From: Eledone cirrhosa
Taxonomy: Eukaryota
NCBI GenBank assembly: GCA_964016885.1
Contig: OZ024756.1
Location: forward strand, 8,432,001 to 8,496,000
Length of the DNA stretch: 64,000 bases
Direction of reading: 5' to 3'
Made by a program: the position numbers and the translations under genes
The notes under the pieces: model-generated
What the model was told of the DNA's origin: nothing
Database searches by the model: none
The model's input: the letters and a program-made list of their open reading frames with translations, nothing else
Part shown: positions 1-64,000 of the stretch, piece by piece
Position numbering within the stretch: position 1 is the stretch's first letter
How the letters are laid out: each line of letters opens with the position of its first letter

Positions 1-3000
1 GATGATGCAATAACACCTCACCCGTCCTTACTGATGGTACCATAACACCTCACCTGTCCTTACTGATGGTACCATAACACCTCACCTGTCCTTACTAATG
101 GTGCCATTACACCCCACCTGTCCTTACTGATGGTACCATAACACCTCACCTGTCTTACTAATGGTGCCATAACACCTCACCTGTCTTACTAATGGTGCCA
201 TAACACCTCACCTGTCCTTACTAATGGTGCCATTACACCCCACCTGTCCTTACTGATGGTACCATAACACCTCACCTGTCTTACTAATGGTGCCATAACA
301 CCTCACCTGTCTTACTAATGGTGCCATAACACCTCACCTGTCCTTACTAATGGTGCCATAACAACTCACCTGTCCTTACTAATGGTGCCATTACACCCCA
401 CCTGTCCTTACTGATGGTACCATAACACCTCACCTGTCCTTACTAATGGTACCATAACACCTCACCTGTCTTACTAATGGTGCCATAACACCTCACCTGT
501 CCTTACTAATGGTGCCATTACACCTCACCTGTCCTTACTGATGGTACCATACCACCTCACCTGTCCCTACTAATGGTGCATTATCAACTCACATGTCCTT
601 CCTGATGATGCAATAACACCTCACCTGTCCTTACTGATGGTGCCATAACACCTCACCTGTCCTTACTGATGGTACCATAACACCTCACCTGTCCTTACTG
701 ATGTTGCCATAACACCTCACCTGTCCTTACTGATGGTGCCATAACACCTCACCTGTCCTTACTAATGGTACCATAACACATCACCTGTCCTTACTAATGG
801 TACCATAAAAGCTCAGATGTCCTTACTAATGATGACATAACACCTCACCTGTCCTTACTGATGGTGCCATAACACCTCACCTGTCCTTACTGATGGTGCC
901 ATAACAACTCACCTGTCCTTACTGATGTTGCCATAACACCTCACCTGTCCTTACTGATGGTACCATAACACCTCACCTGTCCTTACTATTGGCGCCATAA
1001 CACCTCACCTGTGCATACTGATGGTGCCATAACACCTCACCTGTCCTTACTGATGGTGCCGTAACACCTCACCTATCCTTACTAATGGTGCCATAAAACC
1101 TCACCTGTCCTTACTAATGGTGCCATAACACTTCACCTGTCCTTACTGATGGTGCCATAACATCTCACCTGCTCTTAATAATGGTGCCATAATACTTCAC
1201 CTGTCCTTACTGATGGTGCCATAACACCTCACCTGACCTTACTATTGGTGCCATAATAACTCACCTGTCCTTACAGATGGTGCCATAACACCTCACCTGT
1301 CCTTACTAATGGTGCCATAATACCTCACCTGTCCTTACTGATGGTGCCATAACAACTCACCTGTCCTTACTAATGGTGCCATAACACCTCACCTGTCCTT
1401 ACTAATGGTGCCATAACACCTCACCTGTCATTACTAATGGTACCATAACCCCTCAACTGTCCTTACTAATGGTGCCATAACACCTCACCTGTCCTTACTA
1501 ATGGTGCCATACCACCTCACCTGTCCCTACTAATGGTGCATTAACAACTCACCTGTCCTTACTGATGATGCTATAACACCTCACCTGTCATTACTGATGG
1601 TACCATAACACCTCACCTGTCCTTACTAATGGTGCATTAACAACTCACCTGTCCTTACTGATTGCGCCATAACACCTCACCTGTCCTTACTGATGGTGCC
1701 ATAAAAACTCACCTGTCCTTACTAATGGTACCATAATACCTCACCTGTCCTTACCAATGGTGCCATAACACCTCACCTGTCCTTACTAATGGTGCATTAA
1801 CAACTCACCTGTCCTTACTGATTGCGCCATAACACCTCACCTGTCCTTACTGATGGTGCCATAAAAACTCACCTGTCCTTACTAATGGTACCATAATACC
1901 TCACCTGTCCTTACTATTGGTGCCATAACACCTCACCTGTCCTTACTAATGGTGCCATAATACCTCACCTGTCCTTACTGATGGTGCCATAACAACTCAC
2001 CTGTCGTTATTAATGGTGCCATAACACCTCACATGTCCTTACTATTGGTGCCATAACACCTCACCTGTCCTTACTGATGATACCATAACACTTCACCTGT
2101 CCTTACTATTGGTGCCATAACACCTCACCTGTCCTTACTAATGTTACCTTAACACCTCACCTGTCCTTACTGATGGTGCCATAACACCTCACCTGTCCTT
2201 ACTGATGGTACCATAACACCTCACCTGTCCTTACTAATGGTACCATAAAACCTGAAAGGTCCTTACTAATGGTGCCATAACACCTCACCTGTCCTTACTG
2301 ATGGTGCCATAAAGACTCACCTGTCCTTACTAATGGTGCCATAACACGTCACCTGTCCTTACTATTGGTGCCATAACACCTCACCTGTCCTTACTGATGG
2401 TGTCATAACAGATTACCTCTACTTACTGATGGTGCCATAACACCTCACCTGTCCTTACTGATTGTACCATAACACCTCACCTGTCCTTACTGATGGTGCC
2501 ATAACAACTCACCTGTCCTTACTAATGGTGTCATAACAGATTACCTCTACTTACTGATGGTGCCATAACACCTCACCTGTCCTTACTGATTGTACCATAA
2601 CACCTCACCTGTCCTTACTGATGGTGCCATAACAACTCACCTGTCCTTACTAATGGTGCCATAACACCTCACCTGTCCTTACTAATGGTGCCATAACCCC
2701 TCACCTGTCTTTACTGATGGTACCATAACACCTCACCTGTCCTTACTAATGGTGCCATAACACCTCACCTGTCCTTACTAATGGTGCCATTACACCTCAC
2801 CTGTCCTTACTGATGGTACCATACCACCTCACCTGTCCCTACTAATGGTGCATTAACAACTCACCTGTCCTTACTGATGATGCAATAACACCTCACCTGT
2901 CCTTACTGATGGTACCATAACACCTCACCTGTCGTTACTGATGGTACCATAACACCTCACCTGTCCTTACTGATGGTGCCATAACATCTCACCTGCTCTT

Positions 3001-6000
3001 AATAATGGTGCCATAATACTTCACCTGTCCTTACTGATGGTGCCATAACAACTCACCTGTCCTTACTAATGGTGCCATAACACCTCACCTGTCCTTACTA
3101 TTGGTGCCATAATAACTCACCTGTCCTTACTGATGGTGCCATAACACCTCACCTGTCCTTACTAATGGTGCTATAATACCTCACCTGTCCATACTGATGG
3201 TGCCATAACAACTCACCTGTCCTTACTAATGGTGCCATAACACCTCACCTGTACTTACTAATGGTGCCATAACACCTCACCTGTCATTACTAATGGTACC
3301 ATAACCCCTCAACTGTCCTTACTAATGGTGCCATAACACCTCACCTCTCCTTACTAATGGTGCCATAACACCTCACCTGTCCTTACTGATGGTGCCATAA
3401 CAACTCACCTGTCGTTACTAATGGTGCCATAACACCTCACCTGTCCTTACTCTTGGGGCCATAACAACTCACCTGTCCTTACTGATGGTGCCATAACACC
3501 TCACCTGTCCTTACTGATGGTGCCATAACACCTCACCTGTCCTTACTGATGGTGCCATAACACCTCACCTGTCCTGACTGATGGTACCATAACACCTCAC
3601 CTGTCCTTACTATTGGTGCCATAACACCTCACCTGTGCATACTGATGGTGCCATAACACCTCACCTGTCCTTACTGATGGTGCCGTAACACCTCACCTGT
3701 CCTTACTAATGGTGCCATAAAACCTCACCTGTCCTTACTAATGGTGCCATAACACCTCACCTGTCCTTACTGATGGTGCCATAACATCTCACCTGCTCTT
3801 AATAATGGTGCCATAATACTTCACCTGTCCTTACTGATGGTGCCATAACAACTCACCTGTCCTTAACTAATGGTGCCATGACACCTCACCTGTCCTTACT
3901 ATTGGTGCCATAATAACTCACCTGTCCTTACTGATGGTGCCATAACACCTCACCTGTCCTTACTAATGGTGCCATAATACCTCACCTGTCCATACTGATG
4001 GTGCCATAACAACTCACCTGTCCTTACTAATGGTGCCATAACACCTCACCTGTCCTTACTAATGCTGCCATAACTCCTCACCTGTCATTACTAATGGTAC
4101 CATAACTCCTCACCTGTCCTTACTGATGGTGCCATAACACCTCACCTGTCCTCACTGATGATGCAATAACACTTCACCTGTCATTACTGATGGTGCCATA
4201 ACACCTCACCTGTCCTTACTGATGGTGCCATAACACCTCACCTGTCCGTACTGATGGTACCATAACACATCACCTGTCCTTACTAATGGTACCATAAAAG
4301 CTCACATGTCCTTACTAATGGTGCCATAACACCTCACCTGTCCTTAATGATTGTGCCATAACACCTCACCTGTCCTTACTGATGGTGCCATAACACCTCA
4401 CCTGTCCTTACTCTTGGGGCCATAACAACTCACCTGTCCTTACTGATGGTGCCATAACACCTTACCTGTCCTTACTGATGGTGCCATAACACCTCACCTG
4501 TCCTTACTGATATTGCCATAACACTTCACCTGTCCTTACTGATGGTACCATAACACCTCACCTGTCATTACTATTGGTGCCATAACACCTCACCTGTGCA
4601 TACTGATGGTGCCATAACACCTCACCTGTCCTTACTGATGGTGCCGTAACACCTCACCTGTCCTTACTAATGGTGCCATAAAACCTCACCTGTCCTTACT
4701 AATGGTGCCATAACACCTCACCTGTCCTTACTGATGGTGCCATAACATCTCACCTGCTCTTAATAATGGTGCCATAATACTTCACCTGTCCTTACTGATG
4801 GTGCCATAACAACTCACCTGTCCTTACTAATGGTGCCATAACACCTCACCTGTCCTTACTATTGGTGCCATAATAACTCACCTGTCCTTACTGATGGTGC
4901 CATAACACCTCACCTGTCCTTACTAATGGTGCCATAATACCTCACCTGTCCTTACTGATGGTGCCATAACAACTCACCTGTCCTTACTAATGGTGCCATA
5001 ACACCTCACATGTCCTTACTGATGGTGCCATAACACCTCACCTGTCCTTACTAATGGTGCCATAATACCTCACCTGTCCTTACTGATGGTGCCATAACAA
5101 CTCACCTGTCCTTACTAATGGTGCCATAACACCTCACTTGTACTTACTAATGGTGCCATACCACCTCACCTGTCCCTACTAATGGTGCATTAACAACTCA
5201 CCTGTCCTTACTGATGATGCAATAACACCTCACCTGTCATTACTGATGGTACCATAACACCTCACCTGTCCTTACTAATGGTGCATTAACAACTCACCTG
5301 TCCTTACTGATTGCGCCATAACACCTCACCTGTCCTTACTGATGGTGCCATAAAAACTCACCTGTCCTTACTAATGGTACCATAATACCTCACCTGTCCT
5401 TACTAATGGTGCCATAACGCCTCACCTGTCCTTACTAATGGTGCCATTACACCTCACCTGTCCTTACTGATGGTACCATACCACCTCACCTGTCCCTACT
5501 AATGGTGCATTAACAACTCACCTGTTCTTACTGATGATGCAATAACACCTCACCTGTCCTTACTGATGGTACCATAACACCTCACCTGTCCTTACTGATA
5601 GTACCATAACACCTCACCTGTCCTTACTAATGGTGCCATTACACCTCACCTGTCCTTACTGATGGTACCATACCACCTCACCTGTCCCTTCTAATGGTGC
5701 ATTATCAACTCACCTGTCCTTACTGATGATGCAATAACACCTCACCTGTCCTTACTGATGGTGCCATAACACCTCACCTGTCCTTACTGATGGTACCATA
5801 TCACCTCAACTGTCCTTACTGATGTTGCCATAACACCTCACCTGTCCTTACTGATGGTGCCATAACACCTCACCTGTCCTTACTGATGGTACCATAACAC
5901 CTCACCTGTCCATACTATTGGTGCCATAATACCTCACCTGTCCTTACTATTGGTGCCATAACACCTCACCTGTCCTTACTGATCGTGCCATAACACCTCA

Positions 6001-9000
6001 CCTGTCCTTACTGATGGTACCATATCACCTCAACTGTCCTTACTGATGTTGCCATAACACCTCACCTGTCCTTACTGATGGTGCCATAACACCTCACCTG
6101 TCCTTACTGATGGTACCATAACACCTCACATGTCCTTACTATTTGTGCCATAACACCTCACCTGTCCTTACTGATGGTACCATAACACCTCACCTGTCCT
6201 TACTAATGGTGCCATAATACCTCACCTGTCCTTACTGATGGTGCCATAACACCTCACATGTCCTTACTATTGGTGCCATAACACCTCACCTGTCCTTACT
6301 GATGATACCATAACACGTCACCTGTCCTTACTATTGGTGCCATAACACCTCACCTGTCCTTACTATTGGTGCCATAACACCTCACCTGTCCTTACTGATC
6401 GTGCCATAACACCTCACCTGTCCTTACTAATGGTGCCATAACACCTCACCTGTCCTTACTGATGATACCTTAACACCTCACCTGTCCTTACTGATGGTGC
6501 CATAAAGACTCACCTGTCCTTACTGATGGTGCCATAACAACTCACCTGTCCTTACTGATGGTGCCATAACAACTCACCTGTCCTTACTATTGGTGCCATA
6601 ACACCTCACCTGTCCTTACTGATGATACCATAACACCTCACCTGTCCTTACTGATGGTACCATAACACCTCATCTGTCCTTACTATTGGTGCCATAACAC
6701 CTCACCTGTCCTTACTGATGGTGCAATAACAACTCACCTGTCCTTACTGATGGTGCCATAACAACTCACCTGTCCTTACTATTGGTGCCATAACACCTCA
6801 CCTGTCCTTACTGATGGTGCCATAACAACTCACCTGTCCTTACTGATGGTGCCATAACAACTCACCTGTCCTTACTATTGGTGCCATAACACCTCACCTG
6901 TCCTTACTGATTGTACCATAACACCTCACCTGTCCTTACTGATGGTGCCATAACAACTCACCTGTCCTTACTAATGGTGCCATAACAACTCACCTGTCCT
7001 TACTAATGGTGCCATAACACCTCACCTGTCTTTACTGATGGTACCATAACACCTCACCTGTCCTTTCTAATGGTGCCATAACACCTCACCTGTCCTTACT
7101 AATGGTGCCATTACACCTCACCTGTCCTTACTGATGGTACCATACCACCTCCCCTGTCCCTACTAATGGTGCATTAACAACTCACCTGTTCTTACTGATG
7201 ATGCAATAACACCTCACGTGTCCTTACTGATGGTGCCATAACACCTCAACTGTCCTTACTGATGTTGCCATAACACCTCACCTGTCCCTACTAATGGTGC
7301 ATTATCAACTCACCTGTCCTTACTGATGATGCAATAACACCTCACCTGTCCTTACTGATGGTACCATAACACCTCAACTGTCCTTACTGATGTTGCCATA
7401 ACACCTCACCTGTCCTTACTGATGGTACCATAACACCTCAACTGTCCTTACTGATGTTGCCATAACACCTCACCTGTCCTTACTGATGGTACCATAACAC
7501 CTCAACTGTCCTTACTGATGTTGCCATAACACCTCACCTGTCCTTACTGATGGTACCATAACACCTCAACTGTCCTTACTGATGTTGCCATAACACCTCA
7601 CCTGTCCTTACTGATGGTGCCATAACACCTCACCTGTCCTTACTGATGGTACCATAACACATCACCTGTCCTTACTAATGGTACCATAAAAGCTCACATG
7701 TCCTTACTAATGGTGCCATAACACCTCACCTGTCTTTACTGATGGTCCAAAAACACCTCACCTGTCCTTACTGATGGTGCCATAACACCTCCCCTGTCCT
7801 TACTGATGGTGCCATAACAACTCACCTGTCCGTACTAATGGTGCCATAACACCTCACCTGTCATTACTAATGGTACCATAACCCCTCAACTGTCCTTACT
7901 AATGGTGCCATAACACCTCACCTGTCCTTACTGATGGTGCCATAATGACTCACCTGTCCTTACTAATGGTGCCATAACATCTCACCTGTCCTTACTATTG
8001 GTGCCATAACACCTCACCTGTCCTTACTGATGGTGCCATAACACCTCACCTGTCCTTACTGATGGTGCCATAACACCTCACCAGTCCTTACTGATGTTGC
8101 CTTAACACCTCACCTGTCCTTACTAATGATACAATAACACCTCATCTGTCCTTACTATTGGTGCCATAACACCTCACCTGTCCTTACTGATGGTGCAATA
8201 ACAACTCACCTGTCCTTACTAATGGTGTCATAACAGATTACCTCTACTTACTGATGGTGCCATAACACCTCACCTGTCCTTACTGATTGTACCATAACAC
8301 CTCACCTGTCCTTACTGATGGTGCCATAACAACTCACCTGTCCTTACTAATGGTGCCATAACACCTCACCTGTCCTTACTAATGGTGCCATAACACCTCA
8401 CCTGTCCTTACTAATGGTGCCATTACACCTCACCTGTCCTTACTGATGGTACCATACCACCTCACCTGTCCCTACTAATGGTGCATTAACAACTCACCTG
8501 TCCTTACTGATGATGCAATAACACCTCACCTGTCTTTACTGATGGTACCATAACACCTCACCTGTCCTTACTGATGGTGCCATTACACCTCAACTGTCCT
8601 TACTGATGGTGCCATAACACCTCAACTGTCCTTACTGATGTTGCCATAACACCTCACCTGTCCTTACTGATGGTGCCATAACACCTCACCTGTCCTTACT
8701 GATGGTACCATAACACATCACCTGTCCTTACTAATGGTACCATAAAAGCTCACATGTCCTTACTAATGGTGCCATAACACCTCACCTGTCCTTACTGATG
8801 GTCCAAAAACACCTCACCTGTCCTTACTGATGGTGCCATAACACCTCACCTGTCCTTACTGATGGTGCCATAACAACTCACCTGTCCTTACTAATGGTGC
8901 CATAACACCTCACCTGTCCTTACTCTTGGGGCCATAACAACTCACCTGTCCTTACTGATGGTGCCATAACACCTCACCTGTCCTTACTGATGTTGCCATA

Positions 9001-12000
9001 ACACCTCACCTGTCCTGACTGATGGTACCATAACACCTCACCTGTCCTTACTATTGGTGCCATAACACCTCACCTGTGCATACTGATGGTGCCATAACAC
9101 CTCACCTGTCCTTACTGATGGTGCCGTAACACCTCACCTGTCCTTACTAATGGTGCCATAAAACCTCACCTGTCCTTACTAATGGTGCCATAACACCTCA
9201 CCTGTCCTTACTGATGGTGCCATAACATCTCACCTGCTCTTAATAATGGTGCCATAATACTTCACCTGTCCTTACTGATGGTGCCATAACAACTCACCTG
9301 TCCTTACTGATGGTGCCATAACACCTCACCTGTCCTTACTAATGGTGCCATAATACCTCACCTGTCCATACTGATGGTGCCATAACAACTCACCTGTCCT
9401 TACTAATGGTGCCATAACACCTCACCTGTCCTTACTAATGGTGCCATAACACCTCACCTGTCATTCCTAATGGTACCATAACCTCTCAACTGTCCTTACT
9501 AATGGTGCCATAACACCTCACCTGTCCTTACTAATGGTGCATTAACAACTCACCTGTCCTTACTGATGATGCAATAACACCTCACCTGTCATTACTGATG
9601 GTGCCATAACACCTCACCTGTCCCTACTAATGGTGCATTAACAACTCACCTGTCCTTACTGATGATGCAATAACACCTCACCTGTCATTACTGATGGTGC
9701 CATAACACCTCACCTGTCCTTACTAATGGTGCATTAACAACTCACCTGTCCTTACTGATTGCGCCATAACACCTCACCTGTCCTTACTGATGGTGCCATA
9801 AAAACTCACCTGTCCTTACTAATGGTGCCATAACACCTCACCTGTCCTTACTGATGGTACCATAACACCTCACCTGTCCATACTATTGGTGCCATAACAC
9901 CTCACCTGTCCTTACTGATGGTGCCATAACAACTCACCTGTCGTTATTAATGGTGCCATAACACCTCACTTGTCCTTACTGATGATACCATAACACGTCA
10001 CCTGTCCTTATTATTGGTGCCATAACACCTCACCTGTCCTTACTATTGGTGCCATAACACCTCACCTGTCCTTACTGATTGTGCCATAACACCTCACCTG
10101 TCCTTACTGATGGTACCATAACACCTCACCTGTCCTTACTGATGTTACCTTAACACCTCACCTGTCCTTACTGATGGTGCCATAACACCTCACCTGTCCT
10201 TACTGATGGTACCATAACACCTCACCTGTCCTTACTAATGGTACCATAAAACCTGAAAGGTCCTTACTAATGGTGCCATAACACCTCACCTGTCCTTACT
10301 GATGGTGCCATAACACCTCACCTGTCCTTACTGATGGTGCCATAAAGACTCACCTGTCCTTACTAATGGTGCCATAACACCTCACCTGTCCTTACTATTG
10401 GTGCCATAACACCTCACCTGTCCTTACAGATGGTGCCATAACACCTCACCTGTCCTTACTGATGGTGCCATAACACCTCACCTGTCCTTACTGATGGTAC
10501 CATAACACCTCACCTGTCCTTACTAATGGTGCATTAACAACTCACCTGTCCTTACTGATTGCGCCATAACACCTCACCTGTCCTTACTGATGGTGCCATA
10601 AAAACTCACCTGTCCTTACTAATGGTACCATAATACCTCACCTGTCCTTACTATTGGTGCCATAACACCTCATCTGTCCTTACTGATGGTGCCATAACAC
10701 CTCACCTGTCCTTACTGATGGTACCATAACACCTCACCTGTCCATACTATTGGTGCCATAACACCTCACATGTCCTTACTATTGGTGCCATAACACCTCA
10801 CCTGTCCTTACTGATGATACCATAACACGTCACCTGTCCTTATTATTGGTGCCATAACACCTCACCTGTCCTTACTATTGGTGCCATAACACCTCACCTG
10901 TCCTTACTGATTGTGCCATAACACCTCACCTGTCCTTACTGATGGTGCCATAACAACTCACCTGTCCTTACTAATGGTACCATAACCCCTCAACTGTCCT
11001 TACTAATGGTGCCATAACACCTCACCTGTCCTTACTAATGGTGCCATACCACCTCACCTGTCCCTACTAATGGTGCATTAACAACTCACCTGTCCTTACT
11101 GATGATGCAATAACACCTCACCTGCCATTACTGATGGTGCCATAACACCTCACCTGTCCTTACTAATGGTGCATTAACAACTCACCTGTCCTTACTGATT
11201 GCACCATAACACCTCACCTGTCCTTACTGATGGTGCCATAAAAACTCACCTGTCCTTACTAATGGTACCATAATACCTCACCTGTCCTTACTAATGGTGC
11301 CATAACACCTCACCTGTCCTTACTGATGGTACCATAACACCTCACCTGTCCATACTATTGGTGCCATAACACCTCACCTGTCCTTACTGATGGTACCATA
11401 ACACCTCACCTGTCCTTACTAATGGTGCCATTACACCTCACCTGTCCTTACTGATGGTACCATACCACCTTACCTGTCCCTACTAATGGTGCATTATCAA
11501 CTCACCTGTCCTTACTGATGATGCAATAACACCTCACCTGTCCTTAATGATGGTGCCATAACACCTCACCTGTCCTTACTGATGGTGCCATAACACCTCA
11601 CCTGTCCTTACTAATGGTACCATAAAAGCTCACATGTCCTTACTAATGGTGCCATAACACCTCACCTGGACTTACTGATGGTCCAAAAACACCTCACCTG
11701 TCCTTACTGATGGTGCCATAACAACTCACCTGTCCTTACTAATGGTGCCATAACACCTCACCTGTCCTTACTCTTGGGGCCATAACAACTCACCTGTCCT
11801 TACTGATGGTGCCATAACACCTCACCTGTCCTTACTGATGGTGCCATAACACCTCACCTGTCCTGACTGATGGTGCCATAACACCTCACCTGTCCTTACT
11901 AATGGTGCCATAACACCTCACCTGTCCTTACTATTGGTGCCATAACACCTCACCTGTGCATACTGATGGTGCCATAACATCTCACCTGCTCTTAATAATG

Positions 12001-15000
12001 GTGCCATAATACTTCACCTGTCCTTACTGATGGTGCCATAACAACTCACCTGTCCTTACTAATGGTGCCATAACACCTCACCTGTCCTTACTGATGGTGC
12101 CATAACACCTCACCTGTCCTTACTAATGGTGCCATAATACCTCACCTGTCCATACTGATGGTGCCATAACACCTCACCTGTCCTTACTAATGGTGCCATA
12201 ACACCTCACCTGTCCTTACTAATGGTGCCATACCACCTCACCTGTCCCTACTAATGGTGCACTAACAACTCACCTGTCCTTACTGATGATGCAATAACAC
12301 CTCACCTGTTATTACTGATGGTGCCATAACACCTCACCTGTCCTTACTAATGGTGCATTAACAACTCACCTGTCCTTACTGATTGCGCCATAACACCTCA
12401 CCTGTCCTTACTGATGGTGCCATAAAAACTCACATGTCCTTACTAATGGTACCATAATACCTCACCTGTCCTTACTAATGGTGCCATAACACCTCACCTG
12501 TCCTTACTATTGGTGCCATAACACCTCACCTGTCCTTACTGATGGTGCCATAAAAACTCACATGTCCTTACTAATGGTACCATAATACCTCACCTGTCCT
12601 TACTAATGGTGCCATAACACCTCACCTGTCCTTACTATTGGTGCCATAACACCTCACCTGTCCTTACTGATGGTACCATAACACCTCACCTGTCCATACT
12701 ATTGGTGCCATAACACCTCACCTGTCCTTACTAATGGTGCCATAATACCTCACCTGTCCTTACTAATGGTGCCATAACACCTCACCTGTCCTTACTATTG
12801 GTGCCATAACACCTCACATGTCCTTACTATTGGTGCCATAACACCTCACCTGTCCTTACTGATGATACCATAACACGTCACCTGTCCTTATTATTGGTGC
12901 CATAACACCTCACCTGTCCTTACTATTGGGGCCATAACACCTCACCTGTCCTTACTGATTGTGCCATAACACCTCACCTGTCCTTACTGATGGTACCATA
13001 ACACCTCACCTGTCCTTACTGATGGTGCCATAACACCTCACCTGTCCTTACTAATGGTGCCATAATACCTCACCTGTCCTTACTAATGGTGCCATAACAC
13101 CTCACCTGTCCTTACTATTGGTGCCATAACACCTCACATGTCCTTACTATTGGTGCCATAACACCTCACCTGTCCTTACTGATGATACCATAACACGTCA
13201 CCTGTCCTTATTATTGGTGCCATAACACCTCACCTGTCCTTACTATTGGGGCCATAACACCTCACCTGTCCTTACTGATTGTGCCATAACACCTCACCTG
13301 TCCTTACTGATGGTACCATAACACCTCACCTGTCCTTACTGATGGTGCCATAACACATCACCTGTCCTTACTAATGGTGCCATAATACCTCACCTGTCCT
13401 TACTAATGGTACCATAACCCCTCAACTGTCCTTACTAATGGTGCCATAACACCTCACCTGTCCTTACTAATGGTGCCATACCACCTCACCTGTCCCTACT
13501 AATGGTGCATTAACAACTCACCTGTCCTTACTGATGATGCAATAACACCTCACCTGTCCTTACTAATGGTGCATTAACAACTCACCTGTCCTTACTGATT
13601 GCACCATAACACCTCACCTGTCCTTACTGATGGTGCCATAAAAACTCACCTGTCCTTACTAATGGTACCATAATACCTCACCTGTCCTTACTAATGGTGC
13701 CATAACACCTCACCTGTCCTTACTATTGGTGCCATAACACCTCATCTGTCCTTACTGATGGTGCCATAACACCTCACCTGTCCTTACTGATGGTACCATA
13801 ACACCTCACCTGTCCTTACTGATGGTACCATAACACATCACCTGTCATTACTAATGGTACCATAACCCCTCAACTGTCCTTACTAATGGTGCCATAACAC
13901 CTCACCTGTCCTTACTAATGGTGCCATACCACCTCACCTGTCCCTACTAATGGTGCATTAACAACTCACCTGTCCTTACTGATGATGCAATAACACCTCA
14001 CCTGCCATTACTGATGGTGCCATAACACCTCACCTGTCCTTACTAATGGTGCATTAACAACTCACCTGTCCTTACTGATTGCCCCATAACACCTCACCTG
14101 TCCTTACTGATGGTACCATAACACCTCACCTGTCCTTACTGATGGTACCATACCACCTCACCTGTCCCTACTAATGGTGCCATAACACCTCACCTGTCCT
14201 TACTGATGGTCCAAAAACACCTCACCTGTCCTTACTGATGGTGCCATAACACCTCACCTGTCCTTACTGATGGTGCCATAACAACTCACCTGTCCTTACT
14301 AATGGTGCCATAACACCTCACCTGTCCTTACTCTTGGGGCCATAACAACTCACCTGTCCTTACTGATGGTGCCATAACACCTCACCTGTCCTTACTGATG
14401 TTGCCATAACACCTCACCTGTCCTGACTGATGGTACCATAACACCTCACCTGTCCTTACTATTGGTGCCATAACACCTCACCTGTGCATACTGATGGTGC
14501 CATAACACCTCACCTGTCCTTACTGATGGTGCCGTAACACCTCACCTGTCCTTACTAATGGTGCCATAAAACCTCACCTGTCCTTACTAATGGTGCCATA
14601 ACACCTCACCTGTCCTTACTGATGGTGCCATAACATCTCACCTGCTCTTAATAATGGTGCCATAATACTTCACCTGTCCTTACTGATGGTGCCATAACAA
14701 ATCACCTGTCCTTACTAATGGTGCCATAACAAATCACCTGTCCTTACTAATGGTGCCATAACACCTCACCTGTCCTTACTATTGGTGCCATAATAACTCA
14801 CCTGTCCTTACTGATGGTGCCATAACACCTCACCTGTCCTTACTAATGGTGCCATAATACCTCACCTGTCCATACTGATGGTGCCATAAGAACTCACCTG
14901 TCCTTACTAATGGTGCCATAACACCTCACCTGTCCTTACTAATGGTGCCATAACACCTCACCTGTCATTACTAATGGTACCATAACCCCTCAACTGTCCT

Positions 15001-18000
15001 TACTAATGGTGCCATAACACCTCACCTGTCCTTACTAATGGTGCCATACCACCTCAGCTGTCCCTACTAATGGTGCATTAACAACTCACCTGTCCTTACT
15101 GATGATGCAATAACACCTCACCTGTCATTACTGATTGCGCCATAACACCTCACCTGTCCTTACTGATGGTGCCATAAAAACTCACCTGTCCTTACTAATG
15201 GTACCATAATACCTCACCTGTCCTTACTATTGGTGCCATAACACCTCATCTGTCCTTACTGATGGTGCCATAACACCTCACCTGTCCTTACTGATGGTAC
15301 CATAACACCTCACCTGTCCATACTATTGGTGCCATAACACCTCACCTGTCCTTACTAATGGTGCCATAATACCTCACCTGTCCTTACTGATTGTGCCATA
15401 ACAACTCACCTGTCGTTATTAATGGTGCCATAACACCTCACATGTCCTTACTGATGGTACCATAACACCTCACCTGTCCTTACTAATGGTGCCATTACAC
15501 CTCACCTGTCCTTACTGATGGTACCATACCACCTCACCTGTCCAATACTAATGGTGCATTATCAACTCACCTGTCCTTACTGATGATGCAATAACACCTC
15601 ACCTGTCCTTACTGATGGTGCCATAACACCTCACCTGTCCTTACTGATGGTACCATAACACCTCAACTGTCCTTACTGATGTTGCTATAACACCTCACCT
15701 GTCCTTACTGATGGTGCCATAACACCTCACCTGTCCTTACTGATGGTACCATAACACATCACCTGTCCTTACTAGTGGTACCATAAAAGCTCACATGTTC
15801 TTACTAATGGTGCCATAACACCTCACCTGTCCTTACTGATGGTCCAAAAACACCTCACCTGTCCTTACTGATGGTGCCATAACACCTCACCTGTCCTTAC
15901 TGATGGTGCCATAACAACTCACCTGTCCTTACTAATGGTGCCATAACACCTCACCTGTCCTTACTCTTGGGGCCATAACAACTCACCTGTCCTTACTGAT
16001 GGTGCCATAACACCTCACCTGTCCTGACTGATGGTACCATAACACCTCACCTGTCCTTACTATTGGTGCCATAACACCTCACCTGTGCATACTGATGGTG
16101 CCATAACACCTCACCTGTCCTTACTGATGGTGCCGTAACACCTCACCTGTCCTTACTAATGGTGCCATAAAACCTCACCTGTCCTTACTAATGGTGCCAT
16201 AACACCTCACCTGTCCTTACTGATGGTGCCATAACATCTCACCTGCTCTTAATAATGGTGCCATAATACTTCACCTGTCCTTACTGATGGTGCCATAACA
16301 AATCACCTGTCCTTACTAATGGTGCCATAACACCTCACCTGTCCTTACTATTGGTGCCATAATAACTCACCTGTCCTTACTGATGGTGCCATAACACCTC
16401 ACCTGTCCTTACTAATGGTGCCATAATACCTCACCTGTCCATACTGATGGTGCCATAAGAACTCACCTGTCCTTAATAATGGTGCCATAACACCTCACCT
16501 GTCCTTACTAATGGTGCCATAACACCTCACCTGTCATTACTAATGGTACCATAACCCCTCAACTGTCCTTACTAATGGTGCCATAACACCTCACCTGTCC
16601 TTACTAATGGTGCCATACCACCTCACCTGTCCCTACTAATGGTGCATTAACAACTCACCTGTCCTTACTGATGATGCAATAACACCTCACCTGTCATTAC
16701 TGATTGCGCCATAACACCTCACCTGTCCTTACTGATGGTGCCATAAAAACTCACCTGTCCTTACTAATGGTACCATAATACCTCACCTGTCCTTACTAAT
16801 GGTGCCATAACACCTCACCTGTCCTTACTGATGGTGCCATAACACCTCACATGTCCTTACTGATGGTGCCATAACAACTCACCTGTCGTTATTAATGGTG
16901 CCATAACACCTCACATGTCCTTACTATTGGTGCCATAACACCTCACCTGTCCTTACTGATGATACCATAACACGTCACCTGTCCTTATTATTGGTGCCAT
17001 ACCACCTCACCTGTCCTTACTATTGGTGCCATAACACCTCACCTGTCCTTACTGATTGTGCCATAACACCTCACCTGTCCTTACTGATGGTACCATAACA
17101 CCTCACCTGTCCTTACTGATGGTGCCATAACACATCACCTCTCCTTACTAATGGTGCCATAACACCTCACCTGTCATTACTAATGGTACCATAACCCCTC
17201 AACTGTCCTTACTAATGGTGCCATAACACCTCACCTGTCCTTACTAATGGTGCCATACCACCTCACCTGTCCCTACTAATGGTGCATTAACAACTCACCT
17301 GTCCTTACTGATGATGCAATAACACCTCACCTGCCATTACTGATGGTGCCACAACACCTCACCTGTCCTTACTAATGGTGCATTAACAACTCACCTGTCC
17401 TTACTGATTGCACCATAACACCTCACCTGTCCTTACTGATGGTGCCATAAAAACTCACCTGTCCTTACTAATGGTACCATAATACCTCACCTGTCCTTAC
17501 TAATGGTGCCATAACACCTCACCTGTCCTTACTGATGGCACCATAACACCTCACCTGTCCTTACTAATGGTACCATAACACCTCACCTGTCCATACTATT
17601 GGTGCCATAACACCTCACCTGTCCTTACTGATGGCACCATAACACCTCACCTGTCCTTACTAATGGTACCATAACACCTCACCTGTCCATACTATTGGTG
17701 CCATAACACCTCACCTGTCCTTACTGATGGCACCATAACACCTCACCTGTCCTTACTAATGGTACCATAACACCTCACCTGTCCTTACTGATGGCACCAT
17801 AACACCTCACCTGTCCTTACTAATGGTACCATAACACCTCACCTGTCCATACTATTGGTGCCATAACACCTCACCTGTCCTTACTGATGGCACCATAACA
17901 CCTCACCTGTCCTTACTAATGGTGCCATTACACCTCACCTGTCCTTACTGATGGCACCATAACACCTCACCTGTCCTTACTAATGGTACCATAACACCTC

Positions 18001-21000
18001 ACCTGTCCATACTATTGGTGCCATAACACCTCACCTGTCCTTACTGATGGCACCATAACACCTCACCTGTCCTTACTAATGGTACCATAACACCTCACCT
18101 GTCCATACTATTGGTGCCATAACACCTCACCTGTCCTTACTGATGGCACCATAACACCTCACCTGTCCTTACTAATGGTACCATAACACCTCACCTGTCC
18201 ATACTATTGGTGCCATAACACCTCACCTGTCCTTACTATTGGTACCATACCACCTCACCTGTCCAATACTAATGGTGCATTATCAACTCACCTGTCCCTA
18301 CTAATGGTGCCATAACACCTCACCTGTCCTTACTGATGGTGCCATAAAAACTCACCTGTCCTTACTAATGGTACCATAATACCTCACCTGTCCTTACTAA
18401 TGGTGCCATAACACCTCACCTGTCCTTACTATTGGTGCCATAACACCTCATCTGTCCTTACTGATGGTGCCATAATACCTCACCTGTCCTTACTGATGGT
18501 GCCATAACAACTCACCTGTCGTTATTAATGGTGCCATAATACCTCACCTGTCCTTACTGATGGTGCCATAACAACTCACCTGTCGTTATTAATGGTGCCA
18601 TAACACCTCACCTGTCCTTACTATTGGTGCCATAACACCTCACCTGTCCTTACTGATGATACCATAACACGTCACCTGTCCTTATTATTGGTGCCATAAC
18701 ACCTCACCTGTCCTTACTATTGGTGCCATAACACCTCACCTGTCCTTACTGATTGTGCCATAACACCTCACCTGTCCTTACTGATGGTACCATAACACCT
18801 CACCTGTCCTTACTGATGTTACCTTAACACCTCACCTGTCCTTACTGATGGTGCCATAACACCTCACCTGTCCTTACTGATGGTACCATAACACCTCACC
18901 TGTCCTTACTAATGGTACCATAAAACCTGAAAGGTCCTTACTAATGGTGCCATAACACCTCACCTGTCCTTACTGATGGTGCCATAACACCTCACCTGTC
19001 CTTACTGATGGTGCCATAACACCTCTCCTGTCCTTACTGATGATACAATAACACCTCATCTGTCCTTACTATTGGTGCCATAACAACTCGCCTGTCCTTA
19101 CTAATTGTGCCATAACACCTCACCTGTCCTTACTAATGGTGCCATAACACCTCACCTGTCCTTACTAATGGTGCCATTGCACCTCACCTGTCCTTACTGA
19201 TGGTACCATACCACCTCACCTGTCCCTACTAATGGTGCATTAACAACTCACCTGTCCTTACTGATGATGCAATAACACCTCACCTGTCCTTACTGATGGT
19301 GCCATAACACCTCACCTGTCCTTACTAATGGTGCATTAACAACTCACCTGTCCTTACTAATGGTGCCATAACACCTCACCTGTCCTTACTGATGGTACCA
19401 TAACACATCACCTGTCCTTACTAATGGTACCATAAAAGCTCACATGTCCTTACTAATGGTGCCATAACACCTCACCTGTCCTTACTGATGGTCCAAAAAC
19501 ACCTCACCTGTCCTTACTGATGGTGCTATAACACCTCACCTGTCCTTACTGATGGTGCCATAACAACTCACCTGTCCTTACTAATGGTGCCATAACACCT
19601 CACCTGTCCTTACTCTTGGGGCCATAACAACTCACCTGTCCTTACTGATGGTGCCATAACACCTCACCTGTCCTTACTGATGGTGCCATAACACCTCACC
19701 TGTCCTTACTGATGTTGCCATAACACCTCACCTGTCCTTACTGATGGTACCATAACACCTCACCTGTCCTTACTATTGGTGCCATAACACCTCACCTGTG
19801 CATACTGATGGTGCCATAACACCTCACCTGTCCTTATTGATGGTGCCGTAACATCTCACCTGTCCTTACTAATGGTGCCATAACACCTCACCTGTCCTTA
19901 CTATTGGTGCCATAACAACTCACCTGCCCTTACTGATGGTGCCATAACACATCACCTGTCCTTACTAATGGTGCCATAATACCTCACCTGTCCTTACTGA
20001 TGGTGCCATAACAACTCACCTGTCCTTACTAATGGTGCCATAACAGCTCACCTGTCATTACTAATGGTACCACAACCCCTCAACTGTCCTTACTAATGGT
20101 GCCATAACACCTCACCTGTCCTTACTAATGGTGCATTAACAACTCACCTGTCCTTACTGATGATGCAATAACACCTCACCTGTCCTTACTAATGGTACCA
20201 CAACCCCTCAACTGTCCTTACTAATGGTACCACAACCCCTCAACTGTCCTTACTGATGGTACCATAACACCTCACCTGTCCTTACTGATGGTACCATAAC
20301 ACCTCACCTGTCCTTACTAATGGTGCATTAACAACTCACCTGTCCTTACTGATTGCACCATAACACCTCACCTGTCCTTACTAATGGTGCCATAACACCT
20401 CACCTGTCCTTACTAATGGTGCCATAACACCTCACCTGTCCTTACTGATGGTACCATAACACCTCACCTGTCCTTACTAATGGTGCATTAACAACTCACC
20501 TGTCCTTACTGATTGCACCATAACACCTCACCTGTCCTTAATGATGGTGCCATAACACCTCACCTGTCCTTACTAATGGTGCCATAACACCTCACCTGTC
20601 CTTACTGATGGTACCATAACACCTCACCTGTCCTTACTAATGGTGCATTAACAACTCACCTGTCCTTACTGATTGCACCATAACACCTCACCTGTCCTTA
20701 CTGATGGTGCCATAAAAACTCACCTGTCCTTACTAATGGTACCATAATACCTCACCTGTCCTTACTAATGGTGCCATAACACCTCACCTGTCCTTACTAT
20801 TGGTGCCATAACACCTCATCTGTCCTTACTGATGGTGCCATAACACCTCACCTGTCCATACTATTGGTGCCATAACACCTCACCTGTCCTTACTAATGGT
20901 GCCATAATACCTCACCTGTCCTTACTGATGGTGCCATAATACCTCACCTGTCCTTACTAATTGTGCCATAACACCTGACCTGTCCATACTATTGGTGCCA

Positions 21001-24000
21001 TAACACCTCACCTGTCCTTACTAATGGTGCCATAATACCTCACCTGTCCTTACTAATGGTGCCATAATACCTCACCTGTCCTTACTAATTGTGCCATAAC
21101 ACCTGACCTGTCCTTACTAATGGTGCCATAACACCTCACCTGTCCTTACTAATGGTGCCATAATACCTCACCTGTCCTTACTAATGGTGCCATAATACCT
21201 CACCTGTCCTTACTAATTGTGCCATAACACCTCACCTGTCCTTACTGATGGTACCATAACACCTCACCTGTCCTTACTGATGGTGCCATAACACCTCACC
21301 TGTCCTTACTAATTGTGCCATAACACCTCACCTGTCCTTACTAATTGTGCCATAACACCTCACCTGTCCTTACTAATTGTGCCATAACACCTCACCTGTC
21401 CTTACTAATGGTGCCATAATACCTCACCTGTCCTTACTAATTGTGCCATAACACCTCACCTGTCCTTACTGATGGTACCATAACACCTCACCTGTCCTTA
21501 CTGATGGTGCCATAACACCTCACCTGTCCTTACTAATTGTGCCATAACACCTCACCTGTCCTTACTAATTGTGCCATAACACCTCACCTGTCCTTACTAA
21601 TTGTGCCATAACACCTCACCTGTCCTTACTAATTGTGCCATAACACCTCACCTGTCCTTACTAATGGTGCCATAATACCTCACCTGTCCTTACTAATTGT
21701 GCCATAACACCTCACCTGTCCTTACTGATGGTACCATAACACCTCACCTGTCCTTACTGATGGTGCCATAACACCTCACCTGTCCTTACTAATTGTGCCA
21801 TAACACCTCACCTGTCCTTACTAATTGTGCCATAACACCTCACCTGTCCTTACTAATTGTGCCATAACACCTCACCTGTCCTTACTAATTGTGCCATAAC
21901 ACCTCACCTGTCCTTACTAATGGTGCCATAATACCTCACCTGTCCTTACTAATTGTGCCATAACACCTCACCTGTCCTTACTGATGGTACCATAACACCT
22001 CACCTGTCCTTACTGATGGTGCCATAACACCTCACCTGTCCTTACTAATTGTGCCATAACACCTCACCTGTCCTTACTAATTGTGCCATAACACCTCACC
22101 TGTCCTTACTAATTGTGCCATAACACCTCACCTGTCCTTACTAATGGTGCCATAATACCTCACCTGTCCTTACTAATTGTGCCATAACACCTCACCTGTC
22201 CTTACTGATGGTACCATAACACCTCACCTGTCCTTACTGATGGTGCCATAACACCTCACCTGTCCTTACTAATTGTGCCATAACACCTCACCTGTCCTTA
22301 CTAATTGTGCCATAACACCTCACCTGTCCTTACTAATTGTGCCATAACACCTCACCTGTCCTTACTAATGGTGCCATAATACCTCACCTGTCCTTACTAA
22401 TTGTGCCATAACACCTCACCTGTCCTTACTGATGGTACCATAACACCTCACCTGTCCTTACTGATGGTGCCATAACACCTCACCTGTCCTTACTAATTGT
22501 GCCATAACACCTCACCTGTCCTTACTAATTGTGCCATAACACCTCACCTGTCCTTACTAATTGTGCCATAACACCTCACCTGTCCTTACTAATTGTGCCA
22601 TAACACCTCACCTGTCCTTACTAATGGTGCCATAATACCTCACCTGTCCTTACTAATTGTGCCATAACACCTCACCTGTCCTTACTGATGGTACCATAAC
22701 ACCTCACCTGTCCTTACTGATGGTGCCATAACACCTCACCTGTCCTTACTAATTGTGCCATAACACCTCACCTGTCCTTACTAATTGTGCCATAACACCT
22801 CACCTGTCCTTACTAATTGTGCCATAACACCTCACCTGTCCTTACTAATGGTGCCATAATACCTCACCTGTCCTTACTAATTGTGCCATAACACCTCACC
22901 TGTCCTTACTGATGGTACCATAACACCTCACCTGTCCTTACTGATGGTGCCATAACACCTCACCTGTCCTTACTAATGGTGCCATAATACCTCACCTGTC
23001 CTTACTAATTGTGCCATAACACCTCACCTGTCCTTACTAATGGTGCCATAATACCTCACCTGTCCTTACTAATGGTGCCATAATACCTCACCTGTCCTTA
23101 CTAATTGTGCCATAACACCTCACCTGTCCTTACTGATGATGCAATAACACCTCACCTGTCCTTACTGATGGTGCCATAACACCTCACCTATCCTTACTAA
23201 TGGTGCATTAACAACTCACCTGTCCTTAATAATGGTGCCATTACACCTCACCTGTCCTTACTGATGGTACCGTATCACCTCACCTGTCCCTACTAATGGT
23301 GCATTAACAACTCACCTGTCCTTACTAATGATGCAATAACACCTCACCTGTCCTTACTGATGGTGCCATAACACCTCACCTGTCCTTACTAATGGTGCAT
23401 TAACAACTCACCTGTCCTTACTGATTGCGCCATAACACCTCACCTTCCTTACTGGTGGTGCCATAACACCTCACCTGTCCTTACTGATGGTGCCATAACA
23501 CCTCACCTGTCCTTACTGATGGTACCATAACACCTCACCTGTCCTTACTAATGGTACCATAAAAGCTCACATGTCCTTACTAATGGTGCCATAACACCTC
23601 ACCTGTCCTTACTGATGGTCCCATAACACCTCACCTGTCCTTACTGATTGTGCCATAACACCTCACCTGTCCTTACTGATGGTGCCATAACAACTCACCT
23701 ATCCTTACTAATGGTGCCATAACACCTCACCTGTCCTTACTCTTGGGGCCATAACAACTCACCTGTCCTTACTGATGGTGCCATAACACCTCACCTGTCC
23801 TAACTGATAGTGCCATAACACCTCACCTGTCCTTACTGATGTTGCCATACCACCTCACCTGTCCTTACTGATGGTACCATAACACCTCACCTGTCCTTAC
23901 TATTGGTGCCATAACACCTCACCTGTCCTTTCTCTTGGGGCCATAACACCTCACCTGTCCTTACTGATGGTGCCATAACAGCTCACCTGTCCTTACTGAT

Positions 24001-27000
24001 GGTGCCGTAACACCTCAACTGTCCTTACTAATGGCGCCATAAAACCTCACCTGTCCTTACTAATGGCGCCATAACACCTCACCTGTCCTTACTGATGGTG
24101 CCATAACATCTCACCTGCTCTTAATAATGGCGCCATAAAACCTCACCTGTCCTTACTAATGGCGCCATAACACCTCACCTGTCCTTACTGATGGTGCCAT
24201 AACATCTCACCTGCTCTTAATAATGGTGCCATAACACCTCACCTGTCCTTACTATTGGTGCCATAATAACTCACCTGTCCTTACTGATGGTGCTATAACA
24301 CCTCACCTGTCCTTACTAATGGTGCCGTAATACCTCACCTGTCCTTACTGATGGTGCCATAACAACACACCTGTCCTTACTAATGGTGCCATAACACCTC
24401 ACCTGTCCTTACTAATGGTGCCATAACACCTCACCTGTCATTACTCATGGTACCATAACACCTCAACTGTCCTTACTAATGGTGCCATAAGACCTCACCT
24501 GTCCTTACTAATGGATCCATTACACCTCACCTGTCCTTACTGATGGTACCTTACCACCTCACCTGTCCCTACTAATGGTGCATTAACAACTCACCTGTCC
24601 TTTCTGATGATGCAATAATACCTCACCTGTCATTACTGATGGTGCCATAACACCTCACCTGTCCTTACTAATGCTGCATTAACAACTCACCTGTCCTTAC
24701 TGATGGTGCCATAAAAACTCACCTGTCCTTACTAATGGTACCATAATACGTCACCTGTCCTTACTGATGGTGCCATAACAACTCACCTGTCCTTACTGAT
24801 GGTGCCATAAAAACTCACCTGTCCTTACTAATGGTGCCATAATACTTCACCTGTCCTTACTGATGGTGCCATAACAACTCACCTGTCCTTACTAATGGTG
24901 CCATAACACCTCACCTGTCCTTACTATTGGTGCCATAACAACTCACCTGTCCTTACTGATGGTGCCATATCACCTCACCTGTCCTTACTGATGGTGCCAT
25001 AACACCTCACCTGTCCTTACTGATGGTGCCATAACACCTCACCTGTCCTTACTAATGGTGCCATAATACCTCACCTGTCCTTACTGATGGTACCATAACA
25101 CCTCACCTGTCCTTACTAATGGTGCCATAACACATCACCTGTGCTTACTAATGGTGCCATTACACCTCACCTGTCCTTACTGATGGTACCATACCACCTC
25201 ACCTGTCCCTACTAATGGTGCATTAACAACTCACCTGTCCTTACTTATGATGCAATAACACCTCACCTGTCCTTACTGATGGTGCCATAACACCTCACCT
25301 ATCCTTACTAATGGTGCATTAACAACTCACCTGTCCTTAATAATGGTGCCATTACACCTCACCTGTCCTTACTGATGTTACCATACCACCTCACCTGTCC
25401 CTACTAATGGTGCATTCACAACTCACCTGTCCTTACTGATGATGCAATAACACCTCACCTGTCCTTACTGATGGTACCATAACACCTCACCTGTCCTTAC
25501 TAATGGTGCCATAACACCTCACCTGTCCTTACTAATGGTGCCATTACACCTCACCTGTCCTTACTGATGGTACCGTACCACCTCACCTGTCCCTACTAAT
25601 GGTGCATTAACAACTCACCTGTCCTTACTAATGATGCAATAACACCTCACCTGTCCTTACTGATGGTGCCATAACACCGCACCTGTCCTTACTAATGGTG
25701 CATTAACAACTCACCTGTCCTTACTGATTGCGCCATAATTCTCACCTGTCCTTACTGGTGGTGCCATAACACCTCACCTGTCCTTACTGATGGTCCCATA
25801 ACACCTCACCTGTCCTTACTCTTGGGGCCATAACAACTCACCTGTCCTTACTGATGGTGCCATAACACCTCACCTGTCCTTACTGATGGTCCCATTACAC
25901 CTCACCTGTCCTTACTCTTGGGGCCATAACAACTCACCTGTCCTTACTGATGGTGCCATAACAACTCACCTATCCTTACTAATGGTGCCATAACACCTCA
26001 CCTGTCCTTACTCTTGGGGCCATAACAACTCACCTGTCCTTACTGATGGTGCCATAACACCTCACCTGTCCTAACTGATGGTGCCATAACACCTCACCTG
26101 TCCTTAATGGTGTTGCCATAACACCTCACCTGTCCTTACTGATGGTACCATAACACCTCACCTGTCCTTACTATTGGTGCCATAACACCTCACCTGTCCT
26201 TACTCTTGGGGCCATAACACCTCACCTGTCCTTACTGATGGTGCCGTAACCCCTCACCTGTCCTTACTAATGGTGCCATAAAACCTCACCTGTCCTTACT
26301 AATGGCGCCATCACACCTCACCTGTCCTTACTGATGGTGCCATAACATCTCACCTGCTCTTAATAATGGTGCCATAATACTTCACCTGTCCTTACTGATG
26401 GTGCCATAACACCTCACCTGTCCTTACTATTGGTGCCATAATAACTCACCTGTCCTTACTGATGGTGCTATAACACCTCACCTGTCCTTACTAATGGTGC
26501 CGTAATACCTCACCTGTCCTTACTGATGGTGCCATAACAACACACCTGTCCTTACTAATGGTGCCATAACACCTCACCTGTCCTCACTAATGGTGCCATA
26601 ACACCTCACCTGTCATTACTAATGGTACCATAACACCTCAACTGTCCTTACTAATGGTGCCATAACACCTCACCTGTCCTTACTAATGGTGCCTTAAAAC
26701 CTCACCTGTCCTTACTGATGGTACCTTACCACCTCACCTGTCCCTACTAATGGTGCATTAACAACTCACCTGTCCTTTCTGCTGATGCAATAACACCTCA
26801 CCTGTCATTACTGATGGTGCCATAACACCTCACCTGTCCTTACTAATGGTGAATTAACAACTCACCTGTCCTTACTGCTGGTGCCATAAAAACTCACCTG
26901 TCCTTACTAATGGTACCATAATACGTCACCTGTCCTTACTATTGGTGCCATAATACTTCACCTGTCCTTACTGATGGTGCCATAACAACTCACCTGTCCT

Positions 27001-30000
27001 TACTAATGGTGCCATAACACCTCACCTGTCCTTACTATTGGTGCCATAACAACTCACCTGTCCTTACTGATGGTGCCATATCACCTCACCTGTCCTTACT
27101 GATGGTGCCATAACACCTCACCTGTCCTTACTGATGGTGCCATAACACCTCACCTGTCCTTACTAATGGTGCCATAATACCTCACCTGTCCTTACTGATG
27201 GTGCCATAACAACTCACCTGTCGTTATTAATGGTGCCATAACACCTCACATGTCCTTACTATTAGTGCCATAACACCTCACCTGTCCTTACTGATGGTAC
27301 CATAACACGTCACCTGTGCTTACTATTGGTGCCATAACACCTCACCTGTCCTTACTATTGGTGCCATAACACCTCACCTGTCCTTACTGATCGTGCCATA
27401 ACACCTCACCTGTCCTTACTTATGGTACCATAACACCTCACCTGTCCTTACTGATGTTGCCTTAACACATCACCTGTCCTTACTGATGGTGCCATAACAG
27501 CTCACCTGTCCTTACTGATGGTAACATAACACCTCACATGTCCTTACTATTAGTGCCATAACACCTCACCTGTCCTTACTGATGGTACCATAACACGTCA
27601 CCTGTGCTTACTATTGGTGCCATAACACCTCACCTGTCCTTACTATTGGTGCCATAACACCTCACCTGTCCTTACTGATGGTACCATAACACCTCACAAG
27701 TCCTTACTGATGGTGCCATAACACCTCACCTGTCCTTACTGATGGTACCATAACACCTCACCTGTCCTTACTATTGTTGCCATAACACCTCACCTGTCCT
27801 TACTATTGGTGCCATAACACCTCACCTGTCCTTACTAATGGTGCCATAACACCTCACCTGTCCCTACTAATGGTGCCATAACACCTCACCTGTCCTTACT
27901 GATGGTACCATAACACCTCACCTGTCCTTACTAATGGTGCCATAACACCTCACCTGTCCTTACTGATGGTACCATAACACCTCACCTGTCCTTACTAATG
28001 GTGCCATAATACCTCACCTGTCCTTACTGATGGTGCCATAACACCTCACCTGTCCTTACTATTGGTGCCATAACACCTCAGCTGTCCTTACTGATGGTGC
28101 CATAACACCTCACCTGTCCTTACTGATGGTACCATAACACCTCACCTGTCCTTACTATTGGTGCCATAACACCTCACCTGTCCCTACTAATGGTGCCATA
28201 ACACCTCACCTGTCCTTACTGATGGTACCATAACACCTCACCTGTCCTTACTAATGGTGCCATAATACCTCACCTGTCCTTACTGATGGTGCCATAACAC
28301 CTCACCTGTCCTTACTATTGGTGCCATAACACCTCAGCTGTCCTTACTGATGGTGCCATAACACCTCACCTGTCCTTACTGATGGAACCATAACACCTCA
28401 CCTGTCCTTACTGATGGTACGATAACACCTCACCTGTCCTTACTATTGGTGCCATAACACCTCACCTGTCCTTACTGATGGTACCATAACACCTCACCTG
28501 TCCTTACTATTGTTGCCATAACACCTCACCTGTCCTTACTATTGGTGCCATAACACCTCAGCTGTCCTTACTGATGGTGCAATAACACCTCACCTGTCCT
28601 TATTGATGGTGCCATAACACCTCACCTGTCCTTACTAATGGTGCCATAACACCTCACCTGTCCTTACTGATGGTGCCATAGCACCTCACCTGTCCTTACT
28701 GATGGTACCATAACAACTCACCTGTCCTTAATAATGGTGCCATAATACCTCACCTGTCCTTACTGATGGTGCCATAGCACCTCACCTGTCCTTACTGATG
28801 GTGCCATAGCACCTCACCTGTCCTTACTGATGGTGCCATAACACCTCACCTGTCCTTACTATTGGTGCCATAACACCTCACCTGTCCTTACTAATGGTGC
28901 CATAACACCTCACCTGTCCTTACTGATGGTGCCATAACACCTCACATGTCCTTACTGATGTTGCCATAACACCTCACCTGTCCTTACTGATGGTACCATA
29001 ACACCTCACCTGTCCTTACTATTGGTGCCATAACACCTCACCTGTGCTTACTATTGGTGCCATAACACATCACCTGTCCTTACTGATGGTGCCATAACAC
29101 CTCAACTGTCCTTACTGATGGTGCCATAACAACTCCCCTGTCCTTACTGATGGTGCCATAACAACTCCCCTGTCCTTACTGATGGTGCCATAACAACTCC
29201 CCTGTCCTTACTGATGGTGCCATAACACCTCATCTGTCCTTACTATTGGTGCCATAACACCTCACCTGTGCTTACTATTGGTGCCATAACACATCACCTG
29301 TCCTTACTGATGGTGCCATAACACCTCACCTGTCCTTACTGATGGTGCCATAACAACTCCCCTGTCCTTACTGATGGTGCCATAACAACTCCCCTGTCCT
29401 TACTGATGGTACCATAACACCTCACCTGTCCTTACTATTGGTGCCATAACACATCACCTGTCCTTACTGATGGTGCCATAACACCTCACCTGTCCTTACT
29501 GATGGTGCCATAACAACTCCCCTGTCCTTACTGATGGTGCCATAACACCTCATCTGTCCTTACTAATGGTGCCATAATACCTCACCTGTCCTTACTGATG
29601 GTGCCATAACACCTCACCTGTCCTTACTCATGGTGCCATAATACCTCACCTGTCCTTACTGATGGTGCCATAACACCTCACCTGTCCTTACTAATGGTGC
29701 CATAACACCTCACCTGTCCTTACTATTGGTGCCATAACACCTCACCTGTCCTTACTGATGGTGCCATAACACCTCACCTGTCCTTACTAATGGTGCCATA
29801 ATACCTCACCTGTCCTTACTGATGGAACCATAACACCTCACCTGTCCTTACTAATGGTGCCATAATACCTCACCTGTCCTTACTGATGGTGCCATAACAC
29901 CTCACCTGTCCTTACTAATGGTGCCATAATACCTCACCTGTCCTTACTGATGGTGCCATAACACCTCACCTGTCCTTACTAATGGTGCCATAATACCTCA

Positions 30001-31185
30001 CCTGTCCTTACTGATGGTGCCATAACACCTCACCTGTCCTTACTGATGGTACCATAACACCTCACCTGTCCTTACTAATGGTGCCATAATACCTCACCTG
30101 TCCTTACTGATGGTGCCATAACACCTCACCTGTCCTTACTATTGGTGCCATAACACCTCAACTGTCCTTACTGATGGTGCCATAACACCTCACCTGTCCT
30201 TACTAATGGTGCCATAATACCTCACCTGTCCTTACTGAAGGTGCCATAACAACTCAACTGTCCTTACTAATGGTGCCATAACAACTCACCTGTCATTACT
30301 ATTGGTGCCATAACACCTCACCTGTCCTTACTGATGGTACCATAACACCTCACCTGTCCTTACTAATGGTGCCATAACACCTCACCTGTCCTTACTGATG
30401 GTACCATAACACCTCACCTGTCCTTACTAATGGTGCCATAACACCTCACCTGTCCTTACTATTGGTGCCATAACAACTCACCTGTCCTTACCGATGGTGC
30501 CATAACACCTCACCTGTCCTTACTGATGGTGCCATAACACCTCACCTGTCCTTACTGATGGTGCCATAATACCTCACCTGTCCTTACTGATGGTGCCATA
30601 ACAACTCACCTGTCCTTACTGATGGTGCCATAACACCTCACCTGTCCTTACTATTGGTGCCATAACAACTCACCTGTCCTTACCGATGGTGCCATAACAC
30701 CTCACCTGTCCTTACTAATGGTGCCATAACACCTCACCTGTCCTTACTATTGGTGCCATAACACCTCACCTGTCCTTAGTGATGGGACCATAACACCTCA
30801 CCTGTCCTTACTGATGGTGCCATAACACCTCACCTGTCCTTACTGATGGTGCCATAATACCTCACCTGTCCTTACTGATGGTGCCATAACAACTCACCTG
30901 TCCTTACTGATGGTGCATAACACCTCACCTGTCTTTACTAATGATGCCATAACAACAGACCTGTCCTAACTATTGATGCCATAACAACACACCTGTCCTT
31001 ACTGATGGTGCCATAACACCTCACCTGTCCTTACTGATGATGCCATGACACCTCACCCGTCCTTACAAATGGTGCCATAACACCTCACCTGTCCTTACTG
31101 ATGATGCCATGACACCTCACCCGTCCTTACAAATGGTGCCATAACACCTCACCAGTCTTTTCTGATGGTGCGATAACACCTCACC
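1..31185. repeat. 32-bp tandem satellite, consensus TAACACCTCACCTGTCCTTACTRATGGTRCCA, about 975 copies, continues off the left edge
   Basis: TAACACCT recurs at 11, 43, 75 etc. (period 32). Head-to-tail monomers with point variants and rare 1-bp indels; no ORF in the track. Confidence 0.98.
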
Positions 31186-34100
31186 TTACAGTTTGGACTG
31201 GGGCTTTTTGTTGTAACACCTACATGACCACTTTACTGTGTGGACTGGTGACTTTTTGTTGTGACACCTACATGACCACTTTACAGTGTGGATTGTGGAA
31301 TCTTGTTGTGACACCTACATGACCAACTTACGGCGTGATCTGGATGAGTTTTGTTGAGACACCTACATTACCACTTTACAGTGTGGAATGGGTACTTTTT
31401 GTTCTGACACCTACATGACCACTTAACAGCATGGTCTGGGGCTTTTTGTTGGGACACCTACATGACCACTTTACAGCGTTGACTGCGGCTTTTTATCGTG
31501 ACACCTATATGACCGCTTTACAGTGTGGACTGGTTGCTTTTTGTTGTGACACCTACATGACCACTTTACAGTGTGGACTGGGTGCTTTTTTGTCGTGACA
31601 CCTACATGACCACTTTACAGTGTGGACTGAGTGCTTTTTGTTGTGACACCTACATGACCACTTTACAGCGTGGACTAGGGATTTTTGTTGTGACACCTAC
31701 ATGACCACTTTACAGTGTGGACTGGGTGCTTTTTGTTGTGACACCTACATGATCATTTTACAGTGTGGACTGGGTGCTTTTTGTTGTGACACCTACATGA
31801 CCACTTTACAGCGTTGACTGGGGCTTTTTATTGTGACACCTATATGACCACTTTACAGTGTGGACTGTGTACTTTTTGTTGTGACACCTACATCACCTCT
31901 TTAAAGTGTGGACTCAGTGCTTTTTGTTGTGACACCTACATGACCACTTTACATCGTGGTCTGGGGCTTTTTGTTGGGAAACCTACATGACTACTTTCCT
32001 GTGTGGACTGGGGCTTTTTGTTGTGACACCTATGTGACCTCTTTAAAGTGTGGACTGGGTACTTTTAGTTGTGACACTTACATGACCACTTTACTTTGTG
32101 GACTGTGTACTTTTTCTTGTGACACATACATGACCACTTTACAGCGTGGACTGGGGCATTTTTTGTGATACCTACATGACCACTTCACAGTGTGGACTGG
32201 GTGATTTTTGTTGTGTCACCTACACAACCACTTTACAATGTGGACTGGGTACTTTTTGTTGTGACACCTACATGCCCACTTTACAGTGTGGACCTGGTTC
32301 TTATTGTTGTAATACCTACATGACCACTTCATAGTGTGGACTGAGTGCTTTTTTTTGTGACACCTACATGTCCACTTTACAGTGTGGACTAGGTACTTTT
32401 TGTTGTGACACCTACATGACCACTTTACAGAATGGACTGAGTGCTTTTTGTTGTGACACCTACATGACCACTTTACAGCGTGGACTGAGTGCTTTTTGTT
32501 GTGACACCTACATGACCACTTTATAGTATTGACTGGGTACTTTTAGTTGTGACACCTAAATGACCACTTTACAGCGTGGACTGGGGCTTTTTGTTGTGAC
32601 AGCTACATGACCACTTTACAGTGTGGTCTGGGTACTTATTGTTGTGATACCTACATGACCACTTTATAGTGAGGGCTGGGTACTTTTTGTTGTGACACCT
32701 ACATGACGACTTCATGGTGTGGACTGTTTACTTTTTCTTGTGACACCTACATGACCACTTTACAGTGTGGACTGACTACTTTTTGTTGTGACACCTACAT
32801 GACCACTTTACAGCATGGACTGAGTGCTTTTTGTTGTCACACCTACATGACCACTTTACAGTGAGGGCTGGGTACTTTTAGTTGTGACACCTAAATGACC
32901 ACTTTACAGTGTGGACTGAGTGTTTTTTGTTGTGACACCTACATGATCACTTTACAGTGTGGACTGAATGCTTTTTGTTGTGACACCTACATGCCCACTT
33001 TACAGTGTGGACTGGGTGCTTTTTGTTTTGACACCTACATGACCACTTTACAGCGTGGACTGGGGCTTTTTGTTGTGATACCTACATGACCACTTTACAG
33101 TGTGGACTAAGTGCTTTTTGTTGTGACACCTACACGATCATTTTACAGTGTGGACTGGTGTCTTCTTGTTGTCACCTATATGACCACTTTACAGTGTGGA
33201 CTGAGTGATTTTTGTTGTGACACCTACATGACCACTTTACAGCATGGACTGGGGCTTTTTGTTTTGACACCTACATGACCACTTTACAGCGTGGACTGAG
33301 GGATTTTTGTTGTGACACCTACATGACCACTTTACAGTGTGGACTGAGTGCTCTTTTTGTGACACCTACATGAACACTTTACACCGTGGATTGGGTGCCT
33401 TTGTTGTGACACCTACATGACCACTTTACAGCGTGGACCGTGTGCTCTTTTTTGTGAAACCTACATAACCAATTTACACCGTGGACTGAGTGCTTTTTGT
33501 TGGGACACCTCCATGACCACTTTACTGTGTGCACTGTGTACTTTTTCTTGTGACACCTACATGACCACTTTACAGTGTGGGCTGGGTACTTTTTGATGTG
33601 ACACCTACATGACGACTTCATAGTCTGGACTGGGTACTTTTTCTTGTGACAGCTACATGACCACTTTAGAGCGTGGACTGGGTACTTTTTGATGTGACAC
33701 CTACATGACGACTTCATATTCTGGACTGGGTACTTTTTCTTGTGACAGCTACATGACCACTTTACAGTGTGGACTGGGGCTTTTTCTTGTGTCACCTACA
33801 TGACCACTTTAGAGCGTGGACTGGGTACTTTTTGATGTGACACCTACATGACGACTTCATAGTGTGGACTGGGTACTTTTTCTTGTGACACCTACTGAAC
33901 CACTTTACAGCGTGGACTGGGGCTTTTTCTTGTGTCACCTACATGACCACTTTAGAGCGTGGACTGGGTACTTTTTGATGTGACACGGACATGACGACTT
34001 CATAGTGTGGACTGGGTACTTTTTCTTGTGACACCTACATGACCACTTTACAGCGTGGACTGGGGCTTTTTCTTGTGTCACCTACATGACCACTTTACAG

Positions 34101-37100
34101 CGTGGACTGGGTACTTTTTGATGTGACACCTACATGACGACTTCATAGTGTGGACTAGGTACTTTTTCTTGTGACACCTACATGAGCACTTTATAGTGTG
34201 GGCTGGGTACATTTCGTTGTGACACCTACATGACCACTTTACAGTGTGGACTGAGTGCTTTTTTTTTGTGACACCTATATGACCTCTTTACAGTGTGAAC
34301 TGAGTACTTTTAGTTGTGACACCTGCATGACCACTTTACAATGTGGGCTGGGTAGTTTTTGTTCTGACACCTACATGACCACTGTACAGCATGGTCTGGG
34401 GTTTTTTGTTGGGACACCTACATGACCACTTTACAGTGAGGACTGGGGCTTTTTGTTGTGACACATACATGACCTCTTTACAGTGTGGACTGGGTACTTT
34501 TAGTTGTGACCCCTACATGACCACTTTACAGCGTGGACTGGGGCTTTTCCTTGTGACACCTACATGACCACTTTATAGTGTGGACTGGGTACTTTTTGAT
34601 GTGACACCTACATGACGACTTCATAGTGTGGACTGGGTACTTTTTCTTGTGACACCTACATGACCTGTTTACAGCGTGGACTGGAACTTTTTGTTTTGAC
34701 ACCTACATGACCACTTTGCAGTGTGGACCTGGTACTTATTGTTGTGATACCTACATGACCAATTTACAGTGTGGACTGAGTGATTTTTTTTGTGACACCT
34801 ACATGACCACATTACAGTGTGGACTGGGTGCTTTTTGTTGTGACACCTACATGACCACTTTACAGTGTGCACTGAGTGCTTTTTTGTCGTGACACCTACA
34901 TGACCACTTTACAGTGTCGGCAGAGTGCTTTTTGTTGTGACACCTACATGACCACTTTACAGCATGGTCTGGGATTTTTGTTGGGACACCTACATGACCA
35001 CTTTACAGTGAGGAATGGGGCTTTTTGTTGCGACACCTACATGACCTCTTTACAGTGTGGACTGGGGCTTTTTGTTGTGATACCTACATGACCACTTTAT
35101 AGTGTGAACTGGGTACTTTTTCTTGTGACACCTACATGACGACTTCATAGTGTGGACTGGGTACTTTTTCTTGTGACACCGACATGACCACTTTACAGTG
35201 TGGACTGAGTACTTTTTGTTGTGACATCTACATGACCACTTTACCCATGGACTGGGGCTTTTTGTTGTGACACCTATATGACCACTTTACAGTGTAGACT
35301 GGGTGCTTTTTGTTGTGGCACCTCCATGACCACTTTACAGTGTAGACTGGGTGCTTTTTTTGTAACACCTGCATGACCACTTTACAGTGTGGAGTGGGTG
35401 CTTTTTGTTGTGTCGCCGACACGACCACTTTACAGTGTGGACTCTGGGCTTTTTGTTGTGTCACCTACATGACCACTTTACATGGTGGATTGGAGGCTTT
35501 CTATTGTGGCGCCTACACGACCACTTTACAGTGTGGACTGTGGGCTTTTTGTTGTGTCACCTACATGACCTCTTTACAGTGTGGACTGGGTACTTTTAGT
35601 TTTGACACCTACATGACCACTTTACAGTGTGGACTGGGTACTTTTTGTTCTGACACCTACATGACCACTTTACAGCATGGTCTGGGGCTTTTTGTTGGGA
35701 CACCTACATGACCACTTTACATTGAGGTATGGGGCTTTTTGTTGCGACACCTACATGACCTCTTTACAGTGTGGATTGGGTACTTTTAGTTGTGACACCT
35801 ACATGACCACTTTATAGTGTGGACTGGGTACTTTTTGATGTGACACCTACATGACGACTTCATAGTGTGGACTGGGTACTTTTTTTTGTGCCACCTACAT
35901 GACCACTTTACAGTGTGGACTGAGTACTTTTTCTTGTGACACCTAACTGACCACTTTACAGTGTGGACTGGGTACTTTTTGTTGTGACACCTACATGACC
36001 ACTTTATAGCATGGACTGGGGCTTTTTGTTGTGGCACCTACATGACTACTTTACAGCGTAGACTGGGGCTTTTTGTTGTGACACCTACACGACCACCTTA
36101 CAATGTGGACTGAGTGCTTTTTGTCGTCACACCTACATGACCACTTTACAATGTGGACGGAGTGCTTTTTTTTGTGACACCTACATGACCACTTTACAGC
36201 ATGGACTGAGTGCTTTTTGTTGTGTCACCTACATGACCACTTTACAGCATGTACTTTGTGCTTTTTGTTGCGACACCCACATGACCATTTTACATGGTGG
36301 ACTAGGGCTTTTTGTTGTGATACCTACATGACCACTTTATAGTGTGGACTCGGTACTTTTTCTTGTGATACCTACATGACCACTTTACTTTGTGGACTGT
36401 GTACTTTTTGTTGTGACACCTACATGACCACTTTACAGTGAGGACTGGGGCTTTTTGTTGTGACACATACATGACCTCTTTACAGTGTGGACTGGGTACT
36501 TTTAGTTGTGACCCCTACATGACCACTTTACAGCGTGGACTGGGGCTTTTCCTTGTGACACCTACATGACCACTTTATAGTGTGGACTGGGTAATTTTTG
36601 ATGTGACACCTACATGACGACTTCATAGTGTGGACTGGGTACTTTTTCTTGTGACACCTACATGACCTGTTTACAGCGTGGACTGGAACTTTTTGTTTTG
36701 ACACCTACATGACCACTTTGCAGTGTAGACCTGGTACTTATTGTTGTGATACCTACATGACCAATTTACAGTGTGGACTGAGTGCTTTTTTTTGTGACAC
36801 CTACATGACCACATTACAGTGTGGACTGGGTGCTTTTTGTTGTGACACCTACATGACCACTTTACAGTGTGGACTGAGTGCTTTTTTGTCGTGACACCTA
36901 CATGACCACTTTACAGTGTCGGCAGAGTGCTTTTTGTTGTGACACCTACATGACCACTTTACAGCATGGTCTGGGACTTTTTGTTGGGACACCTACATGA
37001 CCACTTTACAGTGAGGAATGGGGCTTTTTGTTGCGACACCTACATGACCTCTTTACAGTGTGGACTGGGGCTTTTTGTTGTGATACCTACATGACCACTT

Positions 37101-40100
37101 TATAGTGTGGACTGGGTACTTTTTCTTGTGACACCTACATGACGACTTCATAGTGTGGACTGGGTACTTTTTCTTGTGACACCGACATGACCACTTTACA
37201 GTGTGGACTGAGTACTTTTTGTTGCGACATCTACATGACCACTTTACCCATGGACTGGGGCTTTTTGTTGTGACACCTATATGACCACTTTACAGTGTAG
37301 ACTGGGTGCTTTTTGTTGTGGCACCTCCATGACCACTTTACAGTGTAGACTGGGTGCTTTTTTTGTAACACCTGCATGACCACTTTACAGTGTGGAGTGG
37401 GTGCTTTTTGTTGTGTCGCCGACACAACCACTTTACAGTGTGGACTGTGGGCTGTTTGTTGTGTCACCTACACGACCACTTTACAGTGTGGACTCTGGGC
37501 TTTTTGTTGTGTCACCTACATGACCACTTTACATGGTGGATTGGAGGCTTTCTATTGTGGCGCCTACACGACCACTTTATAGTGTGGACTCGGTACTTTT
37601 TCTTGTGATACCTACATGACCACTTTACAGCGTGGACTGTGTACTTTTTGTTGTGACACCTACATGACCACTTTACAGTGAGGACTGGGGCTTTTTGTTG
37701 TGACACATACATGACCTCTTTACAGTGTGGACTGGGTACTTTTAGTTGTGACCCCTACATGACCACTTTACAGCGTGGACTGGGGCTTTTCCTTGTGACA
37801 CCTACATGACCACTTTATAGTGTGGACTGGGTACTTTTTGATGTGACACCTACATGACGACTTCATAGTGTGGACTGGGTACTTTTTCTTGTGACACCTA
37901 CATGACCTGTTTACAGCGTGGACTGGAACTTTTTGTTTTGACACCTACATGACCACTTTGCAGTGTAGACCTGGTACTTATTGTTGTGATACCTACATGA
38001 CCAATTTACAGTGTGGACTGAGTGCTTTTTTTTGTGACACCTACATGACCACATTACAGTGTGGACTGAGTGCTTTTTGTTGTGACACCTACATGACCAC
38101 TTTACAGTGTGGACTGACTGCTTTTTTGTCGTGACACCTACATGACCACTTTACAGTGTCGGCAGAGTGCTTTTTGTTGTGACACCTACATGACCACTTT
38201 ACAGCATGGTCTGGGACTTTTTGTTGGGACACCTACATGACCACTTTACAGTGAGGAATGGGGCTTTTTGTTGCGACACCTACATGACCTCTTTACAGTG
38301 TGGACTGGGGCTTTTTGTTGTGATACCTACATGACCACTTTATAGTGTGGACTGGGTACTTTTTCTTGTGACACCTACATGACGACTTCATAGTGTGGAC
38401 TGGGTACTTTTTCTTGTGACACCGACATGACCACTTTACAGTGTGGACTGAGTACTTTTTGTTGCGACATCTACATGACCACTTTACCCATGGACTGGGG
38501 CTTTTTGTTGTGACACCTATATGACCACTTTACAGTGTAGACTGGGTGCTTTTTGTTGTGGCACCTCCATGACCACTTTACAGTGTAGACTGGGTGCTTT
38601 TTTCTTAACACCTGCATGACCACTTTACAGTGTGGAGTGGGTGCTTTTTGTTGTGTCGCCGACACAACCACTTTACAGTGTGGACTGTGGGCTGTTTGTT
38701 GTGTCACCTACACGACCACTTTACAGTGTGGACTCTGGGCTTTTTGTTGTGTCACCTACATGACCACTTTACATGGTGGATTGGAGGCTTTCTATTGTGG
38801 CGCCTACACGACCACTTTACAGTGTGGACTGTGGGCTTTTTGTTGTGTCACCTACATGACCTCTTTACAGTGTGGACTGGGTACTTTTAGTTTTGACACC
38901 TACATGACCACTTTACAGTGTGGACTGGGTACTTTTTGTTCTGACACCTACATGACCACTTTACAGCATGGTCTGGGGCTTTTTGTTGGGACACCTACAT
39001 GACCACTTTACATTGAGGTATGGGGCTTTTTGTTGCGACACCTACATGACCTCTTTACAGTGTGGATTGGGTACTTTTAGTTGTGACACCTACATGACCA
39101 CTTTATAGTGTGGACTGGGTACTTTTTGATGTGACACCTACATGACGACTTCATAGTGTGGACTGGGTACCTTTTCTTGTGCCACCTACATGACCACTTT
39201 ACAGTGTGGACTGAGTACTTTTTCTTGTGACACCTACCTGACCACTTTACAGTGTGGACTGGGTACTTTTTGTTGTGACACCTACATGACCATTTTACAG
39301 TGTGGACTGGGGCTTTTTGTTGTGATACCTACATGACCACTTTACAGTGTCGGCAGAGTGCTTTTTGTTGTGACACCTACATGACCACTTTACAGCCTGG
39401 ACTGGGGCTTTTTGTTCTGACACCTACATGACCCCTTTACAGCATGGTCTGGGGCTTTTTGTGGGGACACCTACATGACCACTTTACAGTGAGGAATGGG
39501 GCTTTTTGTTGCGACACCTACATGACCTCTTTACAGTGTGGACTGGGTACTTTTAGTTGTGACACCTACATGACCATTTTATAGTGTGGACTGGGTACTT
39601 TTTGATGTGACACCTACATGACCACTTTACAGTGTGGACTGGATACTTTTTGTTGTGACACCTACATGACCACTTTATAGCATGGACTGGGGCTTTTTGT
39701 TGTGGCACCTACATGACCACTTTACAGCGTGGACTGGGGCTTTTTGTTGTGACACCTACACAACCACTTTACAATGTAGACTGAGTGCTTTTTGTCGTGA
39801 CACCTACATGACCACTTTACAGTGTCGACTGAGTGCTTTTTGTTGTGACACCTACATGACCTGTTTACAGCGTGGACTGGGACTTTTTGTTGTGACACCT
39901 ACATGACCACTTTGCAGTGTGGACCTGGTACTTATTGTTGTGATACCTACATATACCAATTTACAGTGTGGACTGAGTGCTTTTTGTCGTGACACCTACA
40001 TGACCACTTTACAGTGTTGACTGGGTACTTTTTGTTCTGACACCTACATGACCACTTTACAGCACGGTCTGGGGCTTTTTGTTGGGACAGCTACATGACC

Positions 40101-43100
40101 ACTTTACAGTGTGGACTGGGGCATTTTGTTGTGACACCTACATGACCTCTTTACAGTGTGGACTGGGTACTTTTAGTTGTGACCCCTACATGACCACTTT
40201 ATAGTGTGGACTGGGTACTTTTTGATGTGACACCTACATGACGAATTCATAGTGTGGACTGGGTACTTTTTCTTGTGACACCTACATGACCACTTTACAG
40301 TGTGGACTGGGTACTTTTTGTTGTGACACCTACATGACCACTTTATAGCATGGACTGGGGCTTTTTGTTGTGGCACCTACATGACCACTTTACAGCGTGG
40401 ACTGGGGCTTTTTGTTGTGACACCTACACGATCACTTTACAATGTGGACTGAGTGCTTTTTTTTGTGACACCTACATGACCACTTTACAGCATGGACTGA
40501 GTGCTTTTTGTGGTGTCACCTACATGACCACTTTACAGCTTGGACTGGGTGCTTTTTTTTGCGACACCTACATGACCATTTTACAGCGTGGACTAGGGTT
40601 TTTGTTGTGATACCTACATGACCACTTTATAGTGTGGACTCGGTACTTTTTCTTGTGACACCTACATGACCACTTTACTTTGTGGACTGTGTACTTTTTG
40701 TTGTGACACCTACATGACCATTTTACAGTGTGGACTGGGGCTTTTTGTTATGATACCTACATGACCATTTTATAGTGTGAACTGGGTACTTTTTCTTGTG
40801 ACACCTTCATGACGACTTCATAGTGTGGACTGGGTACTTTTTCTTGTGACACCTACATGACCACTTTACAGTGTGGACTGAGTACTTTTTGTTGCAACAT
40901 CTACATGACCACTTTACCCCATGGACTGGGGCTTTTTGTTGTGACACCTATATGACCACTTTACAGTGTAGACTGGGTGCTTTTTTTGTGACACCTGCAT
41001 GACCACTTTACAGTGTTGAGTGGGTGCTTTTTGTTGTGTTACCCACATGACCACTCTACAGTGTGGACTGGGTGCTTTTTGTTGTGTCACCTAGATGACC
41101 ACTTTACATGGTGGACTGGAGGCTTTTTATTGTGTCGCCGACACGACCACTTTACAGTGTGGACTGTGGGCTGTTTGTTGTGTCACCTACATGACCACTT
41201 TACAGTGTAGTCTGTGGGCTTTTTGTTGTGTCACCGACACGACCACTTTACATGGTGGACTCGAGGCTTTTTGTTGTGTCGCCTACATGACCACTCTACA
41301 GTGTGGATTTGGTGCTTTTTGTTGTGACACCTACATGACCACTTTACAGCGTGGACTGTGGCTTTTTGTCATGACACCTACATGACCACTTTACAGTGTG
41401 GACTGGGGCTTTTGGTTGTGACACCTACATGACCACTTTACAGTGTAACTGAGTGCTTTTTGTCGTGACACCTACATGACCACTTTACAATGTGGACTGA
41501 GTGCTTTTTTTTGTAACACCTACATGACCACTTTACAGCATGGACTGGGTGCTTTTTGTTGCGACACCTACATGACCATTTTACAGCGTGGACTAGGGTT
41601 TTTGTTGTGACACCTACATGACCACTTTATAGTGTGGACTCGGTACTTTTTCTTGTGACACCTACATGACCACTTTACTTTGTGGACTGTGTACTTTTTC
41701 TTGTGACACCTATATGACCACTTTACAGTGTGGACTGGGGCTTTTTGTTGTGATACCTACATGACCACTTTACCCCATGGACTGGGGCTTTTTGTTGTGA
41801 ACCTATATGACCACTTTACAGTGTAGACTGGGTGCTTTTTGTTGTGGCACCTCCATGACCACTTTACAGTGTAGACTGGGTGCTTTTTTTTGTGACACCT
41901 GCATGACCACTTTACAGTGTGGAGTGGGTGCTTTTTGTTGTGTTACCTACATGACCACTCTACAGTCTGGACTGGGTGCTTTTTGTTGTGTCACCTACAC
42001 GACCACTTTACAGTGTGGACTCTGGGCTTTTTGTTGTGTCACCTACATGACCACTTTACATGGTGGACTGGAGGCTTTTTATTGTGTTGCCTACACGACC
42101 ACTTTACAGTGTGGACTGTGGGCTGTTTGTTGTGTCACCTACATGACCACTCTACAGTATGGAGTGGGTGCTTTTTGTTGTGTCACCTACACGACCACTT
42201 TACAGTGTGGACTTTGGGCTTTTTGTTGTGTCACCTACATGACCACTTTACATGGTGGACTGGAGGCTTTTTATTGTGTTGCCTACACGACCATTTTACA
42301 GTGTGGACTGTGGGCTGTTTGTTGTGTCACCTACACGATGACTTTACAGTGTGGACTCTGGGTTTTTGTTGTGTCACCTACATGACCACTTAACATGGTG
42401 GACTGGAGGCTTTTTGGTGTGTCGCCTACACGACCACTTTACAGTGTGGACTGTGGGCTTCATGTTGTGTCACCCACATGACCACTTTACATGGTGGATT
42501 GGAGGCTTTTTATTGTGTCGCCTACACGACCACTTTACAGTGTACTCTGTGGGCTTTTTGTTGTGTCACCTACATGACCACTTTACATGGTGGACTGGAG
42601 GCTTTTTATTGTGTCGCCGACACGACCACTTTACAGTGTGGACTGTGGGCTGTTTGTTGTGTCACCTACATGACCACTTTACAGTGTAGTCTGTGGGCTT
42701 TTTGTTGTGTCACCTACATGACCACTTTACATGGTGGACTGGAGGCTTTTTGTTGTGTCGCCTACATGACCTCTCTACAGTGTGGATTGGGTGCTTTTTG
42801 TTGTGACACCTACATGACCACTTTACAGCGTGGACTGTGGCTTTTTGTCGTGGCACCTACATGACCACTTTACAGTGTGGACTGGGGCTTTTGGTTGTGA
42901 CACCTACATGACCACTTTACAGTGTAGACTGAGTGCTTTTTGTCGTGACACCTACATGACCACTTTACAGCGTGGACTGGGTGCTTTTTGTTGCAACACC
43001 TACATGACCATTTTACAGCGTGGACTAGGGTTTTTGTTGTGATACCTACATGACCACTTTATAGTGTGGACTCGGTACTTTTTCTTGTGACACCTACATG

Positions 43101-46100
43101 ACCACTTTACTTTGTGGACTGTGTACTTTTTGTTGTGACACCTACATGACCACTTTACAGCATGGACTGAGTGCTTTTTGTTGTGTCACCTACATGACCA
43201 CTTTACAGCATGGACTGGGTGCTTTTTGTTGCGACACGTACATGACCATTTTACAGCGTGGACTAGGGCTTTTTGTTGTGATACCTACATGACCACTTTA
43301 TAGTGTGGACTCGGTACTTTTTCTTGTGACACCTACATGACCACTTTACTTTGTGGACTTATTACTTTTTGTTGTGACACCTACATGACCATTTTACAGT
43401 GTGGACTGGGGCTTTTTGTTATGATACCTACATGACCACTTTATAGTGTGGACTGGGTACTTTTTCTTGTGACACCTTCATGACGACTTCATAGTGTGGA
43501 CTGGGTACTTTTTCTTGTGACACCTACATGACCACTTTACAGTGTGGACTGAGTACTTTTTGTTGCGACATCTACATGACCACTTTACCCCATGGACTGG
43601 GGCTTTTTGTTTTGACACCTATATGACCACTTTACAGTGTAGACTGGGTGCTTTTTGTTGTGGCACCTCCATGATCACTTTACAGTGTAGACTGGGTGCT
43701 TTTTTTGTGTTACCTACATGACCACTCTACAGTGTGGACTGGGTGCTTTTTGTTGTGTCACCTACATGACCACTTTACATGGTGGACTGGAGGCTTTTTA
43801 TTGTGTCGCCGACACGACCACTTTACAGTGTGGACTGTGGGCTGTTTGTTGTGTCACCTACATGACCACTTTACAGTGTAGTCTGTGGGCTTTTTGTCGT
43901 GTCACCTACATGACCACTTTACATGGTGGACTGGAGGCTTTTTGTTGTGTCGCCTACATGACCACTCTACAGTGTGGATTTGGTGCTTTTTGTTGTGACA
44001 CCCACATGACCACTTTACAGCGTGGACTGTGGCTTTTTGTCGTGACACCTACATGACCATTTTACAGCGTGGACTAGGGCTTTTTGTTGTGACACCTACA
44101 TGACCTCTTTACAGTGTGGCCTGGTTACTTTTAGTTGTGACAACTACATGACCACTTTACAGCGTGGACTGGGTGCTTTTTGTTGCGACACCCACATGAC
44201 CATTTTACAGCGTGGACTAGGGCTTTTTGTTGTGACACCTACATGACCTCTTTACAGTGTGGCCTGGTTACTTTTAGTTGTGACAACTACATGACCACTT
44301 TACTGTGTGGACTCGGTACTTTTTGTTGTGACACCTACATGACCATTTTACAGTGTGGACTGGGTACTTTTAGTTGTGACACCTACATGACCACTTTACA
44401 GTGTGGACTGAGTACTTTTTGTTGCGACACCTACATGACCACTTTACCCCATGGACTGGAGCTTTTTGTTGTGACACCTATATGACCACTTTACAGTGTA
44501 GACTGGGTGCTTTTTGTTGTGGCACCTCCATGACCACTTTACAGTGTAGACTGGGTGCTTTTTTTGTGACACCTGCATGACCACTTTACAGTGTGGAGTG
44601 GGTGCTTTTTGTTGTGTTACCTACACGACCACTTTACAGTGTGGACTGGGTGCTTTTTGTTGTGTCACCTACATGACCACTTTACATGGTGGACTGGACG
44701 CTTTTTATTGTGTCGCCGACACGACCACTTTACAGTGTGGACTGTGGGCTGTTTGTTGTGTCACCTACATGACCACTTTACAGTGTAGTCTGTGGGCTTT
44801 TTGTTGTGTCACCTACATGACCACTTTACATGGTGGACTCGAGGCTTTTTGTTGTGTCGCCTACATGACCACTCTACAGTGTGGACTGAGTGCTTTTTGT
44901 TGTGACACCTACATGACCACTTTACAGCGTGGACTGTGGCTTTTTGTCGTGACACCTACATGACCACTTTACAGTGTGGACTGGGGCTTTTGGTTGTGAC
45001 ACCTACATGACCATTTTACAGTGGAGACTGAATGCTTTTTGTTGTGACACCTACATGACCACTTTACAATGTGGACTGAGTGCTTTTTGTTGCGACACCT
45101 ACATGACCACTTTACCCCATGGACTGGAGCTTTTTGTTGTGACACCTATATGACCATTTTACAGTGTAGACTGGGTGCTTTTTGTTGTGGCACCTCCATG
45201 ACCACTTTACAGTGTAGACTGGGTGCTTTTTTTGTGACACCTGCATGACCACTTTACAGTGTGGAGTGGGTGCTTTTTGTTGTGTTACCTACACGACCAC
45301 TTTACAGTGTGGACTGGGTGCTTTTTGTTGTGTCACCTACATGACCACTTTACATGGTGGACTGGACGCTTTTTATTGTGTCGCCGACACGACCACTTTA
45401 CAGTGTGGACTGTGGGCTGTTTGTTGTGTCACCTACATGACCACTTTACAGTGTAGTCTGTGGGCTTTTTGTTGTGTCACCTACATGACCACTTTACATG
45501 GTGGACTCGAGGCTTTTTGTTGTGTCGCCTACATGACCACTCTACAGTGTGGACTGAGTGCTTTTTGTTGTGACACCTACATGACCACTTTACAGCGTGG
45601 ACTGTGGCTTTTTGTCGTGACACCTACATGACCACTTTACAGTGTGGACTGGGGCTTTTGGTTGTGACACCTACATGACCATTTTACAGTGTAGACTGAA
45701 TGCTTTTTGTTGTGACACCTACATGACCACTTTACAATGTGGACTGAGTGCTTTTTTTTGTAACACCCACATGACCACTTTACAGCGTGGACTGGGTGCT
45801 TTTTGTTGCGACACCCACATGACCATTTTACAGCGTGGACTGGGTACTTTTAGTTGTGACAACTACATGACTACTTTACTGTATGGACTCGGTACTTTTT
45901 GTTGTGACACCTACATGACCATTTTACAGCGTGGACTAGGGTTTTTGTTGTGATACCTACATGACTACTTTATAGTGTGGACTCGGTACTTTTTCTTGTG
46001 ACACCTACATGACCACTTTACTTTGTGGACTGTGTACTTTATGTTGTGACATCTACATGACCACGTTACAGTGTGGACTGGGGCTTTTTGTTGTGACACC

Positions 46101-47091
46101 TACATGACCACTTTATAGTGTGGACTGGGTACTTTTTCTTGTGACACCTACATGACCACTTTACAGTGTAGACTGAGTACTTTTTGTTGTGACACCTACA
46201 TGACCACTTTACCCCATGGACTGGGGCTTTTTGTTGTGAACCTATATGACCACTTTACAGTGTAGACTGGGTGCTTTTTGTTGTGGCACCTCCATGACCA
46301 CTTTACAGTGTAGACTGGGTGCTTTTTTTTGTGACACCTTCATGACCACTTTACAGTGTGGAGTGGGTGCTTTTTGTTGTGTTACCTACATGACCACTCT
46401 ACAGTATGGACTGGGTGCTTTTTGTTGTGTCACCTACACGACCACTTTACAGTGTGGACTCTGGGCTTTTTGTTGTGTCACCTACATGACCACTTTACAT
46501 GGTGGACTGGAGGCTTTTTATTGTGTTGCCTACACGACCACTTTACAGTGTGGACTGTGGGCTGTTTGTTGTGTCACCTACATGACCACTCTACAGTATG
46601 GAGTGGGTGCTTTTTGTTGTGTCACCTACACGACCACTTTACAGTGTGGACTGTGGGCTGTTTGTTGTGTCACCTACATGACCACTTTACATGGTGGATT
46701 GGAGGCTTTTTATTGTGTCGCCTACACGACCACTTTACAGTGTGGACTGTGGGCTTTTTGTTGTGTCACCTACATGACCACTTTACAGTGTACTCTGTGG
46801 GCTTTTTGTTGTGTCACCTACATGACCACTTTACATGGTGGACTGGAGGCTTTTTGTTGTGTCGCCTACATGACCACTCTACAGTGTGGATTGTGTGCTT
46901 TTTGTTGTGACACCTACATGACCACTTTACAGCGTGGACTGTGGCTTTTTGTCGTGACACCTACATGACCACTTTACAGTGTAGTCTGTGGGATTTTTGT
47001 TGTGTCACCTACATGACCACTTTACATGGTGGACTGGAGGCTTTTTGTTGTGTCGCCTACACGACCACTTTACAGTGTAAACTGGGTGCTT
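31186..47091. repeat. 47/48-bp tandem satellite, consensus GTGACACCTACATGACCACTTTACAGTGTGGACTGGGTRCTTTTTGTT, about 330 copies
   Basis: Direct reading of monomers. 47-bp variants have GGGGCTTTTT in place of GGGTGCTTTTT. The 16-aa periodicity of the ORF-track peptides (MTTLQCGLGAFCCDTY) reflects the 48-bp unit. Confidence 0.98.
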
Positions 47092-47360
47092 CACTGGATG
47101 TATACTTCGTTTTCCCATTGTGGGAGATGTATGGGAGCGTGGGTGGAGTGGTACATACTGTATATATGCTTCAGCTTTGGTCTGTACCTATGGAAAGTTG
47201 GTTATTGCATAACTCCAGAGATCTCGGTCCTCTGTCATTACTTTTGCGAGGTGCATTTGGGCAAGGTCAGCTTTTATCAACTCATCCCAAGTCTTTCTGG
47301 GTCTCTACACTCCAAGCTCCCCTCGCCCATGAGTGCTCTGCACCTTTTTATGCAGCTATC
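47092..47360 (-). mobile_element. RTE-clade LINE remnant: ORF C-terminus plus start of 3' UTR
   Basis: Minus-strand translation across one frameshift gives DSCIKRCRALMGEG.../RPRKTWDELIKADLAQMHLAKVMTEDRDLWSYAIT. This aligns with DRWVKKCQEIPVEG...GRPRKTWREVVRADL...DRDKWRDAV at 63692-63988. Confidence 0.8.
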
Positions 47361-47406
47361 ATATAGATATATAGATATATATAAATACATATATATATAT
47401 ATATAA

Positions 47407-47588
47407 GAAAATGTTTGACCCAGACGGCAGAGCTCAAGCCGTTTCTCGACTCCAGAAATAACCGTTGAAACGGCTTGAGCTCTGCCATCGGGGTCAAACA
47501 TTTTCCTATTACCCACTCTACTACCCTAAGTGTTGAGTACTCTGGTGCGTTATGGTCCATCTGATTCCTTACCACAACTCCTTCGTTA
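47407..47588. mobile_element. Short fragment with 39-bp inverted repeat inside (TA)n; probable truncated PLE pseudo-LTR
   Basis: Arms 47407-47445 and 47467-47505 (2 mismatches), 21-bp spacer, (TA)n on both sides. PLE assignment is by analogy to neighbouring structures only. Confidence 0.5.
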
Positions 47589-47602
47589 TATATATATATA
47601 TA

Positions 47603-47643
47603 CCGTGGAAGATGGACGTTAAACGAAGATGATGATGATGATG
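47603..47643 (+). mobile_element. Extreme 3' tail of an RTE-family LINE/SINE
   Basis: GGAAGATGGACGTTAAACGAAGATGATGATG resembles the tail GGAAAAGCGGATGTAAAATGACGATGATGATG of the RTE at 63672-63710 (minus strand). Confidence 0.65.
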
Positions 47644-47644
47644 T

Positions 47645-47675
<31 letters not shown>

Positions 47676-48095
47676 TTCGTTTCTGAATTTGTTTAGCAAT
47701 GTGTGACGAAAGAACTTTGACAATATATAAACAACTATCTGGTTGTGGAACCAACCAACCAACCAGAAATTTATAAATTCCTAAATTTATAAATTTATTA
47801 TAATAAATTGAAGTGAAAGCAACTGGTGCGTGTGTTTCTTATTGGCAACATGACCCTCCCAAATTATTAAAATATATATATATATATATTTCGTTTCTGA
47901 ATTTGTTTAGCAAGATTATTTATCTGAAATCGTGTGTTGAAACCGATATTGTTATACTTTGGGAGGGTCATGTTGCCAATAAGAAACACACGCACCAGTT
48001 GCTTTCACTTCAATTTATTATATATTTATAAATTTACAAATTTATAAATTTCTGGTTGGTTGGTTGGTTCCACAACCAGATAGTTGTTTATATAT

Positions 48096-48140
48096 AGTCA
48101 TAGTTCTTTCGTCACACACTCTGTGACCTCTTCAGTGACT
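48096..48140 (-). ncRNA. Minimal type I hammerhead ribozyme motif (family A, minus copy)
   Basis: Exact reverse complement of 48389-48433. Confidence 0.7.
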
Positions 48141-48388
48141 GGGGATTCCTTTCTTTGTTTCTGTGCCTCTTCTTTGTTCTGTCCTACGCCATTTTGTTTC
48201 TGTGTGTTTTCACATAGAACAAACAACCAACCAGTAACATGTAAATAAACAAATAGATAAATGAACATAAACACACACAGACACCCGGATGTGGCGCATG
48301 CGCAGACTGAGCACACAACACACACACAGAAACAAAATGGCGTAGGACAGAACAAAGGAGAGGCACAGAAACAAAGAAAGGAATCCCC

Positions 48389-48433
48389 AGTCACTGAAGA
48401 GGTCACAGAGTGTGTGACGAAAGAACTATGACT
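48389..48433 (+). ncRNA. Minimal type I hammerhead ribozyme motif (family A)
   Basis: AGTCA-CTGAAGA-G-GTCACA-gagtg-TGTGAC-GAAA-GAAC-TA-TGACT. Helix I AGTCA/TGACT, core CUGAnGA and GAAA, 6-bp helix II, predicted cut after A48428. Confidence 0.7.
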
Positions 48434-48575
48434 ATATATAAACAACTATCTGGTTGTGGAACCAACCAACCAACCAGAAATTTATAAATTTGTAAATGTA
48501 TAAATATATAATAAATTGAAGTGAAAGCAACTGGTGCGTGTGTTTCTTATTGGCAACATGACCCTCCCAAATTAT

Positions 48576-48627
<52 letters not shown>

Positions 48628-49281
48628 CCACACACAGACATGCAATATTCTTCATCATATGTAACTATATTGCAGAACATGTAGTAAGCTCCAATTAACC
48701 AGAACTTGAAACGTGGGTGTGATTCCAACCCCACCAAAATTTCACTTCATTTTCCTTCAATATAACAAACTATTTCTCCACAAATAATGAATTTTGCATT
48801 CGTTAAAAATGAATCAATCTTAATTCCATTTCTGTTATTTTTACTATTCTACGCTCCTCTCTGTTATTTTTTTTACTTCTTTCAATGCCTTATTAAAGTT
48901 GAATGTCGGTACTATTTTTATTGGGTTAGGTATGGGGTGGGATAGATGTTGGAATTTCGGAAATAATTGTTCTACAAACAAAAGAATTCCGAAAAGAAAA
49001 AAAAATAATCATTCACTTTTGGGCTTCCATATATTACAGTGCTCTTAGAAAATGTTTGGCTTGAAAGAGATTTTTACCGAAGGATCGATACATTTGTCAT
49101 GCTGTTCGTTAAATAACTCTGTGCTCTTTGAACAGTGGCGACTTAGTTGCTCTGCAAATGAGAGTGATATGACTCATAGTTCGAAACATTCTTGACAAAT
49201 TCCTTAACGACAACACACATATCAACGATGTTGAAATATTGTACTGGGAATAAAGTAGCTAGAAAAAGTCTAGGAATGCAT

Positions 49282-49332
49282 TGCTGCGGCTGCTGCTACT
49301 GCTGCTCTTCTTCTTCTTCTTATTATTATTAT

Positions 49333-49393
<61 letters not shown>
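49282..49393. repeat. Compound microsatellite (CTG)n(CTT)n(TTA)n(TAG)n
   Basis: Direct reading. Confidence 0.95.
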
Positions 49394-49394
<1 letters not shown>

Positions 49395-49457
49395 ATGCAC
49401 TGGTTAATTGCTGGCCTTGTGCCTAAAGTAGAAACAATTATTATTATTATTATTATT
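49391..49457 (+). mobile_element. 3' remnant of tRNA-derived SINE with (ATT)n tail
   Basis: AGTAATGCACTGGTTAATTGCTGGCCTTGTGCCTAAAGTAGAAACAATT matches the 3' end of the SINE at 50175-50374. Confidence 0.85.
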
Positions 49458-49459
49458 GT

Positions 49460-50148
49460 TGTTGTTCTTTGAGTCTCAGTCATTGATGTTAGTTAACTGG
49501 AAAGTTTGTTGAAATGAATATCAAGCCACTACCTGCAGCCTCAGATATTCAGGACGTATCGAAGGGTTCTTGCTGTTCCCAGCAAGCATGCCTTTTAAAG
49601 CGTTCCAAAAAGCGTGAAGGGGCCAATTTTCTTTAACCATCCCTGGAAACTTTTTGAGATAGTACCTAATGCGCCTATGACAATCGGGACCACTTTGACT
49701 TCATGGCAGTTACAAATCCTTTTTACCTCCCACTTTAAGTCCTGGTATCGATTAATTTTCTCCCTCTCCTTCTCTTGCACTCTCGTGTCGAATGGGCAGG
49801 CCACATCCACAATCAGGCACGATCTTTTTTCCTTGTCCACAACCACCAGGTCAGCTCTATTGTGTTCCAGTTTCTTGTCCGTCTGTATCCTAAAATCCCA
49901 CAGCACCTTCACCTGATTGTTTTCTTCACCGACTCTGGCTTATGCTCATACCACTTCTCAGAATGTGGTAAATTGTTTACTTTGCATAGGTACCAGTGGA
50001 TCACCCTGCCCATCACATCATGTCTCCAGCCCTTATAGTGAGTCTGGGCTAGGTGTTTACACTCGGATACAATGTGAGCAACACTCTCCTCTCTCTCTCT
50101 CCACAGATCCTGCACAGTGGGCTAGCCTCCTCCTTGTAAATATGGTGT
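49460..50148 (-). mobile_element. R4/Dong-type non-LTR retrotransposon, 5'-truncated; decayed CCHC knuckle and restriction-like endonuclease
   Basis: CRICG...ESVAHIVSEC, RHD, LWDFRIQTD...HNRADLVVVD...IVDVACP...EKINRYQDL...IVIGALG. Frameshifts near 50090 and 49928, premature TAA at 49595-49597; the frame continues KACLLGTARTLRYVLNI to TGA at 49541-49543. Confidence 0.88.
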
Positions 50149-50174
50149 AAAATAATATTATTATTATTATTATT

Positions 50175-50374
50175 ATTGGCAGTATCGGTAGAGGATTGGA
50201 TTATGCTTTCCAGCATAGTTACGTCCCTTTACGATCTGAGTTCAATTCCCGCCGAGGTTAACTTTGCCTTTATCCTTACGGGGTCGGTAAAATAAAGTAC
50301 CAGTAATGTACTGGGTTAATTGCTGGCCTTGTGCCAAAAAGTAGAAACAATTATTATTATTATTATTATTATTA
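50175..50374 (+). mobile_element. tRNA-derived SINE with (ATT)n tail
   Basis: A-box-like TGGCAGTATCGG and B box GTTCAATTC (50240-50248). Closely similar copy at 62425-62610 on the minus strand. Confidence 0.85.
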
Positions 50375-51022
50375 ATACAGTTGCATTTATCTTGCTTTAT
50401 GTTCATACGAGTTATCACCAAGTCACAACCAGTGACCTCAAGAGACAACAAGGTCCGCCATGTTCAAGAAAGAACATACATACTCACACATGCATCTTTA
50501 GTGTTTAGACTTGTGATGTACTTATATTGACAGAATCTTCCTTAGTATATGGGCAGTTCCCATTAGTACTATCTTTTGTATTTCTCCTATACGCGGGTTT
50601 CCTGGGATTTGCGATAAGTAATCATTAGACTCCTTAGGTATCATTCCCAGAGCGCCTACAACCACTGGTATTGTTTTAGTTCTCAATTTCCACATTTTTC
50701 CAATTTCTATCTCCAGGTCCTTATACTTGCTCAATTTTTCAAATGTTTTTATAGATACATTCTTGTCTATTGGAACAGACATATCAATTAGCAGGCATAC
50801 CCTCTTTTTAAAGTCCTTCAATATTATATCAGGTCTATTTGCATCTATTTTTCGGTCTGTTTGGATGCTAAAGTTCCACAGGATTGAGATGTGATCTTTT
50901 TCAAGTATGGGAGGTGGTTGATGCTCCCACCAATTCTTTGTATCCCACAATACAATGTATGTATTGTGCAGCTCTGTCATGCCTGTTTAGGTATTCGGTT
51001 GGAGCTATAGGACTGCACATTG
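50375..51022 (-). mobile_element. Second, distinct R4/Dong-type LINE 3' fragment (RLE domain plus 3' UTR)
   Basis: ORF 50522-50980: LWNFSIQTDRKIDANRPDIILKD...LIDMSVP...EKLSKYKDL...VVVGALG...MGTAHILRKILSI*. Upstream frame reads CSPIAPTEYLNRHDRAAQYIH. (TAA)n on both sides. Confidence 0.9.
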
Positions 51023-51023
51023 A

Positions 51024-51080
<57 letters not shown>
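51023..51080. repeat. (ATT)n microsatellite
   Basis: Direct reading. Confidence 0.95.
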
Positions 51081-51311
51081 GAATGCTATGGTTGACGGAG
51101 GCTCGGCTCTGTAAGGTATTGTAAACGCTATAACAATTGTAAATTGAACGCTATAACAATTGTAAATTGTTTAAAACTTTAACGAACTTGTAGACAAAAA
51201 CACCCTCCTCCTCGTGAGAGGGGTCTTTCTGCCCGTTATTTGGCCCTTCGGGGTTAAATAACTGCTTATTGGGGTTTTGTGCCCAATATTTATTTTAAAC
51301 AAAAAAACAAC

Positions 51312-53388
51312 ATGGCTACGAAAAAGAATTTTCATAGGTCACTCCCACTCATTCCGTCTTCTTCTTCCTCAGTCATCACTACAGTAGAGAGAAGATTGTC
51401 TCTCTCCCTCCCTTCTCTTTCGCAAGCGACGACAGAAAAGAAAAGTCTCGTGCAAAGCGTGCAAGATTTCTCCACGACGACGACGACAACGACGAAACAG
51501 GTGTGCGGGAAATACGAAAACCCATTTCATTCGTCTGACGTCAGGAATAATAGCAGTAGCAGCCGTAATAACAACAGCAACAGTGACAATGAAAACAACA
51601 GTAGCAGCCGCAACAGCATCACCAGCAGCATAAACAACAACAGCATTAGCAGCAGCAACACCAACAACAACCACAGCAACAGCGACAGAGGCAGTAGTCG
51701 TAGTACCTGCAGCAACAACAAAAGTAACAGCAGCTCTGACGACAACAACAACAACAGCAGCAAAGAAAAACCAATCTCATTTGCAGGTATTGCGAAGAAC
51801 CTGGAAACAATCCTCATAACAAATGAGGAATTAGAGGAAGCGAAGAAGATGGTGACAAAGACTGGACACCGAGCAATCGGCAAGGCAGCGGAAAAATTTT
51901 TCGAAACCCAACAGCACTGTACGTACCGTACAGTAAGTACAAAATCCCGTAGGGTTGAAAAAGCCACAGAGGCTCAAATACAAAAAGCCTTGGGGTCTGT
52001 GTGGAAGCAGAAAACGCACATCACCCGAGGCAAAAAATATGCCACCGTAGACGTACTTTTTGCCACACCCCAGGAGGCAAAGGCTCAATCCGTAGTGACC
52101 CTAAGGAGCGAGGAAATGGTGTTGGTGCCCTCCTACTGCGGGCAAAAAATTGTGAGGGTCAAACTGACCCACGTCCCCCCCCCCCCCCCCCGGGATGGCC
52201 CCTTCTTGGCTGGCCGCGTCTGTCCTCGTCGGAATCGAGGACAAAACAACTGTACTGCAAGTACAGAAAAAAGTAAGAGAAGATTGGGTCGGCACCTCCA
52301 TTGAGATGCTAATCCAAACCAACCAGGAGTGCATCGAAGCTATCCCGGATGTGATAGACTTCGATAACGGCACTCAACTGCCCATAAGTGTTGAGGGCAA
52401 ACGCCCGAAATGCTTTCGCTGTGGATCGAAGACTCACCTCAGGGCCTTCTGCAACGAGAAGACCCTGAGAAAGGAGAAAACCCCCCTCCTTCCGAAACCG
52501 GCTCCACGGCTACCAGCAACAGGACAAGCGGCAACCAGGAACGATAGGTCCGTGGCACCCATACCCACCCCACGGAAATCAAAAACAGCAGCAGCAGTGG
52601 AAATATTAACAACAACAACAGCAATACCAAATGCAGCTGCAACAGAGACTCCAGTGCAAACATCACCAACAACAAGTGAAAGAGTGGAGCTGGTACCCCT
52701 CCCCGACCTCACAGAATCAAACATGGAGTGTGAGGTGGGAGAGGGATGGCAAAAGGTCGTAAGAAGGCACAAACGCAGAAGCAGCGCATCGTCGCCTTTG
52801 AAAAGGGAGGAAAGAAATGAGAAAAGGGTAAAGTCTACTGCAAAGAGCCTCACAGCAGCAACACCACCAACACCATCACCACCCACACTAGCACCACCAT
52901 CACCACCGGCGACAACCCCACCGCCAACAACACCTTCAACACCACCACCACAAGCACCAACATCGCAAACACAACAACAAAACACACACACCCAGCAACA
53001 ACGACAAGAAAATAGCAGAACCACACCCCACCCCCAGAAAAACAAATGCACGGCAATAAATACACACAACAAGAAACTAATGACTTACATAATTGAACAC
53101 ACAGACATTTCACAACACGACTACATAATACCAGCACCAATCAAAACGCCAACTAACATAAGACTGCTAAAAATAGCACAGAAACAATACACAAACATTA
53201 AAACGAAATTCCCCAACGCAGTTGGTGATTTCAGGGACCTAGGAGGAACTATCAATCGAAGAGTATATTCGGACATACTCATAGAAGAGCCGACGACCAG
53301 CCGAAGGGACGATTCAACGGTCCCTTCACCAGACGATCAAGTGAAAAGGGATGTAAAAACCATCCCTCCTCTACGAAAAGTACGGTAA
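51312..53388 (+). pseudogene. Tx1-type ORF1 (nucleic-acid-binding protein with CCHC zinc knuckle), split at a C17 run
   Basis: ATG at 51312, Asn/Ser-rich N-terminus. ORFs 51279-52304 and 52195-53388 overlap at poly-C 52175-52191. CFRCGSKTHLRAFC is a CX2CX4HX4C knuckle; Pro/Thr-rich C-terminus. Confidence 0.8.
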
Positions 53389-53423
53389 GTGGTCTTTCCC
53401 ATCTTTTCCACTCTATTTTAAAC

Positions 53424-55245
53424 ATGACCTCACTCAGAATAGGCAGCATAGGTGGCTTGGGGTCGTCATGGAAGCAGGGTCACCTGCTCAACGACCTCAG
53501 GTCACTAAACATAGATGTAGTGGCCATCAGCGAGACCAGAATCTCCGAAGCACGGGCCTTCGCACCGATCTTCGGCGGCTACGATGTGTACGCATCTCCC
53601 AGCCGTCCTGGATCGGGGGGAGGAGTTGCTGTGCTTTTTCGGAGAGGTTTGGATCTCGCCATACGGGCCATCTTCCTGGACCCAGAGGGTAAGCTGGTGG
53701 TGCTGGACGTGACCAGCGGAGACGAGCAAGCTTTCAGGCTAGTGGCCGTCTATGCCCCGACAGGAGCAGGGCGGCCTGATTTCTTCCGGCGTCTGGAGAC
53801 CTTTCTTGGAACGTCCCGCTCTTTAGTGTTAGTGGGCGACTGGAACGGGATCTTAGATGCACGCTGGGTCTGTGTGGGATTAGCGGATAGGTGTGGAGGG
53901 TGCAAGAGCCTCACCAACCTGCTCAGGCGTTTTGAACTGTCTGACAGGTACCGATTGGATTTCCCGAATGTGCCAATGTGGACTTGGACAAATCGAATAG
54001 GGTCATCCAGATCATATCTAGATAGAGTATTTTGTAGGGAAATAGATAGGTCTAGCATAGGCTGTCCACAATTCAAGATAGTCAGCTACACGGACCACAA
54101 ATTCGTGATCTGTGTGCTTGACTTAGATAGGCTTCATAGACGAGGACCCGGCTACTGGAAGCTAAACGCGTCCTTACCAGCGCGCAAGGCCTACAGAGAC
54201 CGGATTAGCGAACTAGTTAAGCGGGCGTTGACGGGGGCCATCGTCAACAACAAGTGGTGGTTTGCTCTGAAAAGAGTGATTAGAATAGAATCTATTAGGT
54301 TTAGTAAGGCTTTAGCAATAGAGAAAAATAGAGCAGAGTTAGAAAATTAGACGAGGCGCTTAGCAAAGGCATTGCGACCGACGTGCTTGCGGCGAAATTG
54401 GCCCTTGACCAATTCTTCAATGCAAAAAGCACGAAGGCTGCGTTGTCAGAGCAAGGGTGCGTGCTCTCAGACACGAGGGAACGAAAGCCGTTCAATGGGC
54501 CCGAGTGGCGGAGGCGCGTCGTGGCAACAAAGCCACGATCCGGTCTTTGGTGGACCACGACGGGCGCATGCTACTCGATCCCGGGCAAATGTGTGAAGCT
54601 TTTCAGCGACACTTCGCTCAGCTGTTCGGGGGCAGCGGTGGGCCGGGTCGAGGGATGGACTTTAGTGTCTACCTCGACGGACTGCCGCGGCTCTCGGCCA
54701 CTGAGGCGAAGTGTTGCGAAAAGCCGATAACAGCCGCTGAAGTAAGGGAGGGAATGACTGGCTGCACAAGGGGTAAATCGCCTGGTTTGGATGGTCTGCC
54801 CTATGAACTTTACGTACAGATGCCAGACTTGTTCGGAGGCCTCTTGGCGGACGTCTACTGCAACTGGCAACAGAACGGGAGAATTCCCAGTTCTGTGAGC
54901 CGAGGAGCGGTGGCACTGCTGAGAAAGGATCCGAACAAGGGGGATAACGTAGATAATTTTCGGCCCATAACTCTGCTAAACACAGAGTTCAAGATTTTGG
55001 CCAAGGTGCTAGCAAAGAGGTTGGCGCTTGTCGTTGGTGGTCTGGTGGGAGAGGCGCAGACATGAGCCGTTCCCGACAGATCCATCCACGACAACCTCCA
55101 CCTCATGCGATACATCGTAGAGAGGGTAGCTAGGGAACCTGGCACGGGTGGGTCCTTGATCAATTTAGATCAGTCGAAAGCTTTCGATAGGGTCGACCAT
55201 CGTTACCTAGCGGCAGTCCTGGGGGCGGCTGGCTTTGGGCCCGTC
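53424..55245 (+). pseudogene. Tx1-type ORF2 (APE endonuclease plus partial reverse transcriptase), disrupted
   Basis: APE motifs AISET, VYAP, GDWN, SYLDRVF, TDH; Tx1-like GYWKLNASL; RT motifs KSPGLDGLPYE, FRPITLLNTEFKILAK, LDQSKAFDRVDH. Frameshifts near 54345 and 54427, in-frame TGA at 55063-55065. Confidence 0.92.
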
Positions 55246-55255
55246 TATATATATA

Positions 55256-56800
55256 ATTCAAGAAAAAAGAGTGACATGGTTCGCTATACAATAAAGGCTT
55301 TATTCAGGTTGCTGACAATTGTTTTTTCGATCTGGTAGGTCTAGAGTTCGCTACTCGCCTGATTTTGAGTCAATCGATCTCCAATACTTTGTTTATAACC
55401 AGTCGTTTTCATCGGACCACGCGAAAGTGAAGAATATACACAAGGCATGGCTTTTATATAGGAGTGGTATTAAACCAGAACACTAATATCAATAATAAAA
55501 TAAAATAACTAGATAGTGAATAGCTAAAATAATAACATCAATATAAGTAAGAAATAGAGTATAATGATGAATCTAGCATGTTAAACGAACGGATATTATA
55601 CAGATGTATGAAATTGACATGTGAAAACTGCTATAGGGTACGTTAGATATAGTGTTAAGGTGGCGGAGATATAACAGTGACAACTAAAATGTACTTGGGG
55701 TCAAGATTTATGAGATGTGTGCTTTGCTGTAGGTGTGCTGGCAATACACCGGGGATTTCCTTATTGTCTGACAGATAAAGATTTTCGTAGTATTAATTTA
55801 GTGATAATGATAGTTTTTATGTGGTGTTAAGTGGAGTTGTAGATTCTTTATTTAAGTGGCCTATACTAAAAGTAGGGATTGTTAGTTCGAGTCATGGGGT
55901 TTTAGTTTTCACAACATCAATAACCAATCGTGTATAAATAAAACAATAATAATAACAATAATAGTGGAGACAAAACAGGTAATAAAATAGTAAAATATGC
56001 ATGGTAGATATAGAGAACATGATGAATAATACTAGGGATACATTGAGATGTTCATAATAATAATAAGAGGAAAGTGAGATTTCAAGGAGTGTAGGAGTAA
56101 TAAGATAATGTACTTAGAATTAAGTTCATCTGTTAGAGATCATGAGTGCTAATGTGAGATATAATTGTTTGGTCCTAAGGAGTGAACAACAGCAAAGATG
56201 AGATTGATTTATGGGCTGATAAGATAGTTGTAGACATATCCCAGTGGTATAGAATTAGGGAGGCTAGAAGGAGTTTATAGAAGGTTATGTTCTGTAGTGG
56301 GCTGTATGAGAATGCGGATGTCAAATGTTAAATGCTAAGTGATGTTGGTTCGAATTACGGTGGTTTAAATCTCGCGAATTTACTAGCAATCCTATGTCTG
56401 CAGAAAATTGACCTTTCTATTTTGCTGTTGAGTAGCATTTTATCGTTCCTTAAGATATGCAGCAATTCAAGGTTGCAGAGTCCGCAATGGGACATACCAC
56501 TGCTATAGTACTTAGCGGCCGCCAATTTCGACCAGCTAATATTGTAATCAAGGTTTTTATCCTTAAGTTGCCAGATTTTATTGGCGAGGGTTGTAGAATT
56601 TACCAGTGCACGGTTTTTCATTGAATGTCTGTGCACATACCATCTTTTTTTAAAAACACCCACGGTGGATCCAATGTAGTGCCAAGTGGAGTTGCCCGAG
56701 TTTACAGTGCACATGTACACTAGGCTCGAATCAAGGCACCTATTCGCTAATGGACATTTGCCCGGTAGGTGGCAATTGCAGTTTGAGGTATTATTCTGTT
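55256..56800 (-). mobile_element. Penelope-like element 1, 5'-truncated: endonuclease domain, 3' region and pseudo-LTR ending at (TA)n
   Basis: GIY-YIG domain at 56355-56780, about 1.1 kb AT-rich 3' region, TATATAAAAG at 55451-55460 (minus), hammerhead-like halves at 55409-55415 and 55314-55328. Confidence 0.75.
56355..56780 (-). pseudogene. GIY-YIG endonuclease domain of a PLE (open frame, RT missing)
   Basis: CNCHLPGKCPLANRCL-LVYMCTV-HYIGST-FKKRWYVH-LANKIWQLK-ISW-CGLCNLE-LLNSKIE-CRH. Confidence 0.85.
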
Positions 56801-57042
56801 ATATAAACTGTTATATGTGGGTTGCGATTCATGCCTATTAAAGTTTTGCTGTGGTGCGTATACAGACGTACAGTAGTATGTATATATATATATACATACA
56901 TGCACACATAATATATATATGTACGTATGGATTTACCGAACATTTATTATAATGTTCGGTTTGTTTGTAAACAAACAACCCGAATTAAGCCGTACAGTGT
57001 TTAGCAACCATCGTTGCCCTTTTGTTCAACACTGACAAAGGA

Positions 57043-57085
57043 ACGATGTACTAGTTTCAAGCTTATTAGCTATCGTCAGCACCGT
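57043..57085 (-). ncRNA. Minimal type I hammerhead motif (family B, minus copy)
   Basis: Reverse complement of 57559-57601. Confidence 0.7.
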
Positions 57086-57558
57086 AAACCTTCCTGCCAG
57101 ATGATTGAACGTCTGAAAGTATATACTTTCCTTATGCATATTAACGGCTGAGCAGCCTAATTTGCATATCTAGTGAGTTAGTCGGCCGGGCGCACCGAAA
57201 ACGAAATGGAAAAAATGAAAAGAAATTTCATTTCTCACTCTTAGTACGGCTGTTACGTAAATATAAGTATGTATACGTACATACATATATATAGAGAGAC
57301 GTACAGTAGTATGTATATATATACATACATGCACACATATATATATGTACGTATGGATTTACCGAACATTTATTATAATGCTCGCTTTGTTTGTAAACAA
57401 ACAACCCGAATTAAGCCGTACAGTCATTTTTTCCATTTATCGTTTTCGGTGCGCCCGACCGACTAACTCACTCGATATGCAAATTAGGCTGCTCTGCCGT
57501 TAATATGCATAAGGAAAGTATATACTTTCAGACGTTCAATCATCTGGCAGGAAGGTAT

Positions 57559-57601
57559 ACGGTGCTGACGATAGCTAATAAGCTTGAAACTAGTACATCG
57601 T
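57559..57601 (+). ncRNA. Minimal type I hammerhead motif (family B) with palindromic CTAG helix III loop
   Basis: ACGGTG-CTGACGA-T-AGCT-aata-AGCT-T-GAAA-CTAG-TA-CATCGT. 6-bp helix I (one G-U), full core, palindromic tetranucleotide as known for PLE minimal hammerheads. Confidence 0.72.
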
Positions 57602-58005
57602 TCCTTTGTCAGTGTTGAACAAAAGGGCAATGATGGTTGCTAAACACTGTACGGCTTAATTCGGGTTGTTTGTTTACAAACAAACCGAGCATTATAATAA
57701 ATGTTCGTTAAATCTATACGTACATATATATATGTGTGCATGTATGTATATATATACATACTACTGTACGTCTGTATACATATATGTATGTACGTATACA
57801 TACTAATATATATAAATATATATATATAGTAAGGTGTATTATTGGTTGTGCAAAACGGTCCAATAAATTTTTGTTAGCAATATTAAGTTCTCCACGCTTT
57901 TGTATATCTCCAATTCCATTCAAGGGAACAGCTAGATGATGTAAAACGGAGTATTAGTATCAAAATGAAAATCCGAAGGCAAGGTAAAATTTCCAATCAT
58001 TTTAA

Positions 58006-58079
58006 TCACGACACATGTTTCAATAAGAGATAGATCGATCGTGAAGCCATGATCAATTATCACTGATCTCATCAGGTGA
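58006..58079 (-). ncRNA. Long-helix-II hammerhead-like motif (inverted copy of 62185-62258)
   Basis: Minus strand reads TCAC-CTGATGA-47 nt-GAAA-CATGTG-TC-GTGA. Confidence 0.55.
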
Positions 58080-58614
58080 AAATGAATTGATGAACGGACT
58101 CATATACGTGAGGCGAGTCACCCCAACCCCTGGGAACTTACCTATAGAGCAGACAAGAACTGAGACCCGACCCCAAAGGTACCGTGGTTCCTCTGGAACT
58201 ACCCAGGTCGATAACAGAAAATGTAATTGCAGGAACACCGCCACTTGCCCCATGGCTTGGAAATGTCTCACCAAAAACATAGTCTACGACTGTAAGGTCT
58301 CCACTCTTGATAGAACCTTCAGGTATGTTGGGGCAACTGCCACTGAATTTAAGGATTGATGGTATAATCACCCCCATACCTTTAATATATTAGATAAAAA
58401 AAAATAGGACGGCGATTTCTGGATTAGTCTGGAAGCTTAAACAACAGAATATAGAGCACTTCTTATCCTGGTCCATAATTTGCTCAGCCCAGCCTTATAA
58501 CGGCAGCACTGGCGTCTGTAATTTCTGTATAGCTGAAACCTTTAATATTATTAGAGGCGGCCCCCTATTAATTAATAGGTGAGCGGATTTTTTAGCAACT
58601 GCCAACATAGAACC

Positions 58615-58975
58615 TATAGCAAAATACTGGTGTGTATGAATGTAATAAGGAGACGTGGTTTGTGTGTATAATATTTAATCAACAATTTGTAGTTATATAG
58701 AACAGTATAGTTGACATGTCAATGAATAGATGAAAGAATGAAGCAAAGTTATTAGTTACCGTTTGGTTGCCAGGCGAACGCGCCTGGGCGAATACGCCTG
58801 GCCGAAAAGGCAAATGAGAGAGGGAGCTTAAAGTTATTCCCTTTATAGGGTTGGAACGGAAGTAACAGAAAGGGTTCTGCCACCAACGGGAAGTAACTCC
58901 AACTACTTCCTGTCTAGAGAGCGTTAATCTATTGGTGATGTGAGTGTCACAACAAGGGAGGCAACTCCTGCTACA
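58615..58975 (-). repeat. 3' LTR (361 bp)
   Basis: Direct repeat of 60315-60678. Minus strand reads TGTAGCA...TGCTATA and is preceded by purine-rich GGCGGGAGATAA. Confidence 0.92.
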
Positions 58976-60300
58976 TTATCTCCCGCCAGATTTTTAAAAT
59001 ATAAAAATCGAATGAAATATGTATGTAGTAAGTTGGCGAGAATGTTGTAACAGGCATGAAAATTACGAAAAAAAAAATGTTTGCAATAATAGGAAAACAG
59101 CAAAATGTATGCATGCAAAAATCAATGATAGATATCAAGGTAGCCAACCGCTCTTGGCCAGAGAACGACTGGACATCTATCTATCCATCACCCAAAGATA
59201 CAATGTAATCAAAGAGAAGAGAAGAGCTCAAAGTTCACATGTTCAAAATACAGTTCACAGGTGTGCAATCACATGACAGCAGGAAAGAAAGTGTGTTCCA
59301 GTGAATGAATGCAGGTGGTTTCTGTTCTGTGGTATATCGTGAAATTTCCAACCTCCGAATGGATTTTCTCACAGGAAGAGTGCTGCAAAAATAAATTCTC
59401 TGGCTTGTTCTGCTGGTTTTGGTTGTTGATGAAGCTGTGTTGCTGTTGATGTTGTTGTCTCGCGGAGTGAGCGTATTCGATGTTTAAATTCACAGTAAAA
59501 AATTTTTCCAGAAAAAATGAGTTGAGCAAAGTCTAGAAATAACAGCCGAAGTTGATGGTCGATGTTGAGAATGCGTTGACCTGGAAGGGTCAAGAGGCCA
59601 GCGACCAAAGAAATAAGCATTCCGAATAAATGCGCAGTTTTCAACGGCAAATTTACGTGGTAAATTTTTAAACCGGCAAATAGGAGAATATAGCTTAAGG
59701 CTGGAGAATCCTTGGCGAGAAACGTTATCTCTGGCGTGTGGTTATCTCCGTGAGTCGAGAATTGTGCTGCCTACACGTGCCAAAACAAGGTTAAGTTGAA
59801 AAAAAAATATTTCTAATGCGCGAGAAAATGATAGTGCAACAGGTCGTTGGCAGCCATTTTGAAAAAATGTGTGTGTGAACGTGACAATATGATGAAAAAG
59901 AAAGAAAGGCTTCACTTAGTATAACAAATATGGCGAGTTCAATTTTTTTTGTGAACGATGAAAAAAACTTGAACGATGAAGAAAACGATGAAAAAAAGCA
60001 ATAGTTGAGATTCATCGAAAATAAATGTTCATGTTGAAATGTGTAAAAAAAAAAAAAATTTCTTTTTTTTTTTGTTTTTAAAGTGTTCGTTGTAAGAAGA
60101 AACGAAAAACACATATATATATACAGTGAAATGCGACAGTTAGTTGATGCGTGAGAGAAAAAGAATCTGTCTGAACGAGAATTTCACATGTGCGTGTGTT
60201 CGTTTCTGTGTCTGCGTATGTTCATAGTTTGTCAATAAAATTTGCTGCGTATTCGTAATGTTACTCACACAACACCAGATTCTGCCATTTTTTTCTTTTT

Positions 60301-60312
60301 TCGGGGTCACCA
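60301..60312 (-). promoter_or_regulatory. Primer-binding site complementary to tRNA-Trp 3' end
   Basis: Minus strand TGGTGACCCCGA lies 2 nt after the 5' LTR and matches the first 12 nt of the classic tRNA-Trp PBS TGGTGACCCCGACGTGAT. Confidence 0.85.
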
Positions 60313-60314
60313 CT

Positions 60315-60678
60315 TATAGCAAAATACTGGTGTGTATGAATATAACAAGGAGACGTGGTTTGTGTGTATAATATTTAATCAACAATTTGTGGTTATATAG
60401 AACAGTATAGTTGACATGTCAATGAATAGATGAAAGAATGAAGCAAAGTTATTAGTTACCGTTTGGTTGCCAGGCGAACGCACCTGGGCGAAGACGCCTG
60501 GCCGAAAAGGCAAATGAGAGAGATGGAGCTTAAAGTTATTCCCTTTATAGGGTTTGGAACGGAAGTGACAGAAAGGGTTCTGCCACCAACGGGAAGTAAC
60601 TCCAACTACTTCCTGTCTAGATAGCGTTAATCTATTGGTGGTGTGAGTGTCACAACACGGGAGGCCACTCCTGTTACA
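60315..60678 (-). repeat. 5' LTR (364 bp)
   Basis: Minus strand reads TGTAACA...TGCTATA. About 11 substitutions and 2 small indels versus the other LTR by hand count. Confidence 0.92.
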
Positions 60679-62184
60679 AACCTCTAAAACCTTCCGCAGG
60701 ATTTTTGGAAAGTAACCTACCATTAACTCCTCCCTCTCTACTTTAGCCATAAAGTTCTCTCAATAAACAGACAATCACACACTCAGGTAGTTAGACGGCT
60801 AAGATCGTTTGCTCACTTACAAACGATACTCGACCTGTTTCCACAGAGTTCTCACAGCTGAGTGCACTTTAGAATACCTAGTTAGTAAATAGTTAGAATG
60901 ATTACACACTCAGAATACCTAGTTAGTAAATGATTACACACTCAGGCAAAACCGATTACGCGCATTTGCCTTTACTTTAAGATACCCTAACCATTGAGTT
61001 CTCTCGGTTGGGATATAGCTAGACGTATTGCACACTCAGTTAAGACCGATTGCGCTCTCTTTACATAACTCTACACACAGTACCCGTTTTCTTTAGACAT
61101 TGAGTTCCCACAGTTACGACTGGTTACGTTCCTACCGATTGAACACTACACTAGGTTTTGATCATCTAACCATGGAGTGCTCACAGTTACGGATTGAACA
61201 GTAATACTTACACACCATTAATGGGCCTACACACATCCTCTAGGTTTTGCTATCCTTTGTTATTTTACTTTACTTTTTGTGTTGGATAACACATCTCCAC
61301 CACTCAAACACCTATCTTAAAAGCCCAAGGGCCCATATGACGGGAAATCGCACTTACTGACACCTTAACCCAAATACCCAACCCTACACGGAGCCCCTTG
61401 CTGGCCTACATAGCGGTTGCTTGCACGCACAGATTTGGGGACTCGGATTCTCAATGGGACAGCGGTACATACTGAGTTCGATATGAGCTGATTGCTTGCT
61501 CTTCACATAGATGTGTATATACCTAGACATACACTTTTTTGGACGATACGGATGTGTATATACCATAACATACACTATTTGGAGATACGGATGTTACAAT
61601 TCAATCTATACACGTATAGCAGAACACTGAACTGAACTTACTTGCTTACTTGCTTGTGTGTTTATGTGTGTGTATGGGGCTGTGGTTGACCCAATATTTC
61701 CAATTTGCATCGTCAAATTGTGATTTAACCAATGTAGCATTTGTTGTTTTGTAAACTAACTCTCGGTAAATGCTATGTTGGTATATTCTTATATTTATTG
61801 TTTTTTCTTTCACATGTCTTCGGTGTGTGTGTACCCACTCACACTAATTGTGACCGTCTATAGTTCTACAGATTTGATACTGTGTTGATGTGTGTATATA
61901 TATATATTTTTTTTCTTTGACCTCGAGTCGGTGTGTGTGGGTGTTGAGTGTGTGTGTACCCACTCACATAACCTGTGACCGATTGTATTTCTACAGATTT
62001 GATTGATGTCCAGCGTCTTTTGCAGCTATTGGGATATAAAAACTTATTGGTTTTTATGACCTTAACTGAAGTTGATAGCAGTCGCCGCATTTTGACTGCT
62101 TGATCTCCATATGAGGGAATAAACTCTGTGAGTGAACATTGCTAATTTTCTCCCTCATATCAAGAATATGAAGACAATTCATTT

Positions 62185-62258
62185 TCACCTGATGAGATTA
62201 GTGATAATTGATCATGACTTCACGATCGATCTAAGTCTTATTGAAACATGTGTCGTGA
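62185..62258 (+). ncRNA. Type I hammerhead-like motif with 47-nt helix II region
   Basis: TCAC-CTGATGA(62189-62195)-47 nt-GAAA(62243-62246)-CATGTG-TC-GTGA. Helix I TCAC/GTGA, GUC cleavage triplet. Confidence 0.6.
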
Positions 62259-62310
62259 TTAAAATGATTGGAAAATTTACCTTGCCTTCGGATTTTCATT
62301 CATATATATA

Positions 62311-63300
62311 TAGAAAAGATGAATATAAAATGAAAGTGCTTTTTTTTAAAAAGGAATTTATTAGGTATTGACATATGTTTCTGTAACAGACGGAATACCT
62401 ATGTATCGCTGCTTGCGTAATCATATAATTGTTTCTACTTTTGGCACAAGGCCAGCAAATACCCAGTACATTACTGGTACTTTATTTTATCGACCCCGTA
62501 AGGATGAAAGGCAAAGTTAACCTCGGCGGGATTTGAACTCAGACCGCAAAGGGACGTAACTATGTTGGAAAGCATGGCGTCCGACTCTCTACCGATACTG
62601 CCAATCCACCAATGTTAGCAAGTATTCGATAGCAAATGTATAATCAGTTGTCACTTCTTCAGAGATATTGGATAAATTGGAAAAAATCAGAAAAATTGAA
62701 ATATTTATATTAGTTGTAATAAAGAAGGAAGAGGGGGGATAGTATATGACAGATGGCAATTCAATTTACTGGTAAACAAGTATATAAAGGGTTTCTTTTG
62801 AGAATACAATGAGTATATGGTTTATTTTATCTAAATAAGAATTTTTGGGAGTGCCTATTTTAATCTATACTTGACCAATTGAACAATGGACAGGGCTGGT
62901 CGTTTGGTGTAGTAGTATTAATTATAAAGTGTCAATTAAGGAAGAGGGAGATTTCGACTGCTACTGAATAACAACAATGCTGGTAGCCTGCTGGTATATG
63001 CATTAGGGAATTGAATTAAGAAATCTCATTTTATCTATAGCAGTTTATATTAAATGATAAAGAATAGAAGAGTTGATAGAATTAAGACTAATAGAGAATG
63101 TTAATATGTATTTTGACAATCAAACGGAGATGGAGACAGACGTTCAATCCTGGTAGTATTTGTAATATGAAAATGTAGATTTTAAGCGATGGTTACAGTA
63201 TAACGATCGCTCTATTCTCTTATTTAATAAAATGTTTTTGGATTTCATAATACAAAATAATTCCATATTACATAATTTACAAAATTCCTGTCCGTGGGAA
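62311..63300 (-). mobile_element. Penelope-like element 3, 5'-truncated within the endonuclease; SINE inserted in its pseudo-LTR
   Basis: 63144-63300 encodes CKLCNMELFCI...LLNKRIERSLYCNHR, matching the C-terminal half of the other two endonucleases. Hammerhead halves at 62656-62662 and 62370-62381; ends at (TA)n ~62302-62311. Confidence 0.72.
62425..62610 (-). mobile_element. tRNA-derived SINE, near full length
   Basis: Minus strand GGTGGATTGGCAGTATCGGTAG...GAGTTCAAATCCCGCC...GGCCTTGTGCCAAAAGTAGAAACAATTAT; same family as 50175-50374. Confidence 0.88.
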
Positions 63301-63378
63301 ATGGAGGGGCAGCTGCTATTATCTCCCATTTTAGGTTAAATTGTTGGTTATTTTCGCGCAGCTGCCAAGCCTTGTCTG

Positions 63379-63495
63379 CGAGTGTTGTTACATAACGCTG
63401 GTTTACATGTTTTATCGAGTAACGATATAGACATCGCCTTTATAGACATCGTTACTCGATAAAACATGTAAACCAGCGTTATGTAACAACACTCG
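63379..63495. repeat. Perfect 48-bp inverted repeat with 21-bp spacer
   Basis: 63379-63426 is the exact reverse complement of 63448-63495. Confidence 0.95.
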
Positions 63496-63610
63496 AGCAT
63501 TATAATAAATGTTCGGTAAATCCATACGTACATATATATATGTGTGCATGTATGTATATATATACATACTACTGTACGTCTGTATACATATATGTATGTA
63601 CGTATACATA

Positions 63611-63612
<2 letters not shown>
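63494..63612 (+). mobile_element. Tail copy of pseudo-LTR family B
   Basis: Matches ~57686-57803 (GAGCATTATAATAAATGTTCG...GTATACATACT) and runs into (TA)n. Confidence 0.85.

Positions 63613-63661
<49 letters not shown>
63613..63661. repeat. (TA)n microsatellite
   Basis: Direct reading. Confidence 0.95.
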
Positions 63662-63668
<7 letters not shown>

Positions 63669-63671
63669 CAT

Positions 63672-64000
63672 ATATCATCATCATCGTCATTTTACATCCG
63701 CTTTTCCCTGCTTGCAAGGGTTGGACGGGTCCTTTTCAGCACCGCATCTCTCCACTTGTCACGGTCCTTCGGCATCTCCTCCGTGAGTTTCAGCAATCTG
63801 AGGTCTGCTCTCACCACCTCCCGCCATGTTTTACGTGGTCTACCTCTACTGCGTCTTCCTTCTACTGGGATTTCTTGGCACTTCTTTACCCAGCGGTCAA
63901 CCTCCATGCGCACCACATGTCCATACCATCTCAGCCTTCTCTCCTGCACACCACAACTTATCCCTCTTATACCCAGTTTCTTTCTCAACTCGTCTATGCT
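63672..64000 (-). mobile_element. RTE-clade LINE 3' end with (GAT)n tail, continues off the right edge
   Basis: ORF 63692-63988 has RRLRWYGHVVRM...EGRRSRGRPRKTW...D...DRDKWR, the typical RTE C-terminus; GATGATGAT tail on the minus strand. Confidence 0.9.

What the first reader, a model, noticed from the sequence alone, without database searches (positions are those of the whole stretch)
46900..47360. 48-bp satellite may have expanded in place from an RTE LINE 3' UTR
Seen: on the minus strand an RTE ORF C-terminus (47360-47200) is followed ~110 bp later directly by the array, read as GGTGTCACAACAAAAAGCACCCAGTCCACACTGTAAAGTGGTC. From memory (not verified here), an abundant Octopus RTE/SINE 3' region reads roughly GGTGCCACGTAAAAAGCACCCAGTACACTCTGTAAAGTGGTTGG, in the same orientation relative to the element. 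Inference: a short 3' UTR motif was amplified about 330-fold at this locus, with the parent element still attached.
Basis: partly seen in the sequence, partly recalled or inferred. Interest (0 to 1): 0.7.

Follow-up and report, generated by a model that had tools for sequence, protein, structure and literature searches.

The report
Satellite grown from a LINE end
A 16,000-base block of 48-base repeats starts right at the end of a small, broken jumping-gene (LINE) copy, other copies of that element show the same junction, and the block likely grew on the spot from a short repeat the element carried, a known route to satellite DNA that shows no sign of a function here.

Summary
Confirmed: a 48-bp array (31182-47091, about 333 units) begins 96 bp after the stop of a 170-bp, frameshifted RTE-like LINE ORF end on the minus strand. 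The junction is a family trait. Contigs of other copies, about 83-84% identical, from two organisms cross from the linker into the first unit, and further joints link the same two places. Inside the array, 219 of 332 units lie in duplicated blocks, the largest 26 units at 0.7% difference, and homogenisation is regional, which fits growth in place. Corrections: the seed was probably already a short tandem; the repeat is abundant beyond this locus and in another organism; most other copies read through this copy's stop, so the UTR boundary is not fixed; only a scrap of the parent remains. No LINE tail follows: the array runs straight into an unrelated 32-bp satellite (974 units, open at the window edge). 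No genome was held, so 'few units, then tail' could not be tested here; earlier unchecked notes report it. Closest known: Ogre 3'-UTR satellites, cetacean L1 satellite, squamate SINE satellites. New member of a known kind.

The parts
47188..47360 (-). RTE-like LINE ORF C-terminal fragment, one frameshift near 47305-47316, stop at 47190-47188 in this copy
   Evidence: other copies carry an extra base at 47313-47316 and mostly read TGG at the stop
47092..47187 (-). 96-bp linker between ORF end and array, likely 3' UTR of the element family
   Evidence: crossed by diverged contigs of other copies in runs X1 and X6 (table 8 records 5, 21, 22)
47058..47091 (-). first, partial 48-bp unit (about 34 of 48 positions)
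   Evidence: same partial start in other copies, with 0-1 gaps in two bridging pieces
31182..47091 (-). 48-bp satellite array, about 333 units, 16.5% mean pairwise difference, built by block duplications
1..31185 (-). 32-bp satellite array, 974 units, 93% to the commonest unit, runs off the window; abuts the 48-bp array where the LINE tail would be
   Evidence: seen only in run X1 of 4 laid
47361..47405 (.). (TA)n tract bounding the 5' side of the LINE fragment

Best explanation
The 48-bp array is joined to the 3' end of a small, broken RTE-like LINE copy by a junction that other copies share, and it likely grew in place from a short tandem repeat that this element family carries downstream of its reading frame. 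Steps: (1) a 5'-truncated copy with its 3' repeat inserted beside a (TA)n tract (inferred); (2) the repeat lengthened by slippage or unequal exchange while its units drifted apart to about 16% (inferred; the units are about as far from each other as the fragment is from other copies); (3) blocks of 5-26 units were then duplicated locally, some very recently (shown), adding roughly 40-50% of the present units; (4) the element's tail was lost or pushed away when an unrelated 32-bp satellite came to abut the far end (absence in the window shown, cause inferred). The array is most likely passive, non-coding DNA.
For:: of 24 listed pieces (26,063 more not shown), 2 cross the linker/array junction with 31 or more letters on both sides and differ from this locus (X1 record 5, 20 differences in 129; X6 record 21, another organism, 21 in 121). 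A third (X6 record 22) has 29 letters on the array side. 5 of 15 listed joints (219 more not shown) link 47154-47157 to a unit at one phase: 22 contigs in X1, 14 in X6, and reads in X16 from 1-2 start places each. In X16, 2,932 reads continue upstream of 47091 with another unit-like stretch, so units occur in tandem elsewhere; 219 of 332 units lie in duplicated blocks of 5 or more (longest run after shuffling unit order: 3, in 50 shuffles); longest block 26 units at 0.74% difference; longest exact match 534 bp; near-identical pairs cross the boundary near 33600 only 13 times against 133 expected (lowest ratio in 200 shuffles 0.63); removing later copies leaves 170-209 of 332 units. Earlier unchecked notes report the same link at other loci; they are leads, not support.
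Against: No listed non-identical piece spans the whole way from the RPRKTW motif to the array, and depth dips at 47190-47237 (about 2,800-4,600 in X1, against 24,000 on the linker side and up to 250,000 further into the ORF), so the unit-bearing module may belong to one subfamily or a partner element. Most joints have under 30 letters on the short side. The unit is far more abundant than the linker in the same organism and in organism C, so a satellite pool exists that could have fed or seeded this array. The other RTE copy in the window (63670-64000) ends in (GAT)n right after its ORF with no 48-bp unit. No tail or target-site duplication closes this copy. Units next to the LINE are no more diverged than the rest (0.88-0.91 in all bins), so there is no gradient marking an origin.
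Confidence: 0.68

Rival explanations
1. The LINE copy supplied only a landing pad: its short repeat recombined with an existing 48-bp array elsewhere, and gene conversion or break repair copied in a long stretch of ready-made, already diverged units, which then duplicated locally.
For: The unit is abundant genome-wide. 170-209 distinct units remain after collapsing recent blocks, with no divergence gradient. The tail is missing. An earlier unchecked note (e1-10309904) proposes copy-to-copy spread for another repeat in this genome.
Against: Regional homogenisation and large near-identical blocks at fixed spacings show growth on the spot. The partial first unit matches other copies of the element.
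Confidence: 0.17
2. The direction is reversed: the 48-bp satellite is older, an RTE subfamily captured a few of its units into its 3' end and spread them, and arrays such as this one are secondary outgrowths or remnants.
For: The unit is present in all 4 runs, covering three organism labels, and at high depth in two. PMC7004042 names this as the alternative scenario for Ogre satellites.
Against: The fixed linker and partial first unit are shared by organisms A and C, so any capture predates their split; growth at this locus would still be in place.
Confidence: 0.1
3. Chance adjacency or an assembly join between an unrelated satellite and a LINE scrap.
For: The flank is dense with mobile elements. 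No listed piece identical to this locus crosses 47091, and none crosses the 48/32 junction.
Against: Diverged copies in two organisms show the same junction; chance adjacency is about 0.01-0.02.
Confidence: 0.05

Closest known systems
Satellites from 3'-UTR tandem repeats of Ogre LTR retrotransposons (Lathyrus FabTR families, PMC7004042, passages and Discussion read; pea PisTR-A as cited in PMC9659126, passages and section 2.2 read)
   Same: A short tandem repeat at a fixed place and orientation downstream of the coding region; some copies expand into long arrays.
   Different: The parent here is a non-LTR RTE-like LINE of an animal. The range of array sizes and the outgroup test done for Ogre could not be done here.
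Cetacean common satellite from the L1 3' end; chicken HinfI from CR1; Drosophila 18HT from HeT-A/TART (as listed in PMC9659126; originals not read)
   Same: Satellite derived from the 3' part of a non-LTR element.
   Different: In these the unit is a piece of the element; here the unit is short (48 bp), appears tandem already in other copies, and the parent junction survives at the array edge.
SINE-derived satellites (sSats) of squamates (PMC10702118, abstract and Discussion read)
   Same: Arrays of up to about 1000 units with the parent element's sequence kept at one end only.
   Different: Parent is a SINE there; here an ORF fragment of a LINE leads into the array.
RTE elements as sources of microsatellites in Lepidoptera (PMC2887409, abstract read) and RTE-2_OV of Octopus vulgaris with a microsatellite-rich 3' UTR (PMC9115989, passages read)
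   Same: RTE 3' ends generate tandem repeats.
   Different: Those are simple sequence repeats of a few bases, not a 48-bp unit reaching 16 kb.

Membership tests
RTE-clade LINE | ORF with APE endonuclease and reverse transcriptase, placed in the RTE clade by an RT tree | not testable with these tools
   Only about 56 codons survive. The window's other copy (63695-64000) matches proteins bearing PF00078 and PF03372 (P0003, P0004). The clade name RTE is recalled from the C-terminal motif and from earlier notes; no tree was built.
RTE-clade LINE | C-terminal ORF segment with the GRP(R/K)KTW-type motif | tested here: met
   HMM hit E 8.6e-6; 50% identity over 34 aa to P0001
RTE-clade LINE | 3' end in a microsatellite tail such as (GAT)n, with target-site duplication | tested here: inconclusive
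   Absent between 47091 and base 1; the 32-bp array runs off the window and no genome was held
Retroelement 3'-UTR-derived satellite (Ogre model) | Unit at a fixed position and orientation downstream of the coding region in other copies of the element | tested here: met
   2 of 24 listed pieces bridge by the 31-letter rule and 5 of 15 listed joints agree; no single non-identical piece reaches from the ORF motif to the unit
Retroelement 3'-UTR-derived satellite (Ogre model) | Unit lies in untranslated sequence | tested here: inconclusive
   This copy's stop at 47190-47188 reads TGG in most other copies (X1 depth 8036 of 10867; X16 773 of 885 reads), so the family's ORF end is not located
Retroelement 3'-UTR-derived satellite (Ogre model) | Continuum from short arrays in dispersed copies to long arrays | not testable with these tools
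   No genome; reported only in unchecked notes e1-8829850 and e1-10308023
Retroelement 3'-UTR-derived satellite (Ogre model) | Related species carry the element with short arrays but lack the satellite | tested here: inconclusive
   Organism C has both the junction and high depth on the unit
Ogre/Tat LTR retrotransposon satellites (membership proper) | Parent is a Ty3/gypsy Ogre element | tested here: not met
   Parent fragment is LINE-type; it works like these but is not a member
Satellite array grown in place | Local block duplication and regional homogenisation | tested here: met

The most novel reading that the evidence does not exclude
An octopod RTE family carries a 48-bp tandem in its 3' end, shared across species, that plants a satellite seed at every insertion; arrays then grow independently at many sites. 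This locus would add a later stage: a younger, lineage-restricted 32-bp satellite has taken over the far end and removed the element's tail, so one 47-kb stretch records seeding, growth and succession of satellites. Thousands of identical seeds in different chromosomal settings would make 'where does a short repeat become a satellite' directly testable.
Probability: 0.4. Interest if true: 0.55.

Novelty: new member of a known kind. Interest (0 to 1): 0.3.

Why it matters
Satellites born from retroelement 3' ends are known, best in legumes. An animal LINE that seeds 48-bp arrays with the junction preserved adds a clean example, and I found no description of it for octopods in 7 literature searches (open-access library only). 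As a system it could test which chromosomal settings let a seed expand. This locus is a weaker exhibit than others already noted in the same genome, where both element ends are reported to survive, and nothing suggests a function.

Tried and rejected
No whole genome is held, so dispersed copies could be seen only through laid contigs and reads. A unit-derived pattern found 0 matches in metagenome, genome and viral contig collections. None of 54 metagenome loci with RTE-like C-termini held the unit or linker (best hits 12-16 bp, E about 0.5). Protein searches with the fragment read through its stop into the array, and with an open array frame, found no relative: 0 candidates, 0 of 841, and 3 hits that are repeat-rich surface proteins with bacterial-type anchors, judged spurious. 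Open frames up to 242 aa in the array follow from a 48-bp unit being 16 codons; I rejected a coding role. The idea that the 32-bp unit derives from the 48-bp unit was rejected: local and circular alignments score as shuffles do (p 0.31-0.57 same strand; 0.035-0.16 reverse strand, one of four tests under 0.05). The idea of microhomology at the 48/32 junction is not established: the overlap is 1 base in register, or about 4-6 bases if a 5-base deletion is allowed. My early guess that the linker's last 30 bases are a decayed RTE terminus was dropped because other copies differ at those bases and still continue into the unit. The unit folds no better than shuffles (z -0.4 to -1.2). No Rfam family in 46500-64000. 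No RNA holder listed. Motif searches of papers and supplements found no octopus record; for PMC9115989 files 1-4 and 8 of 8 were searched, files 5-7 and two oversized files were not, and they could hold relevant transcripts. The PMC13282606 supplement was listed but not read.

Full report
Observation. The left 47 kb of the window is two tandem arrays: a 32-bp array at 2-31186 (974.7 copies, running off the window) and a 48-bp array at 31182-47091 (333.4 copies). I cut the 48-bp array into 334 units, mean identity 0.90 to their consensus, flat along the array (0.88-0.91 per bin of 20); the unit nearest the LINE is partial, about 34 of 48 positions. On the minus strand 47360-47191 translates across one frameshift as a LINE ORF C-terminus ending in a stop at 47190-47188. 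An HMM from 21 of 54 metagenome homologues hits it at E 8.6e-6 and hits the window's second copy at 63982-63749 at E 3.4e-27. That second copy matches proteins with reverse transcriptase and endonuclease domains and, at 71% over 58% of the query, a piece inside an Octopus bimaculoides gene model, which is my only tool-based hint of the organism group. The clade name RTE is recalled from the motif; no tree was built. A (TA)n tract (47361-47405) closes the fragment on its 5' side, and I saw no further piece of this copy to the right.

Is the junction a family trait? No genome was held, so I laid public runs on 46950-47400 at 80% likeness (4 of 18 runs listed). Of 24 listed pieces (26,063 not shown), two cross from linker into the first unit with 31 or more letters each side and differ from this locus: X1 record 5 (47059-47187, 20 differences, no gap) and X6 record 21 (organism C, 47060-47180, 21 differences, 1 gap). 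X6 record 22 has 29 letters on the array side. Five of 15 listed joints (219 not shown) link 47154-47157 to a unit at one phase, in 22 contigs of X1, 14 of X6 and reads of X16 from 1-2 start places each; most have under 30 letters on the short side. So other copies run from the same linker into the unit, in the same orientation, in two organisms. Limits: no listed non-identical piece reaches from the RPRKTW motif to the unit; depth dips at 47190-47237 and again at 47110-47141, which may reflect this copy's decay or a subfamily-specific end; and the tool warns that contig depth is no copy number. This copy's stop reads TGG in most other copies (X1 depth 8036 of 10867; X16 773 of 885 reads), so the family's ORF end, and with it the UTR boundary, is not located. 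In X16, 2,932 reads continue upstream of 47091 with a further unit-like stretch, and about 2,660 reads leave near 47040 through a variant unit, but only 30 letters are shown and these RAD reads may come from few loci, so the tail was not seen.

How the array grew. Mean pairwise difference between units is 16.5%, yet the nearest neighbour differs by 1.9%. 219 of 332 full units lie in duplicated blocks of five or more; the longest are 26 units at 0.74% difference (a direct 1,240-bp tandem duplication), 21 units at 0.9-1.2%, and 14 units at 0.6%; shuffling unit order gives runs of at most 3. The block next to the LINE (units 3-8) recurs five more times within 47057-40800. Near-identical pairs cross the boundary near 33600 only 13 times against 133 expected, so the last 50 units took little part in recent duplication. 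Collapsing later copies leaves 170-209 units. Recent growth in place is therefore shown and accounts for about 40-50% of the units. The origin of the older 170-209 units, by slow local expansion or by import from other arrays, is inferred. Their spread (16.5%) is like the fragment's distance from other copies (15-17% in listed pieces, biased by the 80% floor), which fits growth that began soon after insertion but does not prove it.

The far end. The 48-bp array stops sharply at about 31186 and the 32-bp array starts with no spacer and no LINE tail. Laid on 31110-31270, the 48-bp unit is covered in all 4 runs and deeply in X1 and X6, while the 32-bp unit is covered only in X1 (X17, same species label, is reduced-representation, so its blank says little). 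None of 24 listed pieces (10,057 not shown) bridges this junction. The two units are no more alike than shuffles, and neither occurs inside the other array or in 47401-64000. The 32-bp array is more uniform (93%) and likely younger and lineage-restricted. Whether the element's tail lies beyond it is open.

Counter-example in the window. The RTE-like copy at 63670-64000 ends in (GAT)n directly after its ORF and has no 48-bp unit, so the repeat belongs to some families only.

Comparison. PMC7004042 (passages and Discussion) shows nine of eleven Lathyrus satellites arising from short tandem repeats in the Ogre 3' UTR and names capture of satellite units by the element as the alternative. PMC9659126 (passages and section 2.2) lists PisTR-A, the cetacean L1-derived satellite, HinfI and 18HT. 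PMC10702118 (abstract and Discussion) describes SINE-derived arrays that keep the parent at one end. PMC2887409 (abstract) and PMC9115989 (passages) tie RTE 3' ends to microsatellites. PMC13282606 (first of three parts and passages) annotates Octopus vulgaris repeats; its main text has no mention of satellites beyond microsatellites and TRF. Seven searches found no description of this repeat in the open-access library; unread supplements may bear on this. Earlier notes of this scan report the same 48-bp link at six or more other places in this genome, one with both element ends kept and two or three units in ordinary copies. I could confirm only the junction and the tandem nature of the seed, not those counts.

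Verdict. It works like the Ogre 3'-UTR satellites but with a LINE parent: a new member of a known kind. Best reading 0.68; import of ready-made units 0.17; capture of an older satellite by the element 0.10; chance 0.05. Interest 0.3, because the process is known, no function is indicated, and better-preserved examples are already noted in this genome. The abutting 32-bp satellite and the missing tail are the part particular to this locus and remain unexplained.

Noticed in passing
window 1-31185: 32-bp satellite, 974 units, 93% uniform, open at the left edge, seen only in one of four runs; origin unknown and unrelated to the 48-bp unit by shuffle tests.
   Followed up: partly
window 63670-64000 (-): Second RTE-like copy with an intact C-terminal frame, (GAT)n tail right after the stop, beside a (TA)n tract; no 48-bp unit.
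   Followed up: partly
window 47604-47640 (+): About 40-bp scrap resembling the same RTE-like 3' terminus with a (GAT)n tail, between TA tracts.
   Followed up: no
window 47406-47510: Near-perfect palindromic element flanked by TA tracts, MITE-like (read).
   Followed up: no
window 47946-48583 and 56911-57733: Fold-back elements with 262-nt (99%) and 294-nt (97%) inverted arms, with partial further copies nearby.
   Followed up: no
window 51258-55230 (+): 5' part of a two-ORF LINE with an Exo_endo_phos domain (E 1.1e-14), frameshifted and cut off within the RT region; L1/Tx1-like by recall.
   Followed up: partly
window 49440-50140 and 50350-51020 (-): Two LINE 3' fragments with (TAA)n tails and a restriction-like endonuclease look (R4/Dong-like by recall; no Pfam hit for the one scanned).
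   Followed up: partly
window 50180-50370 and 62430-62610: Two opposed copies of a short element with an (ATT)n tail, 94-96% alike; tRNA-SINE-like by recall.
   Followed up: no
window 56355-56798 (-) and 58100-58600: Decayed frames resembling GIY-YIG endonuclease of Penelope-like elements (recall; no Pfam hit for the one scanned).
   Followed up: partly
P0002: An Octopus bimaculoides helicase gene model contains about 60 residues of RTE-like C-terminus, probably a repeat taken into the model as an exon.
   Followed up: no

Follow-up and report, generated by a model that had tools for sequence, protein, structure and literature searches.

Does the Penelope-like element (PLE) that ends around 62185–62263 carry a hammerhead ribozyme there, and is the long arm that splits its core a new kind of device or a variant of a known one? 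The question arises in a window of 64,000 nucleotides (the whole stretch of DNA analysed here), whose first 47 kb are satellite DNA, followed by an L1-like fragment and three broken elements, called elements 1, 2 and 3 below; the end at 62185 belongs to element 2. The original prediction saw in it a type I hammerhead of a PLE pseudo-LTR, with palindromic helix III and unusually long helix II, and this reading is supported by the core, the position and the match to a covariance model (R1). We consider it probable that this end is a type I hammerhead in the 3' pseudo-LTR of a broken Hydra-clade PLE with a predicted 47-nt helix II, that its source RNA was likely cut as a dimer after the GUC at 62252–62254, and that the present copy has probably decayed. 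Novelty is limited to helix II length: this is a modest variant and no new RNA class.

The claimed succession of core, 47 nt, GAAA, CATGTG, TC, GTGA and ATTAAA is present exactly, all on the plus strand. The 5' strand of helix I (62180–62188, from sequence and a constrained fold) consists of TCAC at 62185–62188, which forms 4 bp with GTGA at 62255–62258, and of CATTT, which in the constrained fold pairs with AAATG at 62262–62266 across a 3-nt bulge and extends the helix by 5 bp. Then come the core CUGAUGA (C3–A9; 62189–62195, from sequence and model match), the 47-nt helix II segment (62196–62242, from sequence and the constrained fold) and, read from sequence at 62243–62254, GAAA (62243–62246), the self-complementary helix III insert CAUGUG (62247–62252) and the UC of the GUC triplet (62253–62254); the cut is predicted directly after C62254. 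The remainder (62255–62300) holds the 3' strand of helix I, ATTAAA (62258–62263) and a tail that ends at 62300 beside a (TA)n run. Several marks of a type I hammerhead are present: a CUGANGA core with GAAA and a UH triplet; a helix I of 4 bp plus 5 bp beyond the bulge that stays in register with both the core and the cut site; and a helix III with A15.1–U16.1 whose palindrome suits dimer pairing. Helix I had been described as a weak 4-bp helix; with its extension it is longer. The base of helix II is weak as described, with G-U, A-U and U-A pairs at the foot of the 47-nt segment. An open frame running through the hammerhead has, by eye, no likeness to Hydra ORF starts and was set aside.

Short words of this kind might coincide by chance in AT-rich repeat DNA. 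The free gap of 47 nt loosens the pattern, and the 62185 copy folds no better than its shuffles (z –0.6). Against chance stands the pattern search, where the layout matches twice in the 64-kb window and in none of 100 shuffles, and again in none of 300 shuffles of 55250–64000; the only CYGANGA on the plus strand from 57566 to the window end is the one of element 2 at 62189. The second match (58010–58075, minus strand), absent from the original prediction, lies inside an inverted copy of the end of element 2. Further evidence comes from R1, built from 34 short hammerheads of Hydra relatives and from no window sequence; in these relatives all three helices covary, with 94% of cells paired and double changes in 11 of 13 pairs. 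R1 ranks the two copies of element 2 first (25.4 bits, E 5.5e–5 in 17 kb, next match 13.5 bits), skipping the 47 nt, and with default filters both are its only two matches in 64 kb. As the motif also sits at the place expected for it, the PLE end, a chance origin is refuted for element 2 by the shuffles and the R1 match, and we hold it to be hardly credible.

The same scan bears on the suspicion that short-helix models could miss the long form, which is not borne out: R1 is a short-helix model and finds element 2 under default filters. It does not match elements 1 and 3. No Rfam hammerhead family was recovered from the window among 55 matches at E up to 10, all of them low-complexity miRNA matches; Rfam also misses short hammerheads at 57565 and 57079, and therefore its miss says little about helix II.

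These two short hammerheads are canonical (CUGACGA, 14-nt segment, CUAG palindrome). They lie at 57556–57604 (plus strand) and 57040–57088 (minus strand), in both arms of an inverted repeat at 56858–57779 that has no long ORF and part of which recurs at 63494–63636 without a hammerhead; their R1 matches are weak, and the repeat is likely a non-autonomous PLE end or a retrozyme-like repeat. A further short hammerhead-like motif (AGTCA/TGACT helix I, CUGAAGA, GAAA) is found at 48091–48145 (minus) and 48384–48438 (plus), in both arms of a 262-nt inverted repeat, with 13.5 bits in R1. The satellite DNA forms two arrays, 173–31100 and 31200–47000; in the first, which is strongly GC-skewed, a unit of 32 nt is repeated about 955 times, and some satellite units contain CTGATGA by chance.

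What kind of elements carry these ends? All three had been called endonuclease-bearing, and GIY-YIG fragments do lie upstream of the ends, on the same strand, in each. The fragment of element 1 (56355–56798, minus) is open over 147 aa, shares about 40% identity with Hydra-type RT-EN proteins and has 3716 relatives at E up to 0.001; that of element 2 (58090–58620, plus) is broken by one stop and frameshifts; that of element 3 (63147–63439, minus) is also broken. A CxCX5C linker, CxxC and CxH define the Hydra clade among PLEs (PMC8557442). Elements 1 and 2 have all three marks and no CCHH; element 3, whose endonuclease is truncated ahead of the linker, retains CxxC and CxH. Full-length homologues (P0001, P0003, P0081 and P0140) are RT-endonuclease proteins with RW and DKT motifs. 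A Pfam search gave no recognition of the endonuclease fragments, a protein search restricted to near-length relatives gave no match, and no relatives were found among viral contigs.

All three copies are 5'-truncated, and the copy ends near 55255, 57828, 62300 and 62314 all lie at (TA)n; insertion at (TA)n, together with an inverted truncated copy at the 5' side, is a trait of the Hydra clade. Element 1 ends near 55255 at (TA)n within an L1-like RT fragment, and one (TA)n run, 62300–62314, is where elements 2 and 3 meet tail to tail. The inverted copy of the 3' end of element 2 (57829–58089, minus strand, from inverted match and fold) directly adjoins the endonuclease of that element, a layout already described for PLEs (PMC8557442). 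Over 126 nt it matches 62175–62300 at 96% identity, and it runs about 135 nt beyond, to a (TA)n run. Its hammerhead, from core to GTC at 58075–58010, is better kept than that of the 62185 copy. The 3' region of element 2 spans 3.6 kb, compared with 79–556 nt between endonuclease and hammerhead in the surveyed relatives; within it lies a direct duplication of 367 nt (96%; 58612–58975 and 60312–60678), whose copies flank about 1.3 kb of other sequence.

The layout was originally proposed for all three elements. It is literal in element 2, the only one with core and helix I in register, so that there is one intact example and not three. Element 1 ends in a decayed hammerhead (55299–55420, minus strand) with CCGATGA, a rod-forming segment of 80 nt, G followed by six A, CAATTG, TC and AATAAA, the span from core to TC being 55314–55415. 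The predicted CCGATGA, spacing of about 80 nt and AATAAA 9 nt after TC are thus there, and the junction GAAA-CA-NN-TG-TC is absent in its literal form because six A follow the G, three of them extra. The hexamers differ and remain self-complementary, as claimed, CATGTG through two G-U pairs. Extra A's occur at both core junctions of element 1, GAAA is not joined directly to helix III, helix I, read by eye, needs a shift of one base to reach 4 of 5 pairs, and R1 gives no match. An 84-nt stretch that includes GAAA folds as a rod (z –2.5), and its base pair uses G12.

Element 3 has a hammerhead-like end at 62357–62662 (minus strand) with CTGAAGA, a rod-forming segment of 90 nt when freed of an insertion, GAAA, CATATG, TC and AATAAA. 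The insertion is a high-copy short repeat at 62427–62610 (minus strand), located by read joint and depth, which we take to be a SINE; further copies lie near 49385 and 50203. As the window stands, 274 nt separate CTGAAGA from GAAACATATGTC (62370–62662, minus), and 184 of them are SINE. A joint of 62426 to 62611 that skips the 184 nt is supported by 612 and 571 reads and by 3 and 4 contigs, and therefore the family of element 3 exists without the SINE. Its later insertion, as predicted, is thus borne out, and the SINE-free segment of 90 nt comes near the 88 first given. This segment folds as a rod (z –2.7). Beside the core, element 3 has no helix I in register, only 1 pair, and no variant or indel that would restore it is found among the 40 of 112 read differences listed. 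An 8-bp helix of TAGGTATT with AATACCTA, from inside the segment, competes by covering the cut site and the 3' product (z –3.0 for that part).

A permuted topology was considered for element 3 and rejected. Non-circularly permuted hammerheads keep the stem I strand directly before CUGANGA in their block C (PMC10085705), and here the partner of the 3' product lies 12 nt before GAAA and not before CUGAAGA. As a separate observation, the 3' ends of Naiad_Obim, Naiad_Ovul and Naiad_Esco in the PMC8557442 supplement appear by eye to have hammerhead blocks arranged as S-G-C, the permuted order of PMC10085705. Two of these cephalopod Naiads are marked 'half core' there and one is unmarked; by eye, they have a 5-bp stem III and a 6-bp stem I, both with sequences that differ between octopus and squid, and a stem II unpaired with the strand after CUGAUGA. 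If this is true, some Naiads carry permuted hammerheads.

How unusual are segments of 47–90 nt? An alignment of eight homologues retrieved the best 80 of 400 metagenome loci. Searched with a descriptor that tolerated as much as 160 nt between the cores, 47 of these 80 gave a downstream type I hammerhead. The tally comprises 36 distinct hammerheads from 44 loci, with L044, L047 and L054 (segments of 22–23 nt) outside it. Their segments measure 11–28 nt and their helix III inserts 6 nt (once), 7 nt (24 times) or 8 nt (11 times). At least 170 nt of downstream sequence was available for 17 of the 33 descriptor-negative loci, and rechecking these with the model gave a short hammerhead in 12, four of them only upstream of the gene, the longest segment being 30 nt. 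The long pattern has no match in the 80 loci; a 57-nt match in L032 was dropped, since it overlaps the true 12-nt hammerhead of that locus. Helix II length therefore stands out, 47–90 nt in the window elements versus 11–30 nt among the best 80 of 400 related loci, a comparison in which close kin lie outside the sample because the query was cnidarian-like. The 6-nt palindrome, by comparison, is no new trait: precedents are UAGCUA in D. willistoni (PMC4209133), AGCGCT in PLE-X1_cBra (PMC8557442) and CTCGAG in locus L011.

Such a contrast could mean that the long arm is a selected, lineage-wide feature with a job: it might, for instance, dock on the bulged helix I and so speed cleavage, or bind the RT-endonuclease protein of the element. 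All three Hydra-type elements of the window combine long segments (47, 80 and 90 nt) with 6-nt palindromes, and all three segments can fold as rods closing near the core. By eye, elements 1 and 3 have in common an internal loop of similar form next to a UCG/CGA stem, with different flanking stems. Their ends, moreover, align when the cores are included (p 0.002), so that the original description of the surrounding sequence as not alignable was too strong, and their UTRs do not (p 0.63). Against a functional arm speaks the small number of cases, three with two of them damaged; the alignment of the segments alone is borderline (p 0.05, mononucleotide shuffles), the joint fold of this segment alignment is almost empty (–1.1), the shared 5-mer was chosen post hoc, and the relatives were found with a cnidarian-like query that leaves close kin outside the sample. 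We regard a selected arm as doubtful. Its extended version is also unlikely, namely that a Hydra-clade lineage in this host, likely an octopus to judge by its short repeats, grew helix II systematically to 47–90 nt, with a shared internal loop and 6-nt palindromes, as a functional module for helix I docking or protein binding that fixed-length descriptors overlooked. The long arm is most likely a tolerated outgrowth of loop II and no new catalytic device; it is most simply seen as the far end of a length series of 11–15, 17–30, 47 and 80–90 nt.

Reads help to separate the family from the decayed copy. The read data listed consist of three contig sets of one sample (0.38–0.41 of words) and three RAD runs taken by species label; four of these six runs, which may come from the same or a related species and in which RAD reads favour copies near cut sites, were mapped to 61980–62760. 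The hammerhead of element 2 belongs to a multi-copy family. Within the 47-nt segment the 62185 copy differs from the read majority at five positions (62199C in 625/647 reads, 62209C in 643/716, 62217G in 623/729, 62234T in 722/749 and 62235C in 720/749; run X4, majority 85–97%), and at four of these five the inverted copy agrees with the majority. The majority letters restore three helix II pairs and convert one G-U to G-C, with a single mismatch left. Most listed reads beyond 62300 continue like the inverted copy, and therefore the family end lies farther out than the end of the 62185 copy at 62300. Among the 40 of 112 read differences listed, we found no compensatory double change in helix II (the read table is unphased).

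Predicted folds follow the same order. The 47-nt segment alone has a z of –0.4 as found at 62185, –1.6 in its inverted counterpart and –2.3 once the majority letters are put in; closed at the core, the segment forms 14 pairs (–5.5 kcal/mol), 18 pairs (–10.6 kcal/mol) and 18 pairs (–12.7 kcal/mol), respectively. Helices I and II are both present in the free fold of the majority sequence, and the best fold of the 62185 copy is an inactive form that buries the cut site. The pair of helix II next to the core is G-U, found in none of the 36 surveyed relatives (G-C in 17, U-U in 16, A-U in 3) and listed at this place for Penelope-17_HM (PMC8557442). Helix III as a self duplex has 8 bp with two G-U pairs (–6.0 kcal/mol), and a shifted inactive register is equal at –6.0. 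The dimer hammerhead is predicted at –46.4 kcal/mol against –43.6 for two monomers. It is less stable than the best free dimer by 6.8 kcal/mol (by 10.8 in the 62185 copy); among 34 relatives this gap ranges from 0 to 17.8, with a median of 5.4.

These results also bear on whether the hammerheads are simply relics, dead or dying in these families, with long segments that arose as neutral foldback insertions or duplications. The family of element 3 lacks helix I in register in reads and has the competing helix, and element 1 has its extra A's. In element 2 two helices seem to have undergone changes of the CpG-decay type: the family majority still has an A-C mismatch in helix II and, in helix III, the G-U pairs. 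In addition, hammerhead cleavage was dispensable for insertion in vitro in a Poseidon element (PMC11167929). However, core, helix I and triplet of element 2 are intact in both copies, none of the 40 of 112 read differences listed falls on a core position, and its dimer fold competes as well as those of typical relatives do. We rate this explanation as improbable on the whole.

An even less likely proposal couples the hammerhead to a downstream polyadenylation signal, either for the cut-off 3' piece or for the next transcript unit. It draws on A(A/T)TAAA after the triplet in all three window elements and, within 20 nt, in 6 of 36 distinct relatives, compared with 3.5% of background 20-nt windows. 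But the published consensus has an AU-rich flank at this place, facing a U-rich 5' flank (PMC4209133), 30 of the 36 relatives lack the hexamer, and in element 2 it overlaps helix I and its extension. The 'poly(A)-like signal' of the original prediction is thus better described as a hexamer in an AU-rich flank that pairs within extended helix I; the copies end at (TA)n, and none has an A tail. We think the coupling very improbable.

Returning to the reading of a type I hammerhead with a tolerated long arm, a working scheme would be the following. Neighbouring tandem PLE copies would be transcribed together; two tandem motifs could then pair their ACAUGUGU strands into a shared 8-bp helix III, giving a nested dimer in the predicted fold, and each core in the dimer would cut after its GUC and trim the tandem precursor. 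By analogy with PLE hammerheads, whose cleavage is weak and seen only in dimers or with extended helix III (PMC4209133), trimming of tandem transcripts would be slow. Taken as an intact example, element 2 extends about twofold the helix II sizes on record for PLE hammerheads of animals. The core descriptors in PMC8557442 use short fixed spacers of 7–17 nt, and descriptors of this type undercount such motifs. If the long arm were functional, it would offer a handle on the role of PLE hammerheads, because cleavage is slow and, in one element, dispensable in vitro; if neutral, it is a minor footnote.

We found no description of a long-helix-II form in animal PLEs in the literature covered; Luense et al. 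2017 (PLE hammerhead variants), Repbase and Dfam may hold cases, and most subscription papers lie outside this scope. Five 11-nt junction words had no match in the PMC8557442 supplement, where line breaks could hide one. With the Hydra-clade PLE hammerheads described by Craig et al. 2021 (PMC8557442), the end of element 2 shares its CUGAUGA and GAAAC cores, a helix III that is nearly palindromic, a place near the 3' end and (TA)n targets. Nearest in look is Penelope-17_HM, with a TTCATTT/AAATGA helix I and the same G-U at the helix II base. The differences are the spacing of the cores, 12–26 nt in the 26 Hydra rows by a count by eye and 47 nt in element 2, and the helix III insert, 7–8 nt in these rows and 6 nt in element 2; Hydra-1_oBim, the one octopus family listed there, has another hammerhead and another endonuclease.

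PLE hammerheads in general have a short helix I, a helix II of 7–8 bp, a palindromic helix III and an AU-rich 3' flank (PMC4209133). Element 2 resembles the metazoan PLE minimal hammerheads and small-palindrome variants of Cervera and de la Pena 2014 (PMC4209133) in its short helix I, palindromic helix III and U-rich/AU-rich flanks; further parallels are an enlarged helix II, second copies in inverted orientation where the 5' end is truncated, and the dimer model. Helix II there reaches up to about 7–8 bp with short loops, whereas about 18 pairs are predicted in element 2. A comparable distance of about 50 nt between the cores is seen in PLE-X1_sMoe and PLE-X1_sTam from spike mosses, marked as deviating in PMC8557442. 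Unlike element 2, these are endonuclease-less plant elements of another clade, with a short stem, a loop of 29–35 nt and no 6-nt palindrome. A core split by a long peripheral insertion is also known from the mammalian discontinuous Clec2 hammerheads (PMC6155905 and PMC2950038), which differ from element 2 in being type III, in having the insertion in helix I and in being domesticated in an mRNA 3' UTR.
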